Source: an uncultured Elusimicrobia bacterium
GTDB lineage: Bacteria; Elusimicrobiota; Elusimicrobia; UBA1565; UBA9628
NCBI GenBank assembly: GCA_903881545.1
Contig: CAIRTQ010000048.1
Coordinates: 25,914 to 89,913 of the forward strand
Reading direction: 5' to 3'
DNA: 64,000 bases
Part shown: positions 1 to 64,000 of the stretch, one piece after another
Position numbering within the stretch: position 1 is the stretch's first letter
How the letters are laid out: every line of letters begins with the position of its first letter
Translations under genes and position numbers: made by a program
Notes under the pieces: model-generated
Told to the model about the DNA's origin: nothing
What the model saw: the letters and a program-made list of their open reading frames with translations, nothing else
The model's database searches: none

Positions 1-228
1 TTACCACGTCGTTCTAAACGTCCACTATCCCGGGGAGATCGACTTCCTGATCCTCGCGCGAAAGGCCATCATCGCCATCGAAGTCAAGGCCTGGGGTTCG
101 GCCGAGCCGCTGACCGAGGACGGCAATCCGGCCGGCGACTGGATACCGGACAACTACGGCCGGGTGTTCTTCAAGGATGACGTGCGCTACCGCCTGCTGG
201 ATTTCGTCGGCACCCTTTCCTTGGCCGC

Positions 229-1275
229 ATGGTCTCGGGGCTCGGGCTCTCCGTCCGCATCGACGACAATCTGGAGCTCTCCGCCGGCGATGTGGAGCTC
301 ACGGCCAAGGTGCGCCGCATGCTGGAGCGGCCCTATGAGGTCGGCCAGGAGGCCGCGATACAGGGGACGAGGCTGGCGTTCCGGGACGCCCTGCTCAAGG
401 TCCTTGCCGAGTTCCACAGGAAGCGGTCAGGCTGGCGGGTCGTGGTCGTCCTCGACGAGTTCTCGGAGGTGTTCCTCAAGGCCTGGCAGACGGCGCAGGC
501 CCCCGCGCCCAGGCGCGCGCCGGCGACCGACGCGGCGCCGGTGGGCCCCGACGACCTGCGCTTCATCGGGACGCTTCTGCGCGACCGCGAGGTCCTGAAG
601 AACTGCTCCGTCGTGCTCCTGGGCAAGCCCTTCATGGTGGACGCCGACCGCCGGCTCAAGAGCGAGATATTCGCCAGCCTGCCGGAGGTGCGGGTGGGCC
701 CCCAGGAACGAAAGGACATGGAGTTCCTGGTCAGCAGTCTGGCCGCGCCGGTCAAATTCGGCGCCGAACTGATGGCGCGGCTCTGGGGCCTGACGCGGGG
801 CTGTCCCTACTATGTTCAGCTCCTGTGCGACGCGGTGATCTCCGGGCTGGCGCCCAGCCAGGCCAAGGCGCTCGACGCGGACTTCGACCGCGCTGTCGCG
901 GCGGTTGTCGGGGACGATTCGAAGTTCTCCTTCGAGCTGACGGACTATGACCTGAGGTCATCCGAGATGGAGGACCGGTCCGTGGAGCAGTTGTATTCGG
1001 TGAAGCTGCTCTGCGTCCTGGACAAGCTCGGCCAGGCCCGGCCGGCCGAGGAGGCCCCTTGGGTGCAGACCGAGGCGGTGGTGGGCCTCTGCCGCAAGGC
1101 CATGCGCATGGACGAGAATCAGTCGCGCAACGTCTTGCGGGGGCTCGAAGGGGCCCGGGTCGTCGAGACTCGCGCAGGAGCCAATCAGCCGGAGGTCCGG
1201 ATCGGGATCCCCTTGCTGGCGGTATGGGCCAGGAAGCGGGATCTCTACACGGCCTGCGTCAGTCGCGCGGGTTAG
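229..1275 (+). CDS. Hypothetical protein. The upstream reading frame (window start to ~232) encodes a NERD/PD-(D/E)xK-like motif and may belong to the same gene through a frameshift.
   Basis: Frame-1 ORF with a credible, non-low-complexity translation (VVVVLDEFSEVF, Walker-B-like; C-terminal lid-like helices) and no Walker A. Frame 2 from position 2 reads YHVVLNVHYPGEIDFLILARKAIIAIEVKAWG, a NERD/PD-(D/E)xK-like D...E.K motif, then turns to Arg/Ser-rich junk after ~232. Confidence 0.4.
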   Translation: MVSGLGLSVRIDDNLELSAGDVELTAKVRRMLERPYEVGQEAAIQGTRLAFRDALLKVLAEFHRKRSGWRVVVVLDEFSEVFLKAWQTAQAPAPRRAPATDAAPVGPDDLRFIGTLLRDREVLKNCSVVLLGKPFMVDADRRLKSEIFASLPEVRVGPQERKDMEFLVSSLAAPVKFGAELMARLWGLTRGCPYYVQLLCDAVISGLAPSQAKALDADFDRAVAAVVGDDSKFSFELTDYDLRSSEMEDRSVEQLYSVKLLCVLDKLGQARPAEEAPWVQTEAVVGLCRKAMRMDENQSRNVLRGLEGARVVETRAGANQPEVRIGIPLLAVWARKRDLYTACVSRAG

Positions 1276-1284
1276 TCCTTTTTC

Positions 1285-2352
1285 TCATGGTGGTGTATTG
1301 AACCGGCGTTCAAAGTCGCCTACAACCGACAGTATCTCCGCGAAGGCCGGCGTCTCGCCGAAGAACATGACCTCGCGCATCGCCTCGTAGTCCTGCGCCC
1401 AAAGGGCGCGTTGATTCTCGTGCGGCAGCAAACGAAGGGAGCCGGGCCGAAGAGATTTATGGGCTTCCGGGCTCTTTCGAAAGAAAATCGCCCGATGGGC
1501 GGCCACGCGGGCAAAGAGCGCGGCGTCGGAGAGCGCCTTGTCGCCGATGCCGGCGCCGATGAGGCGCCAAAGGTCGTAGTAGTGCCGTGCCAAGCGGGCC
1601 TTCGGCCCGCTCGCGCCGGACCGATAGGTCTCCTCGTGCAGAAGCATGGCCTTCTCCCAAAAGGTCCTTTCGGGGGCGACCGTGCGAATCTTGAACGCGC
1701 TGTCCTTGAACTCGCCCGGCAGGACCTCAGCCAGGTAGGGCCGGATCTCCGGCCTGGCCGAAGGCTCCGTATCGGAGCGCGCGCCCAACTCGATCTTGAC
1801 TACCGGCCGCAGATAGGCGCCGGAGGCAAGCGCGGCGGGGTACTCGAAGAGAAGCGTCTGCTGGTCGGCATCGGCCGCATCGGCTCGAAGCGTCCACTTA
1901 AGTCCCGCAGGCAGCTTGTCATGAAGATTCTTATGGAGGGCGGGCTGAAGGCGCTCGCGTATGTGGGCTTGGCAGGCGGCTTTCAGTCCTTCAAGCCGCT
2001 TTTCCCGCTGGTTGTTGCTCGGCGCCGCCTCCGGCGCTTGGGCGCCTGCGAAGCCGAGGAAGCTCCGGTCGATGACCACGTCAATATCTTCGGAGAATCG
2101 CGCGATGAGCTTCCAGGCTTTCGAGAGCGAAGTCCCGCCCTTGAAAGTGAGATGGGGGCCGAAGTCGGCCAGGGTGAAAAGCTCCCGAAGCGTCCAGCAG
2201 ACCCAAAAATCCTTCTCGATGCTGGCCGCCGGCAGGTCGAGCTGGGTTCCCGCCTCCTCGCAGAGCTTGCGCCGCCGAGCTGGCGCAAGAGACAGGAAAG
2301 AATTCATGAGGACCGGCCTGCAGCGACACGGCGCATCACTTCTCCGACCCAA
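1285..2352 (-). CDS. abiEii: AbiEii/AbiGii-family nucleotidyltransferase toxin (type IV toxin-antitoxin)
   Basis: LTFKGGTSLSKAWKLIARFSEDIDVVI is the characteristic DUF1814/AbiEii nucleotidyltransferase motif. The protein is 355 aa and its start overlaps the end of the upstream antitoxin-like gene. Confidence 0.8.
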   Translation of the reverse strand: MGRRSDAPCRCRPVLMNSFLSLAPARRRKLCEEAGTQLDLPAASIEKDFWVCWTLRELFTLADFGPHLTFKGGTSLSKAWKLIARFSEDIDVVIDRSFLGFAGAQAPEAAPSNNQREKRLEGLKAACQAHIRERLQPALHKNLHDKLPAGLKWTLRADAADADQQTLLFEYPAALASGAYLRPVVKIELGARSDTEPSARPEIRPYLAEVLPGEFKDSAFKIRTVAPERTFWEKAMLLHEETYRSGASGPKARLARHYYDLWRLIGAGIGDKALSDAALFARVAAHRAIFFRKSPEAHKSLRPGSLRLLPHENQRALWAQDYEAMREVMFFGETPAFAEILSVVGDFERRFNTPP

Positions 2353-2930
2353 ACGGGCGCGTAGCGGATATCCTGGCGCAGGTCGCGCTTGTCGCGCTGC
2401 GAGAGGCGGCGCTGGAGAATCGACACGACCTTGTCGTCCACGTTGTGGCGGCCGAGCCAGCGCAATGCCTGAATGACGGTTCTGCTGAGGCGGCCTCTTG
2501 CCGCCATCTGGCGAGGCGTGGTTTTCTTCAATAGGATCGTCCGCCGGCCTATCCGGACCGTCCGCGACCGGCCGTCGGTGAGAAAGACCATCCTCATGGG
2601 CACCTGATCCGAAAGGCCCAGGATGTTGGCTGCGTGCGCGCCGGAAGGCTGCAGGCGCGAGGCATCCCGGCCCTGGAGGGCCGTGGCGATGTCATCGGTC
2701 GAGGGGCTCAAGAGGCCGAGGCGCGGGTCGCGGCGCGGGTAATCGTAGAGGCCGTGGGTGAGCTTGCGAATTTTTCCCGCGCGCGCATTGCGAGAGAGCG
2801 CCTGGTCTACCGCGGCGCGGCTGCCGAGGTCGAGAAAGTCAGCGGGAGTAAAGACATAGCCGGGTCTCCGCCCACGGATTCGAGCCATGATCTGCTGGCC
2901 GATTGAGCCGGAATGTGGTCCTCTGCCCAT
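2304..2930 (-). CDS. abiEi: AbiEi-family antitoxin/transcriptional regulator
   Basis: 208 aa. The N-terminal winged-HTH-like region (GYVFTPADFLDLGSRAAVDQALSRNARAGKIRKLTHGLYDYP) is typical of AbiEi_4. It overlaps abiEii by 49 nt in operon arrangement. Confidence 0.7.
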   Translation of the reverse strand: MGRGPHSGSIGQQIMARIRGRRPGYVFTPADFLDLGSRAAVDQALSRNARAGKIRKLTHGLYDYPRRDPRLGLLSPSTDDIATALQGRDASRLQPSGAHAANILGLSDQVPMRMVFLTDGRSRTVRIGRRTILLKKTTPRQMAARGRLSRTVIQALRWLGRHNVDDKVVSILQRRLSQRDKRDLRQDIRYAPVWVGEVMRRVAAGRSS

Positions 2931-3048
2931 AATCTATTTGTCAGAAAGTGTATCTGTTCTTCTGCCAAATAGCAATGGCTTCTTCTTCAATTATCGCCTA
3001 AAACGATATTAATTGGTCATTTGATGCTTTTCGCTCTTGGGAATTGGC

Positions 3049-3555
3049 CTATTCCTTCTTGCGAAAGGACGCCGCCGTGAGAAGCACCCAGGCCAGATCA
3101 TGGATGACGAACACCACCGTCAGGAGCAAGGATAAGAGCCACAGCAGCGAGTTGATGACCCCGCCCGGGCGGAGCTCCCCGCAACGAGGGCAGAACCATT
3201 TGTCCTCCATCCGCGCCTTGCACCTGCAGCATGTCTTTACCACGATTCCGGGCATCTTCGTGTTATATCTATACGGGGTGCCGCAGGCCCAGCACAATAC
3301 CCCGGCCGTGATAGCCCCGACCAAGTACATCAATCCTGGCTTGAGCATCCATAGATCCATCGTGCTGTCCAAGGCTGCAAAAATGCAGAACAGGGCTCTT
3401 ATGAGACAAAACAAGGTGACAAGTTCTAAGGCCAGAAAAGATACCAAGCGCAGAAAACGCATCAGCACATAGGCGGCCTCCTCGGATATGTCATCCCAAA
3501 GAGTCACTGGTTGTCCGGCCGTGATACCATCCCTCTTGCTCTTGGTTTTCATCAA
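3049..3555 (-). CDS. Small membrane protein with C-terminal zinc ribbon (hypothetical)
   Basis: Several hydrophobic helices plus CCRCKARMEDKWFCPRCGE. Lies in a locally lower-GC stretch and is coupled to the next ORF (3552/3555). Confidence 0.4.
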   Translation of the reverse strand: MMKTKSKRDGITAGQPVTLWDDISEEAAYVLMRFLRLVSFLALELVTLFCLIRALFCIFAALDSTMDLWMLKPGLMYLVGAITAGVLCWACGTPYRYNTKMPGIVVKTCCRCKARMEDKWFCPRCGELRPGGVINSLLWLLSLLLTVVFVIHDLAWVLLTAASFRKKE

Positions 3556-3908
3556 TTCCTCCTCTTCAGCGCGCGATTCATCCGGGTCAGGGCGATGGAG
3601 AATCCGGACCTCCTGCCCGTGATCAATCCCTGCAGGTCACTCGCGCTGAATGTGCCCAGCACCCTGAACAGCTCCTCTTCGGTGGTATTCAGCTCCTTGG
3701 CCGCCATCAAGGCGGCGGTCTCCGCGGGGACATCGCCGCCGATGTGCAGTTCCCTCAGCCGCGCCAGCGCCTCGCGCCTCTGCTTCTCGGTCGGGTCCTC
3801 CCAGATCAACCCGAACATCCGGTTGGCTACAGGGACGACATAGGCCGCCGAGAACCATAGGCACAGCAGAACGAAGACTCCCACCACGCCGTAGAGGATG
3901 GCTGCCAT
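3552..3908 (-). CDS. Small membrane protein (hypothetical)
   Basis: N-terminal transmembrane segment (ILYGVVGVFVLLCLWFSAAYVV). Coupled to the downstream ORF. Confidence 0.35.
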   Translation of the reverse strand: MAAILYGVVGVFVLLCLWFSAAYVVPVANRMFGLIWEDPTEKQRREALARLRELHIGGDVPAETAALMAAKELNTTEEELFRVLGTFSASDLQGLITGRRSGFSIALTRMNRALKRRN

Positions 3909-3912
3909 AGGC

Positions 3913-4374
3913 TTATGTGCAGGTGAACCCCTGCCGCGCGATCCGGAGGAGCCGCGCCTTCCACTGATTCACTTCCTTGGGATGGGCGTCCACCCACTTG
4001 TCCACGCGCTCCTCCATCTCGGGGCAGAAGGCCCTGACGACGATGTTTATGTCCTCCGTATCCTGTATCGACGGCGTGGACCTTATCCGATAGGCCATGT
4101 AGGCCATGGCCCCGTGGATCTGGCCCACGATCTCCGGCGTCAGCCTGGATTGCGGCGGATGAGGCCGCTTGGCTTCATTCAAGAGCCTTATGTGGGTGCT
4201 TTTGACGAGGAGCGCCAGGAAATATCCCTCGAGGGGCGCCAAGGATTTTGGTCCCCGCCAGCATCTTTCTTCTATCATCGTATTCTCCTCTTTATCGCGA
4301 AAGAGTCCGGGTCCTAATCGCTCCATCAGCCTTGTCCGCTTGCCGCATCTCATGCCATTGCCATCTCCACCCAT
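3913..4374 (-). CDS. Hypothetical protein; the true start is probably the internal Met near 4278
   Basis: ORF in the lower-GC islet with a non-repetitive translation (MIEERCWRGPKSLAPLEGYFLALLVK...). No recognisable motifs. Confidence 0.25.
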   Translation of the reverse strand: MGGDGNGMRCGKRTRLMERLGPGLFRDKEENTMIEERCWRGPKSLAPLEGYFLALLVKSTHIRLLNEAKRPHPPQSRLTPEIVGQIHGAMAYMAYRIRSTPSIQDTEDINIVVRAFCPEMEERVDKWVDAHPKEVNQWKARLLRIARQGFTCT

Positions 4375-4721
4375 ATAACGCGCGGACGGCCCTTCATGTT
4401 GCAGCCTGCGCTATAACGCCGCCTGGGCGGTCTACCGGCGGGATGTGGAGTGAACGATGCGGGCTCGCACCAACTGCAGGCAGTCGATGCGGCGGGCCGG
4501 GAGGTTGCGCGGGGTAGGTCTGCAACCAACAGCCAGGCCTGGCCGTTTATAAAGGAGAAGCGGCCTAAGCATACAGCTATGGGGAGGTCCTGAAATGATA
4601 CTATCGCGTAGGCATATGCGCGTTGACGACCGCCTGCTGAGTCCCCTTGCCAAGGTCTGCCGGGGGACCATGGATTTCAAGATGGACAATGTCGTTCGGA
4701 AGGTTCTTCTTTTCTTGAGCA

Positions 4722-5708
4722 ATGGAGACCCTGTTCGAGTCTGACCATATGGCAATGGAGAAGATTAACGGCATCCAGGTCGTCAATCTCTCCGGCATGC
4801 CGTTTGGCAAGGCGGCTGCCCTTTTTGACCAGCGTCTCAAGGCCGAGAAGATCATCCTCCTGCCGGACTTGTGCCCTGGCCGGGGCGCCCTGCCGACAGG
4901 CTGCGCGGTGCTGGTGGACCCGGCACGGGAGCCTGATTGGCGTCGATATGCGGTCTCGGACGTTGGTTGCGGCATCTGCCTGCACTGGTCTTCGCTGGAC
5001 CGGGTCGAATTCGAAAAGCGCAGGCCCTCCTGGGACGCCCTGGCGTCGGATCTGTCCGGCCGGGCCGGGGCGCTGGGCGAACTGGGCGGCGGGAACCATT
5101 TCCTAGATGCCGTTGTCGATGCAGGGCAGCGCGTCGGCTTCGTCGTCCATTCAGGGTCCCGGGACGAGGGGCATGACCTGGGCGGGCTTCTCGCTGCCCC
5201 GGCCCTTTTTGACAGGAGATTCGCGGAGGCCGCGCAATGGGCGGCGGACAACAGGCGGGCGATCGCCGCGGCGGCCACGAGGCGTTTCGGGAAGCTCGAG
5301 TTCGCACTGGATCTGCCGCACAACACCTTTGAGATGGTCGGCGGCAAAGTCCTCATCAGGAAGGGCGCCATGAAGCTGCCTTTTGGCGGGACCGGGCTCA
5401 TCCCGTCGAGCATGGATGGAGACATGGCCTTGGTGGAGGGGAAGCCCGCGATGGCGGAACTTCTGGACAGCATGCTGCACGGCACCGGGCGCATCCTGCC
5501 GCGTGGCCGTGCCAAGATGGCGGCCGCGGATTACGATTTCGCTGGTCTTCGCCGGAAGGTCTACATCCCAGAGGCCATCAAGGACGCATCGCTCAGGACC
5601 GAACATCCCGAATGTTACAGGCCGCTGGATGGGCATCTTCAACTCTTGGAAAGATATTTCGAGATCAAGGGGCGGTTGAAGCCGATCGCTTACATCGGGC
5701 AGGTTTAA
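4722..5708 (+). CDS. rtcB: RtcB-family RNA ligase-like protein (compact, 328 aa)
   Basis: GGGNHFLDAVV, VVHSGSRDEGHDLG and LHGTGRI match the RtcB metal/GTP-binding motifs (GGNHF, HSGSRG, HGAGR). Confidence 0.55.
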   Translation: METLFESDHMAMEKINGIQVVNLSGMPFGKAAALFDQRLKAEKIILLPDLCPGRGALPTGCAVLVDPAREPDWRRYAVSDVGCGICLHWSSLDRVEFEKRRPSWDALASDLSGRAGALGELGGGNHFLDAVVDAGQRVGFVVHSGSRDEGHDLGGLLAAPALFDRRFAEAAQWAADNRRAIAAAATRRFGKLEFALDLPHNTFEMVGGKVLIRKGAMKLPFGGTGLIPSSMDGDMALVEGKPAMAELLDSMLHGTGRILPRGRAKMAAADYDFAGLRRKVYIPEAIKDASLRTEHPECYRPLDGHLQLLERYFEIKGRLKPIAYIGQV

Positions 5709-5717
5709 GGGAGAGTC

Positions 5718-6140
5718 ATGATGCGCGCGCGGAAGACGGGCAGGGTGCGGCGAGACGGGCCGCCGATTTTCCTCAATATAAGCAACCATCCGCTCTCGGA
5801 TTGGCCTCCGGAGCAGGTCCGGGCGGCTTTGCGGCTTGCGCCCGGGGCAAGGCTGGTGGACCTGCCTTTCCCGCAGGTGCCGCCGGAGGCGGGGAAAGCG
5901 GATGTCGCGGCGCTCATGGAGGCCGTTTTGCGCCGGGTCCCGGCTGGGACGACCCACGCGATGGTGATGGGAGAGTTCGCCTTGGCCTTCGCGCTTGTGG
6001 CGCGGCTTGAACGGTTCGGGGTGGAGTGCTTCGCTTCGACTACGACGCGCCGGCCGATGAAGGAGGCTTTCCGATTCGGTCGGTTCAGAAGATACTCCCC
6101 TTTGACGGCGGGGAAAAGAGAGGTCAGGGGTGACAAATGA
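5718..6140 (+). CDS. Small hypothetical protein immediately upstream of cas10 (possible type III accessory)
   Basis: 140 aa with a clean translation (ISNHPLSDWPPEQVRAAL...). Its stop overlaps the cas10 start (6137-6140). Confidence 0.35.
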   Translation: MMRARKTGRVRRDGPPIFLNISNHPLSDWPPEQVRAALRLAPGARLVDLPFPQVPPEAGKADVAALMEAVLRRVPAGTTHAMVMGEFALAFALVARLERFGVECFASTTTRRPMKEAFRFGRFRRYSPLTAGKREVRGDK

Positions 6141-7567
6141 TCCATTATTACTGCTTTGCGGCAAAGGGCATACAAGATTACATCCTACGAGGGGACAGAC
6201 TGCGCCTCATGGTCGGCGGCAGCGAGCTCATCGAGTCCCTGCCTAACAAATTTCTGGCGAGACTGCTCGATGGCCTCGGGCTCAAAGAGCCCTCGGACTA
6301 CGAGATACTCTCCCGCGTGGCCGGCGGAGCCAGGATCATCTTTAAGGAAGGCAAGGATGCCGAGCGGCTTGCGGAAGTCCTGCCCCTGGCGGTCAGCCTG
6401 TACGCTCCCGGGCTCGAGGTGGTGCAGGACTTGCGCCCACTCAACCGTGGGCTGGCTGATGTTATGGCCGATGCCGAGAAAGCCCTCTCCCGCCGGCGCA
6501 GTGTGCTTTTCGCCGCCAGTCCGTCCGCCGGACCGCTGGTCGAGCGCGCCCCGCGCACCGGGCTGCCGGTGGCGGAGGAGTTGCGTCATCGCGGACGCCG
6601 CGAGCCCGCGGACGCCGCCATGCTGGCCCGGGACGGAGCGGCGGACGCGGAGGCGCTCCGGCGCAAGATATACCCGGATAAGGCCATGCGCTTCGCGGAG
6701 AACATCGAGGAGATCGCGGGCGAGCGGGGTTGCGTCGCCGTCCTGCACGCCGACGGCAACGGTCTAGGGCGCGCGTTGAGCTCGCTCCTGAAGGAACTCG
6801 CCGGTCCGGACCAGACGACCGAGCGGTACCGGTCCTTCTGCGCCGCGGTCGATGCTTCGGCCCTCGCCGCTACGCGCGCGGCGCTCGACTGCGCCGATAC
6901 GGGCACGGCCCTGCTGGCGCGGCCGCTGGTGTGCGCGGGCGACGATGTGACGATGATCCTGCGCGGCAAGGACGCCCTTGCCGCTGCCAAAACCTTCCTG
7001 GAAACCTTCGAGAGCGAAAGTCTTGGTCGTCTGGGAAGAGGTCTGACGGCCGCGGCCGGCATAGCCTTCGTCCCGGCCGCTTTCCCGTTCGCTCAAGCCT
7101 ACAGGCTCTGCGAATCGCTCTGCGCCTTCGCCAAAGAAAAAAGCGGCAGGCGCGAATCCTCGCTCGCGTTCTGGAGGGTCACGTCCTCGGCCGCGGAGAG
7201 CTTCGGCGACATCCTCAAGAGCGAGCTCACGGCCCCGGATGGCAATATCCTGACCATGATGCCCTATGGGACAGGCGGCGACCTGCCTTCCGTCGCTGAT
7301 CTGCTCAAGCTGAAGGATGCTGTAGCTGCCATGCCCCGAGGCGGCCTGCGTGGCCTGCTCTCCGACATCTTCGTGGGCCGCGAGGTCGCCCAGCGGGCCT
7401 TTGAGCGCGTCGTGGATGTGGCTAAAGGCCGTGGCAAGGACCAGGACAAGCAGAGGGTAGAGGCCCTGCAGGGCGCGCTCAGCGCGCTGACCCAGGGCGG
7501 GCTCTGGAAAGGCCAGTCCACTCCCCTGCACGACGCCGTCGAACTGCTGGCAGCGGAGGCTTCATGA
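6137..7567 (+). CDS. cas10: Cas10-like cyclase subunit lacking an HD domain (type III-D-like Cas10)
   Basis: The N-terminus starts directly with the palm-domain signature (YCFAAKGIQDYIL...GGSEL). Palm-1 is AVLHADGNGLGRAL and Palm-2 is the GGDD-type LVCAGDDVTMILRG. No HD motif is present. Translationally coupled to the downstream RAMP genes. Confidence 0.65.
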   Translation: MIHYYCFAAKGIQDYILRGDRLRLMVGGSELIESLPNKFLARLLDGLGLKEPSDYEILSRVAGGARIIFKEGKDAERLAEVLPLAVSLYAPGLEVVQDLRPLNRGLADVMADAEKALSRRRSVLFAASPSAGPLVERAPRTGLPVAEELRHRGRREPADAAMLARDGAADAEALRRKIYPDKAMRFAENIEEIAGERGCVAVLHADGNGLGRALSSLLKELAGPDQTTERYRSFCAAVDASALAATRAALDCADTGTALLARPLVCAGDDVTMILRGKDALAAAKTFLETFESESLGRLGRGLTAAAGIAFVPAAFPFAQAYRLCESLCAFAKEKSGRRESSLAFWRVTSSAAESFGDILKSELTAPDGNILTMMPYGTGGDLPSVADLLKLKDAVAAMPRGGLRGLLSDIFVGREVAQRAFERVVDVAKGRGKDQDKQRVEALQGALSALTQGGLWKGQSTPLHDAVELLAAEAS

Positions 7568-8154
7568 ACATGGCAAGATTCTCGGTCAAGGTGGAGATAT
7601 CGTCCTATTGGCACGCCGGCTCCGGCGCCGGAAGGGGGGCGGATGTCGACGCCTTGGTGCTCAAGGGTCGCGACGGCATCCCTTACCTCCCCGGCCGGAC
7701 CCTGAAGGGCCTTCTGCGGGAGGGCATGGCGGTCTGCGAGGAGCTGGGCCACATCAGCCCGGGCCGTACCGATGCGCTTTTCGGCAAGCCGGCTCCGGAG
7801 GGGCGCGGCGACGGCTCGGTCCCAGGAGCCCTGATCGTCTCAGGCGCGGCCCTGCCCGAAGCCGAGCGCCTCTGGCTGGCCTCGAAAGAGGGGCACGGCG
7901 CCCGCGAGGCCCTCTTCGACCGGTTCGCTTCCACCCGCATCAGCGAGGACGGGACGGCCGAGGAGCATACCCTGCGCGCCATCGAGCTGTGCGTCCCGCT
8001 CACCCTGCACGCCGAAGTCGAGGGGCCTCCGGATGCGCAAGCCGACCTGGAGAAGGCCTGTTCTTTCGTCCGAGGGCTCGGCAGCCATCGCAGTCGTGGC
8101 CTCGGCCGCTGCCGCTTGAGCATAGAGGACATCAAGGAGCTTCCCCATGCTTGA
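7564..8154 (+). CDS. Small RAMP protein (Cas7/Cas5 group)
   Basis: YWHAGSGAGRG...IPYLPGRTLKGLLREG (RAMP core) and a C-terminal G-rich loop GLGSHRSRGLGRCRL. Start overlaps the cas10 stop. Confidence 0.55.
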   Translation: MNMARFSVKVEISSYWHAGSGAGRGADVDALVLKGRDGIPYLPGRTLKGLLREGMAVCEELGHISPGRTDALFGKPAPEGRGDGSVPGALIVSGAALPEAERLWLASKEGHGAREALFDRFASTRISEDGTAEEHTLRAIELCVPLTLHAEVEGPPDAQADLEKACSFVRGLGSHRSRGLGRCRLSIEDIKELPHA

Positions 8155-9580
8155 GAAAACCTTCAAGGTCGAACTTCTCTCAGGCGCGGTCGTCACCGCC
8201 GATTCGGCCACGGCGGGCGGACACCGCGGACTTGATTTTCTCCCCGGCTCCGTGTTCCTCGGCGCCGCCGCGGCCCAGGCCCAGCGGGAAGGAGTGTTTC
8301 AGGCCGGATTCTTCCTTTCCGGAGAGGTCCGGTTCCTTGATGCCCTGCCTGACGTCGGAAGCAATCCTTCCTTCCCTATACCCCTGTCCTTCCATCGCGG
8401 GAAGGGCGCGGACTGGGAGGGAAAAACTCCGTGCAATCTGGTCTATGAGGAGCCCCCTGAGGGTGTGCAGGTCCAGCAATGGCGCAGCGGCTACATGAGC
8501 GAGGACGGGCAGGTCCTGCAGGTCGTCCTCGACCACCGCATGAAGACCGCCGTAGACCGCGAGCAGAGGCGCAGCGCGGTGGGACAGCTCTTCGGCTATC
8601 AATCTATTCCCTCCGGCACGGTCCTGCGCATGCGCGTCCAGGTGGAAAAGGCGGAAAACCTCGCCCGGGTTTCAGGATGGTTCGACGGCCACACCATCAG
8701 GGTCGGGAGGTCGCGCTCCGCGGAATACGGGACGGCGCGGCTGACGGCCTTGTCCTCCGGTCCCGAATCTCAGCCTGGCAACGGCGGGGAGCGCCTCGTC
8801 TTGTATCTGGTCTCAGACCTCGCCCTGCTGCGCGATGGGATGCCCTCGCTGCTGCCCGAGGCCAAGGACTTCGGCATCCCCGAAAACGCTGGGTTCGACT
8901 CGGGGAACAGCTTCCTCAGGGCCAGGCGCTATTCCCCCTGGAATTCGTTCTTCAACTGCCGCATGGGTGAGAGGCTGGTGCTTTGCAGGGGCGGCGTCAT
9001 CGCTTTCCAGTTGCCCAAAGGCACTGCCTGCGACCGCGCCGCCCTGCAGAAGCGGCTCGCCTCGGGTGTAGGCCTGAATCGCGAAGAGGGCCTCGGGCAA
9101 CTACTCGTCGACCCGCCATGGCTCCTGAAACCTCCCGTGCTGACCCGTTATCAAGCGAAGGAGCCTCCGGCGCAGGGTATGCCGAAGACGCTGCTTACTG
9201 ATTACCTGAAACGCAAGCACCAGCGGCGCCAGACGTCTTTCGAAGCCTTCAAGACCGGATTGGAGTGGGCGCAGGAGTGGGGCAGGCTGGCTAAACGCGT
9301 GCGGGACGAGCACGGCAAGGCTCCGGGCAAGTCGCAATGGGCCGGCGTGCGCGAGATCGCGGTGCGTTGCCAGACGCAGCCCAACAGCTTGAGCCAGCAG
9401 ATCGAGCAGTTCTGCGGAGAGGCCCTGCGCAGGAAGCTTTGGCAGGCGAAAGCGGGCCGGGGCGGTTCCCTGCTCGACGCGGTGAAGGGAAAGGTGGGCC
9501 TCTCGCCGACGGGAAAGGAATGCCTCGCCCTCTACCACGCCGCCGTGGAGATGGGCCGGCTCATCGGGAGGGGTTCATGA
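8147..9580 (+). CDS. Cas5-group RAMP (Csx10/Cmr3/Csm4-like)
   Basis: N-terminal FKVELLSGAVVTADSATAGGHRGLDFLPGSVFLGAAAA is the typical Cas5-family pattern. Coupled in the operon (stop overlaps the next start). Confidence 0.5.
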   Translation: MLEKTFKVELLSGAVVTADSATAGGHRGLDFLPGSVFLGAAAAQAQREGVFQAGFFLSGEVRFLDALPDVGSNPSFPIPLSFHRGKGADWEGKTPCNLVYEEPPEGVQVQQWRSGYMSEDGQVLQVVLDHRMKTAVDREQRRSAVGQLFGYQSIPSGTVLRMRVQVEKAENLARVSGWFDGHTIRVGRSRSAEYGTARLTALSSGPESQPGNGGERLVLYLVSDLALLRDGMPSLLPEAKDFGIPENAGFDSGNSFLRARRYSPWNSFFNCRMGERLVLCRGGVIAFQLPKGTACDRAALQKRLASGVGLNREEGLGQLLVDPPWLLKPPVLTRYQAKEPPAQGMPKTLLTDYLKRKHQRRQTSFEAFKTGLEWAQEWGRLAKRVRDEHGKAPGKSQWAGVREIAVRCQTQPNSLSQQIEQFCGEALRRKLWQAKAGRGGSLLDAVKGKVGLSPTGKECLALYHAAVEMGRLIGRGS

Positions 9581-10959
9581 AAACGCATCGCTTCGTGGCG
9601 CGGGCGGTCGTCGAATTCACGACGCCGTTCATCGTGGGCGCTTCCCGGGGCGGCGATATCGCTGACGCGGTCTGCGTGACCGACGCCAACGGCCTGCCCG
9701 CCATCCCCGGTTCGAGTCTGGCCGGCGCTCTGCGCGCAGCCTTCCGGCGCGCGGCCGGGCAGGAGGCCGAGAAATCCATCTTCGGCTATCAGGAGAATGA
9801 CGACGGCCGGGGTTCGAGGCTGACCGTGTCGTGGGCCTGCATCCATGACTCGAAGGACGTGCCGGTCGAGGGCATCGCGGCCCCAGAGAGGCTCGCCGAC
9901 GCCGTGCTGGCCAAGGCCATGTGCCCGGCTGTTCGGGACCATGTGCGCATCAGCCACAAGGGTGCCTCGGACAGTGCGGAGCGCGGCAAATTCGACGAGC
10001 AGGCGGTCTGCGCCGGGCACCGGTTCAGCTTCGAGCTCGAGCTGGCCGGCGGCCCAGAGGACGCGACGGCCTGGAAGACGCTCCTTGGACTGCTGAGCGG
10101 AGGCTCCCTGCGGCTCGGCGGCAAGACCCGCCGCGGCTTCGGCGCATTCAAGCTGGTCAGCCTCAGCCTGCGCGACCGCGCTTTCGACCTGCGCAAGGAG
10201 GCCGACTTCTCGGCTTACCGGAAGCATCCCGTGTCCCTAAAAGAGAAGGACAGCCTGCCGTTGACCAAACTGGAGGGAGAAGCCGGCCGGGGCGGCATGC
10301 TGACCGTGCTCCTGGAGCTCACACCCCGGGGCTTCTGGATGTTCGGCGGAGGGCATGACCTCCCTGAAAGCAAGGGAGATGCGGATATGGCTCCGGTGCG
10401 GGATTGCCGCATAGCGTGGGAGGGCGGGAAAGGTGCGGTCGAGGAGGACCTGATTCTCATCCCGGCCGCCTCAATCAAAGGCGCCCTCTCCCACCGCGTC
10501 GCCTTCCATTACAACGCTCTGACCGGGAGGTTCTGCGACAAGGAAAGGCCGGAAGACATCTGCGGCGAGAACAACGGCGCGGTTAAGGCGCTGTTCGGCT
10601 TCGTCAAGGACCAGTCCGGCGGCAGGCGGGGGCGGGTCTTGATCGACGATATCCTGCTCAAGAAGACGGTGGCGGACCAGCTTGTCCACCATGTGGGCAT
10701 CGACCGCTACACCGGCGGGGCCCGTGACCAGGCGCTCTTCTGCGAGCGCCCCCTCTGGGGAGAGAAGCTGGGTATCGCGATCCATGTCAGCGAACCCGAG
10801 GACTTCAAGGACGACGCGGTCAAGAAGGCCTTCGCCCTGGCCTTGGATGACCTCGCCCAGGGACGCCTCCAGCTCGGGGCGGGCTCCGGGCGGGGGGAGG
10901 GCTATTTCGAGGGCAAGGTGGTCTGGCCGAAGGACGCCCGCTGGGGAGGGAAGATATGA
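9577..10959 (+). CDS. Tandem-duplicated Cas7 RAMP (Cas7x2 fusion)
   Basis: Two RAMP cores, each with its own G-rich loop: LPAIPGSSLAGALRAAF then GKTRRGFGAFKL, and ILIPAASIKGALSHRVAFHY then LGAGSGRGEGYFEG. The ATG at 9577 overlaps the upstream stop. Confidence 0.55.
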   Translation: MKTHRFVARAVVEFTTPFIVGASRGGDIADAVCVTDANGLPAIPGSSLAGALRAAFRRAAGQEAEKSIFGYQENDDGRGSRLTVSWACIHDSKDVPVEGIAAPERLADAVLAKAMCPAVRDHVRISHKGASDSAERGKFDEQAVCAGHRFSFELELAGGPEDATAWKTLLGLLSGGSLRLGGKTRRGFGAFKLVSLSLRDRAFDLRKEADFSAYRKHPVSLKEKDSLPLTKLEGEAGRGGMLTVLLELTPRGFWMFGGGHDLPESKGDADMAPVRDCRIAWEGGKGAVEEDLILIPAASIKGALSHRVAFHYNALTGRFCDKERPEDICGENNGAVKALFGFVKDQSGGRRGRVLIDDILLKKTVADQLVHHVGIDRYTGGARDQALFCERPLWGEKLGIAIHVSEPEDFKDDAVKKAFALALDDLAQGRLQLGAGSGRGEGYFEGKVVWPKDARWGGKI

Positions 10960-11423
10960 GTGTCGTCGAACTGCTGGGCAAAGTCGGTTTGAACAAGGAG
11001 GTCGCGGTCTCGATCGGTGGGCTTAAGCGCCACAGCGAGATCGTCAAGACCGCGCAGGATGTCCTGGTCAGGTTTGCCGGATTCGGGGGGGAGGGGTGGC
11101 TCTGTGCCACGGACTCCAAGGAGATCCGGCGCTTTTCACCTGCGGCGCCTCTGCCCGAGCTCAAGGACTGCTGGCCCTTGTGCGCCGAGGCGGTTAAAGG
11201 AGATGAGAGCCTGCATCTTGCGCGCGGCGCCGAGGGATGGATCTTGACCACGCTGCGCCGCGCACTGGGCGAAGATGGGGTTCTTGTGGCTTCGTCCCTC
11301 ATGGCCAAGGACGGCAAGGGCTGGCTCTGCTACGAGACAGCCTGGGAGTCGACCACTGCGGCCGGCCAACGGGAACTGCGGCCGGCGGTTTTCCGGTTTA
11401 CGGGATTTAAGGCGGAGAGGTAA
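10956..11423 (+). CDS. Small effector-operon protein (possibly Csx19 or small-subunit-like; unassigned)
   Basis: 155-aa ORF coupled to both neighbours. No recognisable motifs. Confidence 0.3.
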   Translation: MSVVELLGKVGLNKEVAVSIGGLKRHSEIVKTAQDVLVRFAGFGGEGWLCATDSKEIRRFSPAAPLPELKDCWPLCAEAVKGDESLHLARGAEGWILTTLRRALGEDGVLVASSLMAKDGKGWLCYETAWESTTAAGQRELRPAVFRFTGFKAER

Positions 11424-11426
11424 TCT

Positions 11427-13565
11427 ATGGCTAACGGGTTCAATATGCACGGCGGGCGGCAGGGCGGCGGCGGAAGGCCGTTGAATGGGCCGCAGGGACG
11501 CGGCGGTGGCAATACGCCGATTCCGTCGCCATATAATTTCGTGCCTCTCGCGGACAAGGTCTTCTTCCCGGATTGGGCCGGGCAGGTGTCGATGGACGCG
11601 CCTTTCTCAGACGGCATCAGCGGGCATTTTGACATCAAGGTGACGGCGAAGACACCGGTCTACATCCGCAGCGGCGGAGTGCATCCTGAAAAGCACGAAG
11701 ATCGGCTCAAGGATGCCGGCTACAAGTCCTTCTTTAGGACGCCGGACGGGAAGTACGCCATCCCGGGGACTTCCCTCAAGGGGATGCTCAGGGCGGTGGT
11801 CGAGATCGCATCGTTCGGCAAGATCATCGGGGGGAAATCGGCCCCGCGCGTGGACGACCACCGCTATGCGATGCGGGACCTGAACAACAACAGCTACCGC
11901 GAGCAGTTTACCGAGAACATGGACCCGAAGGTGAAGGCGGCGTGGCTGAGCGCCGATGAGAATGGGGATTGGCAGCTGGCCCTGTGTGATTTCGCCCGCC
12001 CGGAGCAGGAAGACTTGGAGAGGCATTTCGGGCTAGAGAAATTCTCACTGGGAAAGCGTGACCCATCGTCGCCGCAAGATAAATACCAGGCTATCTCGCG
12101 GGAAAACGGTTCTTTGGAGGCATTGAAGTTCGATCGCGGGCCTAGAGACGGATTGGGCAGGAATCCGGCCGTCAATCTCGGAAAGGGGAAGCTTGAGGGG
12201 ACGCTGGTGCTCACCGGACAGCCCATGCCGCGTGACCCGAACAAGACTAGGCGCAAGCACATGGAGTTCGTTTTCTATGGTAAAGAACGGGAATCTGTTC
12301 CCGTTTCGCCTCAACTGAAAGAAGAATTCCAGTTCGTCCATTCCGAGCTGGGTCAGAATCGGAAATTCAACCCGCAATGGACTTACTGGAAGAGCAAGTT
12401 GGATGCCGGCAAGCGCGTGCCGGTCTTCGTCCTTCTGGATGGGCAAGAGAAGATCTCGTCCATGGGGCTGGCCATGATGTACCGCCTTCCGTACAAGTAT
12501 TCCATCCATGAAATGATTGGTCACAGTTTGGAGGAACACAAGAATGCTGAGAGGCTAGACCTGGCTGAGCTGATCTTTGGCCGCGTGGAAGACAAGGACG
12601 CCCTGCGCGGCCGGGTTTGCGTCGAGACCCTGGCCGCCGAAGGCGACCCCAAACCGATGACCGAGGTCAAGACGGTGCTCAGCGGCCCCAAGCCGACCTA
12701 CTATCCCAACTACGTCGAGCAGGATGCCGGTCCTGATGGGGCGTTGCGGGGCGAATACAAGACCTTCATGCATGACGACGCCAAGATCCGCGGCTGGAAG
12801 CGGTACATTGTCAGAAAGGATTCGGAGGACATTCCGAGGTTTGACACGTCGCCCACTGAATCCGTCGCCACCGCGTTCAATCCCCTCCCGGCTGGGACCA
12901 GCTTCACTGGGCGCGTGCATATCCACAACATGAGGCCGCAGGAACTGGGCGCCTTGGTCTGGGCCATGACATGGGGCGGGGACAACAATCTGCGTCACAG
13001 CCTGGGCATGGGAAAGCCATATGGATTCGGCTCTGTGACCGTCGAAATCTCCGGCTATTCTTTGGCATGGTGCGATCCGCTCAAGAGGGATGACATCGAC
13101 ACGGAGGGCATGGGTAAGGAATTCGAGGCGCTCATGCAGAAGGCCGTGCCCTGCTGGCCGGATTCCCCGCAGATCAAGGCGCTCAAGGCCATGGCAAATC
13201 CCGAGACACATTGGCCGCAGGAACTCCGCTATCCGCGCCTTGATAATAATGGGAATAATGAATTCGCCACATTCAAGGGCGCCGGCCTTGCGCCCAAGCG
13301 GGTGCTCGTGCACCCGCCGGGCGGCTCTGTTCCTGCGCCGGCGGTTGCGCCCGGACAAAAGTTCTCTGCAGGTCAAAAGGTGCGCGTCAAGAGTGTGGAA
13401 GATCCAAGGGGGAAGGGGCGCCCTTGGTTTGAAGCCCCCGACGGGGACCAGGGCACCGTTGTCGGCGGCAACGCGCCGGTGGTTGCCATCGGCGAGTATT
13501 GCGAGCTGGAGATTGCATCCTGCAACTCGCCAAAAGGATATAACTTCCGCGTGCCGAGGCGTTAG
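11427..13565 (+). CDS. Large Cas7-family RAMP with a Gly/Arg-rich N-tail and a C-terminal extension
   Basis: PYNFVPL and YAIPGTSLKGMLRAVVEI (RAMP core), plus the G-rich loop GMGKPYGFGSVTVEI. 712 aa. The N-terminus carries GGRQGGGGRPLNGPQGRGGG and there is an extra C-terminal ~120-aa domain. Confidence 0.6.
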   Translation: MANGFNMHGGRQGGGGRPLNGPQGRGGGNTPIPSPYNFVPLADKVFFPDWAGQVSMDAPFSDGISGHFDIKVTAKTPVYIRSGGVHPEKHEDRLKDAGYKSFFRTPDGKYAIPGTSLKGMLRAVVEIASFGKIIGGKSAPRVDDHRYAMRDLNNNSYREQFTENMDPKVKAAWLSADENGDWQLALCDFARPEQEDLERHFGLEKFSLGKRDPSSPQDKYQAISRENGSLEALKFDRGPRDGLGRNPAVNLGKGKLEGTLVLTGQPMPRDPNKTRRKHMEFVFYGKERESVPVSPQLKEEFQFVHSELGQNRKFNPQWTYWKSKLDAGKRVPVFVLLDGQEKISSMGLAMMYRLPYKYSIHEMIGHSLEEHKNAERLDLAELIFGRVEDKDALRGRVCVETLAAEGDPKPMTEVKTVLSGPKPTYYPNYVEQDAGPDGALRGEYKTFMHDDAKIRGWKRYIVRKDSEDIPRFDTSPTESVATAFNPLPAGTSFTGRVHIHNMRPQELGALVWAMTWGGDNNLRHSLGMGKPYGFGSVTVEISGYSLAWCDPLKRDDIDTEGMGKEFEALMQKAVPCWPDSPQIKALKAMANPETHWPQELRYPRLDNNGNNEFATFKGAGLAPKRVLVHPPGGSVPAPAVAPGQKFSAGQKVRVKSVEDPRGKGRPWFEAPDGDQGTVVGGNAPVVAIGEYCELEIASCNSPKGYNFRVPRR

Positions 13566-13567
13566 GT

Positions 13568-14974
13568 ATGGGTTTCCCGCTGTCCGACGGGCAGGTCCTT
13601 AGGTGGCTCACGGGAAAGGGTGACGGTGCTTTTCATGGAGAGATGGCGCAGCGCCGTCTGTGCGCGTTCATCCTTTTCGACCCCCAGCTCGATCCCGACT
13701 TCCTGCGCGGACTCGAATGGGATTTCCGGGAAATGGATCGGCGTACCGGGCGGCATTTCCTCTTCTTCGCCGTCTGCCAGCCGCGACATGAGGAAGATCT
13801 TTCCTTGGCTCGGTATTTTTCAGGGCCCCTGCGGGCGCGTAGGGACCGCTTCTTGAACATGTCTAGCATCCGCACGCTGAACTTCGCGGCGGCGGCCGAG
13901 CTGGGCGTTCCCATGCAAGAACTGCCGTGCATTGTCGTGGCGGAGAGCCTCCTGGCGCGGCATTGCTGGGCTTGCGGGACCGATTCCGGACGACTCATGC
14001 AGCAGATCCTGGAGCTCGATGCGATGGCGGAACACCTGCATTCCGGAGGAGAGCGGGGCGGCTCCCTACAGCTAGTCCTCCGATTGGGCTGCGACGGAAG
14101 TCCTTGGATAAGGCTCCCAGAGGGCCCGCGGAACATTGCGGCCCGCCTTCTTCATTGCTGGAGACTGCTGGAGGATGATGACTATCAGGCGCGATGGCGG
14201 AGAAACCTGCAGTCGGACCTGGCGCAGGCGCGCCGGAACGATTCCCGGGATGCCTCTGATGAGGATGAGGGGATTTCTGAACGGATTTCGAACCTGGGCG
14301 CCCGCATGGCGGCCTGCGCCGCATCGGGCCGGGACTTGGCCGAAGCCCCCGAGTTCGCCGGCGCGGGGCAGCTCGAGCGCGGCGCCGCCATGAACCTGCG
14401 CGCCGCGCGGCTCTGTCTCGATGCCCTTTCCGACGCCGGGATGCAGGAGGATTTTTCAGCCGCGGCGATATGCGCTGGGAAGGCCTTCGAGATAGAGGCG
14501 CGGGCCTCCATGGCGCAATGGATCCGGTCCCGCCACGACATCGGCATGCCTGATTACTTCTGTCGCTGGAAGCCCGGGACGCCGGCCGTGGAGGTCCTGC
14601 CGCCCGCCGGCGGCCGGCACCGCGAGGAGCGTGTGGATTTCAACAAGGCCTTCAACCGCCGATGGTCCGCGCCCACCGTCAACCGCATCAGGGAGGCTTT
14701 TTTCCGCCGTGATGAGAACAATGATACGGCGAAGGAGCTGCGGGAATTCTCTCGGGATGCCCGCGCCGCCTGGAACGTGGGATTGCATGAATTGCTCCGT
14801 CTGCGCAACACCGGCGCCCATGAGCGCGAGTTGAGCCGCGAGGAAGGGGATCAAGCCCTGGCGGTCTCCGGCCGCCTCCTTTTGGATCCGGTTTTTGGCG
14901 GACTGCTGAGGATGAAGTCGAACCTGCGGGGACAGCAAGGCCGCATGAACCAGCCGATTGGCGGGGGGGATTGA
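13568..14974 (+). CDS. HEPN-motif protein (Csm6/Csx1-like C-terminal R-x4-H); N-terminal domain unassigned
   Basis: C-terminal WNVGLHELLRLRNTGAHERELS contains an R-N-xxx-H HEPN-type motif. Stop overlaps the start of the CARF gene. Confidence 0.45.
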   Translation: MGFPLSDGQVLRWLTGKGDGAFHGEMAQRRLCAFILFDPQLDPDFLRGLEWDFREMDRRTGRHFLFFAVCQPRHEEDLSLARYFSGPLRARRDRFLNMSSIRTLNFAAAAELGVPMQELPCIVVAESLLARHCWACGTDSGRLMQQILELDAMAEHLHSGGERGGSLQLVLRLGCDGSPWIRLPEGPRNIAARLLHCWRLLEDDDYQARWRRNLQSDLAQARRNDSRDASDEDEGISERISNLGARMAACAASGRDLAEAPEFAGAGQLERGAAMNLRAARLCLDALSDAGMQEDFSAAAICAGKAFEIEARASMAQWIRSRHDIGMPDYFCRWKPGTPAVEVLPPAGGRHREERVDFNKAFNRRWSAPTVNRIREAFFRRDENNDTAKELREFSRDARAAWNVGLHELLRLRNTGAHERELSREEGDQALAVSGRLLLDPVFGGLLRMKSNLRGQQGRMNQPIGGGD

Positions 14975-15900
14975 TGGGAGTCTGGCATCTCAGCGGCCTG
15001 GGCTTTAGCCCGGGGGCGGTGACCGCGCCGCTGACCAACGTCTATATCGCGGTCGAATGTGCGCGCCGCGGCGACCCTCTGGCCAAAGCTCTGCTGGCTT
15101 GTTCCGGCGAACCTGACAATGCGCAGGAGATCAAGGGCCTCCCGGAAGCTCTGATCTTCTTCACTTCCCCGGAGGTGGCGTCGGGCGCTCTGGCCCCTTC
15201 CAGCTACAGAGACCGCTGGTTCAATACGCAATTCCGGGTCAGCGTCCCGGCCACCATCCTGGCTTATCTTGAAAAGCTCTGCGCAAAGACCGGGCTCAGG
15301 ATGCCGAAGTACATATATGCGGTGAAGACGGATGTCTTCGATTTTCAGGCCTGCTTCAAGCTCGTCTATCTCACCATGCGGGCTTTGACCGACAAGGAAC
15401 TCTGGGTCAACATGACCCCGGGGACCAACTCGTGCAATGCGGCGCTCCTGGCCTGCGCCGGCCTTCAGACGGACGTCGCCCGCTTGTATTATTCAACGAG
15501 CAATCCTCCCGATTTGGCGCATCCGGATGCGGCCCCGCCGAACTGGGGGGACCTGTCGGCCTATCGCCCGCCGCCGACCCCGTGGCACGAATTCCCATTC
15601 TTCAGCATGGGTATGAGCCAGCTGTTTCAAGAGCTACAGAAACGCTTCGCCGCCGGCCAGAGTCTGCATCACAATGAACTGAGTCCCATCATGGAGGGTT
15701 GCGGTTTCGGCGAAAGGATGCTTCCGAAGCTCGCTTCCAGGGATGGGCTTCTTCATTCCGAACCGGGGGACCGATTCTCGCGGGGCCCGGCGTTCTCCGT
15801 GTGGGAGGGCCTCATGACGCTTCCTGATGGCGCCCCCACGGACTTTAGCGCCTGGCGGCGATGGATTGGAGACCGTGCTATCATCTTGCGCCATGAATAG
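14971..15900 (+). CDS. CARF-domain protein (Csx1/Csm6-like sensor, 309 aa)
   Basis: WHLSGLGFSPGAVTAPL matches the CARF N-terminal GxSPG motif. WVNMTPGTNSCNAALLACAG matches the CARF TxGT(K/N)-type ligand-binding motif. A possible Rx5H lies at the extreme C-terminus (RAIILRH). Confidence 0.6.
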   Translation: MMGVWHLSGLGFSPGAVTAPLTNVYIAVECARRGDPLAKALLACSGEPDNAQEIKGLPEALIFFTSPEVASGALAPSSYRDRWFNTQFRVSVPATILAYLEKLCAKTGLRMPKYIYAVKTDVFDFQACFKLVYLTMRALTDKELWVNMTPGTNSCNAALLACAGLQTDVARLYYSTSNPPDLAHPDAAPPNWGDLSAYRPPPTPWHEFPFFSMGMSQLFQELQKRFAAGQSLHHNELSPIMEGCGFGERMLPKLASRDGLLHSEPGDRFSRGPAFSVWEGLMTLPDGAPTDFSAWRRWIGDRAIILRHE

Positions 15901-16681
15901 GATGGGCGGTCGAACGAACGCGCCCGTCATCCCGGCAGCCGAGCGGCAGGTCTTCCTGCGCGCCCTCGAAAACGGGGCCGTGAGCGACTCGTCCGGCGAA
16001 CTGATCCACGGCGCCTTCTTCGCGGCGCTCGCAAGCCGCGACGCCGGGCTGGCAAGGGAGGTCCACGACGGGCCGGTCAAGCCGTTCACCCTGAGCGTGC
16101 TCCAGGCTCCCGAGGGCAGGCCGGCGGAGCGCATCCTCGCTGGCGGCGAATATTGGTTTCGCTTCACGGCCATGGGCCCGAGGGCGGCGTCCTTGTGCCT
16201 GGCCTGGGAGGGGGGGCAGGCCTTGCGCATCGGCCGGATTCGGTTTGCCATAGGCGAGGTCCGGCATCCGGCGGAGGAAGCCGAGGTCCGGGCATCCGGC
16301 GCCTTTGAGATAGAATTCCTTTCCCCGGCCGCGTTCAAATGCGGTGACAGCCACCTTCCCCTGCCCGAGCCGGGCCTGCTCTGGGATGGGCTCGACCGCA
16401 AATGGGCCCTGGCCTCGGGGTCGCCTGGGGAAATGATTTCGGCTGACGCATGGCGGCGGGTGGTGCGCCTGCGGGAGCATGAGCTGCGCACCGTGGCTTT
16501 CCGCCTGCGCGATTGCATCATCCCGGGCTTCGTGGGGCGGGCGGTCTTCGAGACCGACAAGCGGGCGCCCGCGGACCTGCGCTCACGCGCCGCGCGCCTG
16601 GCCGCCTTCGCCCGTATCGCGGGCGTCGGGGTCAAGACCACGGTCGGCATGGGCCAGGTCCGTACGCGCTTGCTTCCGTAG
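15893..16681 (+). CDS. cas6: Cas6 endoribonuclease
   Basis: C-terminal G-rich loop ARIAGVGVKTTVGMGQV. Sits between the effector genes and cas1. The ATG overlaps the upstream stop. Confidence 0.7.
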   Translation: MNRMGGRTNAPVIPAAERQVFLRALENGAVSDSSGELIHGAFFAALASRDAGLAREVHDGPVKPFTLSVLQAPEGRPAERILAGGEYWFRFTAMGPRAASLCLAWEGGQALRIGRIRFAIGEVRHPAEEAEVRASGAFEIEFLSPAAFKCGDSHLPLPEPGLLWDGLDRKWALASGSPGEMISADAWRRVVRLREHELRTVAFRLRDCIIPGFVGRAVFETDKRAPADLRSRAARLAAFARIAGVGVKTTVGMGQVRTRLLP

Positions 16682-16727
16682 ACCCCATTCCGCACTGCAA
16701 CCTCGCGCAGTCCGTGCGCGTTATTTC

Positions 16728-17699
16728 ATGGGGACCATGCCAGCTCTCTACATCCTGGACCAGGGCGCCGCGTTGGGCAAGGAATCCGAGCGCATCGTGG
16801 TGCGCAAGGAGGGCGCCGTCATCGCCGAATTCCCACTGGCCAGGATAGAGAAGGTCCTGCTCTTCGGGGCCGTGCAGGTTTCCACCCAGGCCATCGGCGC
16901 TCTCCTGGAGGCGCGCATCCCCACGGCGTTCTGCAATTACGGCGGCCGCCTGCGCGGCGTGCTGACGCCGGTGGGGGGCAAGAACGTGTTCCTGCGCGTC
17001 TGCCAGGTCCGAAGGCTGGATGATGCGCCCTTCCGGCTGGCCGCGGCCAGGGAGAGCGTCCTGGCGAAGCTCCGCGGCCAGCGCTCCTTCCTGGCGCGGT
17101 CCGAGCGCAACGAGCCCGGCGGCCGCGAGGCGGCCCTGGCCGAGCTCGCGCGGCTGCTCGCGGACGCTGCCGGGGCCGGGGGGATCGGGGTCCTGCGGGG
17201 CGTGGAGGGGCGCGCCGCGGCGGTCTATTTCCGGCAGTTCCCGGGCATGCTGAAATCGGATTGGGGGTTCCCCGGCCGCCGCCGCAGGCCGCCCACGGAT
17301 CCGGCCAACTGCCTTCTTTCGTTCGGTTACGCGGTGCTGACCAACGACGCGGCCTCCCTGCTGGCGGGGTATGCGCTGGACCCGTGCATCGGTTATCTGC
17401 ACGAACTGGACTACGGCAGGCCCTCGCTGGCCCTGGACCTCATCGAGGAGTTCCGCGTCCCGGTGGTGGACCGTACCGTGGTGCGGTTCCTGAACCTGAA
17501 CATGGCGGGAAGGGATGATTTTGAGGTTTTTGAGGATGGGCTTCGCATGACGGATGCCTGTCGGAAGGCCTTTCTGTCCGAATACGAGCGCACTGTGCGG
17601 GATGGCAGACTGCGTGATGCGATGCGCAGACAGATCGAGGCGCTCTGCCAGGCGATATTGGAAGGCAGAGGCTATCATGCCCATCGCTGGGAAGCATGA
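16728..17699 (+). CDS. cas1: Cas1 integrase
   Basis: LYILDQGAALGKESERIVVR...IEKVLLFGAVQVSTQAIGALLEARIPTAF is the typical Cas1 N-terminus. Precedes cas2 and the array. Start chosen at the internal Met of the 16479 ORF. Confidence 0.85.
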   Translation: MGTMPALYILDQGAALGKESERIVVRKEGAVIAEFPLARIEKVLLFGAVQVSTQAIGALLEARIPTAFCNYGGRLRGVLTPVGGKNVFLRVCQVRRLDDAPFRLAAARESVLAKLRGQRSFLARSERNEPGGREAALAELARLLADAAGAGGIGVLRGVEGRAAAVYFRQFPGMLKSDWGFPGRRRRPPTDPANCLLSFGYAVLTNDAASLLAGYALDPCIGYLHELDYGRPSLALDLIEEFRVPVVDRTVVRFLNLNMAGRDDFEVFEDGLRMTDACRKAFLSEYERTVRDGRLRDAMRRQIEALCQAILEGRGYHAHRWEA

Positions 17700-17976
17700 G
17701 CTTCTGGTATTGGTGGTCTATGACATCAGGTCGCCGAAGCGGCTGGCGCGGATGGGCAGGCGCATGAAGGATTTCGGGGTGCGCGTGCAGAACAGCGTTT
17801 TCGAGTGCCGTCTGGCGGTCTCCGAGTATCCGAGGCTGAAGGATGCGGCGCTGAAGATCGTGGACCCGCGGGTGGATTCCCTGCGGTTATACCGGATCTG
17901 CGCGGCCTGCGAAGAGAAGGTGGATTTCCTGGGCGCGGAGGTGCCGGGATTGCCTGACGATGTGCTTGTCCTGTGA
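17677..17976 (+). CDS. cas2: Cas2
   Basis: MPIAGKHELLVLVVYDIRSPKRLARMGRRMKDFGVRVQNSVFEC is the canonical Cas2 fold signature. Overlaps the end of cas1. Confidence 0.8.
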   Translation: MPIAGKHELLVLVVYDIRSPKRLARMGRRMKDFGVRVQNSVFECRLAVSEYPRLKDAALKIVDPRVDSLRLYRICAACEEKVDFLGAEVPGLPDDVLVL

Positions 17977-18200
17977 CCGCCAACTTGCCCGAGGTAGAAA
18001 GGGGGGGGTGGCTAGCGGTCTGGGTCTTGCGGGATTTCGGGAATGGAGTTATGCTTGTGCGGTCGGTGCAATTCTGCGGCGGCGTTGTTGGGATCGGTTG
18101 TCGGAGCAGGTTGGAGGTGGGATTGTCGGAATGGAATAGAGAGGGGTTAGCGGAATGGGGCCGAATTGGAGTGGGATTAGTAGAGGTATTTTGGGCTGCG
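17977..18200 (+). promoter_or_regulatory. Putative CRISPR leader
   Basis: Locally less GC-rich segment between cas2 and the first repeat, with reiterated GGAATGG-like short motifs. Confidence 0.45.
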
Positions 18201-19336
18201 GTCGGAAAGAAGTGACTCCCTGATAAGGGATTGAGACCCGTAACTTCTCTCTCTGTTGCTTCGTCATAGTTTCTCGTCGGAAAGAAGTGACTCCCTGATA
18301 AGGGATTGAGACGGACTTGGCCTGCGCTATGAGACTGCGGGCGAGGGTAGTCGGAAAGAAGTGACTCCCTGATAAGGGATTGAGACCCTCGAACTCGGCG
18401 TCCGATAGGGGGACGATGCCGGTCGGAAAGAAGTGACTCCCTGATAAGGGATTGAGACCGAGTGATAGACATCGACTCGCGCTTGGCGGCTATGTCGGAA
18501 AGAAGTGACTCCCTGATAAGGGATTGAGACCTGGCTTCGGCTCGATATTTAGCGCTCGGTAATGTTGTCGGAAAGAAGTGACTCCCTGATAAGGGATTGA
18601 GACTATCGCCGTGGCGCGCATCTGCGCCAAGGTGGCCGTGTCGGAAAGAAGTGACTCCCTGATAAGGGATTGAGACTTCGAAGAAGCCGCCTGCTTCACC
18701 ACATATCTGACGCGTCGGAAAGAAGTGACTCCCTGATAAGGGATTGAGACGACCCCGTCCGGATCATTACTTGTGTAGCAGTTCATTTGTCGGAAAGAAG
18801 TGACTCCCTGATAAGGGATTGAGACCACGCCGCGCTCGCCGCGCTCCACGCCGCGCTCTCCGCGTCGGAAAGAAGTGACTCCCTGATAAGGGATTGAGAC
18901 TTATTGCCATATAGAAGACCACAGCCGCTTTGATGGTCGGAAAGAAGTGACTCCCTGATAAGGGATTGAGACACCGTCTCGGGCCAGGCCGGATGCTTTC
19001 TCACAAAGGTCGGAAAGAAGTGACTCCCTGATAAGGGATTGAGACCTGGAAAGAGTGTGTTGTCCCCTTGCTATGTCCAAGTCGGAAAGAAGTGACTCCC
19101 TGATAAGGGATTGAGACAAGGCAGAGCCTTCACCGATCCGGACGACGTCCGTCAGGTCGGAAAGAAGTGACTCCCTGATAAGGGATTGAGACGAAGGAGG
19201 CGCGTCTGATTGGGCGTGAACGTGTAGTCGGAAAGAAGTGACTCCCTGATAAGGGATTGAGACTCGCCGCCGAGCCACACGCCGCCGCGCCACTCGCCGG
19301 TCGGAAAGAAGTGACTCCCTTATGCTGTACAGGCCT
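18201..19336 (+). CRISPR. CRISPR array: 15 full copies plus 1 degenerate terminal copy of a 37-bp repeat GTCGGAAAGAAGTGACTCCCTGATAAGGGATTGAGAC, with 34-38-bp spacers
   Basis: Exact repeat copies start at ~18201, 18276, 18350, 18422, 18494, 18567, 18640, 18714, 18789, 18864, 18936, 19009, 19081, 19156 and 19227. A truncated, diverged copy starts at ~19300. The repeat has an internal hairpin (TCCC TGATAA GGGA) and a 3' ATTGAGAC handle-like end. Leader side and orientation are consistent with cas1-cas2 upstream. Confidence 0.95.
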
Positions 19337-19355
19337 AGCCCGGTCAGTTCCAGAG

Positions 19356-21140
19356 ATGATGGTTAAGCGCGGATGCCCCGTGCGCCAGTCAAGGAGGAGT
19401 GCAATCATAGCCGCCAAAACAGTTCGGGCGCTTCTGCATAAAGCCGCCGCATCCGACCCCGCCCTGCGCGCCGCCCTGCGCGATCGCCGCCTCGACCGCG
19501 CCCTCGGCGAGATCCCGGCCGAGCCATTCATCCTCTCCACCAAGACCGACCCGAACCAACTGCAGTACTTCTTCGCCGGCAAAAAGGCCACCTTCGTCCA
19601 CCGTTTCCCGCATAACGTCTCGGTAGGCGCCCCCGGCCAGGCCGTCCTCGCGCTATCGGCGCTCAGGCTCAAGCCCGGCATGTCCGTGCTCATGGTCGGC
19701 GCCCGGGGCGGCTTCTGGGAGGCGCTCATCATGAGCATCTTGGGGCCCCGCGGGCGTTTGGTGGTCGTCGAGGCCGACGGCGAGGCCGCGCGGGCCACCA
19801 TCCGCAACCTGCGGCGGACCCACCGCGACGGCGGCGTGCTTGTAGTCCCGGACGATTACCCCCTGCGGGGCTTCCCCGTGGGCGCGCCCTACCACCGCAT
19901 CCTGATTTCGGCCGCCATCGAAGCCCCGCCCCGGCCGCTGATCGCGCAGTTGCGGCCGGAGGGCGAACTGGTCGCGGCGATAGAGCGCGAGGGAGGGCAG
20001 ACCCTCTGGCGCTATGCCGCCGGTGAGAAGGCGCAGCTACTGGGTCCGATCCAATTGCCTTCCTTCCTGAAGAGGGACGAATGCGGCCTGTGGCGGCTGC
20101 GCATCGGCCAGAGCGGCAAGGAAGGCGGGCTTCGCCGGCTCGATTTCACCCTGGAGACCCCGGGCGAGACCGTTGCGGTGCGGGCCCGGGCGCAGTTGTC
20201 ACGTTCGTGCGCCGAAGAATGGAGACGCGACCTTGCGGCGCTCCTGCGCGTCGATGCCCCGTCCGCGCGCGGGCAGGATCTCAGACAGCGGCGGATCGAG
20301 AAGATCGGCCGCCACATCTGGACGCATCTCCTGCCCCGGGAGATCCGGGAGAAGCTCTCCCGCGCGGAGACGGCGCGCGGCTTCATCATGCTCTGCTCGG
20401 ATGAGGACGAGGTGCCCTGGGAGCTGACCATGGTCCCGGGGACCGGCGGGGCGCGCGACAAGCACCTCTGGGAGCGCAGCATCGTGTCCCGGCGGCCCCA
20501 AGCCTCGGCCCTGCGGCTGTCAGGAGGCTACGCCTGGCGGCCGCTGAGCGCCCTGCTGGCCTTCACCCCGGGCCGCGGTTTCGGCGGGGAGGCGGAGACG
20601 CGCGAGGTCCGCCGCATACTCGAAGGCGCGGGCGTCGGCGTCCGCGTGGCGCGCGGCCGCCGCGAGCTCGACGTGCTGCTCGCCGAAAGACGGCGCTTCG
20701 ACATATTCCATTTCGCGGGCCACGCCGAGATCGATCCGGCCTGCGCCCGGCATAGCCGGCTGTGGCTCGACGAGCCCATCACGGCCGGGGAACTGCGCAA
20801 CCGCATGGAAGGGGTGGGTGGGGCGAGCCTGGCGTTCCTCAACGCCTGCCGCTGTGCGGGCGGGAAGGGGAAGGACGGCTTCGGCAGCCTGCTCAGCGTG
20901 TTCCTCGACTGGTCCGAGACCGCGGTCGGGCCGCTCTGGGAGGTCTGCCCGTTCGGGGCCCGCAAGGTCGCCAGGACCTTCTATAAGCGGCTCGTCGAGG
21001 GGCACTACATGGGCCACGCCCTGCGCGCCGCCAAAGGCAAGACCCGCAACGTCTACGGCGACCGGGACCTGACCGCGAGCTGGGCCGCTTATGTCCTCTA
21101 CGGCGACCCCGCCCGGGCCCTCTTCCCCCTGCCCGACTGA
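19356..21140 (+). CDS. Fusion of a PCMT-like (protein-L-isoaspartate O-methyltransferase fold) domain and a CHAT-family protease
   Basis: The N-terminal half aligns in pattern to the PCMT family (APYHRILISAAIEAPPRPLIAQLRPEGELVAAIE...LGPIQLPSF), but the SAM glycine motif is degenerate (LMVGARGGFW). The C-terminal CHAT dyad is FHFAGHAEID (His) and AFLNACRCAGG (Cys). Start at the internal Met just past the array. Confidence 0.6.
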   Translation: MMVKRGCPVRQSRRSAIIAAKTVRALLHKAAASDPALRAALRDRRLDRALGEIPAEPFILSTKTDPNQLQYFFAGKKATFVHRFPHNVSVGAPGQAVLALSALRLKPGMSVLMVGARGGFWEALIMSILGPRGRLVVVEADGEAARATIRNLRRTHRDGGVLVVPDDYPLRGFPVGAPYHRILISAAIEAPPRPLIAQLRPEGELVAAIEREGGQTLWRYAAGEKAQLLGPIQLPSFLKRDECGLWRLRIGQSGKEGGLRRLDFTLETPGETVAVRARAQLSRSCAEEWRRDLAALLRVDAPSARGQDLRQRRIEKIGRHIWTHLLPREIREKLSRAETARGFIMLCSDEDEVPWELTMVPGTGGARDKHLWERSIVSRRPQASALRLSGGYAWRPLSALLAFTPGRGFGGEAETREVRRILEGAGVGVRVARGRRELDVLLAERRRFDIFHFAGHAEIDPACARHSRLWLDEPITAGELRNRMEGVGGASLAFLNACRCAGGKGKDGFGSLLSVFLDWSETAVGPLWEVCPFGARKVARTFYKRLVEGHYMGHALRAAKGKTRNVYGDRDLTASWAAYVLYGDPARALFPLPD

Positions 21141-21142
21141 GC

Positions 21143-22114
21143 TTAGGCGGAGGTTCCCAGCAGGCCTGCGGTCAGCGTCGCGGCGTCGAGCAGCCTGCGG
21201 CCGCGGACGATGCGCATCGCGCAGAGTTCGCGGGTCGCATTCTTGAGCAGAAGCAGGATATCCGCGGGCGGGCGGTGCATGCGGCGCGCGATCTGCGCCG
21301 GGGAAAGGCCATCGACCAGGAGCATCTTCAGCGCGGCGCTTTCGGCCGGGTGGTCCTCGGCGAGGGCCTCAAGGTGCTCCTCCTTCAGGATGAAGTGGCC
21401 GCGGACGTAGTCGAGCGCGGCCTTGGCCGTGGCGAGGTCGTAGCCCATCTCGCGCAGAAGGGCCGCTGAGCCTCGGGTCACCAGCAGTTCGGTGTCGTCG
21501 CGGTCCATGATCGGGCCCGCTTCATCGTGCGGCACGCGCAGGACGTGCGTCAGGAACAGCGCGAGCTGGTAGTTTTCGTTCTTAAGCGCGTAGAGCGCAT
21601 CCATCACCTCGCGCCTGAGCCGTGCGACCCAGAGAGCTTCGAGCGGCGGCAGGTCCTCGGCGGAAGTGACCTCCGCCAGCTCCCGCTGCGCTCCTTCCTC
21701 GGTTGATATCTTGCCGTTGAGCGAACGGGCCCTGACGATGATTTTTCCATCGTCCTCGTCGGATCCGGACTCCCTTTGGGGCCGTTCTTCGCTGCTGTAG
21801 ACGCGGTACTGGGTCCGGGTGAAATTGTACGCGACCGTATCGGACCAGGAGAGGAAATTGCCTTTCTCCGGGTTCCATTTCTCGTTACGGATCTGGAACA
21901 GGACGTATGCCTCGGCGGCCTTGATGTGGAGCTTCAGATCCAGGAAGAACGCCTTTCGGTCGCTCGGATGGAAGATCCTGAGCATGGCTTTCTTGACGGA
22001 GGCTTCCAGGCCCGGGCGCATGAGAGCCTTCAGGGATTCCTCGCCCCGGCGCTTCCTGTTCGAATAGCTCCGGGCGAGAGTGTTCGCCCGTTCGTGGTCC
22101 CTAGGCATGGTCAT
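21143..22114 (-). CDS. Atypical sigma-70-family factor
   Basis: Region-2-like FLSWSDTVAYNFTRTQYR and region-4-like HTH LSPAQIARRMHRPPADILLLLKNATREL, with a ~100-aa acidic insert between them. Tail-to-tail with the CHAT gene. Confidence 0.45.
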   Translation of the reverse strand: MTMPRDHERANTLARSYSNRKRRGEESLKALMRPGLEASVKKAMLRIFHPSDRKAFFLDLKLHIKAAEAYVLFQIRNEKWNPEKGNFLSWSDTVAYNFTRTQYRVYSSEERPQRESGSDEDDGKIIVRARSLNGKISTEEGAQRELAEVTSAEDLPPLEALWVARLRREVMDALYALKNENYQLALFLTHVLRVPHDEAGPIMDRDDTELLVTRGSAALLREMGYDLATAKAALDYVRGHFILKEEHLEALAEDHPAESAALKMLLVDGLSPAQIARRMHRPPADILLLLKNATRELCAMRIVRGRRLLDAATLTAGLLGTSA

Positions 22115-22246
22115 CCTCCTGAACGATAGGACATTTTACCAAGTTGCAGTCTGCCGCGTTCTGCGGATTTGCAGGGTGCGCGGAGGCTGGTAAAATGCTT
22201 TCATCGGGACAGGATGCCGGCCCAACTGACATAAAGGAGCAGACCC

Positions 22247-24709
22247 ATGCCTACCAACGCCATACGTGCCCGCCGGCCGGCCGAAGCCGTTGTTTCGTTC
22301 ATTCCTCTGGGCTCCGTCGGAGACATCGGCGCCGGCTGCCATTATCTGAAGTTCTCGGGCACCCCGCTCCTGCTTGACAGCGGCATGATGTCGGAATGCT
22401 CCGCGGGCTCCGGGCTTCCCGCCTACGACCGCGTCGGGGGCCTCGCCGATGTGGAGGCCATCGTCATCAGCCATGCCCATCACGACCATATAGGAAGCCT
22501 GCCCATCACGGCCCAGCGCTGTCCCAAGGCCAAAATCGTCATGACCGAGGCCACCCGGAAGATCGCCCTGCTCATGCTCGCCGATTCCGGCAGGCTCATG
22601 GCCAAGAGGGCGGCGGCCGACGATGGCGGCGGCAAGCCGCCGCATGCCGGGCTTTATCAGGAGGACGCCCTGCGCAAGCTGTTCGAGGAGAGGGTCGTGA
22701 CTGTCGCCTATAAGGCGCCCCTCGCCGTGGGGGGCCTGACCGTGAGGCTCTTCGACGCCGGGCATGTGCTCGGCTCGGCCATGGCGCTGGTCAGCGACGG
22801 CCAGGCGAGCGTGCTCTACACGGGCGACTTCTGCGACCAGCCGACCATCCTGCACCAGGGGGCTGATTTCGCCTCGGTGGGCAAGCCCGACATCGTCATC
22901 ACCGAATCCACCTATGGCTCCGACATGGGCCGGCACGACCGCGCCGAGACCGTGCGCAAGCTCGGCCAGGCCATCAGCGCCACCATCGCACGGGATGCCA
23001 TAGCCCTGATCCCCGCCTTCGCCCTCGGCCGGACCCAGGAGGTCCTGTCCGCTATCCTCGCCCTGCAGAAGAGGGTGAACCTGCCGGCCGATGTCCCCAT
23101 CTATCTTCGCGGCGGGATCAGCCGCAAGATAAACGATATTTACGAAGGTTGTGAGTGGCCGGAGTTCGATGCGGGGCATGGCCCGATCGGCACAGGCGCC
23201 GGCATCGTCATCGCCACGAGCGGCTTCCTGACGCCGGGCACGGCGTCGTTCGGGATAGCGTCGACCATCGCCCCGAATTCGGCCAACGCCATCATCTTCC
23301 CCAGCCTTTATTGCTCCAAGACGAGCTATTACAAGAATTTTATCGAGGCGCTGCAGCCTAAATGCCGGATGGAGGAGGTGGACTTCTCGGCGCATGCCAA
23401 GGGATCGGGCATCGTGGAGAATATCTCCGGCCTGAAGCCGCAGAGCGTCATCCTGGTGCATGGCGGTAATGCCCAGCGGGCCGCCCTCCAAAAGGCTTTC
23501 CAACAGCGCGGCATCACCGCCTTCTATCCCGCCTCGGCGGGCGATGAGATCCTGGCCGTCAAGAGCGGCGGAGCCTGGAGTGTGCAGTGGAGCGCGGACA
23601 TGGAAGCCGTCATCGTGACGGTCGGGACCTCGGCCCTGCGTTCCTTCGAAAAGAAGCACGGCGGCCGGGCGCCGGAATCCGTCGAGGAGCTCGCCGGGTT
23701 CGTCGCGGGGAGTCCCCGAAACTGCGCTGAGATGAACACCATCAGCCGGATGCCGCCCCAGGGCCCGCCGGCCAAACGCTTCTTCTATCTGCTCGCCTCG
23801 GCCGCGGCCAAGGACTCCGGCATGCTCTGCGCGCAGGCGTTGGCCCTGCACCTGCAGGATGCGGGCTTCCGCGTCAGTATCTCGCCCGTCGACGGGCTCG
23901 AGATGAACGCCCGCCGGTTCCGGGACAAAGGGCTGCCGAACCTGGTGGACGCGCTCATCTCGATCGCCCTGCGCCATCCCCGGGCGCGCATAGTGGCGAC
24001 CGGCGGCTTCAAGGCGACGACGGCCTTCGCCACCCTCGTGGGGGCCTGCCTCAATCTCGAGGTCCTTTATGTGCACGAGGACATGTCGTCGGACGACCCG
24101 CTGGTGCGGATGCCGGCTTTCCCGGCGGTCTTCGACTCGAACCTGGTGGCCTTCTACGCCAGCGCGATCGAGGCCGTGGTGAAACACACCGACCGTCAGC
24201 TCGCGGAGAAGCTCTGGCGCAAGCTGCCGCCTCAGCTCCAGTCGCTTTTCGACCGGGACCGAAACCTGGCTTTGTCTCCCATGGGTCGGGTGCTGTGGGC
24301 GGCGCATCGCCGCCTGCAGGCCGCGGCGCAGGCCGCCGCGGATCCGGGGCTGAAGGGCGCGGAGAAGTTCGGCTGGCCGAAGGAGGCCTGGGTGATGCCG
24401 GGGGTGTGGGAGCGCGGGGAGGATGGGACCTTGACGGTCCGCGACGCCTGCTTCGAGACTTTGCGCAACCGCCTGCGGAACCACTTCCTCGTGACGCATG
24501 TGCGGGTCTACCCGCCCGAAGAGGGAAAGCCTGCGGCCGAGGCCCCTCTGATCAAGCGCTTGAGCGTTAAGCGCAAGAAGATCGACTGCTATTTGCGCGC
24601 CGGGAAGTTATCCCAGAAGCTGAGCATCTTCGTCGAGCCTCCTTTCGAGCATGTGGTCGTGTCCTCTATCGGGGTTGACCTGGAGTGGAAGCCGCTGTCT
24701 GATCTGTAG
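22247..24709 (+). CDS. beta-CASP metallo-beta-lactamase (MBL) nuclease fused to a C-terminal CARF domain
   Basis: MBL motif ISHAHHDHIGSLP and a beta-CASP-type FSAHAKGSG. CARF motifs downstream: VIVTVGTSALRS and IVATGGFKATTAFATLVGACLNLEVLYVHED, which closely parallels the Csm6 CARF DLTSGTKAMS...VVYVDN. Confidence 0.6.
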   Translation: MPTNAIRARRPAEAVVSFIPLGSVGDIGAGCHYLKFSGTPLLLDSGMMSECSAGSGLPAYDRVGGLADVEAIVISHAHHDHIGSLPITAQRCPKAKIVMTEATRKIALLMLADSGRLMAKRAAADDGGGKPPHAGLYQEDALRKLFEERVVTVAYKAPLAVGGLTVRLFDAGHVLGSAMALVSDGQASVLYTGDFCDQPTILHQGADFASVGKPDIVITESTYGSDMGRHDRAETVRKLGQAISATIARDAIALIPAFALGRTQEVLSAILALQKRVNLPADVPIYLRGGISRKINDIYEGCEWPEFDAGHGPIGTGAGIVIATSGFLTPGTASFGIASTIAPNSANAIIFPSLYCSKTSYYKNFIEALQPKCRMEEVDFSAHAKGSGIVENISGLKPQSVILVHGGNAQRAALQKAFQQRGITAFYPASAGDEILAVKSGGAWSVQWSADMEAVIVTVGTSALRSFEKKHGGRAPESVEELAGFVAGSPRNCAEMNTISRMPPQGPPAKRFFYLLASAAAKDSGMLCAQALALHLQDAGFRVSISPVDGLEMNARRFRDKGLPNLVDALISIALRHPRARIVATGGFKATTAFATLVGACLNLEVLYVHEDMSSDDPLVRMPAFPAVFDSNLVAFYASAIEAVVKHTDRQLAEKLWRKLPPQLQSLFDRDRNLALSPMGRVLWAAHRRLQAAAQAAADPGLKGAEKFGWPKEAWVMPGVWERGEDGTLTVRDACFETLRNRLRNHFLVTHVRVYPPEEGKPAAEAPLIKRLSVKRKKIDCYLRAGKLSQKLSIFVEPPFEHVVVSSIGVDLEWKPLSDL

Positions 24710-24822
24710 CGGGATTGGCGCCTGCAGCCTGCCGTCCGGCCTGCCCGTTCATATGGGCAGGCAGGCATGGAGGTCCCCCGAAATCTTGGAGAGTGCCTAG
24801 GGCAAGAACTGGATGGCTGGCC

Positions 24823-25641
24823 TTATGGCACGGCGTGACACTGTTGAAACTGCTGATGAATGAGGTGTCGCAGGTTCTTATCCAGCGCATCGCCGATCTG
24901 CCTCCCCCAGGTACACCATTGAGCATTCCCAACTCCTTCTATGGGCCTTCGTGGATGCGGCAATACATTCCCTCCGTTGGGAAGTCGGATGGCTTCAGGA
25001 AGAAATCCATTATGCTTTTGCATTTGGGGCACATCGCCGTACGGAATAATCACTACGTTATCCGGGACGGATTGCGGTAAGACCCCGTCGTGCCCTACGC
25101 GCATCGCGACTGATTGGTTTATATACTCATCATAATCCATGTGGAATAACGCAGGGCCGCCGGCATCAATGTACGCACCGTTGGAATGGTTGGTAAGAGG
25201 GCATGGGAATAACTCCGCAAGCATTACTTCGCATGTTATAGCTGAGCGGCCCAAGAAGTCTCGCTGATAGAGCCTGCGAATCGCAGGCGGGGGGGGACTA
25301 TCCGGCTCGTAGCCTGCAATGCCAGCTAGAAGAACAATGAGCTTGTCCCAGGTGGGCTGGAGTGTCGGGAGGTGCGCCAGAACCTGGTTTTGAATTTTTT
25401 TGCAGGCCTCTTTAAATTCAGGCCCATCGGGATAATGGCGCAAATATTGCTCATGGAGTTCCCGGACATCTCCGCAGAAACCTGGTGCGGGATTCTCTGC
25501 ATTTTGGTGGCCTCGATATAATTGCGTCAGGACTTTAAGACGATAATTCACCTCTGCGGGAATCGTTACCCGTTCTTCCAATCCTAAAAGCCATATCCGC
25601 GCTTCTCGTCGTCCATAGCCGATGAAATGGTTTAGTGGCAC
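24823..25641 (-). CDS. Hypothetical protein (lower-GC segment)
   Basis: 272-aa ORF with a non-repetitive translation and no recognisable motifs. Confidence 0.3.
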   Translation of the reverse strand: MPLNHFIGYGRREARIWLLGLEERVTIPAEVNYRLKVLTQLYRGHQNAENPAPGFCGDVRELHEQYLRHYPDGPEFKEACKKIQNQVLAHLPTLQPTWDKLIVLLAGIAGYEPDSPPPPAIRRLYQRDFLGRSAITCEVMLAELFPCPLTNHSNGAYIDAGGPALFHMDYDEYINQSVAMRVGHDGVLPQSVPDNVVIIPYGDVPQMQKHNGFLPEAIRLPNGGNVLPHPRRPIEGVGNAQWCTWGRQIGDALDKNLRHLIHQQFQQCHAVP

Positions 25642-25658
25642 AATCCCTCCTCAAGGTT

Positions 25659-27779
25659 TTACGCCGCACTCCCCACCAGCTTAAACGCCGCCCAATGATA
25701 CGGATGCGGATGCGCGCGCATCACCGCCAACTGCGCCTGCCGTAACGCCTCCGCCTTCCGCTTCCCCTCGGCCAGATGCTTGTAGAACGCCGTCACCAGC
25801 CGTCGGGCCACCGCGTCCTCGATGTCCCACAAGGTCACCACCACCGACCGCGCCCCGGCCATCAAGAACGCCCGGTGCACGCTCTCCACCTCGTCGCAGC
25901 CCCGGTGCCGCCCCTGCGCCGTCTTGCAGCAGCTCAGAAACGCCAGGTCCAGCCCCGACAAAGGCAAGTCCAAAATCTCATTCACGCGGAGCAAGCCGTC
26001 ATCCCCATCGTGCTCCGCCAGGATCAGGTGCGAGCCCAAGGCGTCGTCCGGCGAAAACTCCCCGTGGCAGGCGATGTGCAGAAGGCCGCAATGCCGGCAA
26101 AGCGCCAAAGCCTTCTTGTTCGCCTCAGTCCCCACGAATACCTTCGCGCCCGGGAACACCTTGGCGATCTCCGCGGCCTCTTCCTCGGCGTGCGCCAGCC
26201 CGCCCGTAGGATTGGCCAAAGCCAGCAGGCCTTTCCGCGAAGGCCGCGGATGGCTTGAGGCCGCCAGCATGGACGCATGGGGCAGATAGCTCACCGGCAA
26301 GCGCTCCAGCAGCGGCTTGCCGTCAGCCAAAGGCAAGGCCGCGAAAGGCACATCGATGAGAGCGCCGCTCGGCACTACATGCAGACAGGAGGCGGCGTCA
26401 ATCTCATCAGCCACAGGCGCGATCAAGTCCTGCGCCAGGCGCTTCAAAGCCCAATTGCAGAATTGCAGGTTCTTGTCCGTCTGCGCTTGGCGCAGGAAGC
26501 CCTTGATCTGTCCGACCTTGGCGGTCAGGGCCTCCGGGGCCATTTCGATGCGGCGGGCGGCCAGGCCCTTATTGCTCACCGCGAAGATGGACAAGGCGTG
26601 GCGGCCCAGGTGATAGTCGAGAAGAAGTTCGCCTTCGGCAAGCCGGGCCGAAAGCTGTTTGGCTGTCAGAACGGCCTGCGGCTTGACCTTGGCATCGTCG
26701 CTGGTCCGCGAGCGCAACTGCTCGATGAAGACCCGCGCCTTGCAGCGTTGGGAAAGCTCGAGGCCCAGCTCCGGCCGGTCGAGCTGATGGGCCAGGCAGA
26801 TCCCCAGGTCGTAGATGCCGAGCTTGCCCTTCTGGTAGCCGATCCGGCTGTCGTCCGTGGAGTATGTCTCCCGGCCGGATTCCATGATAGCCACGGCCTT
26901 GAGGCATTCCTCAAGCGCGGGCTCAAGCTGGCCTCGGTCGCGCAAAATCTTGGCGAGATGGTAGTTCTCCCATTGGCTCGGGGTATCGTTCTCGGCGTTC
27001 ATTTCCATGGACTGGCGCAGGATCGCCTCGGCCCGGTCCAGGTAGCGCTTGGCGGCCTTTGGATCGGACTCGCGCAGGAATTTGCTCCAGGAGCGGCACA
27101 CCCGGGCTAGCTCGCGCAGGGCCTTGGCCATCGAGCCCTTGGACCTCTCGTCCTTTATCCGCTCAAAGGTATCCAGGGCTTTCTTGAGGTGCTCCTCCGC
27201 ATTGGAAAGGCTCACCTTGGTCTTGGGCCTGTGCCGAGCCCAGATGCGCCCGATCGACCGATAGAAGAGTGCCTCGTAGCGGGTCCATCTATCATCGGCG
27301 CCCCAGGTTTTTTCCAGGTGGCGGAAGACGCTGAGCCCGTTGCTGCAGGCGGCCATCTGCTCCTCTTCCGTGGCGCCGCTCTCGCCCATGGCGCGCCAGG
27401 CCTGCATCAGCCATTTGCAGTTCTCTTGATTGGTTCTGGGCAGGGGCTTGAGCCATTCGAGAGCCTTGAGGGCCGAATTCCGGGAAACACCCTCATGGTT
27501 GAGCGTGCCGCCGAGCATGGAATGCCCCACCCGGGCTTTGCCTGCTTCCAGCCCCATCTTCATCTCTTCAAAGATAGGGACGGCGGCCGCGAAGAGCTGA
27601 TAGGAGCTTTCCAGCCCCTCCGCGATCTCCCGCTCCTCCTTGTCGTTCAAGGCGAAGTACAACTTCCAGCCCGCGTTGTAGGCGGCCTTGGCGCTGGCCG
27701 CGGTGGGGGAACTGCTGCAATCTGCGATGAGCCGGTCCGACTGCCCTTTGTCGGGCGGTTCTTGAGGCATGGCGCTCAA
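25659..27779 (-). CDS. TPR-CHAT protease (Csx29-like architecture)
   Basis: N-terminal TPR-like helical repeats. The C-terminal CHAT dyad is LLHIACHGEFSPDD (His) and LAFLSCCKTAQG (Cys). Coupled to the upstream sigma gene (27776-27779 overlap). Confidence 0.65.
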   Translation of the reverse strand: MSAMPQEPPDKGQSDRLIADCSSSPTAASAKAAYNAGWKLYFALNDKEEREIAEGLESSYQLFAAAVPIFEEMKMGLEAGKARVGHSMLGGTLNHEGVSRNSALKALEWLKPLPRTNQENCKWLMQAWRAMGESGATEEEQMAACSNGLSVFRHLEKTWGADDRWTRYEALFYRSIGRIWARHRPKTKVSLSNAEEHLKKALDTFERIKDERSKGSMAKALRELARVCRSWSKFLRESDPKAAKRYLDRAEAILRQSMEMNAENDTPSQWENYHLAKILRDRGQLEPALEECLKAVAIMESGRETYSTDDSRIGYQKGKLGIYDLGICLAHQLDRPELGLELSQRCKARVFIEQLRSRTSDDAKVKPQAVLTAKQLSARLAEGELLLDYHLGRHALSIFAVSNKGLAARRIEMAPEALTAKVGQIKGFLRQAQTDKNLQFCNWALKRLAQDLIAPVADEIDAASCLHVVPSGALIDVPFAALPLADGKPLLERLPVSYLPHASMLAASSHPRPSRKGLLALANPTGGLAHAEEEAAEIAKVFPGAKVFVGTEANKKALALCRHCGLLHIACHGEFSPDDALGSHLILAEHDGDDGLLRVNEILDLPLSGLDLAFLSCCKTAQGRHRGCDEVESVHRAFLMAGARSVVVTLWDIEDAVARRLVTAFYKHLAEGKRKAEALRQAQLAVMRAHPHPYHWAAFKLVGSAA

Positions 27780-29167
27780 CCTTTTATTGCGTCGCGGCGC
27801 AGGCGCGCGTAATAGCGGTCGCGCTCCGCGCCGGAAAGCCCGCGGGTGGGGGAGCTCTGGCCCTGGGGCGGGGTGCGCATGGCCGCGGCGAGGACCGGCT
27901 CTGTGATGTCGAAGCGTTTCATCAGGCGCTTGAGGAGTCCGGCGGTCAGCAGGCCGGCAGGAGCGGTGTCCGAGAGGATGGCCATGCAGTCATCTTCCGT
28001 GATTCCCAGCCCCTTGGCCAAAGTCGCGGGGTCGCCATCCACGCGCGAGGTGATGAGCTCGCCCAAGGACTGCCGCTTCTCGCTGTCGCCGGAGAAGCCC
28101 AGGGCCACGGCCACGGCGCAGAGGTCGGCCAATTCCTGGGCGCCCGGCTCCACTGCGCCGGCGCGTGTCGCTGGAGCCATGTCCGGGTATTGGGCAAGGG
28201 CCTGCTCCACGCTCTGCCATAGCCAGTCGTCAAGCTTGGGGTCTTCGGCGGCGGGCAGGGCGGGCTTGGCCCGCTTGACCTTGGCCTTGGAAAGGGCGAT
28301 AAGGGCTTGGCGCAGGGTCGCGAGCGCCTGGCGGGGTTCTTGGCGCAGGCCTTCGGCCAGCTTCCCCACGTTGAGCGGCAACTGGCTGGCGAGCTTGAGG
28401 GCCTTCTTGTGCGCCGGGGCCTCCACCAGTTCGACATCGGAGTCCCGGAGGTCCATCCTGGACAGGACAAGCGCTTTTAGTTTGTCGAATCGGGCGTCCT
28501 TGTAATCGGGCAGGGCGCAGAACTTCTGGTGGATGGCAACGCAGGCCCTACGGAAGTGGCTCGCCAAGGTCGCGCGGGGCATTTCGAAGATGGCGCTGAG
28601 GACCTCGTCACTGTGCCCTAAAAAGACCCTGCCGACCCAGATCGCGGCCGCTGTCTCGTTGGCCAGACCGCGCTCGGCGCAAAGGATTGCGTTGAGCATG
28701 TCCATTTCCATGGCCACGCCCACCGGCTGGTCGCAGTAGGCCTGGGGCTCCGCTCTCCGGGAGCGGGGTCTTTCGCTCTGCTCCTCGTCCTCTTCGTCGA
28801 GGTCATACTCGTAGGGGAGCTTTTTGCGCTTCATCGTGTCGAGAAATGCATTCTTGGCAACGGAGAGGGCATAATTCTTGAAATTTTCCGGTTCGTACTG
28901 CTTCTTCTTGAGGGCGCGGGATATGTTGCCCAAGGTGACGCTGAGAATATCGCCGGGGTCTATGTAGGCAGGAACGCCGCTTACGCCGCCGGCCAGGCGG
29001 GAATCCCGTACCTTGGAACATATGAAGCCTTCGACGCAGGCTTGGGCCAGTTTGAGGATTTTGTTGAGCTGGTCTTCGTCAGGCTTCTTATAATAGAGGG
29101 CGATGAGCGCGTCGGCCTCTTTCCCAAAATCCGAATAGATGCTGTTCGCCATAGCTCTCCTGTTCAT
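27776..29167 (-). CDS. ECF/sigma-70-family factor with a ~230-aa C-terminal extension
   Basis: Region 2 is ENFKNYALSVAKNAFLDTMKRKKLP. Region 4 HTH is ETAAAIWVGRVFLGHSDEVLSAIFEMPRATLASHFRRA. A long extra C-terminal region follows. Confidence 0.55.
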   Translation of the reverse strand: MNRRAMANSIYSDFGKEADALIALYYKKPDEDQLNKILKLAQACVEGFICSKVRDSRLAGGVSGVPAYIDPGDILSVTLGNISRALKKKQYEPENFKNYALSVAKNAFLDTMKRKKLPYEYDLDEEDEEQSERPRSRRAEPQAYCDQPVGVAMEMDMLNAILCAERGLANETAAAIWVGRVFLGHSDEVLSAIFEMPRATLASHFRRACVAIHQKFCALPDYKDARFDKLKALVLSRMDLRDSDVELVEAPAHKKALKLASQLPLNVGKLAEGLRQEPRQALATLRQALIALSKAKVKRAKPALPAAEDPKLDDWLWQSVEQALAQYPDMAPATRAGAVEPGAQELADLCAVAVALGFSGDSEKRQSLGELITSRVDGDPATLAKGLGITEDDCMAILSDTAPAGLLTAGLLKRLMKRFDITEPVLAAAMRTPPQGQSSPTRGLSGAERDRYYARLRRDAIKG

Positions 29168-29249
29168 CCAATTTAACCACTTGGACAGAGGAAGTCAAGG
29201 CCATGGTCCTATGTCTCGACGGCAAAGGAGAGGCTTGGATTCCGGTGGC

Positions 29250-29438
29250 CTACGCACCTTCGGCTTTCTCCAGCGCCAGGGCTTGTTCCATCGCCAGCAG
29301 GGCAGCCTTGACCGCGGCATGCTTCTTCTTGCGTTGCGAAGGGGTCATCCGGTTCCAAAAATACTTGCCGCCAACCTCTAGCATGCACAGCCGTTTGATC
29401 CGAGCCTTCCTGGCTTGCGCCATTTCTCGCGGCTTCAT
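29250..29438 (-). CDS. Small basic hypothetical protein between the clpX-like and sigma genes
   Basis: 62-aa ORF, Lys/Arg-rich. Uncertain. Confidence 0.2.
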   Translation of the reverse strand: MKPREMAQARKARIKRLCMLEVGGKYFWNRMTPSQRKKKHAAVKAALLAMEQALALEKAEGA

Positions 29439-29441
29439 GGA

Positions 29442-30998
29442 TTATGCCTCGCTTAGCTTCGGCCCATCCTCGGCCTCCGGCTCAAACACCACCTCCTTAA
29501 GCCCCGCCCTCTCCGCCCCGCCGCACGCCTCGTCCCCGTTCTCGAACAAGATCGGCGCCAACCCCGCCTCCAGTATCCCCTTCAGGCCGCGCGCTCCCGT
29601 ATGGTTTTCCAACGCCCGCTCGGCCACCCACTCCAGCGTCGCCTGCGGCACCCGCAGGTCCATCCCGCTGGCCCCAAACAAAGCCCGGTACTGGCTCAGT
29701 AGATTATTCCGCGGCTCGGTCATGATGTGGACCAAGTCCTCCTTGGTCAAAGCGTCCAACGCCACCACGCTGGCGAAGCGCCCCACGAACTCAGGCGCGA
29801 AACCGTAGGCCACAAGGTCATCCGTGGTCGCCTGCGCCAGGCAACTGCCGCCTGCATCCGCCTGCTGGCTATGGCCCGCGGAAAAGCCAATCTGCCGATT
29901 CTTCTGCCTCGCCTGGATGAGCTCCTCCATCCCAGCAAAGGCCCCGCCGGCGATGAAGAGGATATTGCCCACGTTGTAAGTCGCGCCCTGATGGGTCACC
30001 GTGTCGCCCTCCAGCAGCTTCAGCAGTTCCTCCTGCACGCACCGCCCGCTGACGTCCCTGTTGCTGTTGTGCGCCCCAATGGCCTCCCTCGACGCGATTT
30101 TGTCCACCTCGTCTATGTAGATGATTCCGGTCTCCGTGCGCTTAAGGTCGTTGCCCGCGGCCTTGTATAGGGCGACCACCATCTCCTCCACGCTCCCTCC
30201 CACATAGCCCGTCTCCGTGTACTGCGTGGCGTCGCAGATCACCATAGGGACGTTCATGACCTTCGCCAAGGTCCGGCACAGGTGCGTCTTGCCCGTGCCC
30301 GTCGGCCCCAGGAGCAGGATGTTCGCCTTATGCAGTTTGTCCATGCCCTTGCGTGTCTTGTTCAGCTTGACCGTCTGCAGGTGCTTGAATACCGCCGTGG
30401 CGATCGCCCGCTTGGCGCGGTCCTGGCCCACCACATACGCGCAGAGCTTCTGATGGAGCGACCGGGGGGAACACTTGGCCGGCGGCCGGCCGGCCCGCTT
30501 GGGCTTCTTGCCCACCACGCGGTCGAGGACCGCAGGCTCGACCGTGAATTGTTCCGGCGCCCCGGAGGACTGGAACCTGTATGCAAAGCCGGGTACGACG
30601 AGCTTCTTCTTGATGAGCTTGGCGTCGCTCTGCCAGTACTTCATCAGCGCGATCTTTCCCAGATGGCTTGGGGCGCTGACCAGCTTCCGGATCACCGGAA
30701 TCCTGTTGAGCTCGCCTTCAGCGCAGACCGCCGCGTAAACGAGAATCCACAGCATCTGCACCTCGACATCGTCGAGCCTGTTCTTGCGGGCCAGCTTCTC
30801 AAGGGGAATGTCTACTCCGTCGAGCAGTGAAGCTTTGGCCTTGGCCCTGATCTCGCGATACATGGGAAAAAGGCCATTCTCGGCCGGGCTTTCGGAATCC
30901 TCCCGTCCAGGCCTGGACCGGGTCTGCTCGCGCAGGAGTTCGACGAACGCGAAGCAGTCGTTGAGATACTGCGTATTATCGGCGTAGCATTGATCCAT
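29442..30998 (-). CDS. ClpX-like AAA+ unfoldase with a non-canonical N-terminal domain (no zinc-binding domain)
   Basis: Walker A LLGPTGTGKTHL. Also TGYVGGSVEEMV, Walker B IIYIDEVDKIASR, GGAFAGMEELI and LDALTKEDLVHIMTEPRNNLLSQYRALF, all ClpX hallmarks. The first ~190 aa lack the C4 zinc-ribbon. Confidence 0.7.
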   Translation of the reverse strand: MDQCYADNTQYLNDCFAFVELLREQTRSRPGREDSESPAENGLFPMYREIRAKAKASLLDGVDIPLEKLARKNRLDDVEVQMLWILVYAAVCAEGELNRIPVIRKLVSAPSHLGKIALMKYWQSDAKLIKKKLVVPGFAYRFQSSGAPEQFTVEPAVLDRVVGKKPKRAGRPPAKCSPRSLHQKLCAYVVGQDRAKRAIATAVFKHLQTVKLNKTRKGMDKLHKANILLLGPTGTGKTHLCRTLAKVMNVPMVICDATQYTETGYVGGSVEEMVVALYKAAGNDLKRTETGIIYIDEVDKIASREAIGAHNSNRDVSGRCVQEELLKLLEGDTVTHQGATYNVGNILFIAGGAFAGMEELIQARQKNRQIGFSAGHSQQADAGGSCLAQATTDDLVAYGFAPEFVGRFASVVALDALTKEDLVHIMTEPRNNLLSQYRALFGASGMDLRVPQATLEWVAERALENHTGARGLKGILEAGLAPILFENGDEACGGAERAGLKEVVFEPEAEDGPKLSEA

Positions 30999-31278
30999 AC
31001 AGCCTCCAGGTCTCTATCCAAGAGAACGCTGCTGATAGGGCCGAGGTTGCAGGGACGGGTTTGGGGTCAAGGGACGCTGGCGGCTATTTGCCGTTCCATG
31101 ACCCTGCGACCCGCAAGGTCGCAGGGCCGGCGCGAGCGATTCCACTCTCGCGCCGAATTTATGAAAAGCCTTTTTCTCTTACCTCCAGCGCTGGAGGTAA
31201 ACCATCGGAAATTGATGAGAAAATAGGCGCTTTTCTTCGGGCAAGTCGCCGGATGACGATATGAGGGGCTCGGGCCTC

Positions 31279-31372
31279 GGATTTTAACCGGACAGGAGGG
31301 TTTCGGCCTGGGATTTGGGGGAGCCTTAGGATTTTAACCGGACAGGAGGGTTTGCCTGGGTTTTTGGGGAGC
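31279..31372. repeat. Tandem direct repeat (~48-bp unit, 2 copies) upstream of the HNH gene
   Basis: GGATTTTAACCGGACAGGAGGGTTT...GGGATTTGGGGGAGCC occurs twice in tandem, with minor differences between the copies. Confidence 0.55.
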
Positions 31373-31450
31373 CTCGCGCCCTGCACGATGCTTTTGAGGC
31401 GAAGGCGCAGGATAGGGGGAACTATTCTCGGGGTCATTCGTATATTCAGC

Positions 31451-32662
31451 ATGGACCTCGCCCGGATTTCTGATGAGGCGCTGATGGGCAAGGTGGAGGC
31501 GCTGGCCGAGACCGAACGCTTCAGCTTGATCGACTTCCTCATCCATCTGGGTGAACTCGACCTGCGCACCGCCTGCCAGAACAGGGGCTATGCGTCGGTC
31601 TTTGCCTACCTCACCCGCCACCTGGGCTATTCAGAAAGCGACGCCGTAAGGCGCATCCGAGTCGCCCGCGCGGCGCGGAAGTACCCGTCGGTACTGCGCA
31701 TGCTTGCCAGCGGCGACCTGCACCTGGTCGGCGTGGCCATGCTCGAGCCGATCCTCACCTCCGACAACCATGAGCGGCTGTTGCGTCAGGCCTCACGCCG
31801 GAGCACGCGGGAGGTGGAGCGCCTTGTCGCCGGGCTGGCTCCCGCCGCAGTCGAACCGCGCGACCGCATCCGGCCCCTTCCCGCGTCTTGCGCAAGCGGC
31901 GCCGGCCGGCCTTCGGGAGATGCCGCGCCGCTCGGCATGGAACCATCGCCCTTGCCAAGCGCCGGACTTGCGCTACCGGTTGACCTTGTCCTTGCCGCCG
32001 GACCCGCCTCGTCTTGCACCCCGGCTGCCCCCGTCATTGCCGCCGGACCCGTTACGCCTTGCGCGCCGGCAAGCCCGGCAAGGGATCGCGTGGTGTTCAC
32101 CTTTGCCGCGGGCGAGCAGGTACAAAGTTGGTTCGAGGAGGCCCGCGACCTGCTCCGGCACCGCTTCCCCATGGGCCGCATGGAAGATGTGATCGGCGAA
32201 GCCCTCAGGCGGCTGGTGGAGGCCGAGCGCCGCGCCTTCCTCGCACTGCCGTCAGCGAAGCCCCTGCGCCCGCCGTCAACTCAGCACCGCGGTCCTTCTT
32301 CTCCGGAGCGCAGCGGACCTGCGCCCGTGCCGGCTGCAGGCTCCTCGCCTGAGAGCCGCTATGTCCCGCGGCGGGTCAAAGACGAGGTTTGGCGCCGGGA
32401 CTCTGGCCGGTGCGCTTATGTCAGCGCGGACGGGGTCCGCTGCGGCGAGACGGCTTGGCTGGAATGGGACCATGTCGTGCCGCGGGCCATGGGCGGAGCC
32501 TCGAACGACCCGGCGAACATCCGCCTGCTCTGCCGGGCGCACAATCAGTCAGAAGCGCGGCGGATCTTCGGCGATGCCAAGTGTTCGGGCCGCAAGACCG
32601 CGGCTGATGCAACGGCGGTCAAGAAAGGTGTTCCCGTGCCGAGCTCCGGAGCGCCTGCATGA
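31451..32662 (+). CDS. DUF222 (13E12-repeat type) HNH endonuclease
   Basis: N-terminal DUF222-like (ALMGKVEALAETERFSLIDFLIHLGELDLR). C-terminal HNH (CAYVSADGVRCGETAWLEWDHVVPRAMGG...NIRLLCRAHNQ). Confidence 0.6.
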   Translation: MDLARISDEALMGKVEALAETERFSLIDFLIHLGELDLRTACQNRGYASVFAYLTRHLGYSESDAVRRIRVARAARKYPSVLRMLASGDLHLVGVAMLEPILTSDNHERLLRQASRRSTREVERLVAGLAPAAVEPRDRIRPLPASCASGAGRPSGDAAPLGMEPSPLPSAGLALPVDLVLAAGPASSCTPAAPVIAAGPVTPCAPASPARDRVVFTFAAGEQVQSWFEEARDLLRHRFPMGRMEDVIGEALRRLVEAERRAFLALPSAKPLRPPSTQHRGPSSPERSGPAPVPAAGSSPESRYVPRRVKDEVWRRDSGRCAYVSADGVRCGETAWLEWDHVVPRAMGGASNDPANIRLLCRAHNQSEARRIFGDAKCSGRKTAADATAVKKGVPVPSSGAPA

Positions 32663-32664
32663 CG

Positions 32665-33753
32665 TCACGCATGCGCGCATCCTTCCGGCTTGCGCAAATC
32701 TATTGCGCGTCCCCACGGCATGTCCGCCTCCGAGGTCAGGCACCAGAGCACCGGATATCCCTTGGGGGCGGATTTCGGGAAGGTCCCGCAGCCGTCGGTC
32801 AGGTAGAGCAGAACATCGGGCCGCAGGCGATTCTTGGCCACCTGGTCGAATACCGGTTGGAAATCCGTCCCGCCGCCTCCTTTGAACTTCAGCTTCTTGA
32901 GAAAATCAGCCAGCCCGTCCGCCCGGACCGCTTCATGGACCTTGGCGTCGCAGGTCATGACGGTCAGCGTCTCGCAGAACGCGGATATGGCTTTGAGCTC
33001 GGCGGCGAAGGTTTCGAGCATATCTTTCGAGATCGAGCCCGAGGTGTCCACGGCGACCACCAGCCGGCCTTTCTGCCCGGCAGCCGGCCCCGGCAGGTAC
33101 TGCTCCTGCCACACGCGCCTGCGGTTTGGCGGCAGGTAGGACTGCTCCTCCTTGCCTAATGACTCCCGCAGGTAGCGCCGCAGAAGCCTCTGCCAGGGCA
33201 CCTGGCTGCGGCGCAGTCCCTTGACCAGCCGGGCGATGCCCGCCGGCAGTCTGCCGCGGCCCGAGCAGGCGGCGGCCGCGGCCAGGACCCGGCCTATCAT
33301 CTCGCCCGACATCTCCTCGCGCAGGGGCAGATGCTCGTCCAGGCATTTCAGGATGATGGCCGGCGATTGCAGCTCGTAGATCTGTTCCGCGGTCATACCG
33401 TCGTACTTCCGGTCCAGCAATACCCCTTCAGGCAGATCGAGGCGCATGTCGCGCAGCTCTTGGTTGACCGCGAAATCACAGGCCGCGTTCCATCTGAAAT
33501 GCTCCCGGCCCGCGCGCCGGGAAGGGTGGCAGTGCAGGTAGGCGATGTGCAGAAGCTCGTGCATGAGCACACCGGCGGTCTCCTCGTTGGTGAGCTTGTC
33601 CAGGAACGCCTTGTTGTAGAAGATGCGCTCGCCGTCGGTGGCCATGGTTGCAAGGCTGGGCTCCTCCGAAACCCCGGCCATGGCCAGTAAGGTGCCGAAA
33701 AAGGGCTGGTCCATGGCCAGGCGGGTCAATGCCCGCTCAAGCTTATCTGACAT
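32665..33753 (-). CDS. VWA-domain protein with an N-terminal HExxH putative metallopeptidase domain (DUF2201-like, MoxR partner)
   Basis: HELLHIAYLH (HExxH). VWA MIDAS-like VVAVDTSGSISKDM. Overlaps the MoxR gene end. Confidence 0.6.
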   Translation of the reverse strand: MSDKLERALTRLAMDQPFFGTLLAMAGVSEEPSLATMATDGERIFYNKAFLDKLTNEETAGVLMHELLHIAYLHCHPSRRAGREHFRWNAACDFAVNQELRDMRLDLPEGVLLDRKYDGMTAEQIYELQSPAIILKCLDEHLPLREEMSGEMIGRVLAAAAACSGRGRLPAGIARLVKGLRRSQVPWQRLLRRYLRESLGKEEQSYLPPNRRRVWQEQYLPGPAAGQKGRLVVAVDTSGSISKDMLETFAAELKAISAFCETLTVMTCDAKVHEAVRADGLADFLKKLKFKGGGGTDFQPVFDQVAKNRLRPDVLLYLTDGCGTFPKSAPKGYPVLWCLTSEADMPWGRAIDLRKPEGCAHA

Positions 33754-34738
33754 AAGCCATCACCATCTTGGACGCCATGTTGCGCAGGGCCGGGTGCGCC
33801 GCCAGCCGGGAGACCAGCTTGGGCGGCAGGCTCTTGAACATCAGCACGCGCAGTTCCGGGGTCACTGCTTCCAGCAGGCTTCCCAGATGCGGGACAGCCC
33901 CATCTTCGATGTCGTGGCGGGATATGTGCGAAGCCACGGCCAGAACCACCGCGTAGCGCACGCTCGCATCGTTCGGGGGCAAGGCGGGCAGCTTGCCCGC
34001 CAGTATCTCCTTGACCTCGATGGCGCGGTAGATCCGGCACCAGCCCGAGAACTCGGAGGCCGCGCCCTGGCCCACGGCCGAGGCCACGAGCTTGACCTTC
34101 TCCGTTGCGGGCTCCTGGCCCGAGTAAAGGCGCGAGGCCGCGGCCCAGGAGCGGGGGGTGGGGAAAGCGGGCTCGCCCGTGTTCTTGCAGAGCAGTTCCG
34201 GCCGGAAGCGCAGGAATGAGACCATGTCGCCGTTGACTCCATTCTCCTTGGCCCAGGCCGCCCAGGTGTCCAGGTCCGGCTCCACCTCCACATGGAGCAT
34301 GCGGTTGGCCAGGGCCGAGCCCAGGGCCGAGGAGAGGGCGTCGTCTTCCTCGCGGTTGCCCGCTGCCACCACGCGCCAGCCGGGAGGCAGGACATAATCG
34401 CCCACGCGGCGGTCCAGGACCAGCTGGAGCGCCGCGTTCTTGACCAACGAGGGGGCCTTGTCTATCTCATCGAGGAACAGGACTCCCTTGCCCTCGCGGG
34501 GCAGAAAGGCGGGGGGATACCAGACCAGCTCCTTGGCGCCGTGGTCAGGCACGGGCAGGCCGCGCAGGTCGGTGGCGTCGAGCTGGGCCAGGCGCAGGTC
34601 GCGGACCGGAAGCTTGCGCTTGGCCGCGGTCTCGGCCACGAGGGAGCTCTTGCCAACGCCGGGTGGGCCCCAGAGCATCAGCGGGATGTCGAGGGTCAGT
34701 GATTTTTCGAGGATGAGCCTGGCTTCGTTGAGGTTCAT
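33743..34738 (-). CDS. MoxR-family AAA+ ATPase
   Basis: LMLWGPPGVGKSSLV (Walker A), VLFLDEIDKAPS (Walker B) and the AAA_5-type VLPPGWRVVAAGNREEDD. Start taken at the internal Met (MNLNEARL) of the longer ORF. Confidence 0.75.
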   Translation of the reverse strand: MNLNEARLILEKSLTLDIPLMLWGPPGVGKSSLVAETAAKRKLPVRDLRLAQLDATDLRGLPVPDHGAKELVWYPPAFLPREGKGVLFLDEIDKAPSLVKNAALQLVLDRRVGDYVLPPGWRVVAAGNREEDDALSSALGSALANRMLHVEVEPDLDTWAAWAKENGVNGDMVSFLRFRPELLCKNTGEPAFPTPRSWAAASRLYSGQEPATEKVKLVASAVGQGAASEFSGWCRIYRAIEVKEILAGKLPALPPNDASVRYAVVLAVASHISRHDIEDGAVPHLGSLLEAVTPELRVLMFKSLPPKLVSRLAAHPALRNMASKMVMAYVR

Positions 34739-35211
34739 GGTTTGCCTCTGAAGTGCTTGCGAAAGTCGGTGAATAGGCCTGGGTGACTGCAAATGCAGAT
34801 CGGCTCTCGGCCGGTCTTTGCCAGCAGCAGAATAGGCATGGTCAAGAGGTGGGCTTTGCGCGGGGCGAGCAGGATGGCGATGACATGCTTGCACAGGCTG
34901 CCTCCGCCGGATGAGACTTCGACCTTCCGGGCGCCGTCCGGGCAGGTGCAGTGATGGCCGTTCTTCCCGCTTAGGTCTATGGAAACATGATAGGGTTCGT
35001 CGCCGCCGCGGACCATGTAGGACGCCTCGGCCTTGCCGGCCGCGAGCCGTTCGAAATTGTATCTCCTGCGCACCTTTTTGGCCCGAGCCAGGCGGAGGCG
35101 GAATCCCAAAGGATCGAAGGGGACGGTCTCGGTCCATTCTTTTGGGACGACGGGGCGTTTTCTTTTCATGTCCTTTTCAAGCTGCCAATGCGGATAAGAG
35201 CAAAGCCGCAT
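34735..35211 (-). CDS. SWIM zinc-finger protein
   Basis: HHCTCPDG...CKHVIAILLA is a CxC...CxH SWIM signature. Confidence 0.5.
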   Translation of the reverse strand: MRLCSYPHWQLEKDMKRKRPVVPKEWTETVPFDPLGFRLRLARAKKVRRRYNFERLAAGKAEASYMVRGGDEPYHVSIDLSGKNGHHCTCPDGARKVEVSSGGGSLCKHVIAILLAPRKAHLLTMPILLLAKTGREPICICSHPGLFTDFRKHFRGKP

Positions 35212-35482
35212 GGCCTTCCTGCAAGGCGGCGACCACCAGATGCCGGCAGATGACGGGGCCCTTGTTCATCCGCCGGACCAGCCCTCCCCAGGCCCAATCC
35301 CGGCAGGTGCAGTAGTGCCGGCCCTGGCCCGAGATGTCGAGGTACACATAGCAGGTCCGGCCGTTGTGGCGGGCGCGCAGGACGATCTCCGAGGCCTTGC
35401 GTTCGATCTCATCGAGGCGGACCTCGTCGCGGCTCTTGCGGGAGAACCACCCCGCGATGGACTTCCGCGGCATGGCGATCAT
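35177..35482 (-). CDS. SWIM zinc-finger protein (paralogue)
   Basis: HYCTCRDW...CRHLVVAAL is a SWIM signature. Overlaps both neighbours. Confidence 0.5.
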   Translation of the reverse strand: MIAMPRKSIAGWFSRKSRDEVRLDEIERKASEIVLRARHNGRTCYVYLDISGQGRHYCTCRDWAWGGLVRRMNKGPVICRHLVVAALQEGHAALLLSALAA

Positions 35483-36807
35483 GACCCGGCCTCGATCCCT
35501 TTCGGAAGGTCCTTCTTTCCGTTGCCGTTGCTGGCTCCGTTGCCGGCGCCGTTGCCGCTGGGGACCGCGAAGCCGACCGAGGCCAGGGGCTTGAGGGCGC
35601 CGTCCGCCTTGAAGTTCGTGTCGAGCTGGGACCTGAGCTTGGCGACGCTGTCTGTAAGGTCCGTGTCGCGCGACGGCCGGCCTTCGTTGACGCCGTGCAG
35701 AAGGGCCGCGACCGCGGTTTCCTGGACATAGGCCATGGAGAACCCGTGGCTGTCCCGCGCGGCGCGGCGCAGGGCCGCCTCGCCGAAGCGGCCGAGCCCC
35801 TTCTTGCGCAGGAGGCGCAGGCGCTCGTCCTCGCCGGGCAGGCCGAAATGCCAGACCTTGTCGAATCGGCTGGGCCGGTTGAGCAGGGCGGGGTCGAGCT
35901 TTTCCGGGGCGTTGGTCGTGGCGATGACGATGAGCCCGTCCGGCGCGGTGATGCCGTCGAGCAGGTTCAGGAGGTAGGACAGAGAGACCTTCGTGCCGTC
36001 TTGCAGGCGGTCGAGGTCTTCCAGGATGAGGATGGCTGGCCCTTCCTCGGACGGCATGCGGAAGGCGCGCGCCAGGGTGGCGTCGTCGATGTCGCTCTTG
36101 AGCGGCAGGAGGAATATGCCGACCTTGGTGTTGGCGGCGATGATCTTGGCGGTCAAGGTCTTGCCGCAGCCGGGAGGGCCGGAGAACAGGAATCCGCGGC
36201 GGAAGGGAAGGTTGAGTTCCTTGTAGAGCGGCTTGGCTTTGAGGAAGCTGCGTACGCTGTCGCGGATCTCCTCGATGCGGCCGGTAGGCAGGACCACGTC
36301 GTCCCAGCCGAGCTTGGGCCGCGGGATGGGGCCCTCCTGGAAGATGTAGATGCAGGAGGTCCTGGAGTTGAAGCGGCGCTCGAATGCCTTGAGCTCGCGC
36401 CAGAGGTCTTCGAGAGCGTCGCGGTCCTTGATGGCGATCAGCGTGCTTGGTTCCTCCCCGAAGCGCATCACCAGGGAGAACCTCTGATAATGGACGGGGG
36501 TATTCTTCCAGACGAAATCAATCTCGCCGACCCAGGTCTCCTCGTCTATCCCCGCGCCGCGGCGGTGCAGGGGGGGAGTGAGCAGGCTCTGGCGCCGTCC
36601 GGACTTCCCGGAGTCCCAGTCGATGCTGGGAGAGACTTCTTCGCGGACGACGGCGCCCGGCGCATGGGAGCGCAGGAAGGCGGGCAGGAGCGCGTGGCTC
36701 ACGCTCGACGCATGGGGTGCGATGCGGTAGGTCAGCCAGCCGTCCGACAAGGGGTGCTTGCGCCGGAACTCGGCCAGCTTTTCATCGATGAAGTGTGAAT
36801 CGCTCAT
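35479..36807 (-). CDS. Classic-clade AAA ATPase with an N-terminal domain
   Basis: LFSGPPGCGKTLTAK (Walker A), ILILEDLDRL (Walker B), ATTNAPEKLDPALLNRPSRFDKV (second region of homology). Gly/Asn-rich C-tail. Confidence 0.7.
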   Translation of the reverse strand: MSDSHFIDEKLAEFRRKHPLSDGWLTYRIAPHASSVSHALLPAFLRSHAPGAVVREEVSPSIDWDSGKSGRRQSLLTPPLHRRGAGIDEETWVGEIDFVWKNTPVHYQRFSLVMRFGEEPSTLIAIKDRDALEDLWRELKAFERRFNSRTSCIYIFQEGPIPRPKLGWDDVVLPTGRIEEIRDSVRSFLKAKPLYKELNLPFRRGFLFSGPPGCGKTLTAKIIAANTKVGIFLLPLKSDIDDATLARAFRMPSEEGPAILILEDLDRLQDGTKVSLSYLLNLLDGITAPDGLIVIATTNAPEKLDPALLNRPSRFDKVWHFGLPGEDERLRLLRKKGLGRFGEAALRRAARDSHGFSMAYVQETAVAALLHGVNEGRPSRDTDLTDSVAKLRSQLDTNFKADGALKPLASVGFAVPSGNGAGNGASNGNGKKDLPKGIEAGS

Positions 36808-36870
36808 ATCATTCCTCCTGCTTATGAAACGGCCCCGGCAGGCGCCAGGTTGCAGTCCGGCGCGATGCTC

Positions 36871-38127
36871 CTAGGCCGAAAAGCCGATGGACTGCGGGCT
36901 GCCGACAGCGGCGCTGCCGCTGGAAGCCTCCTTGATCTGGACTTTGAGCTGGGCCACGGCCGTGTCCAGATGCGCGTCAACGGCCTTGACCTTGGCGTGC
37001 AGGGCCGCGAGCATGGCGCTGGTAAGGGCTTCCTGGACATAGGCCATGGAGAAGCCCTGGGAGGCCTTGGCGGCGCGTTCGACGGCGGCGTCGGAAAAGC
37101 CGGCCCGGTTCTTGAGCTTGAGCAGGGCGAGGCGCTCGGCGAAGCCGGGGAGCTTGAACTCCCAGACCCGGTCGAAGCGGCTGGGCCGGTGCAGGAGCGC
37201 GGGGTCGAGCCGCCCCGGGTTGTTGGTGGTGGCGATGACGATGATGCCTTCCGGACAGCTGAGGCCGTCGAGTGTGTTGAGCAGGTAGGCCAGGGACACC
37301 TGCCTGCTGTCCACCATCTTGTCGAGGTCTTCGAGCAGGAGCACGCAGGGCGCGTTGTGCACGGCCGTCGAAAAGGCCTGGTCCATGGTCCTTTCGTCGA
37401 GGTTGCTCTTGATGAGCAGGGTGACCATGTTGACGCGGTATTCGGACGCGATGACCTTGCTCACCAAGGTCTTGCCGTTGCCGGGGGGGCCGATGAAGAG
37501 GAAGCCGCGGCGGTAGGGCAAGCCCATCTCTTTGTACGCCGGGCGCGCTTTGAGGAAGGCTTCGAAGTTGTCGCGGATCTGGGCTTTCATGCCGTCGGGC
37601 AGGACCACGTCCGTCCAGCGCTGCTTCGGCCTGGGCAGGTCCGGCCCGTTGATCACGTTGATCTTCCTGATGAAGGTGTGCCGGCGTTGTTTACAGAAAC
37701 GCAGCCCTTCTTTCCAGAATGACTCCAGGGCGGCCAGGTCCGTGGTCGCGATGAAAGTGAGCTCATGGGCGGTGGGGCCTTCCCTGGGAGCCCACAGCCG
37801 GCGCAAATGGATGCGGGCGCCGCGCCATTTGAGGCTGATGTCGCCTTGCCAGTCGTACTCGATGGCGCCCTTGCCGCGGAGCATGCGGGGGAGGTAGGTC
37901 AGGCGTTCCCGGACATGGCCCTGGTCGTAGAAGATATGAGTGACGATGGCCTCATCGAAGTCCGCGGGCTTGAGCGCGGAGCGCAGGAAGGCCGGAGCCT
38001 TCGGTATGAAGGACATGTAAGAGTTCGCGCAGAGATGGACATGCCAGCCGTCCTCGGCCGGATGCCGGGCGCGGAACCGGGAGCGTTCGTCCTTTATGAA
38101 TTCGTGAAGGGTCATGGGTGCCTCCAC
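36871..38127 (-). CDS. Classic-clade AAA ATPase (paralogue of 35479-36807)
   Basis: LFIGPPGNGKTLVSK, LLLEDLDKM, ATTNNPGRLDPALLHRPSRFDRV. N-terminal domain similar to the paralogue. Confidence 0.7.
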   Translation of the reverse strand: MEAPMTLHEFIKDERSRFRARHPAEDGWHVHLCANSYMSFIPKAPAFLRSALKPADFDEAIVTHIFYDQGHVRERLTYLPRMLRGKGAIEYDWQGDISLKWRGARIHLRRLWAPREGPTAHELTFIATTDLAALESFWKEGLRFCKQRRHTFIRKINVINGPDLPRPKQRWTDVVLPDGMKAQIRDNFEAFLKARPAYKEMGLPYRRGFLFIGPPGNGKTLVSKVIASEYRVNMVTLLIKSNLDERTMDQAFSTAVHNAPCVLLLEDLDKMVDSRQVSLAYLLNTLDGLSCPEGIIVIATTNNPGRLDPALLHRPSRFDRVWEFKLPGFAERLALLKLKNRAGFSDAAVERAAKASQGFSMAYVQEALTSAMLAALHAKVKAVDAHLDTAVAQLKVQIKEASSGSAAVGSPQSIGFSA

Positions 38128-38278
38128 TCAATGAACGCCCTCAGGGAACGATAGGTTGCAGATAGCCTCGGTGAGGACAGAAGACGGATGCAACATTCCT
38201 GCCCCCAGCGGCGTTTAGTCAAGCAGAAGCGACTCACTAAACGGTCAAGCTAAACCATAAGGAAGGCGGTCCAAGACC

Positions 38279-39607
38279 ATGAATCTCATTATCCACCGCG
38301 GCACCCAAGAAATCGGCGGCACCCTCATCGAGCTCCTCTCCGGCAAATCCCGCATCATCCTCGACGCCGGCCTCCCTCTCATGGACCCCGGCGACAAAAC
38401 CAAGAAGCTCACGCTCAACCTCCGCGGCAAGACCACCAAACAACTCCGCGACCTCGGCATCCTCCCCGCCGTGCGCGGCCTCTGGGCCGGCCTCGACGAC
38501 GGCCCCTCCGTTGACGCCGTCCTCCTCTCCCATCCCCATCAGGACCACTACGGCCTGCTCCGCTACATCCGTTCCGGCATCCCCATCTATCTCAGCGCCG
38601 ACACCCTGCGCATCCTCAACCGCTCCAATGTCTTCATCAAGCCCGGCGTCCAGGTGCGCGACGCCCAGTTCCTCAACCACCGCAAGCCCAAAAGGGTCGG
38701 GGAAACTCCCTTCACAGTCACGCCCTACACTATGGACCACTCCGCCTACGGCGCCATGGCCTTCCTGATCGAGGCCGACGGCAAGCGGCTCTTCTACACC
38801 GGCGACTTCCGCGGGCACGGCCGCAAGGCCGCGCTCTTCGAAGAGCTTTGCGCGGAGCCTCCCCGGCGCATAGACCGCCTCCTCATCGAAGGCACCACCC
38901 TCGGCAGCGACAGCCATGATGACAAGACGGAAGGGCAGCTTGAAAACGAGCTCATCAAGGCTTTCCGGCAGTATTCCGGCCTCAAGCTCGTCAGCGTCTC
39001 CGGCCAGAACATAGACCGGCTCGTCACGCTCTACCGCGCCTGCAAGCGCTCCGGCCGCGTCCTGGTCATCGACCTCTACACCGCCGCCATCCTTGAGGGC
39101 ACGAAGCGGAGCAGCATCCCGCATCCCGGCCCGGACTGGCGGGATGCGAAGCACCTGAGGATCCTGTTCACCAAGAAGTACGAGCAGATACTCCAGAAGA
39201 ACCCGTCCTATGACGAAGTCCTGGACCTCTCCGAACCCTTCCGCATCACGCAGGATGAGATCGGCCGCGACCCGGGCCGGCACGTGGTCATCTTCCGGGA
39301 TTCCTGCCTGGACGAGTACACGGCCATCGGAGACTGGGGCAAGGCCGCGCTCATCTACTCCCAATGGAAGGGCTACATGGACGAGCCGGCCTTCCAGAGG
39401 ACCGCGGCAAAGCTCAAAACCCGCGGGGTGGACATCCTTTCGCACCTGCACACCAGCGGGCACGCGTCCAAGGCCCATATAAGCAGACTAATCGAGGCGC
39501 TTGCGCCCAAGGTCCTGACGCCGATCCACACATTTCACGCGGACGCCTTCAAGGAACTCTGGCCCAAGGTCGAGCTTCTTGAGGACGGGATGCCGCATGA
39601 AGTCTAA
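38279..39607 (+). CDS. beta-CASP-family metallo-beta-lactamase-fold nuclease
   Basis: MBL motif VLLSHPHQDHYGLL. The beta-CASP motif C is HTSGHASKAH. Confidence 0.6.
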   Translation: MNLIIHRGTQEIGGTLIELLSGKSRIILDAGLPLMDPGDKTKKLTLNLRGKTTKQLRDLGILPAVRGLWAGLDDGPSVDAVLLSHPHQDHYGLLRYIRSGIPIYLSADTLRILNRSNVFIKPGVQVRDAQFLNHRKPKRVGETPFTVTPYTMDHSAYGAMAFLIEADGKRLFYTGDFRGHGRKAALFEELCAEPPRRIDRLLIEGTTLGSDSHDDKTEGQLENELIKAFRQYSGLKLVSVSGQNIDRLVTLYRACKRSGRVLVIDLYTAAILEGTKRSSIPHPGPDWRDAKHLRILFTKKYEQILQKNPSYDEVLDLSEPFRITQDEIGRDPGRHVVIFRDSCLDEYTAIGDWGKAALIYSQWKGYMDEPAFQRTAAKLKTRGVDILSHLHTSGHASKAHISRLIEALAPKVLTPIHTFHADAFKELWPKVELLEDGMPHEV

Positions 39608-40177
39608 CGATGCCGGAGGACTCAGCCTATGAAGAAATGCCCCTATTGCAGCCGAGCCATGACGGACGCGCTGGCGCGAAAGTCCGAGGAATTGGACCGC
39701 CTCTGCAAGGTGCAAGAAGCTCTTAAGCGGCAGATAACGGATACGGGAATGGCGGCAAGAGCGTCGAAGAGCCGATCAATGAAGCGGCATTCAGAGGATA
39801 AAATCGCGTCCATGCAGAAGAGCCTTCAGCGGGTCGAGCGCGCTTTCAGGAACCACCGCCGCTTGCGGCGTCCGCCGCGCTAAACCGCTGCTCAAAGAGC
39901 GCCTTAGCAGGGCTACAGGTTGCAGGACCGGACTGTTCTTATTGCGGGGCGGGCGGATCGTCTTGCCGCAGAAGCTCGCTGAGCTCGCGCAGTGCCTCGA
40001 CGGCCTCTTTGGAGAACGCAGCGCGGTTGGCGCGGTAGGCGGCGCGCAAAGTCACAAGGACGCCCTCGCAGTGGGCCTTCAGGGCCGCGTCGGTGGGGTC
40101 GCCGTCGGCTAGGCGCTCTTGGAGGTCGAGGACGGCCGCGTCTACCGCTTTGCGGTCTGCCGGGGGGGACGCCATGC

Positions 40178-41566
40178 TCAGCCCGCCTCTTCCATCTGCA
40201 CCGGCACCGGCAAGGGTTCCTGCATCGGCGGCGGCATCCGCACGACCACCTTGTGCTTCCAGCGTCCCGTCTTATAATACCCGACCGAAAGAGCCAGCCC
40301 CACGGCCCAGGCGATGGGCACGCCCCACCAGATGCCGTCGGTGCCGATGCGGCGCGCCAGCGCGACCGAGATCGGGATGCGGATGAGCCACAGCGACAGG
40401 ATGGTGATGAACATCGGGATCATCGTATCCCCGGCCCCGCGCAGCAGGCCCGTGATCACGAACATGCTCGAAAAGACCGCGTAGAACCCGCCCACGATCA
40501 GCAGATAGCGCGAGCCGATGGCCACCACGGCGGGGTCCGCGTTGAACAGCCCCACCAAGGGCTTGCCGAAGAAGATGACCGCCACGGTCGTCACCGCCGA
40601 GAAGCACCCGGCGATCAGCAGTCCCGCCCGGAGCCCGTGCTTGACCCTTTCCATCTTGCCCGCCCCCAGGTTCTGGCCCGTGAAGGTCGAGACCGCCGCG
40701 GCCAGGTTCATGGCCGGCATGACCGCGAAAGCATCCAGGCGGCCCGCCGCGGTGAAGGCCGCGATGGCGTCCGTGCCGAAGGCGTTGACGATGCGCGCTA
40801 AAGCCATCATCCCGGTGGCCACCAGCACCTGCTGGACGCCCGTGGGCAGACCGATGGCCAGGCCTTTCTTGAAGATATCCCAATCGAACGCCAGGCCGGT
40901 CCAGCGGGGCCGGACCACCTTATGGGAACGGTTGAGGTGGATGACGCCCAGGGTGAAGGCCGTCGCCTGCGCGATGACGGTCGCCCAGGCCGAGCCGGCG
41001 ATGCCCCAATGGAGGACCAAGACGAAGAACGCCACCAAGGCGATGTTGAGCACGGTCGAGACCATGAGGAAATAGAGCGGCGTCTTGGAGTCGCCCAGGC
41101 CGCGCAGGATGGCGCTGATGGTGGCGAAGCCGAAGAGGAACAGCATCCCCGCGAACATGATGTTCAAGAAGGTCGTGGCCTGGGCCAGCAGTTCCGGCGG
41201 GGTCTTGAGCATCACCAGCACGGGGCGGGAAAGCCAGAGGCCGGCCGCGGTGATGGCCAGCGAGGCGAAGAACACGAAGACGAGAGATGTGTCTATGGCG
41301 CGCTGGACCTTGTGCATCTGCTTGGCGCCGTAGTATTGGGAGATGAGGATGGAGAACCCCATGGTCACGCCGATGCTCAAGGCGATGAGCAGGAAGATGA
41401 TGGGAAAGCTCGCGCCCACCGCGGCCAGGGCGGTCTTGCCGATGGCCCGTCCCACGATGACGCTGTCCACTACGTTGTAGGACTGCTGGAACACGTTGCC
41501 GATGAGCATGGGCACGGCGAAGTTCAGGATCAGCTTGCCTTCAGAGCCGGTGGTCAGGTCTTTCAT
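40178..41566 (-). CDS. MATE-family efflux transporter
   Basis: FAVPMLIGNVFQQSYNVVDSVIVGRAIG and ~12 predicted transmembrane helices. Start taken at the internal Met (MKDLTTG). Confidence 0.8.
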   Translation of the reverse strand: MKDLTTGSEGKLILNFAVPMLIGNVFQQSYNVVDSVIVGRAIGKTALAAVGASFPIIFLLIALSIGVTMGFSILISQYYGAKQMHKVQRAIDTSLVFVFFASLAITAAGLWLSRPVLVMLKTPPELLAQATTFLNIMFAGMLFLFGFATISAILRGLGDSKTPLYFLMVSTVLNIALVAFFVLVLHWGIAGSAWATVIAQATAFTLGVIHLNRSHKVVRPRWTGLAFDWDIFKKGLAIGLPTGVQQVLVATGMMALARIVNAFGTDAIAAFTAAGRLDAFAVMPAMNLAAAVSTFTGQNLGAGKMERVKHGLRAGLLIAGCFSAVTTVAVIFFGKPLVGLFNADPAVVAIGSRYLLIVGGFYAVFSSMFVITGLLRGAGDTMIPMFITILSLWLIRIPISVALARRIGTDGIWWGVPIAWAVGLALSVGYYKTGRWKHKVVVRMPPPMQEPLPVPVQMEEAG

Positions 41567-41665
41567 AGCGGGTGCCAATAGGGTATCAAAAATCGATTCG
41601 GCCTTGATTGGTCCGGCGGGCGCAAGACAGGGTGCGCGGGCAGGATTTGATAGAATCCTGTCCCG

Positions 41666-42877
41666 ATGACAGCCCGGCTGACCCCGCCGCTCGCTAAGGA
41701 CCTCTTCGATTTCCCGCCGGATCTGGTCTGGGCCTTGCACTGCGCCAAAGGGCCCGTGCCCCGGTCGGCGGTGCAGGCCGCGCGGGACTTCCTGAACCTG
41801 GAACTGCGGCCTTGGGAGAGCGGCCCGGACAATTGGCTTAAGCCCACCCAGAGCCTGCGCGAGGAAGCGGCGCGGCTCTGCAGCGCCCGCGCCGAGGACT
41901 TCACCTTGGTCGCCAGCACCTCGGACGGCCTAACGAAGGTGGCGCAAAGCTATCCGTGGCGCGAAGGCGACGAGGCGCTCGCTCCGCTGGGCGAGTTCCC
42001 CAGCAACGCCTGGCCGTGGAAGGCCCTGGCGGCGCACGGGGTGAGCTGGCGCGAGGTCCCGCTTTGGGATGGTCATAAGGCGGGACGCGACGCCTTGGCC
42101 GGCGCTCCGCCTGCCGCGGGCCTGAAACCCGAACAGAGTCTATTGGAAGCCATCGGCACCCGCACGAGGATCCTTACCGTCTCCTGGGTCCGCTTCCAGG
42201 ACGGCCTGCGCCTGGACCTCAAGCGTCTGGCCGCGGGCTGCGCCGAGCGCGGGGTGGACCTTGTGGTGGACGGCATCCAGGGCGCCGGGACATTGCCCGT
42301 TGTGCTCGAGGGCCTCGCCGCTTTCTGCACCGGCGTGCACAAAGGCCTGCTTTCTCCTCAGGGCGTGGGCCTGCTCTGGACGGACCCTGGTTTTCGCGCC
42401 CGTCTTAACCCCATGGGCTCCTGGCTCTCCGTGGAACAGGGGGCGGATTTCTCGCGGCCGGTGACGGATTTCGAGCGGGCCTGGCTTGGCGACGGCCGCA
42501 AGCTTGAGCAGGGCGGATCGGGCGGACTGCTTCTGACCGCCGCGGCCGCGTCGCTGGCCGCGCTCAACCGGGCCGGAACCGAGGACATCGCCCGGCATGT
42601 CGACGCCCTACAGGCTGAATTCCTGCGCCGCCTGGCGGGCAGCGGCCAGTGGGGGGAAGAAGCTCGCCGGCTTGAAGCCCTGCGGGCGGAGAATAGGCTG
42701 GGGCCTATCTTGAGCCTGCATCATCGCGGCCGCGGGATGGCGGCGCTGGATGCCGCGCAAAAGGCAGGCCTGGGCCGCCGGATATTCACTTCCACTCGCG
42801 AAGGCTATCTGCGCATCGCCCTGCACGGCTGGCATGACGACCGGGATATCGCCCGGCTGGTCGACTGGCTGGCCTAA
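41666..42877 (+). CDS. Aminotransferase class V-fold PLP enzyme (cysteine-desulfurase-like)
   Basis: LVVDGIQGAG and the PLP-lysine motif CTGVHKGLLSPQG. Confidence 0.55.
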   Translation: MTARLTPPLAKDLFDFPPDLVWALHCAKGPVPRSAVQAARDFLNLELRPWESGPDNWLKPTQSLREEAARLCSARAEDFTLVASTSDGLTKVAQSYPWREGDEALAPLGEFPSNAWPWKALAAHGVSWREVPLWDGHKAGRDALAGAPPAAGLKPEQSLLEAIGTRTRILTVSWVRFQDGLRLDLKRLAAGCAERGVDLVVDGIQGAGTLPVVLEGLAAFCTGVHKGLLSPQGVGLLWTDPGFRARLNPMGSWLSVEQGADFSRPVTDFERAWLGDGRKLEQGGSGGLLLTAAAASLAALNRAGTEDIARHVDALQAEFLRRLAGSGQWGEEARRLEALRAENRLGPILSLHHRGRGMAALDAAQKAGLGRRIFTSTREGYLRIALHGWHDDRDIARLVDWLA

Positions 42878-42968
42878 AAGCGCCAGGGGAGGTGTTCGGC
42901 ACCATCCCCAACGGACCGTCCGGGTATTAATTTGGATATGATGTATCATACGGAACAAGCCGCAGCGC

Positions 42969-44441
42969 ATGGAGGTCAGGAATATGTCGAACGCTATCGC
43001 AGGCCTACAGCCGCAACTGATCTGGAAATACTTCGCGGAGATATCCCGCATCCCCCGCGGCTCCAAGAACGAGACAGCTATCTCCCAGTATGTCTTTGAA
43101 ACCGCCAAGAGACTGGGCCTCAAGGCCAAGCAGGACCGCCTTGGCAATGTGGTGGTCAAGAAGCCCGCTTCCCCCGGCAAGCGCGAGGCCCGGCCTATTT
43201 GCCTGCAAGGCCACCTCGACATGGTCTGCGAGAAGAACGCCGCCACGCAGCACGATTTCGCGAAGGACCCGATAGAGTTCGTGCGCCAGGGCGATGTCAT
43301 CAAGGCGAACGGCACGACGCTGGGCGGCGACAACGGCATCGCCGTGGCCACGAACCTTGCCATCATGGAAGACGCTTTGCTCGAGCACGGCCCGCTGGAA
43401 CTGCTCTTCACCGTGGATGAGGAGACCGGTCTGACCGGCGCCGCGAACCTTAAGCCGAATTTTCTGGAGAGCAAGCGGCTGTTGAACCTGGACTCCGAGG
43501 AGGACTGGGTGCTCACCGTGGGTTGCGCGGGCGGACGCGATACGCGCGGCATCTGGAAAACCAGGTTCGAACCGGCCCCGGCAGGGACGGCCGCGGTCTC
43601 CATCCAGGTCTCGGGCCTGCGCGGCGGCCACTCGGGGATGGATATCTCGGCCGGCCGGGGCAACGCCATCAAGCTCGCCAATCGGCTGGTCATGGAGCTG
43701 GCGGGCCTGGGCGCGCGCCTGGCCGTCATCAACGGCGGCAGCAAGCGCAACGCCATCCCGCGTGAATGCGAAGCGGTCCTCTTCGTGCCCCAGGACCAGA
43801 TGCAGAAGGCGCGGGAGGCCGCGGTCCGCTTCAACGCCACGGCGCGCGCCGAGTTCGCGACCGTGGAACCGGACCTTGCCGTCAAGCTGACGGAACCGTC
43901 CCGGCCTCCGGAAGCGAAGGTGCTTAAGGCTTCGCTCCAAAAGAAGCTATGCCGGACCATCTGCGCCCTGCCCCACGGCGTCATCAAGATGAGCGCGGAC
44001 ATCCCGGGGCTCGTCGAGACCTCCACCAACGTCGCGGTCATCGCCACGACCGAAGCGGCCGTGGAGCTGGCCACCAGCCAGCGCAGCTCCGTCGCCTCCG
44101 AGATCGAGGAGATCGTCCAGGCCGTGACGGCGGTCTTCGCCTTGGGCGGCGCGCGCGTCAAGTCCAGCGACGGCTATCCGGGCTGGGCTCCCAACCTGGG
44201 CTCGCCCATCCTCAAGCTGGCCAAGGAAACTTATAAGTCTCTCTTCGGCAAGGAGCCCGAGGTCAAGGCGATACACGCGGGGCTGGAGTGCGGCATCATC
44301 GGAGAGAGGTTCCCGGGGATGGACATGGTGTCCTTGGGGCCGACCCTGCACGACGTGCATTCCCCTGACGAGAAACTCGACATCCCCTCGGTCGAGAAAT
44401 TCTGGAAGTACCTGTCGGCGATCCTGAAAGCCGCGGACTAG
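42969..44441 (+). CDS. pepD: Aminoacyl-histidine dipeptidase (PepD, M20 family)
   Basis: GTTLGGDNGIAVA and the LQGHLDMVCEKN motifs are characteristic of PepD. Confidence 0.8.
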   Translation: MEVRNMSNAIAGLQPQLIWKYFAEISRIPRGSKNETAISQYVFETAKRLGLKAKQDRLGNVVVKKPASPGKREARPICLQGHLDMVCEKNAATQHDFAKDPIEFVRQGDVIKANGTTLGGDNGIAVATNLAIMEDALLEHGPLELLFTVDEETGLTGAANLKPNFLESKRLLNLDSEEDWVLTVGCAGGRDTRGIWKTRFEPAPAGTAAVSIQVSGLRGGHSGMDISAGRGNAIKLANRLVMELAGLGARLAVINGGSKRNAIPRECEAVLFVPQDQMQKAREAAVRFNATARAEFATVEPDLAVKLTEPSRPPEAKVLKASLQKKLCRTICALPHGVIKMSADIPGLVETSTNVAVIATTEAAVELATSQRSSVASEIEEIVQAVTAVFALGGARVKSSDGYPGWAPNLGSPILKLAKETYKSLFGKEPEVKAIHAGLECGIIGERFPGMDMVSLGPTLHDVHSPDEKLDIPSVEKFWKYLSAILKAAD

Positions 44442-44534
44442 GCGGTGGGGCCGCTCGGAGCTGCGGCTGAAAATTTGTTTAATATATGCCGTAGGCTTCA
44501 TATAGGAATATGAGAATATCGATGAGAGGGGGAA

Positions 44535-45194
44535 ATGCAGCTTTCCATCCGTGAGGCGGCCCGGCTGCTCAATGTCGAGGAGCGGCAGGTGTATCGCTGG
44601 CTGGATGCCGGCGACATCCCGGCCTGCCGGATCGGAGACGAGGCGCGTTTCAACCGCGCCGAACTTCTGGAATGGGCGACCATGCGGAGGCTGCCGCTGT
44701 CCTCCGAACTGCTCCAGGAACCCGCCGACGGCTGCCGCCTGAGCCAGGCTCTGGAGGAAGGCGGCGTCCGCTACGGCCTGCGCGCCGTGGACCGGGCGCA
44801 AGCCTTTTCCGCCATGATCGCGGCCCTCCCGCTCCCGGAGGGGGCGGATCGTGAGACCATAGCGGGCCTGCTCCTGGCGCGCGGCGAGCACGCCATGACG
44901 CCGGTGGGCGACGGCATCGCCATACCTCACGTGCGCCAACCGGCGGTCCTGGAACTACCACGGCCGCTCGTGACCTTGCTTTTTTTCCAGGCGCCGGTGG
45001 ACCTCGGGGCTCCGGATGGGATTCCCGTGGGCACGATGTTCTTTCTTTTGAGCCCCACGGTGCGGGCCCATCTGCAGATCCTGTCGCGTCTGGCGGCGGC
45101 GCTGCGGGATCCGGGCCTGAAGGCGGCCTTGGCCCGCCAGGCGCCGGCGGCGGACATCCTGCGCGAGGTCCGGCGCATCGAGGGCATCGGCTGA
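44535..45194 (+). CDS. HTH (MerR/excisionase-type) plus PTS EIIA-2-like domain regulator
   Basis: N-terminal REAARLLNVEERQVYRWLDAGDIPACRIG. C-terminal PTS_EIIA_2 with GDGIAIPHVR (phospho-His motif). Sits directly upstream of the hydrogenase-like operon. Confidence 0.55.
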   Translation: MQLSIREAARLLNVEERQVYRWLDAGDIPACRIGDEARFNRAELLEWATMRRLPLSSELLQEPADGCRLSQALEEGGVRYGLRAVDRAQAFSAMIAALPLPEGADRETIAGLLLARGEHAMTPVGDGIAIPHVRQPAVLELPRPLVTLLFFQAPVDLGAPDGIPVGTMFFLLSPTVRAHLQILSRLAAALRDPGLKAALARQAPAADILREVRRIEGIG

Positions 45195-47146
45195 TGGCAT
45201 GGCTCCTGCTCAGCCTCGGCATCCTGCTGGCCAGCGGCTTGGCCGCGTGGGTTCTGCGCCGGGAATCCATAGGCTTGGCAGGGGCACTCGTCGGTTGCGC
45301 CGCGGGCCTGGCCTCCGCGGCCGCGCCCTTGATGACAGGGCGAAGCTGCGCCCTGTCCTTGCCCTGGTCCGTGCCCTACGGTTCCTTTCACCTTGAGATA
45401 GATGCCTTGTCGGCCTTCTTCCTGCTGCCGCTTTTCTTGGTGGGGGCCCTGTCCGCGGTCTACGCCTACGGCTACCTGGCGCCCTATCGGAAAAGTCAGC
45501 CGCTGGGCCGGACCTGGTTCTTCTACAACGCCTTGGTGGCCAGCATGGCTTTAGTCGTGACGGCCCGCAACGCGGTCTTGTTCCTTACGGCCTGGGAAGC
45601 GATGGCCCTGACTTCGTTCTTCCTGGTCGTCTTCGAATCCGAGCGCAAGGATGCGCGGGAGGCGGGCTGGAGCTACCTGGTGGCCGGCCATCTGGGCACG
45701 GCATTCCTCATCATCCTCTTCGTCTGGCTGGGCAGCCGCGCCGGGAGCCTGGAATTTGAACGGTTCGGCAACCTCGACAGCCGCGCGGCCGGCATGCTCT
45801 TCCTCCTGGCTTTGATAGGGTTCGGGACCAAGGCGGGGTTCTTCCCGCTCCACGTCTGGCTGCCCGAGGCGCACCCGGCCGCCCCCAGCCATGTCTCCGC
45901 TTTGATGTCCGGGGTCATGATCAAGATGGGCATCTACGGCCTGCTGCGGATCTATATATGCCTGGGGCCGGGCCCGGCCTGGTGGGGCTGGCTCATGGTC
46001 GCCGTCGGCGTCGTCTCCGGAGTTCTGGGCGTTCTCTTCGCTTTGGCCCAGAGTGATCTCAAGCGGCTGCTCGCCTACTCCAGCGTGGAGAACATAGGGA
46101 TCATCGCCCTGGGCCTGGGGCTGGGCATGCTGGGCCGCAGCCTCGGGATCCCGGCTTTGGCCGCTCTGGGCTTCGCCGGAGGGCTGCTGCATCTGCTCAA
46201 CCACGCCCTGTTCAAGAGCCTGCTCTTCCTGGGCGCGGGCGCCGTGGCCCACTCGGCCGGTACCCGCGATATCGAGCATCTGGGCGGTCTGGCCAAAGCT
46301 ATGCCCTGGACTGCGGGCTTCTTCCTCTTGGGGGCGGTTGCCATCTGTGGACTGCCCCCGCTCAACGGCTTCGTCGGAGAATTCCTGATCCTGCTTGGCG
46401 CTTACCACGGGGCCTGCGCCGTGGGACACCTGGCCGCGGCGGGGGCGGCCGCCATAGCGGCCATCGCTCTCATCGGGGGCTTGGCCGCCGCATGCTTCAC
46501 CAGAGCTTTCGGCATCGTGTTCCTGGGCCAGCCGCGCCGCCGCCACACCGAAAGCATCCACGAGGTCGGGTGGTCCATGCGCATCCCCATGGCGGTGCTG
46601 GCCGCGAGCTGCGTCGCCATCGGCCTGGGCGCACCTTGGCTGTTCGCCTCGGCGGACCGAGTCCTGGGTCCCCTGGGAGTCGGCGCGGGATCCTGGGCTG
46701 GAAGCGGGGCCAGAGGCTGTCTGCTTGGGCTGACCCTATTGTGGGCCGGCCTTTTGGCCGTCGCCTTGGCGGCGGCTGGGTTTCGGCGCTGGCTTCTCGG
46801 CGGCAGGCCGATAGGGGAGGGGGGCACTTGGGACTGCGGTTATGACCGTCCCTCGGAGCGTATGCAGTACACCGCCTCGTCTTTCGCCCAGCCGCTGATC
46901 TCGCTGTTCGCACCTGTTTTGCGTACCCGCAGGGAGCTGGCCACCCCGACCGGATACTACCCGGGACCCGCGGACCTGGCCACGACCACGCCGGATATCG
47001 CCAGCCGCAGACTGTTCAGCCCGGCTTATGAGGCAATGCAGGCCTTGCTGGCAAGGTTCCGCTGGCTCCAGCACGGCTATCTCCAGCTCTATGTCCTTCA
47101 ACTCGCGGTCACGTTGCTGGTGCTGCTGATATGGAAACTGGGTTGA
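45194..47146 (+). CDS. Proton-pumping antiporter-like subunit (HyfB/NuoL family)
   Basis: 650-aa polytopic protein with the NuoL/M/N family core (WLPEAHPAAPSHVSALMSGVMIK). Confidence 0.75.
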   Translation: MAWLLLSLGILLASGLAAWVLRRESIGLAGALVGCAAGLASAAAPLMTGRSCALSLPWSVPYGSFHLEIDALSAFFLLPLFLVGALSAVYAYGYLAPYRKSQPLGRTWFFYNALVASMALVVTARNAVLFLTAWEAMALTSFFLVVFESERKDAREAGWSYLVAGHLGTAFLIILFVWLGSRAGSLEFERFGNLDSRAAGMLFLLALIGFGTKAGFFPLHVWLPEAHPAAPSHVSALMSGVMIKMGIYGLLRIYICLGPGPAWWGWLMVAVGVVSGVLGVLFALAQSDLKRLLAYSSVENIGIIALGLGLGMLGRSLGIPALAALGFAGGLLHLLNHALFKSLLFLGAGAVAHSAGTRDIEHLGGLAKAMPWTAGFFLLGAVAICGLPPLNGFVGEFLILLGAYHGACAVGHLAAAGAAAIAAIALIGGLAAACFTRAFGIVFLGQPRRRHTESIHEVGWSMRIPMAVLAASCVAIGLGAPWLFASADRVLGPLGVGAGSWAGSGARGCLLGLTLLWAGLLAVALAAAGFRRWLLGGRPIGEGGTWDCGYDRPSERMQYTASSFAQPLISLFAPVLRTRRELATPTGYYPGPADLATTTPDIASRRLFSPAYEAMQALLARFRWLQHGYLQLYVLQLAVTLLVLLIWKLG

Positions 47147-48045
47147 TCTTGTCGTCCGCAGGCGGCATCGCCGGCGCGGCCTTGGCCGCCCCGTTGCTGT
47201 CCGGTGTCATTAACCGGACCAAGGCCGTCTTCGCGGGCCGCCGGGGCCAGCCGCTCCTGCAGGCTTACCACGACATCATCAAGCTTCTGGGCAAGGGCGC
47301 GGTCTACAGCAGGACCACGACCTGGGTGTTCCGGGCGGGGCCCGTCATCCAATTTTCATGCGCGGCCTTGGCTCTGGCTTTGCTGCCCATGGGATCCCGG
47401 CCGGCCCTGCTCGCATTCCCGGGCGACTTCATCTGCCTGGCCGGCCTGCTGGCATTGATGCGCTTCTTCCTAATGACGGCGGCCTTGGATACGGGCTCGA
47501 GTTTCGAGGGGATGGGCGCCAGCCGCGAAGCGGCTTTCTCCGCGCTGGCCGAGCCGGTCTTCCTGCTGAGCCTTGCGGTCCTGGCGCGCTTGACGGGCGC
47601 GCTGTCCCTTTCCGGAATGGCCTCCCGGCTGGCCTTGCATCCGGCGGAGGGATCCGGGCCGGTCCTGGCGCTTACGGCCTTGGCTCTCTTCGTGGTCTTC
47701 CTGGCGGAAAACGCCCGGGTGCCCGTCGACGACCCGAACACGCACCTGGAGCTGACCATGATACACGAGGTCATGGCGCTCGACCATGGCGGTCCGGACC
47801 TGGCCTTCATCCAATATGCGGCGCAGCTCAAGCTCTGGATCATGGGCATTCTGGTCGTCAACGCCTTGGGGCTGGGAGGACGCGGCGGCTGGGCCTGCGC
47901 CGGGGGCATGGCCGCGCTGGCGGTGCTCATCGGGATCGTGGAATCCACGATGGCGCGTCTGCGTCTTCTGAGGGTGCCCCAGCTCATGATCGGAGCGGGC
48001 GCGCTCTCACTGTTGGCCCTCCTGCTGACATTGGTGCGGCCATGA
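47131..48045 (+). CDS. HycD/HyfC/NuoH-like membrane subunit
   Basis: Polytopic protein of the NuoH/HycD family pattern (LTMIHEVMALDHGG...). Confidence 0.7.
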   Translation: METGLILSSAGGIAGAALAAPLLSGVINRTKAVFAGRRGQPLLQAYHDIIKLLGKGAVYSRTTTWVFRAGPVIQFSCAALALALLPMGSRPALLAFPGDFICLAGLLALMRFFLMTAALDTGSSFEGMGASREAAFSALAEPVFLLSLAVLARLTGALSLSGMASRLALHPAEGSGPVLALTALALFVVFLAENARVPVDDPNTHLELTMIHEVMALDHGGPDLAFIQYAAQLKLWIMGILVVNALGLGGRGGWACAGGMAALAVLIGIVESTMARLRLLRVPQLMIGAGALSLLALLLTLVRP

Positions 48046-48686
48046 ACGCTTGGAGCGAGCTGATCTTGATCCTGGTCATCCTCACGAACCTGCTGCTGGT
48101 CGGCGGCAACCGCCTGACCGGTCTCATAAGATTCGCCGCCGTCCAGGGGTTGCTGGCAGGCTTGCTGCCTCTGCTGGCGCATTCCCAAGCGCTCACCGCC
48201 AGGCTGGTCTTCCTCGCCGCGTTGGCGGTCGCGCTCAAAGGCGTGGCGTTCCCTCTGCTGCTGGGCCGGGCCTTGCGCGAAGCCGATATCCGGCGCGAGG
48301 TGGAGCCGTTCGTGGGTTCCGAGTTCTCCATTTTTGTGGGGATATCCCTGCTGGCCTTCTCTTTCTGGCTGAGCGAGTGGCTGGGCATCGCGCAGGCGGG
48401 CTGGCTGCGGCTCATGCTGCCGGTCGGGTTCTTCACGATGATGACCGGGCTTTTCCTCATCATCTCCCGCCACAAGGCCTTGACCCAGGTGCTGGGTTAC
48501 CTGGTCATGGAGAACGGCATCTTCCTGCTCGGCGTGGCGCTGGTGGGTGAAGTCCCTTTCATCGTCGAGCTGGGTGTCCTTCTGGACGCTTTCGTGGCGG
48601 TCTTCGTCATGGGCATCGCGATCCACCACATCAACCGCGAGTTCAATCATATGGATGTCCACTTGATGGCGAGGCTCAAGGAATGA
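48042..48686 (+). CDS. HyfE-like small membrane subunit
   Basis: 214-aa hydrophobic protein, coupled between the HycD-like and HyfF-like genes. Start at the internal Met (ATG/TGA overlap at 48042-48045). Confidence 0.5.
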   Translation: MNAWSELILILVILTNLLLVGGNRLTGLIRFAAVQGLLAGLLPLLAHSQALTARLVFLAALAVALKGVAFPLLLGRALREADIRREVEPFVGSEFSIFVGISLLAFSFWLSEWLGIAQAGWLRLMLPVGFFTMMTGLFLIISRHKALTQVLGYLVMENGIFLLGVALVGEVPFIVELGVLLDAFVAVFVMGIAIHHINREFNHMDVHLMARLKE

Positions 48687-50176
48687 ACGGACTGCCCCAG
48701 CCCGGTTTGGCGGCCTTGGTCCTCCTGCCCTTGGCGGGCTGCGGACTCTGCTGGGTGCTCCGCGCGCCCAAGCGCATCCTCGCCGTGACCTGGCTGGCCA
48801 GCCTGCTCAGCGCCTTGGCCGCCGCGCCCGCGGTGTGGGCCTGCCTGCATGGCCGGGCGCTGCAGGAGGCCCAGGGCTGGCTCGCCCTTGACGCTCTTTC
48901 CGCCTTCCATCTGGCCGTAATGTACTGCGTCTTCATCCTGAGCTCGGCCTATGCGCAGATCTACTTTAACGGGGGACTCTCTTCTGGGGAGCTTTCCCTG
49001 GCGCAGATCCGGCAATTCGCTTCCCTGTGGCTTGGCTCCTTGGCGGCCTTGACCCTTACCTTGATATCCAACAACCTCGGGATGATGTGGGTCGGGATGG
49101 AAGCGACCACGCTGCTGACGGCATTCCTCATCATCGTGCGCCGCAGCCCCGACGCCCTCGAGGCCATGTGGAAGTACCTGCTCATCTGCTCCGTAGGCAT
49201 CGCCTTTGCCTTCATCGGAACCTTGCTGGTCGCGGCGTCGGCCAAGGGCCTGGTCCAGGATCCCGGCCAGCTTCTGCACTGGTCGCGGCTGATGGCCGCG
49301 GCATCCGGCTTGAACCCGAAACTGCTCAAGGCGGGCTTCCTGTTCGTCCTGGTCGGCTACGGCACCAAGGCGGGCCTGGCGCCCATGCACAGCTGGCTGC
49401 CCGACGCCCACAGCCAGGCCCCGGCGCCCGTCTCCGCCATCTTCTCCGGCTGCATGCTCAACGCCGGGCTCTACTGCATCCTGCGCTACGGCGCCCTTTG
49501 CCACGCCCTGCCGCAGCTGGCGGATTGGAGCGCGGGTCTGCTGCGGCTCCTGGGACTGCTCTCCATCAGCGTGGCCGCCGTCTTCATCCTCTTTCAGAAC
49601 GACGGCAAGCGCCTGCTGGCCTACAGCAGCGTGGAGCATCTGGGCATCATCGCATTGGGGATGGGACTGGGGACACCCGGGATATTCGCGGCCCTCTTCC
49701 ATACCTTGAATCATGCCCTAGGTAAGAGCGTGGGCTTCTTCTGCATGGGCCGGCTGGGCCAAATCTATGGCACCAATGATCTGCGGCGCCTGGCGGGCGC
49801 CGCCCGGCGCGAGCCGATCTGGGGCAACGGCCTGTTGCTGAGTCTCCTGGCCATCCTGGGCGCGGCGCCTTCCGCGGTGTTCCTCAGCGAGTTCCTGATC
49901 CTCAAGGCCGCCGTGGAAGCGCATCGTGCCGGGGTGGTGGCCGTGTTCCTGGCGGGCACCTGCATCATCTTCATCAGCGCCTCCCGCCGCGCCATCGCCA
50001 CGGCCTGGGGCGAGCCGGCTTCTCCCGCGCGCCTCCCTGGGCCGCGCGCGGGCCTGGCCGCGACCCTGCTCGTGGCGCTGCCTTTGGCGCTGTTGTTCTG
50101 CCTCGGCGTCTGGATGCCGGGACCTTTCCGCGGGGCGCTGGAGCGCTGCGCGGCGGTGCTGAACGGCAGCCGATGA
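48683..50176 (+). CDS. Proton-pumping antiporter-like subunit (HyfF/NuoN/M family)
   Basis: WLPDAHSQAPAPVSAIFSGCMLNAG is the conserved antiporter-subunit motif. Confidence 0.7.
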   Translation: MNGLPQPGLAALVLLPLAGCGLCWVLRAPKRILAVTWLASLLSALAAAPAVWACLHGRALQEAQGWLALDALSAFHLAVMYCVFILSSAYAQIYFNGGLSSGELSLAQIRQFASLWLGSLAALTLTLISNNLGMMWVGMEATTLLTAFLIIVRRSPDALEAMWKYLLICSVGIAFAFIGTLLVAASAKGLVQDPGQLLHWSRLMAAASGLNPKLLKAGFLFVLVGYGTKAGLAPMHSWLPDAHSQAPAPVSAIFSGCMLNAGLYCILRYGALCHALPQLADWSAGLLRLLGLLSISVAAVFILFQNDGKRLLAYSSVEHLGIIALGMGLGTPGIFAALFHTLNHALGKSVGFFCMGRLGQIYGTNDLRRLAGAARREPIWGNGLLLSLLAILGAAPSAVFLSEFLILKAAVEAHRAGVVAVFLAGTCIIFISASRRAIATAWGEPASPARLPGPRAGLAATLLVALPLALLFCLGVWMPGPFRGALERCAAVLNGSR

Positions 50177-50180
50177 ACCG

Positions 50181-51608
50181 ATGAAGATGAGAAACGCCCA
50201 GTCCGTCCCGCTGTCCGAGATCCCGCGGCTGGCCATCGGCGAATTCCGCGTCGAGGTCTTGCGGGCGGTCCGGGAGGGGGAACGCCTCTGCGCATTCTTC
50301 CATCACGGCGGGCGGCTCTGGGCCGTCTTGGCCTGCGACGAGAGCGGCCTCCTGCGCCTGGTCAGCGGCGAGGTCCAGGATTCTTACGCGGCCTTGACGC
50401 CGGAGTGCCCGCAGGCGCACTGGTTCGAGCGCGAGGTCTGCGAAGAGTCCGGCATCCGGCCCGAGGGGCATCCTTGGCTGCGGCCGATCCGGTCCGGTTA
50501 CGCCGATTTTTATCGCGTCGAGGGAGATGAGGTCCACGAGGTGGCCGTGGGCCCGGTGCACGCCGGCGTCATAGAGCCCGGGCATTTCCGTTTCCAGTGC
50601 CACGGCGAGGACGTCCTGCATCTGGAGATCGCCCTGGGCTATCAACGCCGCGGCGCGCAGGCTCTGATCCAAGGCGGTCCGGACCGCAGGACGGTCCATG
50701 TCATGGAGACCTTGGCCGGCGACACCTCCATCGGACATGTCCTGGCCTATGCGCAAGCGATGGAGTCTCTTTCCGGCACGCGCGTCCCGGCCCGGGCGCT
50801 GGCCTGGCGCGGGGTGGCGCTGGAGCTGGAGCGGCTCGCCAACCATTGCGGCGATCTGGGGGCCTTGGCCAACGACGTGGGTTATCTGCCCACGGCCTCC
50901 TTCTGCGGCCGCCTCCGCGGCGACTTCCTCAACATGACCGCCTTGCTTTGCGGCAGCCGCTTCGGACGGGGACTGGTCCGGCCCGGCGGGGTCAGGTTCG
51001 ACGCCGAGCCCGGCCGGATCGAGGACCTGTTGCGCCGGTTGGAAGCCGCGGCCAGGGATTCGGCGTCCGCCGTGGGACTGCTTTGGAAATCCAATTCGGT
51101 CATGGGGCGCTTCGAGGACACGGGGAAGCTCTCCCGGGAGGACTGCCTGGCGCTGGGTCTCGTGGGCCCGGCCGCCCGGGCCTGCGGGGTCGAGCGCGAC
51201 GTGCGCCATGATTTTCCGCACGGGATCTACAGCTATGCCCAGGTGCCGGTCTCGACCGCGCAGACCGGCGACGTGCTGGGCCGCGCTTTCGTCAGATGGC
51301 TGGAGATGCAGCGCAGCTTGGCCTTCGCCAAGGAGACTCTGGAGCATCTGCCCACGGGGAGCATTGCCGCGGCGCCAGCGCCCTGCGCGCCGGAGAGGAT
51401 CTGCGTCAGCTTGGTCGAGGGCTGGCGGGGGGAGATCTGCCACGTCGCCCTGACCGACGGCGCCGGGCGCTTCGCGCGCTATCAGGTCGTCGATGCCTCC
51501 TTCCATAACTGGTTCGGTTTGGCCCATGCCATGCGCGGCCAGCAGATATCGGATTTCCCTCTCTGCAACAAGAGCTTCAATCTTTCCTATTGCGGCCATG
51601 ATCTCTAG
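50181..51608 (+). CDS. Fused NuoC-NuoD/HycE-like large subunit; the canonical N-terminal NiFe CxxC appears to be absent
   Basis: GPVHAGVIEPGHFRF (the NuoD/HycE GPxHP motif). At the expected RxCGxC position the sequence is ETLAGDTSIGH. The C-terminus has PLCNKSFNLSYCGHD instead of DPCxxCxxH. Confidence 0.7.
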   Translation: MKMRNAQSVPLSEIPRLAIGEFRVEVLRAVREGERLCAFFHHGGRLWAVLACDESGLLRLVSGEVQDSYAALTPECPQAHWFEREVCEESGIRPEGHPWLRPIRSGYADFYRVEGDEVHEVAVGPVHAGVIEPGHFRFQCHGEDVLHLEIALGYQRRGAQALIQGGPDRRTVHVMETLAGDTSIGHVLAYAQAMESLSGTRVPARALAWRGVALELERLANHCGDLGALANDVGYLPTASFCGRLRGDFLNMTALLCGSRFGRGLVRPGGVRFDAEPGRIEDLLRRLEAAARDSASAVGLLWKSNSVMGRFEDTGKLSREDCLALGLVGPAARACGVERDVRHDFPHGIYSYAQVPVSTAQTGDVLGRAFVRWLEMQRSLAFAKETLEHLPTGSIAAAPAPCAPERICVSLVEGWRGEICHVALTDGAGRFARYQVVDASFHNWFGLAHAMRGQQISDFPLCNKSFNLSYCGHDL

Positions 51609-51617
51609 GGACTGCCC

Positions 51618-52370
51618 ATGCTTAAAGAATTGATCGCCAGATTCCGGCAGGGGCATCGGACCATCGCCTTCCCCGTCGCGGAGCCCCAGTTGCCGGACCG
51701 CTTCAGAGGCCGCCCCTCATGGGAGCGCGCCAAATGCGTCGCGGACTGCACGGAATGCGCTAAGGTCTGCCCCACGGGGGCCATCCAAGGCGCCGGGCCT
51801 GCCGGCCTGGACCTGGGGCGCTGTCTTTTTTGCGAGGACTGCGCGCGGGTCTGCCCTTCCGGGGCCTTGCGCTTCACCCAGGACTTCCACCTGGCCGCCC
51901 GGTCCCGGCAGGACCTCATCACTTCCGACGGGACCCTGAAAGAGATGGAAGGGCTCAGCGCGCAATTACGCGGACTCCTGGGCCGTTCGCTGAAGCTACG
52001 CCAAGTCAGCGCCGGAGGCTGCAACGCCTGTGAAGCCGACATCAACGTCCTGGGCACGGTGGTATTCGACTTGGGGCGCTTCGGCGTCCAGTTCGTGGCT
52101 TCCCCCAGGCATGCCGACGGCCTTCTGATTACGGGGCCGGTGACCAAGAACATGGAGCTGGCGCTGCGCAAGACCTACGACGCCGTGCCTGCGCCCAAGA
52201 TCGTCATCGCCTGCGGCGCCTGCGCCGTCTCGGGCGGGCCATACCTAGGCAGTCCCCAGGTGCTCGACGGCGCGGCCGGCGTAGTGCCGGTGGACCTCTT
52301 CATCCCGGGCTGCCCGCCGCATCCCCTCACCATCCTCGACGCGATTTTGCGGCTCTTGGGACCGCGCTAG
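51618..52370 (+). CDS. Fusion of a 2x[4Fe-4S] ferredoxin (HycF/NuoI-like) with a NuoB/HycG-like small subunit
   Basis: [13 protein letters not shown] and [12 protein letters not shown] (two CxxCxxCxxxCP motifs). NuoB-type ligands [18 protein letters not shown] and IPGCPPHP. Confidence 0.7.
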
Positions 52371-52417
52371 ACGGCCGGCCGCCCGAGCCCCGAGGACCGG
52401 TCGCCTTTTTATGTAGA

Positions 52418-54826
52418 ATGGCAAAGCCAAGCACCGTTATTGGAGATACCATGACGCTGGAACCTGAACTGCTGCGCCGGATGGACGCGTACTGGCGGGC
52501 CGCCAACTACCTTTCGGTCGGCCAGATATATCTATACGATAATCCTCTCCTCAAGCGGCCGCTGCTGTTGTCGGACATCAAGCGTATGCTGCTGGGGCAC
52601 TGGGGCACGGTCCCCGGGCAGAACTTCGCCTATGTGCACCTCAACCGGGTCATCAAAAAATACGACCTGGACATGATCTTCGTCTCCGGACCAGGGCACG
52701 GTGGTCCGGCCGTCGTGGGCAATACCTACCTCGAAGGCACTTACAGCGAGGTCTATCCCGATATCAGCCGTGACGAGGGCGGCCTGCGCAAGCTCTTCCG
52801 GCAGTTCTCCTTCCCGGGGGGCATCCCCAGCCACGCGTCGCCCGAATGCCCGGGCTCGATCCACGAGGGCGGCGAGCTAGGCTATTCGCTGAGCCATTCC
52901 TTCGGGGCCGCGTTCGACAATCCCAGCCTCATCGTGGCTTGCATCGTAGGCGACGGCGAGGCCGAGGCCGGCCCCCTGGCCACGGCGTGGCATTCCAATA
53001 AGTTCCTGGACCCGGCGGGCGACGGGGCGGTCCTGCCCATCCTGCATCTCAACGGCTATAAGATCAGCAATCCGACGGTGCTGGCCCGCATCCCGCGCGA
53101 GGAGCTGGAACAGTTCTTCCTCGGCTGCGGCTGGCAGCCCATTTTCGTCGCGGGCCATGAACCCGAACCGATGCACCAGGCCATGGCCGCGGCTCTGGAT
53201 ACGGCAGTGGAGCGTATCCAGGAGATCCAGCGGGAAGCCCGCGTCCGCCGCGGCGCGCGGCCGCGCTGGCCGATGATCGTCCTCGATTCGCCCAAGGGCT
53301 GGACCGGGCCGAAGGCCGTAGGCGGCCTAAAAGTGGAAGGCACTTTCCGTTCGCATCAGGTGCCCTTGCCGGTGGATGCGGCGCATCCCGATAACATCGC
53401 GCAGCTCGAGAACTGGCTCAAGAGCTATCGGCCGGAGGAGCTCTTTGACGAGGCCGGCCGCTTGAAGCCGGAGCTGGCCGAGCTCGCGCCCCAGGGCGAG
53501 CGGCGCATGGGCGCCAATCCGCACGCTAACGGCGGCCTCCTTCTGCGCGACCTGAGGATGCCTGATTTCCGCGACTACGCGGTCGAAGTGCCATCGCCGG
53601 GCGTGCGCGGCATCGGCGACACGCATGTGCTGGGGAAATTCCTGCGCGACGTGACCAAGCTCAACGCCGAGCAGAGGAATTTCCGTGTCTTTGGCCCGGA
53701 CGAGACCCTCTCCAACGGCCTGGAGGCACTCTTCGAGACGACCCAGCGCCAGTGGGACGCCGAGTCCAGGCCCGACGACATTTTCCTGGCACCCGCCGGA
53801 CGGGTTATGGAGATGCTCAGCGAACACCAGTGTGAGGGCTGGCTGGAAGGCTATCTGCTCACCGGCCGGCACGGGATATTCAACTGCTACGAGGCCTTTA
53901 TCCATATCGTGGACTCGATGTTCAATCAGCACGCCAAATGGCTAAAGATCACTTCACGCCTGCCCTGGCGGCGCAAGATCGCCTCGCTCAACTATCTGCT
54001 GACCTCCCATGTCTGGCGGCAGGACCACAACGGCTTCACGCATCAAGATCCTGGCTTCATCGACCATGTCACCAACAAAAAAGCCGAAATCGTACGGGTG
54101 TATTTGCCGCCTGACGCCAACTGCCTGCTCTCCGTTATGGACCACTGTCTGCGCAGCCGCCATTACGTCAACGTGGTAGTCGCGGGCAAACACCCGGCGC
54201 CGCAGTGGCTCGGCATGGACGCGGCCGTCAAGCATTGCGCTGAGGGCATCGGCATCTGGCAATGGGCCAGCAACGACCAGGACGCGGAGCCCGACGCGGT
54301 CATGGCCTGCTGCGGAGACGTGCCTACGCTGGAGGCCCTGGCGGCGGTGTCTATCCTGCGCGAGCACTTGCCGGGCCTGAAGCTCCGGGTGGTCAACGTC
54401 ATGGACCTCATGAAGCTACAGCCCCAGAGCGAGCACCCGCATGGCTTGAGCGACCAGGACTTCGACGAGCTGTTCACCACGGACAAGCCGGTCATCTTCG
54501 CCTTCCACGGCTACCCTTGGCTGATCCACAGGCTGACCTACCGCCGCGCCAACCACGACAACATCCATGTGCGCGGCTACAAGGAAGAGGGGACCATCAC
54601 CACGCCCTTCGACATGACGGTGCTCAACGAGCTGGACCGTTTTCATCTGGTGATGGATACCGTGGACCGTCTGCCTCAGACTGGGGCGAAGGGCATCCAT
54701 CTCAAGCGGATGCTCAAAGACAAGTTGGCGGAGCACCGGCAGCACATCGTCCAGAACGGCGAGGACCTGCCGGAGGTCCGCGGCTGGTTGTGGCCGGGCG
54801 CCGTGCCCATGCGGCAGCAGTTATAA
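52418..54826 (+). CDS. xfp: Phosphoketolase (Xfp family)
   Basis: [23 protein letters not shown], and the thiamine-diphosphate-binding region GDGEAE. 802 aa. Confidence 0.85.
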
Positions 54827-54923
54827 TAACGCCGGATTCGTGCTAAAATATAATCAATGGGAAAAGGTTCCCATAACCACAGGATGTTAGTGGACTAGAC
54901 GCAAGAAAAGAGGATAAGCGAAA

Positions 54924-55127
54924 ATGGCAACAGGTAAAGTGAAGTGGTTCAACGACCAGAAGGGATTCGGCTTCATCACGCCGGATGACGGTTCCAAAGA
55001 TCTTTTCGTCCATCACTCGTCCATCACGGGTGACGGGTTCAAGACTTTGGCCGAGAATCAGGCCGTTGAGTTCGAAGTGCAAGAGTCCGACAAGGGCCCT
55101 CGCGCCGCCAACGTCAAGAAGCTCTAA
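54924..55127 (+). CDS. cspA: Cold-shock protein (CspA family)
   Basis: [34 protein letters not shown]. Confidence 0.9.
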
Positions 55128-55218
55128 ACTGAGCAAGCCCTGAAATAGCCCCGGCCGCCGCGCCCCCGTCAGGAGGCGCGCGGCCCGGGCCAGGGCCCCT
55201 GAGGCGGGGGGCGTCGGC

Positions 55219-56214
55219 TTACCATACGATGCGCAGCTGGCCGGTCAAAGTCAATTCCGCCAGCTCTTGGGGACTGAGCGTCCTCTGTTGGCCGGAAGGC
55301 AAGGTCATGTCCAGGCTATCGATGGCGGCAGGATGCAAGAGCACCGTAGCCTTCCCATCCGGGCCGGTCTTCCCGACGGAACGGACCAGACGGCCGCAGG
55401 TTTTAGTGCAGTCTGATTCCTCGATATTCGCTCCGGACAGCGGATTCCCGTCGGCGCTTGAGACCGTGACCTCGAATTTCTCCTCCGGCACATCCCAGAT
55501 GCGTTTGATGGTCATATAAGGCGCGGGCTTGGTCAGCTTCAGGCCCGGATTGATGCAGTACCTGCGCCTTTCGTTCGTCCAATAGGGGATGTCGAGATAG
55601 AGCGGATACTCCCCCGCGCGCAGGTGCAGCACGCCCCGCTTGTCCGTGCGCTGAGCCCCGAGGTCGATCCCGAAGTGCGCGGCGCAATGATTGTAATCGT
55701 AAACATAGATGGCGACCGGTACCTGGCGCGAAACCAGAGGACGGCCGTCGGGATATTGCAGCGTCACCTGACGCTCGGCGTAGGGCGGGAGGGTCAAGGT
55801 CGTTCGGCCGCGGGAATCACGGCGCGTCTGGCCCAAGGCATCGAGCGCGGCGGAAAAATCGTCGAACAGCTTCGCGGGCTTGATGTTCCCGGACCGATAC
55901 CACGATCCGCCGAAGTCGACCAGAAGCAGGTAGGATTCCACCTTGGGGTCCGGCTTGACCTCCCGGGCAAGCTTTCTTTCGTCGAGCGCTATCCAGGCCT
56001 CTCCGTCCAGGATCCTGGCCAATTCGAATTTCTCCAGTCTGTTCCAGGAATAATGGAACAGCCACACCATGCCCGAGGACGCCGAAGGCGCCCCTTCCAG
56101 GATGAATCGGTAGTGCAGAGACACATCCTTCTGGGCCATGGCCAGGGAGCCGCAGGACAGCAGCAGCCCCGCCAACGACAAAGGCCTTAGGGCCGGACCG
56201 AAAACGCGCATCAT
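55219..56214 (-). CDS. Secreted hypothetical protein
   Basis: Signal peptide MMRVFGPALRPLSLAGLLLSCGSLAMA. 331 aa. Confidence 0.35.
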   Translation of the reverse strand: MMRVFGPALRPLSLAGLLLSCGSLAMAQKDVSLHYRFILEGAPSASSGMVWLFHYSWNRLEKFELARILDGEAWIALDERKLAREVKPDPKVESYLLLVDFGGSWYRSGNIKPAKLFDDFSAALDALGQTRRDSRGRTTLTLPPYAERQVTLQYPDGRPLVSRQVPVAIYVYDYNHCAAHFGIDLGAQRTDKRGVLHLRAGEYPLYLDIPYWTNERRRYCINPGLKLTKPAPYMTIKRIWDVPEEKFEVTVSSADGNPLSGANIEESDCTKTCGRLVRSVGKTGPDGKATVLLHPAAIDSLDMTLPSGQQRTLSPQELAELTLTGQLRIVW

Positions 56215-56289
56215 CGCCTAAGAATCATACAAAGAACGAGCCCCGATCCGCGTGGCAGGGACGCGAAAATTAATATGATAAAATAACGA

Positions 56290-56772
56290 ATGATGAGTAC
56301 GCGGGCGTGGATGTTCGCAGTTCTGGCCGGGCCATTGCTGGCTCTGGCCTGCTCGGGAGGCGAGTCGCCATCCCAGAAGCTCCCCGACGTGCGCCTGCCG
56401 ACCTATGCGGCGCAGCAGGCCGCCTCGCTGGCCTCCTGCTCCATGGCCAAGTGCCTGACCGTGTATGTGGCGCCCTGGTGCGGCTATTGCCGGGCCGCCA
56501 CGCCCATGCTTCTCAAATTGCGGCGCTACCTCAAGGACCACGGCGTCGAGACCCGGTTCGTGGTGGGCAAGGACGAGACGCCGGCTTTACGCGCCTACGC
56601 CGAGATCTTCGGTCCGGACACCCAGCTCGACATCGACGACTCCCTGTCAGTCGGCGGCGTCCCCCATTTTTTCGTCAGCGACTCCAGCGGGGGGATAGTG
56701 AAGGAAGTCTCCGGGATACCTATGGGGGACTTTTCCTCCGCCGAGATGGCCGCTTACTTCGGGCTTCCCTGA
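56290..56772 (+). CDS. Secreted thioredoxin-fold protein (CxxC)
   Basis: Signal peptide plus VYVAPWCGYCRAATP. Confidence 0.6.
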   Translation: MMSTRAWMFAVLAGPLLALACSGGESPSQKLPDVRLPTYAAQQAASLASCSMAKCLTVYVAPWCGYCRAATPMLLKLRRYLKDHGVETRFVVGKDETPALRAYAEIFGPDTQLDIDDSLSVGGVPHFFVSDSSGGIVKEVSGIPMGDFSSAEMAAYFGLP

Positions 56773-56779
56773 GCCGGCG

Positions 56780-57541
56780 CTACAGGCAGGACAGCGGCGC
56801 GAGGTAGAAATCCGTCACCAAAGGCGCAAGGCCGGGCGGCTGAAGGGCGGCAAGTTCACGGACGGCGGTGGCGAGCTCGCGACAAAGGTGCCTGCGCTCG
56901 GCAGCAGGCTTGCGGGGCACATCCAGAGTGGCGGGATCCACGTAGGTCGGGACATAGTCGGCCTGGGCTAATCGAATCGAGTAGCCGCGCCCCGGCAAGG
57001 ACGGCAGAATGGCGCGATAAAGTCCGGCGTCATCCGTGGCGGTCTCAAAACGCTTATCCGTCTCCAGGTCTGACAGAATGACGGCGCAGCGAGTTACGGG
57101 CTTGAGAGTCATCAGGTCGTAGACGTGCCCGCGCAGCCGCCACTCCTTGACGGCAGGAGCGGATTTGACGACGGGCACGGCCACAAGCGCGGCATCGTCC
57201 GCTTCCGGGGCCGGCACGACAGGATGCCGGGCGGCTTCGGCCGCCTTTTGCGGCGGCGCCTCCGGGATCGCCGCCGGGACGGCCGGCGCCAGGGCGGATT
57301 GCGGTGCGGCCGGGGGCTCGCGGTCCGAGCGCCCCACGGTCTTCACGAATACTATCCAACCCCCGGCGATCGCCAATGCCACCCCGGCGAGTATCAGCAT
57401 CGGCAGAGGAGACCAGGGGGCGGGGACCGTTTTCTCCATCCGGGCGGACGTCATCTCGTCCGGGAATATCCAGGGGCAATTCGGGCATACGGAGGCATCG
57501 TCGTCAACGACGGTGCGACAGGACGGACAGCGCTTGGACAT
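56780..57541 (-). CDS. Membrane protein with a zinc ribbon, a transmembrane segment and a CarboxypepD_reg-like domain
   Basis: CPSCRTVVDDDASVCPNCPW, then one transmembrane helix and a Pro-rich linker, then a beta-sandwich-like LRGHVYDLMTLKPVTRCAVILSDLETDKRFETATDDAGLYRA. Start at the internal Met; the longer ORF overlaps the aminotransferase. Confidence 0.4.
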   Translation of the reverse strand: MSKRCPSCRTVVDDDASVCPNCPWIFPDEMTSARMEKTVPAPWSPLPMLILAGVALAIAGGWIVFVKTVGRSDREPPAAPQSALAPAVPAAIPEAPPQKAAEAARHPVVPAPEADDAALVAVPVVKSAPAVKEWRLRGHVYDLMTLKPVTRCAVILSDLETDKRFETATDDAGLYRAILPSLPGRGYSIRLAQADYVPTYVDPATLDVPRKPAAERRHLCRELATAVRELAALQPPGLAPLVTDFYLAPLSCL

Positions 57542-57552
57542 GGTTCTGTCCT

Positions 57553-58640
57553 TCAGGCCGCCGCTGGGGCCAGCCGGCGGGCTAGCGCCGCAAAGCCAGC
57601 CTCCAGGTCGGCCCGGCTGATGTAGCCCATATGCGCCACGCGCAGCAAGTGGCCCTTGAGTCGGCCCTGGCCGCCGGCGATGGAGATGCCGTCCTCCGCC
57701 AGCAGGCGCGCCGTCAAAATATCCCCATCCACGCCGGGCGGCAGGCGCAAGGCGGTGAGGATGTTGGAAGGATTGCGCGCGAAGAGCTCCAGGCCGAGTT
57801 CCTGTCCGCGCGCGCGGGCGTAGGCGGCCAGCGCCGCGGTGCGCTTCCAGACATTCTCCAGGCCTTCCTTGCGGATGAGCTTGAGGGCTTCCGCCTGCCC
57901 CGCGATGACCGTGATGGCGGGAGTGAAAGGGGTCTCCAGGTCCGGCAGGGACTTGCGCATGCGCCGCCAATCGAAATAGAAACGGGGCAGCTTGGCCGAT
58001 TCCACCAGCTTCCAGGCGCGCTCGGAGACCGCGGCGAAGGCCAACCCCGGGGCGCACATGAGCCCCTTCTGAGAACCGGTGACCACCACGTCCAAGTCCC
58101 AGGCGTCAGTCTCCAACGGCTCCGCGGCCAGCCCCGAGACCGAATCCACCACGATCACGGCGTCAGAGTTCCGGCGCACGGTCTCGGCCAGGGCCCGCAC
58201 GTCGTTGAGCACGCCCGTGGAGGTATCCGTATGCTGGAAGAAGACCGCCTTGACCGCGCTGAGGCTGCGCAGAGCCGCCTCCAACTTCCGCGGGTCCGCG
58301 GCGCAGCCCCATTCCTCGGCCACGACGACGGGTTCCATGCCGTAGGCCTCCAAGATAGCGGCGAAGCGGTCCCCGAACACGCCGGTGGTGTGCACCACGA
58401 CTCGGTCGCCGGGACTGAGCAGATTGACGGCCGCGGACTCCATGGCTCCCGTGCCCGAGGTGGTCATCAGGAGCACGGTGTTCCGGGTCCGGTAGACCGC
58501 GCGCATCTCGTTGAGGACGAAATCGAACAGCTGGCCGAATTCCCGGGTGCGGTGATGCAGGATGGGCCGGGCCATCGCCTCGCGCACCTGCGGGGGCAGC
58601 GGGGTGGGGCCGGGAGTCAGCAGGATATTGGCTTTGGGGC

Positions 58641-58644
<4 letters not shown>
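57553..58644 (-). CDS. Class V aminotransferase (serine-pyruvate/alanine-glyoxylate type)
   Basis: LLTPGPTPLPPQV N-terminus and the PLP-lysine motif TGSQKGLMCAPG. Confidence 0.75.
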
Positions 58645-61063
<2,419 letters not shown>

Positions 61064-61067
<4 letters not shown>

Positions 61068-61666
61068 GGCTTGCCCAGCGCCAGGACGTGGTCGACCATG
61101 CCATAGGCCTTGGCCTCGTCGGCAGACATGTAATAGTTGCGCTCCATGTCCTGGGCCAGCTTGGCCTGGGGCTGCCCCGTGTGCTTCTGGAGGATAGCGA
61201 TGATCTTATCTTTGGTCCGGCTCATCTCCTCGGCCGCGATGCGGATGTCGGTGGCTTGCCCGGAGAGGCCGCCGCGGATGAGGGGTTGGTGGATCATGAC
61301 CCGGGCCCGAGGCAGGATGAAGCGCTTGCCCTTGCTGCCGGCGGCCAGGAGCACGGCGCCGAAGGACATGGCCATGCCCATGCACATGGTGGCGATCGGC
61401 GCCTTGATGTAGCGCATGGTGTCGTAGACGGCCATGCCCGCGGAGACCATCCCGCCGGGGGAGTTGATGTAGAGGTTGATGTCCTTCTCCGGATCCTCGG
61501 CGTCAAGATAGAGCAATTGCGCGACGATGAGGTTGGCGGAGTCCGTGGTGACGGAGCCTTCCGAGCCGCCCGCGAAGACGATGCGGTCCTTGAGCAGACG
61601 CGAGAAGATGTCGTAGCTGACAGCCGAGCCTTGGTTCCAGCGCTCCAGTATCGTCGGGATCATCAT
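61064..61666 (-). CDS. clpP: ClpP protease subunit
   Basis: [19 protein letters not shown]...[17 protein letters not shown]...IMIHQP. Confidence 0.9.
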
Positions 61667-61679
61667 AACCGCAACGGGG

Positions 61680-62951
61680 TCAGGCGTCCGTGATGGCCGC
61701 CTTGGCGCGCAAGAACTCCAGGGTCTTGCGATCCCGCATCATCCCCAGGACATCCTCGCGGCGCTCGGCGAACGACCGGCGCACGGCTTCCTTGCGCTCC
61801 TCGGTGGGCGCGGCGGCCAAGCTCTTCTCCAGCTCCGCGGCAACCTCGGGCTCGGCGACATCGATCTTCTCGCGCTGCGCGATGGCGGGCAGCAGGAAGG
61901 AGAGGCGCACCCGGTCCTCGGCCTGGGGCCGCAGCTTGGTCTTGAACTCCTCGACCTGCTGGGCCGTGAACTCGTCCCGGCCGCGCAGGACTTGACGCTG
62001 CAAGGTCTCGATCATGTGCTCCAGCTGGGCCGTGACCAAGGCGGGGGGGACGGGCATGTGGTTGGCCTTCAGGAGCGCCGCCTCCATCTGCTCCGCGAGC
62101 TCGCGCTCGCTGCGCGAGCGACCCTCATCCGTGATGACCTCCCGGAGCTTGACCTTGAGCGCATCGACGGACTCGAAGCCCATGTCCTTGGCGAAATCCG
62201 CGTCCAGAGCGGGCAGGATCTTGCTCTTGATCTCCTTGACGGTCACCTGAAGCTCGGTATCCTTGCCGCCGATCTTGACCATGACGGCCTTGGTCTGCGC
62301 GCGCTTCATGCCCAGCAGCCCTTCGCAGAGGCCCGCCACGGTCTGCTCCGACGACAGATCCACGAGTTCGTTGGCGCCCTTGACATCGGCCAGGGGCTTG
62401 CCGTCGCGCACGCCCGCATAGTCCATCACCACGTAATGGCTGCGGCCCGCTGCCTCTTCGGCGGCCGGCTCCAGGCGGGCGTGGGCCTCGCGCAGCTCCG
62501 TCAGGCGCGCCTCCACCGCCGCATCGTCAGCCGGATAGGAATTCCGGGTCAGCTTGATGCCGGCGTAGTCCTTGGGGACGACGCGCGGCGGCACCTCCAC
62601 GCGCACCTGAAATTGCAACGGCTTGCCTGTGGCTTGCGAGACATCCACGATGGCCGGGGTGGCCACGGGATTCAGGTTCAGTTCGCGCAGGGCCTCGGGG
62701 ACGTGCTTGCGCACGAAATGGTCGAGGACAGCTTCCTGCGCATGGCCCGCGAACTGTTGGCGCACCAGGTCGAGCGGAACCTTCCCGGGCCGGAACCCGG
62801 GAACCTTGGCCCGCTGCTGGATGCGCAGGATGGCGTTATGTCCCTCGGCCTCCACTTGGACGGCGGGGACCTCGACGGAGAACGTGGCCACGCAGGCGTC
62901 CTCCTTCACGATCTTGAAGCGAACTTTGTCCGACGCGGTGAAAAGGCCCAT
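61680..62951 (-). CDS. tig: Trigger factor
   Basis: Ribosome-binding N-domain pattern, an FKBP-like middle domain and a C-terminal domain. Conserved position upstream of clpP. Confidence 0.8.
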
Positions 62952-62986
62952 GTTACCTCCTGAAGGTATCGCCATTTGCGGCGGAT

Positions 62987-63067
62987 GGGCGGGGGGGGAT
63001 TTGAACCCCCAAGCCTTGCGGCACACGGTCCTAAGCCGTGCGCGTCTGCCAGTTCCGCCACCCGCCC
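62987..63067 (-). tRNA. tRNA-Leu (anticodon UAG)
   Basis: The reverse complement folds as a type II tRNA: acceptor GGGCGGG/CCCGCCC, anticodon loop CUUAGGA, T-loop GGGGGTTCAAATCCCCC. Highly similar to bacterial tRNA-Leu. Confidence 0.75.
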
Positions 63068-63149
63068 GATGAGGGCGCCGAAAAAATCAGGACCGAGGGC
63101 CGGCCCGAACCTGACCACTCAGTCCTAATCCTGACGAGCACTAAATCCC

Positions 63150-63222
63150 TGGGCCATATAGGACTCGAACCTATAACCTTGTCCTTAAGAGGGACCTGCT
63201 CTACCAATTGAGCTAATGACCC
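63150..63222 (-). tRNA. tRNA-Lys (anticodon CUU)
   Basis: The reverse complement GGGTCATTAGCTCAATTGGTAGAGCAGGTCCCTCTTAAGGACAAGGTTATAGGTTCGAGTCCTATATGGCCCA forms a canonical cloverleaf with anticodon loop CTCTTAA. Confidence 0.75.
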
Positions 63223-63391
63223 GAAGCCACATTATAGCAAAGTTGCACGGCTGCATTTCAACCCGGCCTCACGGCGCTATATAAAGGAAGAGGCCGACCC
63301 GTAAACATTTAACATCTTTGTCATTGATTTTTTTTGACGCGCTGTTATACTTACGCAGCGCCGAGGATTACCGGCGCCAGCGATGACAAAC

Positions 63392-64000
63392 ATGAAATAT
63401 TGGATATTCCAAGACAACGCGGTCAGCGGACCATACGAACCTGAAGACCTGGTACAGACTCCGGGCTTCTCGACGGAGACATTGGTGTGCCCGGAAGGGC
63501 GCAAGGGAACCCGCATGGGGGATTGGCAGCGCTCCTCCGCCGTGCCGGCGCTCTCCGCCTCGCTGGTCAAGGCCGCCCAGCTCTCCAGCGCGGGTCGGGC
63601 CGCGCCTGCTGGCAACGCCTACTCGGGGCCGGCCGTCCCCGCTCTCAAGGACCTGGCCATGCTAGGCAGCCTGCAGGAGAAGATGGTACTCCTGGAGAAC
63701 GCTATCGCCCAGCTCCAGAAAGAGCTCCAATCCAAGGGAGCCGAAGTCCTCAGTCTCCAGAGCGAGGTCACCCTGCGCAAGACCGCGGAAGCCGAGCTAC
63801 AGGGGAAGGCCCAAGAGTTCCAACAACGCCTGGCCGCCTTATCTGAACGGCAGTCCACCCTGGACGGGGCCATCGCTGCGGAGCAGTCCGTGGCGACGGA
63901 AGTCAAGGGTGTCGCATCTTCGGTGCAGGAAGTCCGGACTTCGGTGGACGGGGTCAGCGGCACGGTCAAGAACCTAGAATCGGCCCTAGAGCTGCAACGC
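63392..64000 (+). CDS. DUF4339 (GYF-like) domain protein with a coiled-coil region, 3'-truncated by the window end
   Basis: MKYWIFQDNAVSGPYEPEDLVQTPGF (DUF4339-type), then an Ala/Gln/Leu-rich coiled-coil. No stop codon before the window end. Confidence 0.4.
   Translation, partial: MKYWIFQDNAVSGPYEPEDLVQTPGFSTETLVCPEGRKGTRMGDWQRSSAVPALSASLVKAAQLSSAGRAAPAGNAYSGPAVPALKDLAMLGSLQEKMVLLENAIAQLQKELQSKGAEVLSLQSEVTLRKTAEAELQGKAQEFQQRLAALSERQSTLDGAIAAEQSVATEVKGVASSVQEVRTSVDGVSGTVKNLESALELQR

Follow-up and report, generated by a model that had tools for sequence, protein, structure and literature searches.

Judged from its sequence, the region is a complete and apparently functional bacterial type III-D CRISPR-Cas system, a new example of a known system. 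It was found in a window of 64,000 nucleotides, which is the whole stretch of DNA that was analysed. The interference complex very probably has the design of the Synechocystis 'III-Dv' complex, with the first Cas7 unfused from Cas5-Cas11. The locus is not a new evolutionary intermediate, because a short Cas10 without an HD domain and Cas7 fusions are normal hallmarks of III-D. The effector genes are arranged in the order Cas10, Cas7, Cas5-Cas11, Cas7-2x, Csx19-like and Cas7-insertion. Downstream of them are an orphan 468-aa protein, a CARF protein, Cas6, Cas1, Cas2 and a 16-repeat CRISPR array. The features of the locus are as follows.

4722..5708, + strand: short RtcB-family protein of 328 aa, which opens the co-directional cluster
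5718..6140, + strand: Csx20/MJ1673-family accessory protein, 140 aa (PADLOC Csx20, E 4e-18)
6137..7567, + strand: Cas10 of III-D type, 476 aa, with Palm1, linker, Palm2 (HADGNGLG, CAGDD) and a helical C-terminal domain
7564..8154, + strand: small Cas7, 196 aa (PADLOC Cas7_IIId, E 1.4e-44), predicted catalytic residue D29
8147..9580, + strand: Cas5 (Csx10 type) with a C-terminal Cas11-like domain, 477 aa (PADLOC Cas5_IIId, E 1.4e-60)
9577..10959, + strand: Cas7-2x, two fused Cas7 domains, 460 aa, predicted catalytic residues D30 and D270
10956..11423, + strand: Csx19-like small beta-rich subunit, 155 aa, assigned from fold match and gene position
11427..13565, + strand: Cas7-insertion (TIGR03986 family), 712 aa, Cas7 core split by a large insertion
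13568..14974, + strand: orphan 468-aa protein, tightly packed behind the effector genes
14971..15900, + strand: CARF-domain protein, about 309 aa (PADLOC CARF3, E 9e-53; Csx1, E 2e-28)
15827..16681, + strand: Cas6 (TIGR01877, 67.7 bits, cut-off 58.65; PADLOC Cas6)
16479..17699, + strand: Cas1 (PADLOC Cas1, E 2e-87), homology from about ORF residue 90
17554..17976, + strand: Cas2 (PADLOC Cas2, E 2e-22), homology from about ORF residue 51
18201..19336, + strand: CRISPR array, 15 identical 37-nt repeats (GTCGGAAAGAAGTGACTCCCTGATAAGGGATTGAGAC) and one degenerate terminal repeat
22247..24709, + strand: beta-CASP/MBL ribonuclease with a CARF7 (APE2256) domain (Pfam, NCBIfam; PADLOC CARF7, E 5e-35)

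All ORFs of the locus are intact, and the starts and stops of neighbouring genes in the operon overlap or almost abut. The sequence-only reading had proposed a type III-D effector module and named three of its ORFs, which are present at 6137-7567 (476 aa), 9577-10959 and 11427-13565 (712 aa). The matches of Cas10 and both large Cas7 proteins to Pfam, PADLOC and NCBIfam HMMs were far above chance. HMM typing, which that reading had suggested as a check, confirmed the module: PADLOC III-D models matched Cas10, Cas5 (Cas5_IIId) and all three Cas7 proteins (Cas7_IIId), and TIGR03986 was matched as well. The module also contains three genes that had been left unnamed, the small Cas7 (7564-8154), Cas5-Cas11 (8147-9580) and the Csx19-like gene (10956-11423).

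Cas10 matched the PADLOC III-D Cas10 models over its full length (E 9e-62 to 8e-52). Its N-terminus is the Palm1 motif AAKGIQDYIL, and the Palm2 motif reads C266-A-G-D-D270-V. When 23 homologues were aligned, Q13 and the Palm2 residues HADGNGLG and GDD were invariant; the Cas10 clade of this locus carries AGDD instead of GGDD. Inspection of the sequence revealed no N-terminal HD domain, and the seven cysteines form no CxxC pair of a zinc finger. The sole HD dipeptide (H465-D466) is at the extreme C-terminus, within a conserved LxDA motif. Among the 60 homologues found, this Cas10 is one of the shortest. The features first ascribed to the protein thus held throughout (476 aa, Palm1 at the N-terminus, AGDDV, neither HD nor Cys-pair zinc finger). 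A signalling-only Cas10, as had been suggested, is a reasonable reading of the missing HD, the intact Palm2 and the CARF genes in the locus.

There is next to no chance that this protein is an unrelated GGDEF protein or another nucleotide cyclase, or that the locus is a decayed remnant. The Pfam Cas10-Cmr2_palm2 domain, the only Pfam domain above its cut-off, was passed modestly (37.6 bits against 27 bits), and the NCBIfam Cmr2 match was far under the cut-off. Against this, the III-D Cas10 HMMs reached E of about 1e-61 over the full length, and the Cas10 family profile aligned with the solved Synechocystis III-Dv Cas10 (8S9T_C) at 310 bits (E 2e-91, profile positions 5-510). In many genomes the gene also stands at the head of a conserved operon of six effector genes. 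These three results effectively refuted the GGDEF alternative. Decay is contradicted by the intact ORFs, the retained catalytic residues and the 15 identical repeats of the array.

The Cas7 proteins were also matched to known structures. Cas7-2x, whose ATG start sits in an ATGA overlap with the stop of the preceding gene, contains two Pfam RAMP stretches (E 1.6e-35). It matched the 426-position PADLOC Cas7_IIId model from end to end (E 5e-111), and its best PDB match was 8S9T_D, 'Cas7-2x'. The two-core Cas7 fusion claimed for 9577-10959 is therefore real. In the alignment, D29 of the small Cas7 corresponded to Synechocystis D26, and D30 and D270 of Cas7-2x to D33 and D246, so that the three catalytic Cas7 aspartates are conserved.

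Cas7-insertion matched TIGR03986 over residues 35-589 (310 bits, cut-off 161 bits), PADLOC Cas7_IIId (E 1e-140) and, by sequence, chain E of 8S9T. The 177-position Csm3 model was stretched across residues 71-537, which indicates a large insertion. Residues 1-34 are rich in Gly and Arg (12 Gly and 3 Arg). The C-terminal extension (about 590-640) is conserved among relatives, and the tail of about 70 aa (about 640-712) is unique to the window protein. A Gly/Arg N-tail and a C-terminal addition had been described for this 712-aa Cas7, and both were found around the TIGR03986 core. Comparison with Cas7-11, also suggested beforehand, showed similarity in the terminal insertion-bearing Cas7 region (NF041225, E 9e-15; PDB 8D97, E 1e-11).

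Phmmer aligned Cas5-Cas11 to residues 269-593 of 8S9T_A. With the Cas5 family profile, hhalign extended the match to residues 250-688 of Synechocystis Cas7-Cas5-Cas11 (99.5% probability). This match runs past the Cas5/Cas11 linker (K602-T624) and so includes the Cas11 domain. The 155-aa protein gave no HMM match in Pfam, NCBIfam or PADLOC, and no sequence match to Csx19 (TIGR03984) or TIGR04423. Its AF2 model (pLDDT 85.9) was compared with the PDB by Foldseek, and the only significant matches were the Csx19 chains 8S9U_B and 8S9T_B (probability 1.0, TM 0.56/0.50). Sequence thus matched four of the five protein chains of 8S9T, and only the fold of this model matched the fifth, chain B. Its gene occupies the position of the annotated csx19 in Nostoc and Synechocystis, and a natural fusion of the protein with Cas7-2x was found in P0117. 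Fold (TM about 0.5) and gene position suggest that the protein is Csx19-like. The small subunit family varies by locus: the Nostoc protein belongs to TIGR03984, those of three loci to TIGR04423, and the window protein to a family without a model.

Two genes precede Cas10. The RtcB-family protein passed the Pfam RtcB cut-off (E 1.2e-19; 71 bits, cut-off 27 bits), and its NCBIfam RtcB matches were well under the cut-offs; it is probably an accessory gene. The stop of Csx20 overlaps the Cas10 start (ATGA). PF27247 MJ1673 was recorded for the same Csx20 gene on another contig, and in one related locus (L013) an MJ1673 gene is present downstream of the III-D operon. Behind the effector genes, the orphan 468-aa protein had a single homologue (88% identity) among 5.8 billion clusters, and its AF2 model (pLDDT 34) was unusable. 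It carries a C-terminal RNTGAH (413-418) of the RNxxxH type, possibly a HEPN motif, and gave sub-threshold matches to HEPN_Swt1 and DUF4145. No effector domain is recognisable in the CARF protein at 14971, whose sequence also lacks the Rx4H motif. The beta-CASP-CARF7 protein matched IntS11/CPSF73/Cas14 and the CARF protein 8PHB in the PDB, and is probably a cOA-responsive accessory effector. Several CARF/HEPN genes had been expected here. Two CARF genes are solid, whereas HEPN is represented only by the RNxxxH motif and sub-threshold Pfam matches of the orphan. In the adaptation region, the true Cas6 start is probably downstream of 15827. A leader lies upstream of the array, the spacers are about 35-38 nt long, and the repeat 3' end (ATTGAGAC) is the predicted 8-nt crRNA 5' tag.

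The closest known system is the III-Dv of Synechocystis sp. PCC 6803 (pSYSA CRISPR2; 8S9T/8S9U; Schwartz et al. 2024, PMC11026444). It has the same subunit set, and each window subunit found its best PDB match in the corresponding 8S9T chain. In both systems Cas10 starts at Palm1 without a working HD, four Cas7 domains carry three conserved catalytic aspartates, and Cas6, Cas1, Cas2, a CRISPR array and CARF accessory genes are nearby. The gene order differs only in that Synechocystis fuses Cas7-Cas5-Cas11, whereas the window fuses Cas5-Cas11 only. Pairwise identity is only about 25%. The window Cas10 is about 80 residues shorter (476 versus 558 aa), is without the Palm1 insertion of Synechocystis and reads AGDD instead of GGDD. 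The Csx19 counterpart measures 155 rather than 186 aa, and its sequence is not recognisable as Csx19. In Cas7-insertion a short Gly/Arg tail replaces the N-terminal domain of 112 aa, and the C-terminal tail is unique.

The same six-gene order was found in at least eight other genomes (loci L002, L003, L005, L007, L011, L012, L013 and L014). Unfused-Cas7 III-D loci with this order include Nostoc sp. ATCC 53789 (plasmid pNsp_a), Photobacterium toruni (pCECT9189-1), Wenzhouxiangella sp. XN79A, an uncultured Dethiosulfovibrio contig and several MAGs. Protein sizes in these loci are like those of the window (Cas10 about 520-610 aa, Cas7 about 195-220, Cas5 about 490-540, Cas7-2x about 460-500, small protein about 130-190, TIGR03986 about 600-790); identities are 25-58%, and accessory genes vary by locus. 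The III-D structure from Saccharolobus solfataricus (8BMW; PMC9945777) underlies the schematic that Makarova et al. 2025 give for 'III-D1', which in the literature's definition has separate cas7 genes. This effector belongs to the same subtype as the window, but its similarity to the window proteins is far weaker than that of 8S9T. Its 829-aa Cas10 chain has about 310 extra N-terminal residues, and only distantly alignable Palm regions were found with the Cas10 family profile (E 2e-6).

The sequence-only reading had placed the module near III-D2, as a possible step towards III-E and perhaps an informative intermediate. In the rival explanation that follows from it, the neighbouring TPR-CHAT protease would act as Csx29 does with Cas7-11, and the locus would unite cOA/CARF signalling with a Craspase-like protease arm. 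We consider this very unlikely. Bacterial III-D systems normally have a compact Cas10 without an HD domain and fused Cas7 proteins (PMC11026444). These features are already covered by PADLOC and NCBIfam models and recur in the gene order described above. III-D2 (Gammaproteobacteria bacterium HyVt-522; 9WXH; Mitsuda et al. 2026, PMC13294483) resembles the window in its compact HD-less Cas10, in the Cas10 layout (Palm1, linker, Palm2, Cas11-like C-terminal domain) and in a terminal Cas7 domain that belongs to the TIGR03986 family and carries an insertion. However, III-D2 has Cas7x3, a Cas7-Cas5 fusion and CorA with a VapBC-like TA module, and is without Csx19 and Cas11 (PMC13294483; bioRxiv 10.1101/2022.06.13.496011). 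[quoted passage not shown] The window Cas10 is nearer to III-Dv, and its family profile did not match the III-D2 Cas10 of 9WXH.

III-E Cas7-11/gRAMP likewise has four Cas7 domains and a Cas11 domain, and its last, insertion-bearing Cas7 is similar in sequence to Cas7-insertion; the C-terminal Cas7 region is common to both. But it is one polypeptide without Cas10, Cas5, Cas6 and Csx19, which the window has as separate genes. Cas7-11 with Csx29 (Craspase) signals through the bound protease, which in III-E replaces Cas5/Cas10 (PMC13294483); both are present here. Two CHAT genes, TPR-CHAT (25659-27779, minus strand) and PCMT-CHAT (about 19356-21140), do lie within 12 kb of the effector genes. The CHAT domain is weakly similar to Csx29 (E 2e-11), and sigma-70-like ORFs adjoin both CHAT genes, loosely like the III-E Csx30/RpoE module. 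Yet TPR-CHAT scored 43 bits against a 300-bit cut-off for Csx29 and had no sequence match in the PDB, which contains Csx29 structures. The gene is about 12 kb distant on the opposite strand, on the far side of the array, and seems to form a separate operon with a ClpX-like ATPase. None of the eight related III-D loci examined contains it, and its 16 metagenomic relatives have only the CHAT domain in common, none of them adjoining III-D genes. On sequence grounds, the local TPR-CHAT is not a Csx29 equivalent.

It is also improbable that the AGDD-type Cas10 makes a messenger other than cOA, such as the SAM-AMP of III-D2 and B. fragilis III-B. The related compact HD-less III-D2 Cas10 makes SAM-AMP and SAM-AMP2 (PMC13294483), and the Asp of DMSGVQ, the cOA-making L. 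lactis motif, is missing from the Palm1 acceptor motif AAKGIQ. The sensor might then be non-CARF, for example the SAM-binding-fold PCMT domain that is fused to CHAT directly behind the array. However, the locus has two CARF-domain genes, and neither CorA, NrN nor a SAM-AMP lyase was found among the ORFs scanned. The Cas10 family aligned end to end with the cOA-producing Synechocystis Cas10 and did not match the III-D2 SAM-AMP synthase chain. The acidic SAM-recognition residues (E8 in III-D2) are missing, position 8 being Ala in the window. This residue, the acceptor-site position that could be mapped, is not diagnostic, because Glu is found there in both the cOA-making Synechocystis and the SAM-AMP-making III-D2 enzymes.

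For the III-Dv-type complex, the following mechanism is proposed from homology to the solved structure. One copy each of Cas10, Cas7, Cas5-Cas11, Cas7-2x, the Csx19-like protein and Cas7-insertion would assemble on a Cas6-processed crRNA with an 8-nt 5' tag (AUUGAGAC). The four Cas7 domains would form the backbone, and the insertion domain would cap the crRNA 3' end. A complementary transcript would be bound and then cut at three sites 6 nt apart by the predicted residues D29 (Cas7), D30 and D270 (Cas7-2x). In the III-Dv complex each subunit is single-copy and three cleavage sites depend on aspartates (PMC11026444). A target without anti-tag complementarity would activate the Cas10 Palm domains (D206, G268-D269-D270), and Cas10, having no HD domain, would have no DNase arm. 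From the locus content, its product would be a nucleotide second messenger, most likely cyclic oligoadenylate, which the CARF protein at 14971 and the beta-CASP-CARF7 nuclease at 22247 may sense. The HD-less Cas10 of III-Dv makes cOA that activates Csx1 (PMC11026444). In conclusion, the complex most likely binds RNA under crRNA guidance and cleaves it at the three aspartate sites of Cas7, and its Cas10 most likely makes cOA that would activate the CARF effectors.

The effector genes lie within a co-directional gene run (4722-17976) whose starts and stops mostly overlap or almost touch, with ATGA overlaps at the Csx20/Cas10, Cas10/Cas7, Cas5/Cas7-2x and Cas7-2x/155-aa gene junctions. All of the ORFs claimed in the sequence-only reading were found where it had placed them. 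Cas7 and Cas5-Cas11 are distinct ORFs with an 8-nt overlap, and the operon order was read as Cas10, Cas7, Cas5-Cas11, Cas7-2x, Csx19-like, Cas7-insertion. The features of the locus are:

1285-2930, minus strand: AbiEi/AbiEii abortive-infection toxin-antitoxin genes (PADLOC E 1e-69 and 9e-103), upstream of the CRISPR locus
6137-7567, plus strand: Cas10, 476 aa
7564-8154, plus strand: small Cas7 (PADLOC Cas7_IIId, E 1.4e-44)
8147-9580, plus strand: Csx10-type Cas5 fused to Cas11 (PADLOC Cas5_IIId, E 1.4e-60)
9577-10959, plus strand: Cas7-2x
10956-11423, plus strand: Csx19-like protein, 155 aa
11427-13565, plus strand: Cas7-insertion, 712 aa
13568-14974, plus strand: orphan 468-aa protein, starting 2 nt past the Cas7-insertion stop
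14971-15900, plus strand: CARF gene (PADLOC CARF3, E 9e-53)
18201-19336: CRISPR array after the gene run; 15 of its 37-nt repeats are identical, and a degenerate terminal repeat completes it
22247-24709, plus strand: beta-CASP-CARF7 fusion, 820 aa

On the plus strand, the interval immediately before the effector genes (4722-6140) codes for a short RtcB-family protein (328 aa) and a member of the Csx20/MJ1673 family. As a speculation, RtcB might rejoin RNAs left with 2',3'-cyclic phosphate ends during the response. An Rfam scan of the whole window returned two tRNAs and nothing else.

The type III-D assignment held. The best HMMs for the 476-aa protein were the PADLOC type III-D Cas10 models, which are only 370-462 positions long and matched the whole of it (E 9e-62 to 8e-52), and the protein was above the Pfam Cas10-Cmr2_palm2 cut-off. 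Its N-terminus, MIHYYCFAAKGIQDYIL, contains the Palm1 'GIQ' motif at residue 11, and its Palm2 motifs are H204-A-D-G-N-G-L-G211 and C266-A-G-D-D270. Neither an HD domain nor a CxxC pair among its seven scattered cysteines was found, and the description of this Cas10 as HD-less, without a zinc finger and with an AGDD motif was correct. The 'HD' at residues 465-466 was rejected as the mark of an HD domain, being a single dipeptide within the conserved C-terminal LxDA motif.

The Palm1 start is common to all of the aligned homologues (23/23, 468-604 aa) and to the Synechocystis and Nostoc Cas10 proteins. Most III-D Cas10 subunits have no HD domain (PMC11026444), and the published III-D2 Cas10 is likewise made of Palm1, a linker, Palm2 and a Cas11-like C-terminal domain. 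The HD-less compact Cas10 is therefore a real feature, yet it is typical of subtype III-D. Several missing loops place the window protein among the shortest of its family. Among the 23 aligned homologues, neither the GDD nor the metal-binding strand HxDxNGxG varies; CAGDD exists in all of the nearer relatives, and GGDD is retained by the more distant ones. The closest relative in a collection of 5.8 billion protein clusters shares at most 49% identity. The Cas10 family profile aligned end to end with 8S9T_C of the solved Synechocystis sp. PCC 6803 III-Dv complex (310 bits, E 2e-91), reached only E 2e-6 against the 829-aa archaeal III-D Cas10 of 8BMW, and did not match the Cas10 of 9WXH, an entry confirmed as III-D2.

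The TIGR02674 Csx10 model matched Cas5 weakly and under its cut-off (E 3.7e-4), and the Cas5 domain of PDB 8S9T_A was matched with E 6e-10. A profile of the window Cas5 and eight orthologues corresponded to residues 250-688 of Synechocystis Cas7-Cas5-Cas11 (hhalign, 99.5% probability). The published linker between Cas5 and Cas11 in that fusion is K602-T624; since the alignment extends beyond it, the 8147-9580 protein is a Cas5-Cas11 fusion. The two-core Cas7 fusion proposed at 9577-10959 was borne out by two RAMP stretches and by an end-to-end match to a 426-position III-D Cas7 model (E 5e-111).

The 712-aa protein belongs to the TIGR03986 family of RAMPs, scoring 310 bits (cut-off 161 bits) over residues 35-589. 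A 177-position Csm3 model was spread over its residues 71-537, which indicates a large insertion that interrupts the Cas7 core. The Gly/Arg-rich N-tail (residues 1-34, with 12 Gly and 3 Arg) and the extra C-terminal part noticed earlier are both present. The tail past about residue 640 (13347-13565, residues ~640-712) has no counterpart in relatives, and its similarity to TRAM_2, a small RNA-binding beta-barrel, was sub-threshold (E 0.014). Relatives of Cas7-insertion end in unrelated, mostly helical C-terminal tails of varying length, and several of them have low-complexity N-tails with a high content of G, R, N or Q. In the alignment, the predicted catalytic aspartates Cas7 D29 and Cas7-2x D30/D270 are conserved, corresponding to Synechocystis D26, D33 and D246.

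The 155-aa protein had no match in Pfam, NCBIfam or PADLOC, including the TIGR03984 Csx19 HMM, and hhalign against Nostoc Csx19 was negative. Its AlphaFold2 model (pLDDT 85.9) had 8S9U_B and 8S9T_B as the only significant PDB matches (Foldseek probability 1.0, TM 0.56/0.50), and the next hits were at TM of about 0.17. The other four protein chains of 8S9T correspond to Cas7-Cas5-Cas11 (A), Cas10 (C), Cas7-2x (D) and Cas7-insertion (E), which leaves Csx19 as chain B. In its place within the operon, too, the gene corresponds to the annotated csx19 of Nostoc and Synechocystis, and a natural Cas7-2x~Csx19-like fusion exists in the family (P0117, 647 aa).

At 50% identity, this Csx19-like family (P0062-P0214) comprises at least 295 clusters, and 128 of these lie at E<=1e-10. 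Naming with NCBIfam was attempted for the 155-aa protein, 7 syntenic proteins and 31 family members. None of the 32 sampled members of the family matched any model; among the 7 syntenic proteins, Csx19 was returned for Nostoc only and TIGR04423 for three others. Across III-D loci, the small subunit at this place is drawn from at least three mutually unrecognisable sequence families (TIGR03984, TIGR04423 and Csx19-like). Because the Csx19-like family is invisible to the Pfam, NCBIfam and PADLOC models, automated typing will miss a core subunit.

The sequence-only reading had described the module as III-D/D2-like, a potentially informative intermediate and a possible step towards III-E. [quoted passage not shown] The Synechocystis operon consists of cas10, cas7-cas5-cas11, cas7-2x, csx19 and cas7-insertion (PMC11026444; pSYSA annotation). 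Each window subunit has the corresponding III-Dv subunit as its best relative of solved structure, and the two systems share the cas7-2x double fusion and a terminal cas7 with a large insertion (TIGR03986). Synechocystis has a cas7-cas5-cas11 triple fusion, whereas in the window only Cas5 and Cas11 are fused and Cas7 stands apart. Judged by gene content and order, this separate Cas7 gene would be the sole difference in operon arrangement between them.

III-D2 has a Cas7x3, whereas in the window Cas7-2x and Cas7-insertion are two genes, parted by the Csx19-like gene; III-D2 has a Cas7-Cas5 fusion, whereas Cas7 and Cas5 are separate here; and III-D2 is without csx19 and cas11, whereas the window has a Csx19-like protein and a Cas11-like domain. 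In III-D2 the effector CorA comes with a VapBC-like toxin-antitoxin module; CorA had no match in any ORF scanned across the window, and the only toxin-antitoxin-like pair among these ORFs is the upstream AbiEi/AbiEii. The III-D2 assignment thus failed in the fusions, in csx19/cas11 and in CorA, and by the published definitions the window belongs with the III-Dv-like bacterial III-D systems. III-E, in turn, is a single-protein Cas7-11 without Cas10 or Cas5, whereas the window has both, and the gRAMP model NF041225 matched only fragments (45-53 bits against a 700-bit cut-off).

The same six-gene order was found on plasmid pNsp_a of Nostoc sp. ATCC 53789, on plasmid pCECT9189-1 of Photobacterium toruni, and in Wenzhouxiangella sp. 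XN79A, two Gammaproteobacteria MAGs and a UBP6 MAG. It was also found in the two loci with the closest Cas10 relatives, where the per-protein identities are 42-58%; one of these is on a 2.9-Mb contig of an uncultured Dethiosulfovibrio. The unfused-Cas7 arrangement is common. With this gene order common and an HD-less Cas10 typical of III-D, the locus did not prove to be an unusual intermediate; it adds a new and divergent member to a III-D kind that is known and structurally characterised.

A further arrangement was noted on the Dethiosulfovibrio contig (L013, 17811-21572). Immediately past the III-D operon stands an MJ1673/Csx20 gene, and after it come genes matching RAMPs, Cmr2_N with Cas10-Cmr2_palm2 (397 aa) and Cas_Cmr3. 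The latter look like a second, III-B-type module, in which case two type III effector modules stand back to back there.

In the III-Dv complex each subunit is present once, the crRNA is 37 nt long and target RNA is cleaved at three aspartate-dependent sites; its cOA synthesis activates Csx1 (PMC11026444). By homology to this characterised complex, we infer a mechanism for the window module. On a crRNA processed by Cas6 and bearing the 8-nt tag AUUGAGAC, the six proteins would form a complex, which would bind complementary RNA and cut it at three sites via Cas7 D29 and Cas7-2x D30 and D270. Cas10, in which D206 and G268-D269-D270 are conserved, would then produce a nucleotide messenger. The proposal of a signalling-only Cas10 was supported by the missing HD domain and the two CARF genes in the locus.

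The two CARF genes favour cOA as the messenger, and so do the lack of CorA in the scanned ORFs and the similarity of this Cas10 to its cOA-making counterpart in Synechocystis. That Cas10 makes some product other than cOA is considered improbable. One position of the Palm1 acceptor motif was mapped, the counterpart of D253 in L. lactis and of E8 in III-D2. The window Cas10 has Ala there, and Glu is found both in Synechocystis, whose enzyme makes cOA, and in III-D2, whose enzyme makes SAM-AMP. This acceptor motif was dropped as a predictor of the messenger, since the position is not diagnostic.

The beta-CASP-CARF7 protein is a candidate cOA-regulated RNase. Its N-terminus is an MBL/beta-CASP ribonuclease like IntS11/CPSF73 (E about 1e-39) and type VII Cas14, followed by a CARF7/APE2256 domain (PADLOC E 5e-35; PDB 8PHB) and a C-terminal region of about 120 aa without an assigned domain. 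No description of a beta-CASP-CARF fusion was found in the literature searched. The orphan 468-aa protein had a single homologue (88% identity) among the 5.8 billion clusters, and its AlphaFold2 model from this 2-sequence alignment was unusable (pLDDT 34). It contains a C-terminal RNTGAH motif and had sub-threshold hits to HEPN_Swt1 and DUF4145; it may be a new HEPN-type effector.

Two CHAT protease genes and further defence genes lie past the array:

~19356-21140, plus strand: PCMT-CHAT, directly downstream of the CRISPR array
21143-22114, minus strand: p323, a 323-aa protein with weak sigma-70 region-4 similarity, converging on PCMT-CHAT
24823-30998, minus strand: apparent operon of a ClpX-like ATPase, p463, TPR-CHAT and p272
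25659-27779, minus strand: TPR-CHAT, 706 aa, on the opposite strand to the effector
32665-33753: DUF2201 metallopeptidase/VWA-like gene
35479-38127: IetA-like AAA genes

PCMT-CHAT is a protein-L-isoaspartate-methyltransferase-like domain (SAM-binding fold) fused to a CHAT protease. The ClpX-like AAA+ ATPase (518 aa) has a ClpX core and a different N-terminal 170 aa, and p463 (463 aa) has weak sigma-70 region-2 similarity; p272 is a 272-aa protein without an assigned function. The minus-strand operon loosely recalls III-E and III-B modules of a protease and a sigma factor.

A pairing of the effector with TPR-CHAT, of the kind that the sequence-only reading had mentioned for Cas7-11 systems, was unsupported. 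TPR-CHAT, which stands past the array and on the other strand in an operon of its own, scored only 43 bits against the 300-bit cut-off of the Csx29 model NF041237, over its CHAT domain only, and had no PDB sequence hit. It was absent from every related III-D locus examined, and the operon is not conserved beside them. The III-E protease takes the place of Cas5/Cas10 (PMC13294483), whereas the window has both. In a metagenome scan, the relatives of TPR-CHAT were generic CHAT-domain proteins only (29-36% identity over this domain), and none was near III-D genes, so the scan says nothing about linkage. That the array-flanking CHAT genes (PCMT-CHAT and ClpX-like/p463/TPR-CHAT/p272) are wired to the III-D effector, by binding or by a Cas10 messenger, is very unlikely. 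If true, one crRNA-guided complex would drive both CARF nucleotide signalling and a Craspase-like proteolytic arm, and the locus would be a living link from III-D to III-E. In a weaker variant, the messenger from the AGDD-clade Cas10 would derive from SAM, and PCMT-CHAT would sense it through its methyltransferase-fold domain.

With the AbiEi/AbiEii, IetA-like AAA and DUF2201/VWA-like genes, the first ~39 kb of the window is a defence island. Housekeeping genes fill the rest: Mrp antiporter subunits, phosphoketolase, Lon, trigger factor and the two tRNAs. At 31279-31353, just upstream of the ORF from 31352, the 25-nt sequence GGATTTTAACCGGACAGGAGGGTTT occurs twice as exact copies 50 nt apart.

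In conclusion, the locus is one more divergent example within the bacterial III-D group, and it opens no new question, since the structure and basic biochemistry of this group already exist. Its fusion state, with a separate Cas7 and fused Cas5-Cas11 and Cas7-2x, is one step short of the Synechocystis design. Because many genomes share this unfused-Cas7 state, common rather than rare forms make up the published 'progressive fusion' series. The analysis also brought to light a sizeable, unmodelled family of Csx19-like proteins, and the unusual accessory set (beta-CASP-CARF7, the orphan 468-aa protein and the two CHAT proteases) could be mined for new cOA-responsive effectors.

Follow-up and report, generated by a model that had tools for sequence, protein, structure and literature searches.

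Our analysis indicates that two overlapping genes in a type III-D(v)-like cas operon encode proteins of unrelated families—a predicted ribonuclease with a C-terminal HEPN domain (ORF1) and a CARF protein ending in a winged helix (ORF2)—and we favor, with moderate confidence, the reading that these are independent ancillary modules that neighbor each other in a compact operon. The initial annotation had proposed a split or atypical Csm6/Csx1 in which one polypeptide is the sensor and another the RNase, an idea that is probably wrong. Coordinates refer to the window, i.e., the whole 64,000-nucleotide stretch of DNA that was analysed, in which the features of the two genes are as follows:

13568..14974, + strand: ORF1, 468 aa, predicted RNase (open reading frame and translation)
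13568..14047, + strand: ORF1 N-terminal alpha/beta domain (~residues 1-160), thioredoxin-like topology without CxxC
14048..14437, + strand: ORF1 helical linker (~residues 161-290), poorly conserved (AF2 model, alignment)
14438..14944, + strand: ORF1 C-terminal HEPN domain (~residues 291-459), interrupted by a beta-hairpin insert (~340-365)
14489..14509, + strand: E308-x-E310-x3-S314, first helix of the C-terminal domain (invariant, 52-sequence alignment)
14804..14821, + strand: HEPN Rx4-6H catalytic motif, R413-N414-T-G-A-H418 (from sequence; invariant in 52/52)
14974..15900, + strand: ORF2, 308 aa, CARF domain of the CARF3 clade followed by a C-terminal winged helix
14974..15573, + strand: ORF2 CARF domain (~residues 1-200), conserved MGVWHLSGLGxSPGAVT and NMxxGTNxxNAALL
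15601..15897, + strand: ORF2 C-terminal winged-helix domain (~residues 210-308), holding R301-x5-H307

The 468-aa frame and its LRLRNTGAHE segment near the C-terminus, which contains R413, N414 and H418, are present as first described. The TGA of ORF1 (14972-14974) and the ATG of ORF2 share a single base (TGATG). Because MGVWH opens all five ORF2 homologues, we place the ORF2 start at this ATG (14974) and rejected the listed TTG start at 14971, whose upstream extension the homologue N-termini do not match; the length of the downstream gene is corrected from 309 to 308 aa.

Several observations place the R-x4-H of ORF1 inside a HEPN fold, where it had been allowed that the motif might lie outside one. 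R413, N414 and H418 are unchanged in 52/52 aligned family members, as are E308, E310, S314 and R320, and the family consensus around E308-x-E310-x3-S314 reads FExExNLS. Among the 151 sequences retrieved, 138 carry RNxxxH within their C-terminal 160 residues. The looser R-x4-6-H pattern is not above chance in the Arg-rich ORF1 (3 observed vs. 4.0 expected from shuffles); the chance expectation of RNxxxH is only 0.057 occurrences. The C-terminal domain has the all-alpha HEPN fold, and structural matches of ORF1 include LsoA, RnlA and HepT. No curated HEPN family in Pfam, NCBIfam or PADLOC matches ORF1 at or below threshold (best E ~0.07-0.1), while sub-threshold matches over the motif segment come from four Pfam HEPN families (HEPN_Swt1, DUF4145, Abi_2 and HepT), and the weak PADLOC matches of family members are to HEPN-containing models.

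The N-terminal part of ORF1 is neither CARF nor SAVED by topology, structural matches and hhalign, which bears out the earlier observation that it lacks CARF motifs and removes the prospect that ORF1 is an ordinary Csx1 with a divergent sensor. In the AF2 model (pLDDT 82.6, pTM 0.85), its strands and helices follow the thioredoxin-type order b-a-b-a-b-b-a, and an alignment with the CARF3 profile reaches an hhalign probability of just 0.2%. Its structural matches are thioredoxin/PDI domains, none of them significant by Foldseek vs. PDB, and the domain appears thioredoxin-like; CARF, SAVED and TIR identities are all contradicted by topology and structural matches. A CxxC redox site is absent after strand 1, where ORF1 has FDPQLD and the family consensus is HDPxxH (the "HDP" motif being family-wide and FDP in ORF1), and P120, directly before strand 3, is invariant in the family. 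The linker comprises helices spanning residues 163-289 with lower pLDDT and few conserved columns in the 52-sequence alignment. The initial annotation also suggested that the HEPN protein carries a new sensor domain, and this fits the evidence better than the split Csm6/Csx1: a non-CARF domain does precede the HEPN domain. However, this architecture did not arise in the present CRISPR locus but defines a widespread family that is not CRISPR-specific.

The extent of this family became visible only by exhaustive phmmer search (E<=1e-3), which recovered at least 267 clusters at 50% identity, mostly full-length, as opposed to word-indexed searches, which returned ORF1 itself plus one relative at 88% identity and, when seeded with the family alignment, gained one already known member. 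ORF1 has no Pfam, NCBIfam or PADLOC match and a single marginal, short PHROGs match; the family members scanned have no significant Pfam or PADLOC match, and their clusters carry source names no more specific than "hypothetical protein". Searching PDB sequences with a profile of the entire family, or of its C-terminal domain alone, yielded only coiled-coil or designed-protein noise; no relatives were found in viral contigs or, by tblastn, in plasmids. Within the family, ORF1 belongs to a sub-lineage of two sequences among 5.8 billion clusters. It retains all family-invariant residues (G61, P120, E308, E310, S314, R320, P328, N359, R413, N414 and H418) and departs from near-invariant positions (H37F, loss of G372), having also lost the PPGxGQSE motif of the hairpin insert, a divergence that could reflect adaptation to a new partner. 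Its 88%-identity relative is intact and full-length, keeps the RNxxAH motif as RNNGAH, and is followed by a 308-aa gene.

A search with a narrower ORF1-family alignment gave 7 genome loci and 5 short metagenome loci; P0013 and P0051 lie on contigs <2 kb and are uninformative for context. In the small sample of gene neighborhoods examined, 7 of 12 informative loci show a defence context, inside or adjoining multi-gene operons: MmeI/Eco57I-type enzymes and DISARM account for two loci each, and type I restriction-modification, BREX and WYL for one each. One relative is flanked by hsdS/AAA_15 and hsdR (L009), others follow PglX-PglZ-BrxL (L010), a DrmA-like helicase with DrmB (L012), a helicase, SNF2 and MmeI-like methyltransferase series (L025) or a WYL regulator (L005), and two adjoin MmeI/Eco57I-type enzymes (L007 and L011). 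The window itself adds type III CRISPR-Cas to these contexts, and none of the 12 loci contains a CARF or cas gene.

ORF2 matches a CARF3-clade profile over its full length (PADLOC 9e-53) and has a Rossmann-like CARF fold; the meaning of "CARF3" here rests on the PADLOC model name; the "CARF3" in PMC7515739 is a footnote-style label and not the clade. Its structural matches are CARF and winged helix, with no HEPN among them, in a model of moderate confidence (pLDDT 67.7, built from 6 sequences). The marginal R-x5-H noted earlier at the C-terminus does exist (R301-x5-H307), although it lies in the winged helix and neither it nor other Rx4-6H matches are conserved in five homologues; a degenerate HEPN domain was rejected for lack of a HEPN structural match and of motif conservation. 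In CCTyper, ORF2 matches the "Csx1" profile through its CARF part and its full-length family rather than through a HEPN domain. We found no Csa3 model match for ORF2 in Pfam, NCBIfam or PADLOC—its Odinarchaeum homologue carries only a weak Csa3_N flag—and no RtcR-type match in PADLOC. In all three distinct loci available (III-A and III-B), a small sample, ORF2 relatives adjoin csx3, and the same loci contain no RtcB and no ORF1-like gene (0/3).

The surrounding operon is led by an RtcB-family ligase with intact GGGNHF and HGTGR catalytic motifs, and includes the following further features:

6137..7567, + strand: 476-aa minimal Cas10 lacking an HD domain, with HADGNGLG and AGDD in the palm (PADLOC Cas10 9e-62, Cas10d 5e-61)
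7564..13565, + strand: effector genes of type III-D(v)-like kind (RAMPs by Pfam, TIGR03986 by NCBIfam at 4e-92, Cas5_IIId by PADLOC at 1e-60), namely the next five
7564-8154, + strand: Cas7
8147-9580, + strand: Cas5/Csx10
9337 (as listed) to 10959, + strand: double Cas7
10956-11423, + strand: 155-aa ORF that may be Cas11
11427-13565, + strand: TIGR03986 RAMP
15893 (in-frame ATG) to 16681, + strand: cas6 (Pfam, NCBIfam)
16479-17699, + strand: cas1 (Pfam, NCBIfam)
17554-17976, + strand: cas2 (PADLOC)
18201-19336: CRISPR array, 16 x 37-nt repeats

The Cas10 aligns with Synechocystis III-Dv Cas10 (8s9t_C, 4e-19), its AGDD opposite GGDD, and that enzyme makes cyclic oligoadenylate, or cOA (PMC11026444); judging from these motifs, the Cas10 here is plausibly an active cyclase. 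SAM-AMP signaling as in type III-D2 was tentatively set aside, there being no CorA here and the closest Cas10 being the cOA-producing III-Dv enzyme. Apart from ORF2, the window holds no recognised cOA-activated effector, whether nuclease, protease or pore, which leaves ORF1 as the operon's only RNase candidate. All checked gene junctions fall between -8 and +3 nt; because tight junctions are operon-wide, the TGATG overlap is uninformative on coupling, and we rejected it as a sign of an ORF1-ORF2 complex.

Comparison with known systems sharpens these assignments. Like Csm6/Csx1, ORF1 and ORF2 taken together supply CARF and HEPN domains, the latter with conserved Rx4H, and the Cas10 of their type III locus retains its cyclase motifs. 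In contrast to Csm6/Csx1, the two domains sit on separate proteins of unrelated families that each occur elsewhere without the other, neither ORF1 nor ORF2 combines CARF and HEPN in one polypeptide, the HEPN protein begins with an apparently thioredoxin-like rather than a CARF domain, and the CARF protein has a C-terminal winged helix where Csm6/Csx1 has HEPN, and no Rx4-6H that is conserved across five homologues. The split Csm6/Csx1 is not supported, on several counts: neither family's loci bring in the other's partner (0/12 with CARF or cas, 0/3 with an ORF1-like gene), ORF2 has an output domain of its own, and the overlap is the operon norm. ORF2 shares its CARF plus winged helix architecture with Csa3, a cA4-binding transcription factor (PMC8699464, PMC8844856), but is ~100 aa longer, belongs to the CARF3-clade profile with no significant Csa3 sequence match, and is encoded in type III loci vs. 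type I-A for Csa3.

ORF1 resembles stand-alone HEPN Abi and toxin RNases (AbiD/Abi_2, Swt1-like HEPN, DUF4145, HepT, LsoA/RnlA and PrrC) in its C-terminal helical HEPN domain with RNxxxH and in its family's presence in defence islands, but has no significant sequence match to any of them, and its family has no consistent MNT, antitoxin or ATPase partner. To our knowledge, a thioredoxin-like N-terminal domain plus helical linker is not an architecture of any of these groups. In the EcoprrI locus, prrC lies between hsdS and hsdR, and one ORF1-family member is placed likewise. For an RNase gene that acts in defence by itself while embedded in another defence system, HEC-07 and HEC-08 are precedents (bioRxiv 10.1101/2024.01.29.577857), and the ORF1 family shares their habit of occurring as single genes within multi-gene systems. 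HEC-07 joins a thioredoxin-like domain without CxxC to an RNase toxin domain (bioRxiv 10.1101/2024.01.29.577857), as ORF1 appears to do, but its nuclease is RelE-like rather than HEPN and its N-domain AdoMetDC-like; HEC-08, also a HEPN protein, requires its Rx4-6H histidine for defence (bioRxiv 10.1101/2024.01.29.577857), but its HEPN is DUF3644, N-terminal and accompanied by Zn-ribbons.

Under the favored reading of two independent modules, ORF1 would be a self-contained three-part protein (putative thioredoxin-like domain, helical linker, HEPN), captured into the CRISPR operon as its relatives would have been into other defence operons (type I and type IIG restriction-modification, BREX, DISARM and WYL-regulated cassettes). 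From known HEPN enzymes, we infer a metal-independent endoribonuclease using R413/N414/H418, probably together with E308/E310/S314, that would work as a dimer and produce ends with 2',3'-cyclic phosphate. Its N-terminal and linker domains would restrain it until a putative infection cue, whereupon it would cause an abortive-infection-type growth arrest. ORF2, in turn, would bind cOA made by the HD-less Cas10 with its AGDD palm, as its type III context and the Csx3 neighbors of its homologues suggest; because its relatives pair with Csx3, a cA4 ring nuclease, the ligand is probably cA4. Ligand binding could then alter DNA binding and transcription, with cas6-cas1-cas2 or the operon itself as plausible targets.

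Less likely, although the strongest of the alternatives, is that the two proteins form a two-component cOA-gated RNase, in which the CARF-winged-helix protein either inhibits the HEPN protein in an antitoxin-like manner or nucleates its dimerisation until or when cOA releases or activates it, a free-standing defence-island toxin having been wired into type III signaling in this lineage. The genes are adjacent with a 1-nt overlap and the pair is kept in the 88%-identity relative; the operon offers a plausible cyclase and a CARF sensor with no other recognisable cOA effector; ORF1 differs from its family, in the N-domain and the insert, at positions conserved in the other members; and an RtcB-family ligase heads the same operon, RtcB-family ligases being sealers of the ends left by HEPN cleavage. 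Against this, co-occurrence is not seen outside the lineage (CARF in 0/12 ORF1-family loci, ORF1-like genes in 0/3 ORF2-family loci), ORF2 already carries a typical output domain, tight overlaps are the rule throughout the operon, and no case is known to us in which a CARF sensor acts in trans on a HEPN protein of its own. The fuller version of this scenario—lineage-specific recruitment of a thioredoxin-like plus HEPN toxin as a trans-acting type III RNase output, gated by the CARF-winged-helix protein, with the ligase reversing the RNA damage—strikes us as slightly less likely still.

It is improbable that ORF1 is instead a catalytically silent or decaying passenger, with ORF2 the sole functional CRISPR ancillary protein. 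Its deviations at near-invariant positions (H37F, the lost G372 and GQSE motif), a family otherwise unrelated to CRISPR and a two-sequence sub-lineage in 5.8 billion clusters all fit such a fate, but the gene is intact and full-length with every family-invariant residue kept, its AF2 model is confident, the 88%-identity relative is equally intact and full-length with RNNGAH retained, and it occupies an operon without intergenic space. We regard as very unlikely that ORF2 is a damage sensor like RtcR—the CARF-domain regulator of rtcBA described as responsive to damaged tRNAs (PMC7790460)—whose CARF domain would read ORF1-made RNA with 2',3'-cyclic phosphate ends and control the operon that the motif-intact RtcB-family ligase leads, since ORF2 relatives lie in ordinary III-A/III-B loci beside the cOA ring nuclease Csx3 and without RtcB, ORF2 matches CARF3 profiles with no RtcR-type match in PADLOC, and it lacks the sigma54 AAA+ module of RtcR.

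If ORF1 and ORF2 were coupled after all, they would be the first trans-acting CARF/HEPN pair known to us, and a trans-gated HEPN with a CARF-winged-helix protein would be a genuine two-polypeptide analogue of Csm6. CARF3-clade proteins labelled "Csx1" by automatic pipelines appear to be CARF-winged-helix proteins, and transcriptional rather than nuclease outputs are therefore predicted for a set of type III loci. ORF1, for its part, represents an unnamed HEPN family of at least 267 clusters (50% identity), distinctive in that a helical linker joins an apparently thioredoxin-like domain to HEPN. The family nests repeatedly in operons for restriction-modification, BREX and DISARM, and in the present window for type III CRISPR; it is therefore a promising candidate for a new abortive-infection defence encoded by a single gene, and "guilt by embedding" can be tested on it.

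The two genes at issue, ORF1 (with the RNxxxH motif) and ORF2 (with the CARF domain), belong to a single tightly packed plus-strand operon, laid out as follows.

4722-5708, +: RtcB-like gene, first in the operon, encoding a divergent 328-aa member of the RtcB ligase family (Pfam RtcB 1.2e-19)
5718-6140, +: 140-aa ORF of no known function, following the RtcB-like gene and overlapping cas10 by 4 nt
6137-7567, +: Cas10 (476 aa, no HD domain)
ending at 13565, +: after Cas10, in order, Cas7, Cas5/Csx10, double Cas7, a 155-aa ORF (possibly Cas11) and a TIGR03986 RAMP
13568-14974, +: ORF1 (468 aa), after the RAMP
from 14974, +: ORF2 (308 aa), before cas6
after ORF2, +: cas6, cas1 and cas2, in order, before the array
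18201-19336: CRISPR array, 16 repeats of 37 nt, 3' of cas2

The operon junctions that we checked run from -8 to +3 nt, which makes the overlap between ORF1 and ORF2 ordinary here. The initial annotation placed both ORFs correctly and rightly described them as overlapping, with the TGA stop of ORF1 sharing one base with an ATG at 14974 (TGATG); its 309-aa length for ORF2 did not hold, because all five homologues begin MGVWH, which sets the start at ATG 14974 rather than TTG 14971 and therefore gives 308 aa. Its LRLRNTGAHE motif is present in ORF1 (R413, N414, H418; nt 14804-14821), where RNxxxH has a chance expectation of only 0.057; R-x4-6-H alone is uninformative in a protein so rich in Arg (3 observed vs. 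4.0 expected from shuffles).

ORF1 had no match in Pfam, NCBIfam, PADLOC or PDB sequences and a trivial one in PHROGs, and a word-indexed search returned, besides ORF1, a single relative at 88%, likewise followed by a 308-aa gene. Exhaustive phmmer searching extended this to 267 cluster representatives (E<=1e-3), of which 103 reached E<=1e-10; most are full length (450-510 aa), with 21-27% identity. In a 52-sequence alignment (consensus ...ICLAKxFExEINLSxVHWxR...IDFN...W.PPGxGQSE...W..IRxxRNxAAH...), G61, P120, E308, E310, S314, R320, P328, N359, R413, N414 and H418 are invariant; ORF1 itself departs at several near-invariant positions (H37F; GQSE lost).

The AF2 model built on this alignment is confident (pLDDT 82.6, pTM 0.85) and predicts three parts.

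residues 1-160: alpha/beta N-domain, order b-a-b-a-b-b-a
residues 163-289: helical region
residues 297-459: helical C-terminal part with a beta-hairpin insert

Structural matches of the N-domain were to thioredoxin and PDI b'-type folds (ERp27 at 7.7, Trx at 6.8), and the best Foldseek matches were of the same type, without significance. CxxC is absent from this domain. Judged by secondary-structure order, the HDP motif of the family (FDP in ORF1), coming after strand 1, would sit at the expected redox site of thioredoxins, and the invariant P120, ahead of strand 3, at the position of their cis-proline. A divergent CARF/SAVED domain is argued against by these matches, by the lack of any CARF/SAVED structure among them and by an hhalign probability of 0.2% between the ORF1 and ORF2 families, in agreement with the earlier observation that this region lacks CARF motifs. 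ORF1 represents an unnamed HEPN architecture and family.

We sampled 12 informative loci of ORF1 relatives, none of which (0/12) had CARF or cas neighbours.

L009: between hsdS/AAA_15 and hsdR
L010: after PglX-PglZ-BrxL (BREX)
L012: after a DrmA-like helicase and DrmB (DISARM)
L025: preceded by helicase/MZB, SNF2 and an MmeI-like methyltransferase, followed by an Mrr-type nuclease
L007, L011: adjoining Eco57I/MmeI-type enzymes
L005: preceded by a WYL regulator
L026: beside giant YjiT_N proteins
L008, L013, L014, L023/24: among housekeeping genes

This habit is that of "embedded" single-gene defences, among them HEC-07, which joins a thioredoxin-like domain without CxxC to a RelE RNase, and the HEPN protein HEC-08 (bioRxiv 10.1101/2024.01.29.577857). 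In L009 (8517-11401), from an Acidobacteria MAG, the gene lies in a type I R-M operon right after an AAA_15/AAA_21 ATPase; this position and the pairing of ATPase with HEPN recall the anticodon nuclease PrrC, here split over two genes.

ORF2 matched CARF3--CARF over its full length in PADLOC (8.9e-53), bearing out its earlier reading as a CARF protein, and matched the CCTyper "Csx1" profile at 3.3e-28. Its C-terminal R-x5-H, previously called marginal, is absent from homologues, of which only five were found (34-43% identity). The AF2 model is moderate overall (pLDDT 67.7), with a well-predicted C-terminal domain (about 80-90) of H-H-H-b-b topology. Together, the CARF3 match, this topology and the missing motif point to a Csa3-like CARF-winged-helix protein; Csa3 is a cA4-binding transcription factor (PMC8699464, PMC8844856, PMC9704534) whose architecture ORF2 is predicted to share, although it does not belong to the Csa3 family by sequence. 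Across three distinct loci of homologues (L004 duplicates L003), all III-A or III-B, an ORF1-like gene was found in 0/3 and csx3 adjoined in 3/3; these ring-nuclease genes lie at 9552-9797 (L001), 9711-10001 (L002) and 5979-6224 (L003). ORF2 of the window has no csx3 neighbour, and ORF1 stands upstream in its place.

The window Cas10 aligned to Synechocystis type III-Dv Cas10 (8s9t_C, 4e-19), with HADGNGLG and, opposite the GGDD of the latter, AGDD at the palm-2 site. The Synechocystis protein makes cyclic oligoadenylate (cOA), which activates Csx1 (PMC11026444), and SAM-AMP for CorA is a product of type III-D2 complexes (PMC13294483); since a CARF protein is present and no CorA was seen at the window locus, cOA is the likelier messenger.

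Flanking genes include two on the minus strand.

1285-2352, -: AbiEii nucleotidyltransferase toxin (Pfam 4.8e-42)
2304-2930, -: DUF6088 protein (5.5e-47) upstream of AbiEii, a possible AbiEi-type partner

This pair suggests a defence-island setting for the CRISPR locus. Right after the array, a 627-aa ORF (19257-21140, +) carries a PCMT-like methyltransferase domain at residues 119-255 and a CHAT caspase-like protease domain at residues 349-617; its true start is probably further downstream, because the listed TTG overlaps the last repeats. CHAT proteases are type III partners, as with Csx29 in III-E. Two ORFs with weak ECF sigma-70-like matches (21143-22114 and 27776-29167, -) flank large ORFs of no known function, among them a 706-aa ORF (25659-27779, -) with a weak C-terminal match to the Csx29 TPR-CHAT model (2e-11, well short of the cutoff); protease beside sigma-factor-like protein (21143-29167) recalls the III-E Craspase/Csx30/RpoE module.

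Two independent modules are the most economical reading of the pair. The initial annotation described ORFs and motif well, and its interpretation is partly supported. We consider a split Csm6, with ORF1 and ORF2 acting together, rather unlikely, and retain it because no other cOA effector could be recognised in the operon, the pair is kept in the sole close relative, and ORF1 deviates from its family. With independent modules, ORF1 would be a free-standing thioredoxin-like/HEPN predicted RNase that came to lie in a CRISPR operon, as related genes have ended up in operons of other defence systems, and would be controlled by its own N-terminal half, and ORF2 would be a cOA-responsive DNA-binding regulator. 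HEPN RNases leave 2',3'-cyclic phosphate and 5'-OH ends, which RtcB seals; an RNA-repair gene thus heads a type III operon containing a HEPN gene. The RtcB-like protein keeps the GGGNHF metal-site and HGTGR guanylyl-histidine motifs, and its leading position is consistent with a locus biology that includes RNA cleavage to 2',3'-cyclic phosphate ends. For annotation, the result means that pipelines label as Csx1 what appears to be a CARF-winged-helix protein.

Follow-up and report, generated by a model that had tools for sequence, protein, structure and literature searches.

A sigma-like gene and a TPR-CHAT protease gene beside a type III CRISPR-Cas locus: a possible autonomous transcription switch in an uncultured Elusimicrobia bacterium

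In the 64,000-nt stretch of DNA analysed here (the window), the gene for a sigma-like protein is followed, on the minus strand, by the gene for a TPR-CHAT protease of the caspase family (29152–25659). The best reading of this cassette, to which we give a probability of roughly 0.55, is an autonomous two-gene sigma switch under protease control, not an output arm of the type III CRISPR-Cas locus nearby. The cassette is found elsewhere without CRISPR, and it therefore seems to be a self-standing transcription switch. A preliminary description of this DNA had reported two CHAT-protease/sigma gene pairs and a ClpX paralogue, and had read them as the transcriptional arm of the CRISPR response. What it observed is confirmed, all of its genes being present in place or nearly so; its interpretation is supported in part, and the CRISPR component of that interpretation mostly is not.

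The sigma-like gene (27776–29152, minus strand) encodes 458 amino acids from its likely ATG at 29152; the open reading frame, of 463 aa, reaches 29167. Profile, Pfam and predicted fold firmly place the product among the sigma factors. Its predicted order of domains is an ECF-type sigma2, an acidic linker, a sigma4, a second sigma4-like helix-turn-helix (HTH), an XRE-like helical C-terminal domain and a tail with a TRGLS motif. It has four HTH-type modules, of which the XRE-like one resembles repressors under protease control, for instance CapH and DdrO. This composition would suit a multi-HTH DNA-binding regulator, a sigma mimic as PhyR is, or a Csx30-like substrate that releases a toxic or regulatory fragment. 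Two further results point the same way: searched singly against Pfam, the window protein has no match and misses the sigma thresholds, and one family member weakly matches the PhyR sigma-like model. We nevertheless consider a non-sigma identity quite unlikely, as the family profile matches ECF sigma structures at 5.5e-12, with sigma2 and sigma4 both covered and correctly ordered, and 13 of the 18 family members reach Pfam Sigma70_r2 (12 of 18 match Sigma70_r4_2).

The family is rare, with 18 clusters among 1.84 billion representatives, and is conserved along its full length. Pairwise identity across the entire C-terminal extension is 27–31%, a conservation like that of the sigma core, and is 17% in the linker between sigma2 and sigma4. 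ECF sigma factors are commonly regulated by C-terminal extensions (PMC7826278), and the conservation of this one fits a regulatory or substrate role. Two positions are near-invariant, Arg335, in a segment of reduced model confidence (block mean pLDDT of 58), and Thr441-Arg442, in a segment with pLDDT below 50. Most of the family members sampled come from Elusimicrobia-like MAGs, which limits the independence of the lineages compared below.

The protease gene (25659–27770, minus strand; open reading frame to 27779) encodes 703 aa from its likely ATG at 27770. It matches Pfam CHAT at 1.4e-62 and the TPR model weakly, and its His/Cys dyad is intact (LHIACHGEF and AFLSCCKTAQG). Neither a transmembrane segment nor a zinc anti-sigma domain was found in it, and all of the cassette proteins and neighbours examined are predicted to be soluble. 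The two genes lie close together. Between the sigma-like stop codon TGA and the protease ATG there are 5 nt; the translational coupling described previously holds, as a TTGA overlap, if a TTG start is used, and gives way to the 5-nt gap with the likely ATG. Just 5' of the pair, a consensus scan located a promoter-like site of the sigma70 type, TTGACT-17-TAAATT (29170–29198, minus strand), and this block is kept in the closest relative, locus L001 (72% identity), although the genes upstream differ.

Across the family, the gene that comes next after the sigma-like gene, in the same direction, encodes a TPR-CHAT orthologue in 10 of the 10 lineages with a visible downstream gene. Full-length orthologues occupy this position in L001, L003, L004, L047, L049, L052 and L058, and N-terminal ones truncated by the contig end do so in L048 and L055. 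Such gene comparison supports the view that the sigma-like protein and TPR-CHAT make up a genuine functional unit.

What kind of unit this might be can be approached through its closest solved relative. The best PDB sequence match of the TPR-CHAT profile is the anti-sigma factor DdvA (8rot_B, 1.1e-5). In Myxococcus xanthus, DdvA is a TPR-CHAT anti-sigma factor that, with the ECF sigma factor DdvS, controls an island of CBASS and type III-B genes (PMC11506125). By analogy, the window TPR-CHAT could be mainly an anti-sigma factor or sensor, with its TPR domain and the sigma extension mediating sequestration of the sigma-like protein; upon a signal TPR-CHAT would cleave itself or be inactivated, and the sigma factor need not be cut. 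Autoproteolysis in trans has been proposed for DdvA (PMC11506125), and the strict co-occurrence and close spacing of the two genes suit a stoichiometric complex. Like DdvA/DdvS, the cassette genetically pairs a TPR-CHAT protein bearing a His/Cys dyad with a sigma factor of the ECF type, and both sets of genes are located close to type III CRISPR genes. However, DdvA sits in the membrane, its zinc anti-sigma domain facing the cytoplasm and its TPR-CHAT part the periplasm, whereas the window protein is soluble and lacks both the transmembrane helix and the anti-sigma domain; the window sigma factor bears an extension of ~250 aa; and DdvS drives expression of its CRISPR island, while the window cassette occurs elsewhere without CRISPR. 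Moreover, the sigma protein has its conserved Arg motifs in flexible linkers, and these motifs resemble substrate sites more closely; the extension itself is conserved, as in self-regulated ECF groups (PMC7826278). We therefore regard a DdvA-like mode of action as a doubtful, second choice.

For the protease-controlled switch that we prefer, the following scheme is proposed. Both proteins would be synthesized constitutively from the conserved sigma70-type promoter, and the C-terminal extension would hold the sigma core inactive or anchor it on the protease's TPR domain. Some signal would then switch on TPR-CHAT, which would cleave the extension at one or both of the conserved [T/V]-R-[G/A/S] motifs (Arg335 and Thr441-Arg442), and the sigma2–sigma4 core, once freed, would redirect RNA polymerase. 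Cleavage of the extension by the protease is plausible. The two proposed cut sites, which would lie in predicted flexible linkers on either side of the C-terminal domain, are candidates drawn from conservation and predicted disorder. As to the direction of control, the protease may activate or may sequester the sigma-like protein.

Judged by synteny, the cassette belongs to a conserved non-CRISPR cluster of AAA ATPases, an MBL hydrolase, SWIM-like proteins and a pair made of an AAA protein and a DUF2201 metallopeptidase-VWA protein. The rest of this cluster, assigned by Pfam and by synteny with L001, covers 32665–39607 on both strands: DUF2201 (32665–33753), an AAA protein of ~331 aa (AAA331, 33743–34738), small SWIM-like open reading frames (~34735–35482), AAA442 (35479–36807) and AAA418 (36871–38127), all on the minus strand, and the MBL hydrolase (38279–39607) on the plus strand. 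Orthologues of cluster members are present in L001, L004, L047, L054, L055 and L058. The window has two AAA proteins of ~420 aa, and such proteins are also encoded in L001, L047, L055 and L058; AAA331 with DUF2201 occurs in the window, L001 and L004, and a DUF2201 fragment in L054; and L058 has an MBL-AAA fusion whose MBL half shares 45% identity (7e-112) with the window MBL hydrolase.

The closest relative, L001, has the same pair, the same promoter and the same AAA/DUF2201 cluster, without cas genes, a ClpX-like gene or an HNH gene; synteny breaks between 32677 and 29202 of the window. More broadly, the expected recurrence beside type III loci was not seen: homologues of the window Cas proteins or CRISPR arrays were found in none of the 11 other family loci (most of which are short metagenomic contigs, so that the absence is firm only for those with flanks of ~10 kb, namely L001, L004 and L058/L059, plus the upstream side of L051). 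In the source genome, the conserved cluster happens to border a type III-D-like CRISPR-Cas locus within a defence-rich region.

That CRISPR-Cas locus consists of a III-D-like cas operon (6137–17976, plus strand) with Cas10-like, RAMP/Cas7 fusion, Cas6, Cas1 and Cas2 genes, and of an array located by repeat detection (18201–19335, plus strand) with 16 repeats of 37 nt (GTCGGAAAGAAGTGACTCCCTGATAAGGGATTGAGAC), the last one degenerate. Cas10 is short and has no HD domain. The RAMP/Cas7 fusions are of 540 aa and of 712 aa, the latter belonging to family TIGR03986 (4e-92), and these fused effector proteins show partial similarity to gRAMP. The second CHAT gene (19356–21140) follows the array immediately and is on the same strand; gene callers place its start slightly later, giving 582–586 aa. 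It was correctly described as a fusion of a PCMT-like methyltransferase domain with a CHAT protease (Pfam PCMT 6.4e-19, CHAT 1.8e-19). The match to protein-isoaspartyl methyltransferases in the PDB is 4e-13, motif I being partly divergent (VLMVGARGGF vs VLEVGTGSGY), and the dyad is intact (FHFAGHAEI and AFLNACRCAGG). Its CHAT domain scores 43.5 bits against the TPR-CHAT family profile and is no close paralogue.

The neighbouring 323-aa gene (21143–22114, minus strand) had been taken as the sigma partner of this protease. Its sigma-like nature is distant but significant: residues 82–309 align to the alignment of the 463-aa family with an hhalign probability of 95.8% (E of 7.5e-9), hmmsearch with that family gives 3e-7, and TIGR02937 gives a sub-threshold 4.8e-4. 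It has no Pfam match, its own sequence is the sole homologue among 5.8 billion proteins, and its single-sequence AlphaFold model is poor (pLDDT 41). It is remotely related to the 463-aa family, shorter and without the C-terminal domain. The two genes are convergent, tail to tail, and are neither an operon nor co-transcribed; of the two pairs described, only that of TPR-CHAT stands as such. The 323-aa gene is divergent from, and has its promoter region in common with, a gene lying between the two sigma/CHAT pairs that the preliminary description overlooked (22247–24709, plus strand). This gene encodes an 820-aa fusion of a beta-CASP/MBL nuclease with CARF7 (Pfam Lactamase_B, Beta-Casp, RMMBL and Cas_APE2256; NCBIfam aCPSF1 at 9e-45 and Cas14 at 7.7e-44, both sub-threshold; PADLOC CARF7/CARF_RelE at 5e-35). 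It is the only sensor protein for cyclic oligoadenylate (cOA) in the locus and probably the true signalling effector of the type III system, whose cOA arm it would most simply serve.

These arrangements are what the CRISPR-output model draws on. In that model, one or both CHAT proteases, gated by the type III system, cut the sigma extensions to trigger transcription, and the ClpX paralogue clears the fragments; gating would come through docking of CHAT on the III-D-like effector as in Craspase, or indirectly via cOA. The genes are adjacent in the source genome, PCMT-CHAT follows the array, the fused Cas7 proteins partly resemble gRAMP, the 323-aa and CARF nuclease genes diverge from one promoter region, and three protease-to-sigma pathways are known in type III systems (10.1101/2023.06.23.546230). 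Set against this are the lack of cas homologues and arrays in the other family loci and the retention of pair and promoter in L001 without cas genes. In addition, SAVED and CARF domains are absent from both CHAT proteins (Pfam, PADLOC), the 323-aa protein is an orphan and conservation of the pair does not extend to the ClpX-like gene. Nor does the suggested kinship with Csx29 hold up: the Csx29 model scores 43 bits against a cut-off of 300, over the CHAT domain only, and the TPR-CHAT profile matches none of the Craspase structures in the PDB. We judge the model unlikely. The autonomous switch, for its part, leaves as unexplained coincidences both the type III adjacency in the source genome and the presence of the 323-aa gene and PCMT-CHAT beside the array.

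The ClpX paralogue (29442–30998, minus strand) is as described, with its N-domain replaced. It matches NCBIfam ClpX at 2.3e-100 (336 bits, below the 359-bit cut-off). Like ClpX, it has an AAA+ module with a GYVG pore loop and an IGF loop for ClpP docking, together with a Walker A motif GPTGTGKT; unlike ClpX, it bears a winged helix (Pfam WHD PF22977, residues 4–90) in place of the zinc-binding N-domain, and the CxxC motif is absent. Between it and the sigma-like gene lies a basic open reading frame of 62 aa (29250–29438, minus strand; 15 Lys/Arg vs 5 Asp/Glu), which is real in that gene finders predict it on several same-species contigs; it has no Pfam match and was not found in the other family loci. 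These two genes and that of an HNH-domain protein (31352–32662, plus strand; Pfam HNH 4e-4) form a stretch of ~3.5 kb that is missing from the closest relative. The ClpX-like gene is beside the cassette only in the source genome, being absent from L001 and every other family locus; a ClpP and WHD-AAA set near one distant family member is loosely analogous. The fragment-clearing role within the module that had been suggested draws on the source genome and that one locus and is not supported, and on gene comparison the ClpX paralogue and the 62-aa frame lie outside the conserved system. As a lineage-specific addition they may nevertheless clear the cleaved fragment, much as ClpXP degrades the fragment of the anti-sigma factor RseA in the E. 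coli sigmaE pathway. On the other side of the cassette, 18 nt downstream of TPR-CHAT, a 272-aa frame (24823–25641, minus strand) has no match in Pfam, NCBIfam or PADLOC. It is not homologous to the L001 gene at the same position and not conserved in the other family loci, same-species contigs providing its sole matches.

Coupling of a protease to a sigma factor is already known from DdvA/DdvS, Craspase and CalpL/T/S, and neighbourhoods of caspase, ECF sigma and TPR genes have been predicted in conflict systems (PMC8195603). The type III-E Craspase, Cas7-11 with Csx29 (TPR-CHAT), Csx30, Csx31 and CASP-sigma, likewise combines a type III locus with a nearby TPR-CHAT protease that is believed to act by freeing a sigma factor of the ECF type. 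It differs in its single-protein Cas7-11 effector, which the window lacks, and in Csx30 and Csx31, of which no equivalent was recognised in the window; there, the sigma protein itself bears the extra domains, the Csx29 model falls far below threshold, and all other loci have the cassette without CRISPR. CalpL/CalpT/CalpS and SAVED-CHAT/PCaspase/PCc-sigma also combine a protease gene with a sigma factor gene next to type III genes, and proteolysis acts as their switch. Both, however, sense cOA via SAVED, which the window CHAT proteins lack, as they do CARF, and the window has neither a Lon protease nor a separate caspase. With ECF41, ECF42, ECF56 and others (PMC7826278), the sigma-like protein has in common a sigma2–sigma4 core fused to a conserved C-terminal extension, with no separate anti-sigma gene; its extension consists of sigma4-like and XRE-like HTH modules and not of SnoaL, TPR or Cys-rich domains, and the main text of that ECF classification makes no mention of a CHAT protease partner. 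Taken in this company, the cassette would be a variation on the known protease-sigma theme, one that employs a rare sigma-like family.

As a single query, the protein encoded by the 463-aa ORF (27776-29167 on the minus strand, with a probable start at 29152) reached no Pfam model and no solved structure, and its sequence alone stayed below threshold against TIGR02937 (22 bits vs 42.9). The shorter sigma-like ORF of 323 aa (21143-22114, minus strand) likewise reached no Pfam model and no solved structure when searched singly. These Pfam and PDB searches were uninformative for both ORFs; only family profiles worked. When 1.84 billion representatives were searched exhaustively with HMMER, the 463-aa protein retrieved only 18 clusters, nearly all of them 450-500 aa in length and matching it from end to end. 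Against the PDB, the profile of this family (alignment A1) retrieved ECF sigma factors at 5.5e-12, with profile positions 11-215 running across sigma2 and sigma4; Pfam Sigma70_r2 matched 13 of the 18 members and Sigma70_r4_2 matched 12. The AlphaFold model built on the family alignment has a pLDDT of 77.7, and all its top Foldseek matches are sigma factors. The family profile also places a second sigma4-like HTH at residues 227-295. From the profile, Pfam, AlphaFold and Foldseek results together, the architecture is therefore sigma2, an acidic linker, sigma4, a sigma4-like HTH, an XRE-like helical domain and a tail. Sigma2 precedes sigma4, as in ECF-type sigma-70 factors, and the preliminary description of this ORF as a sigma factor is borne out. 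That a protein with several HTH units, whose sequence alone falls short of the sigma model, has instead a non-sigma role is very unlikely beside these profile and structural matches.

The extension beyond the core is conserved as much as the core itself, with pairwise identities of 27-31% against 17% in the sigma2-sigma4 linker. It contains two near-invariant [T/V]-R-[G/A/S] motifs, at R335 (residues 328-337) and T441-R442 (residues 437-445), which together flank the C-terminal domain. R335 lies in a linker of reduced confidence (block mean pLDDT 58), and T441-R442 lies in the segment 437-445, where pLDDT is below 50. Judging from conservation and the model, we propose both motifs as candidate cleavage sites. 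The family is rare and, as far as could be found, undescribed; its members are named 'hypothetical protein' or carry a generic sigma-24 label. A word-indexed protein search with the family profile recovered few of them, and plasmids gave no match to the sigma-like protein in tblastn.

Directly downstream of the sigma-like gene, its ATG 5 nt from the sigma-like stop codon, lies the gene for a TPR-CHAT protein (25659-27770, minus strand; Pfam CHAT 1.4e-62). The other CHAT protein of the region, PCMT-CHAT (19356-21140, plus strand), matches Pfam PCMT at 6.4e-19 and CHAT at 1.8e-19. The His and Cys motifs of the two proteins align with each other, and both residues are invariant among the aligned orthologues. 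The dyads are thus intact in conserved motifs, as had been claimed, and by fold and His/Cys dyad both proteins are predicted cysteine proteases of the CHAT/caspase family. Neither carries a SAVED or CARF domain by Pfam, NCBIfam or PADLOC; their domain content is PCMT plus CHAT and TPR plus CHAT, respectively.

The pairing of the sigma-like gene with TPR-CHAT is strict. Family contexts were taken from metagenomes and MAGs, most of them short contigs from related Elusimicrobia-like populations. Wherever the downstream gene is visible, which is the case in 10 lineages with the window counted, the next gene after the sigma-like one is a TPR-CHAT orthologue. In 8 of them the orthologue is full-length; in L048 and L055, where the contig ends inside the gene, its N-terminal part is seen. 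The two genes stand in this order in L003, L049, L052, L004/L016 (from an Elusimicrobia MAG) and, with further genes on either side, L001/L002 (72% identity). Upstream of the pair, L047 has AAA and SWIM-like genes, L048 a receiver-domain gene and L055 an AAA gene, and in L058/L059 the pair is preceded by DnaB and followed by MBL-AAA and AAA genes. Searching for related loci from the CHAT side, with a CHAT alignment, yielded mostly unrelated CHAT proteins and one new full-length orthologue. The synteny strongly supports a functional coupling of the two genes. In one Elusimicrobia MAG, two different members of the family are encoded (PJB26364.1, CO113_04135, and PJB26120.1, CO113_05100), and therefore a genome can hold more than one cassette.

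A set of further genes recurs around the cassette. The window cluster at 32665-39607, comprising two AAA ATPases of ~420 aa, SWIM-like small proteins, an AAA protein of ~331 aa with a DUF2201 metallopeptidase-VWA protein, and an MBL protein, travels with it in L001, L004, L047, L055 and L058. Orthologues of the ~420-aa ATPases occur in L001, L047, L055 and L058 (1e-87 to 1e-143); the ~331-aa AAA and DUF2201 genes are shared by the window, L001 and L004, with a fragment in L054; and in L058 the MBL is fused to an AAA domain, the MBL half being 45% identical to the separate window MBL at 38279-39607 (E 7e-112). PEGA and SWIM-like proteins are also among the recurrent neighbours. With L001, the closest relative, synteny covers window 36855-32677 and 29202-25656. 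The ~3.5 kb between these blocks (29203-32662), which hold an HNH gene, the ClpX-like gene and the 62-aa ORF, are missing from L001, which points to an insertion into the cluster that is specific to one lineage. Downstream of TPR-CHAT, too, the two loci have different genes. A sigma70-type promoter close to the consensus, TTGACT-17-TAAATT (window 29170-29198, minus strand; ~9950-9985 in L001), lies just upstream of the sigma-like gene, and this block is kept between the window and L001 despite their different upstream genes. On the basis of the L001 synteny, the conserved promoter and the recurrent non-CRISPR neighbours, the cassette is therefore an autonomous transcription unit in a conserved non-CRISPR cluster (window 39607-25659).

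A contig of the same species, L014, agrees with the window at 99.86% identity along 29775-25418, but its two ends (1-183 and 4542-5365) depart from the window sequence, one of them entering a DUF5110/glycosidase-like gene. Either the edges of the cassette vary between strains, or the assembly is chimeric. In view of the second possibility, the departures at 25418 and 29775 are too uncertain to serve as proof of a strain-specific insertion on the CRISPR side, and we rejected them as such.

The region sits in a defence-rich stretch of the window, whose G+C is ~65%. An AbiEii/AbiEi (DUF6088) toxin-antitoxin pair (1285-2930, minus strand) and a short RtcB-like ORF (4722-5708, plus strand) lie just upstream of the cas operon and are consistent with a defence island. 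The operon, on the plus strand, is type III and III-D-like. It encodes a Cas10-like protein of 476 aa (6137-7567) that lacks an HD domain and has the cyclase motif CAGDD, not GGDD, together with a Csx10-like protein (a weak match), a double-RAMP protein of 540 aa, a 712-aa RAMP of family TIGR03986 (4e-92), Cas6, Cas1 and Cas2. The CRISPR array at 18201-19335 has 16 repeats, the last one degenerate; the repeats end in ATTGAGAC, an ending which, by comparison with type III crRNA handles, suggests transcription from the plus strand. Two long minus-strand ORFs here (17726-18472 and 18901-19293) were discarded as genes, their 'SQSLIRESLLSD' peptides being translated CRISPR repeats.

All the genes named in the preliminary description are present. 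Its central proposal, that the CHAT/sigma pairs form a transcriptional output gated by this CRISPR system, is not supported by the comparative data. In the 11 other family loci, most of them on short contigs, phmmer found no homologue of any window cas protein, and TRF found no CRISPR-like array; the recurrent co-occurrence with type III loci that the proposal implied is thus seen in 0 of 11. Matches of the 323-aa, CARF nuclease, 272-aa, ClpX-like and HNH proteins were confined in phmmer to same-species contigs, as were those of PCMT-CHAT, generic CHAT-domain similarity aside. Moreover, the CHAT proteins have neither SAVED nor CARF and TPR-CHAT is not of the Csx29 family, so gating of the CHAT proteases by the type III system, for which the adjacency in the window speaks, is quite unlikely. 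The type III locus is a mere neighbour of the cassette in the window genome, a caution that adjacency to a CRISPR locus need not mean functional linkage. Highly improbable, too, is a variant whereby the III-D-like effector, with its fused Cas7, would recruit PCMT-CHAT, whose gene follows the array, or the adjacent TPR-CHAT directly, as a Cas10-containing 'Craspase' whose substrates would be self-inhibited extended sigma factors. If it were true, the non-CRISPR cassettes would represent the ancestral stock of type III protease-to-sigma signalling.

Between the two CHAT/sigma pairs lies a gene that the earlier account left unmentioned (22247-24709, plus strand), encoding an 820-aa protein in which CARF7 is joined to a ribonuclease-type domain of the beta-CASP/MBL kind. 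The nuclease part stays below threshold against both aCPSF1 (9e-45) and the type VII Cas14 model (7.7e-44), and the CARF7 part is of PADLOC CARF_RelE type (5e-35). This is the sole CARF domain, and the sole cyclic oligoadenylate (cOA) sensor, found in the locus. The protein is probably a nuclease switched on by cOA, and probably also the effector through which the type III locus really signals; it merits attention in its own right.

PCMT-CHAT and the 323-aa gene had been read as one of the two pairs. The two are convergent, with 2 nt between their stop codons, and no comparative support was found for the pairing. The PCMT domain is a fold-level match (Pfam 6.4e-19, PDB 4e-13): its methyltransferase motif I, VLMVGARGGF, diverges in part from the canonical VLE(V/I)GTGSGY, and the protein falls short of all NCBIfam equivalog cut-offs. 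With PCMT-CHAT as query, tblastn against plasmids recovered generic CHAT domains only. A database search with the 323-aa protein returned only itself, its single-sequence AlphaFold model was uninformative (pLDDT 41), and its direct match to TIGR02937 was sub-threshold (4.8e-4). Support for its sigma-like nature is indirect: residues 82-309 align to the 463-aa family, including the family-specific second HTH (hhalign, 95.8%, E 7.5e-9), and by this alignment it would be a distant, shorter relative without the C-terminal domain. A tandem duplication of one module as the origin of the two pairs was considered and rejected, because the sigma-like genes are only distantly related, the gene orientations differ, and the CHAT domain of PCMT-CHAT fits the TPR-CHAT family profile less well than nearly every unrelated CHAT protein that other loci yielded.

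Three minus-strand genes border the cassette: a 272-aa ORF without a recognisable family (24823-25641), a 62-aa basic ORF (29250-29438) and a ClpX paralogue (29442-30998). The last has a Walker A motif (GPTGTGKT at 231), the GYVG pore loop at 264 and the IGF ClpP-docking loop at 370, as in the ClpX AAA+ module (NCBIfam ClpX, 2.3e-100), and by its IGF loop it looks competent for ClpP docking. It has a winged-helix domain (WHD, PF22977) in place of the zinc finger and no CxxC motif, and with 336 bits it stays below the ClpX equivalog cut-off of 359. The ClpX-like gene accompanies the cassette in the window genome only. In L054 (702-3523), a distant family member (22% identity) lies downstream of ClpP, a WHD protein and a 626-aa WHD-AAA ATPase; this second case of Clp-type machinery and the same WHD family near the sigma family is suggestive, not conclusive.

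Switches from protease to sigma factor are known beside type III loci, namely Craspase/Csx30/CASP-sigma, CalpL/CalpT/CalpS and SAVED-CHAT/PCaspase/PCc-sigma (10.1101/2023.06.23.546230). DdvA, an anti-sigma factor that carries TPR-CHAT and is paired with the ECF sigma DdvS, regulates with it a type III-B island (PMC11506125), and neighbourhoods of caspase, ECF sigma and TPR genes have been predicted in conflict systems (PMC8195603). ECF sigmas that bear a regulatory extension at the C-terminus form an established class, for which the main text of the classification paper gives no CHAT or caspase partner (PMC7826278).

Several differences separate the cassette from these systems. First, the window TPR-CHAT scores 43.4 bits against the Csx29 cut-off of 300 (NF041237), through its CHAT domain only, and its profile matched no PDB chain of the Craspase structures at E <= 0.01. 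Craspase is built on the single-protein Cas7-11 (gRAMP) without Cas10, whereas the window has a separate Cas10-like protein and several RAMP genes, and the gRAMP model gave segment matches only, at 45-53 bits against a cut-off of 700; and the Craspase protease co-occurs with CRISPR effector genes, unlike the cassette (0/11 other family loci). Second, CalpL and SAVED-CHAT have a SAVED or CARF sensor fused to the protease, which the window CHAT proteins lack. Third, DdvA-type proteins have an N-terminal zinc anti-sigma domain, one transmembrane helix and a periplasmic TPR-CHAT portion, none of which was detected in the window TPR-CHAT. No segment of it is hydrophobic at transmembrane level (maximum Kyte-Doolittle over 19 residues, 1.46), and transmembrane segments are absent from the PCMT-CHAT, 323-aa, CARF nuclease, 272-aa, sigma-like and ClpX-like proteins as well. 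The DdvA CHAT domain (8rot_B) is nevertheless the best PDB match of the TPR-CHAT profile, at 1.1e-5; that TPR-CHAT acts as a DdvA-like anti-sigma factor, sequestering the sigma factor or cleaving itself, is an unlikely alternative given these missing parts. With their defining features tested and found lacking, the cassette lies outside Craspase, the cOA-activated proteases and the DdvA type; it would resemble all three in working and belongs to none.

As the most likely mechanism we infer an autonomous protease-gated switch. The sigma-like protein and TPR-CHAT would be made together from the housekeeping-type promoter, the multi-HTH extension keeping the sigma core inactive, docking it on the TPR domain, or both. 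Some cue would switch on the CHAT dyad, perhaps relayed via AAA, MBL or DUF2201 proteins encoded nearby; the activated protease would clip the extension at the conserved Arg motifs, and the released core would engage RNA polymerase. In the window genome only, the dedicated ClpX paralogue might remove the cleaved fragment.

The cassette is real, rare and experimentally tractable, and such a switch would make sharply testable predictions, namely two Arg cut sites and a sigma70-driven, pre-loaded state. In bacterial immunity, the release of a sigma factor by a protease is coming to be seen as a common output, as in Craspase, CalpL/T/S, the SAVED-CHAT cascade and DdvA/DdvS. If our reading is true, the cassette would give this theme a compact form that is cytoplasmic throughout, with the multi-HTH extension built into the sigma factor itself and a dedicated TPR-CHAT protease as the one partner always found beside it.
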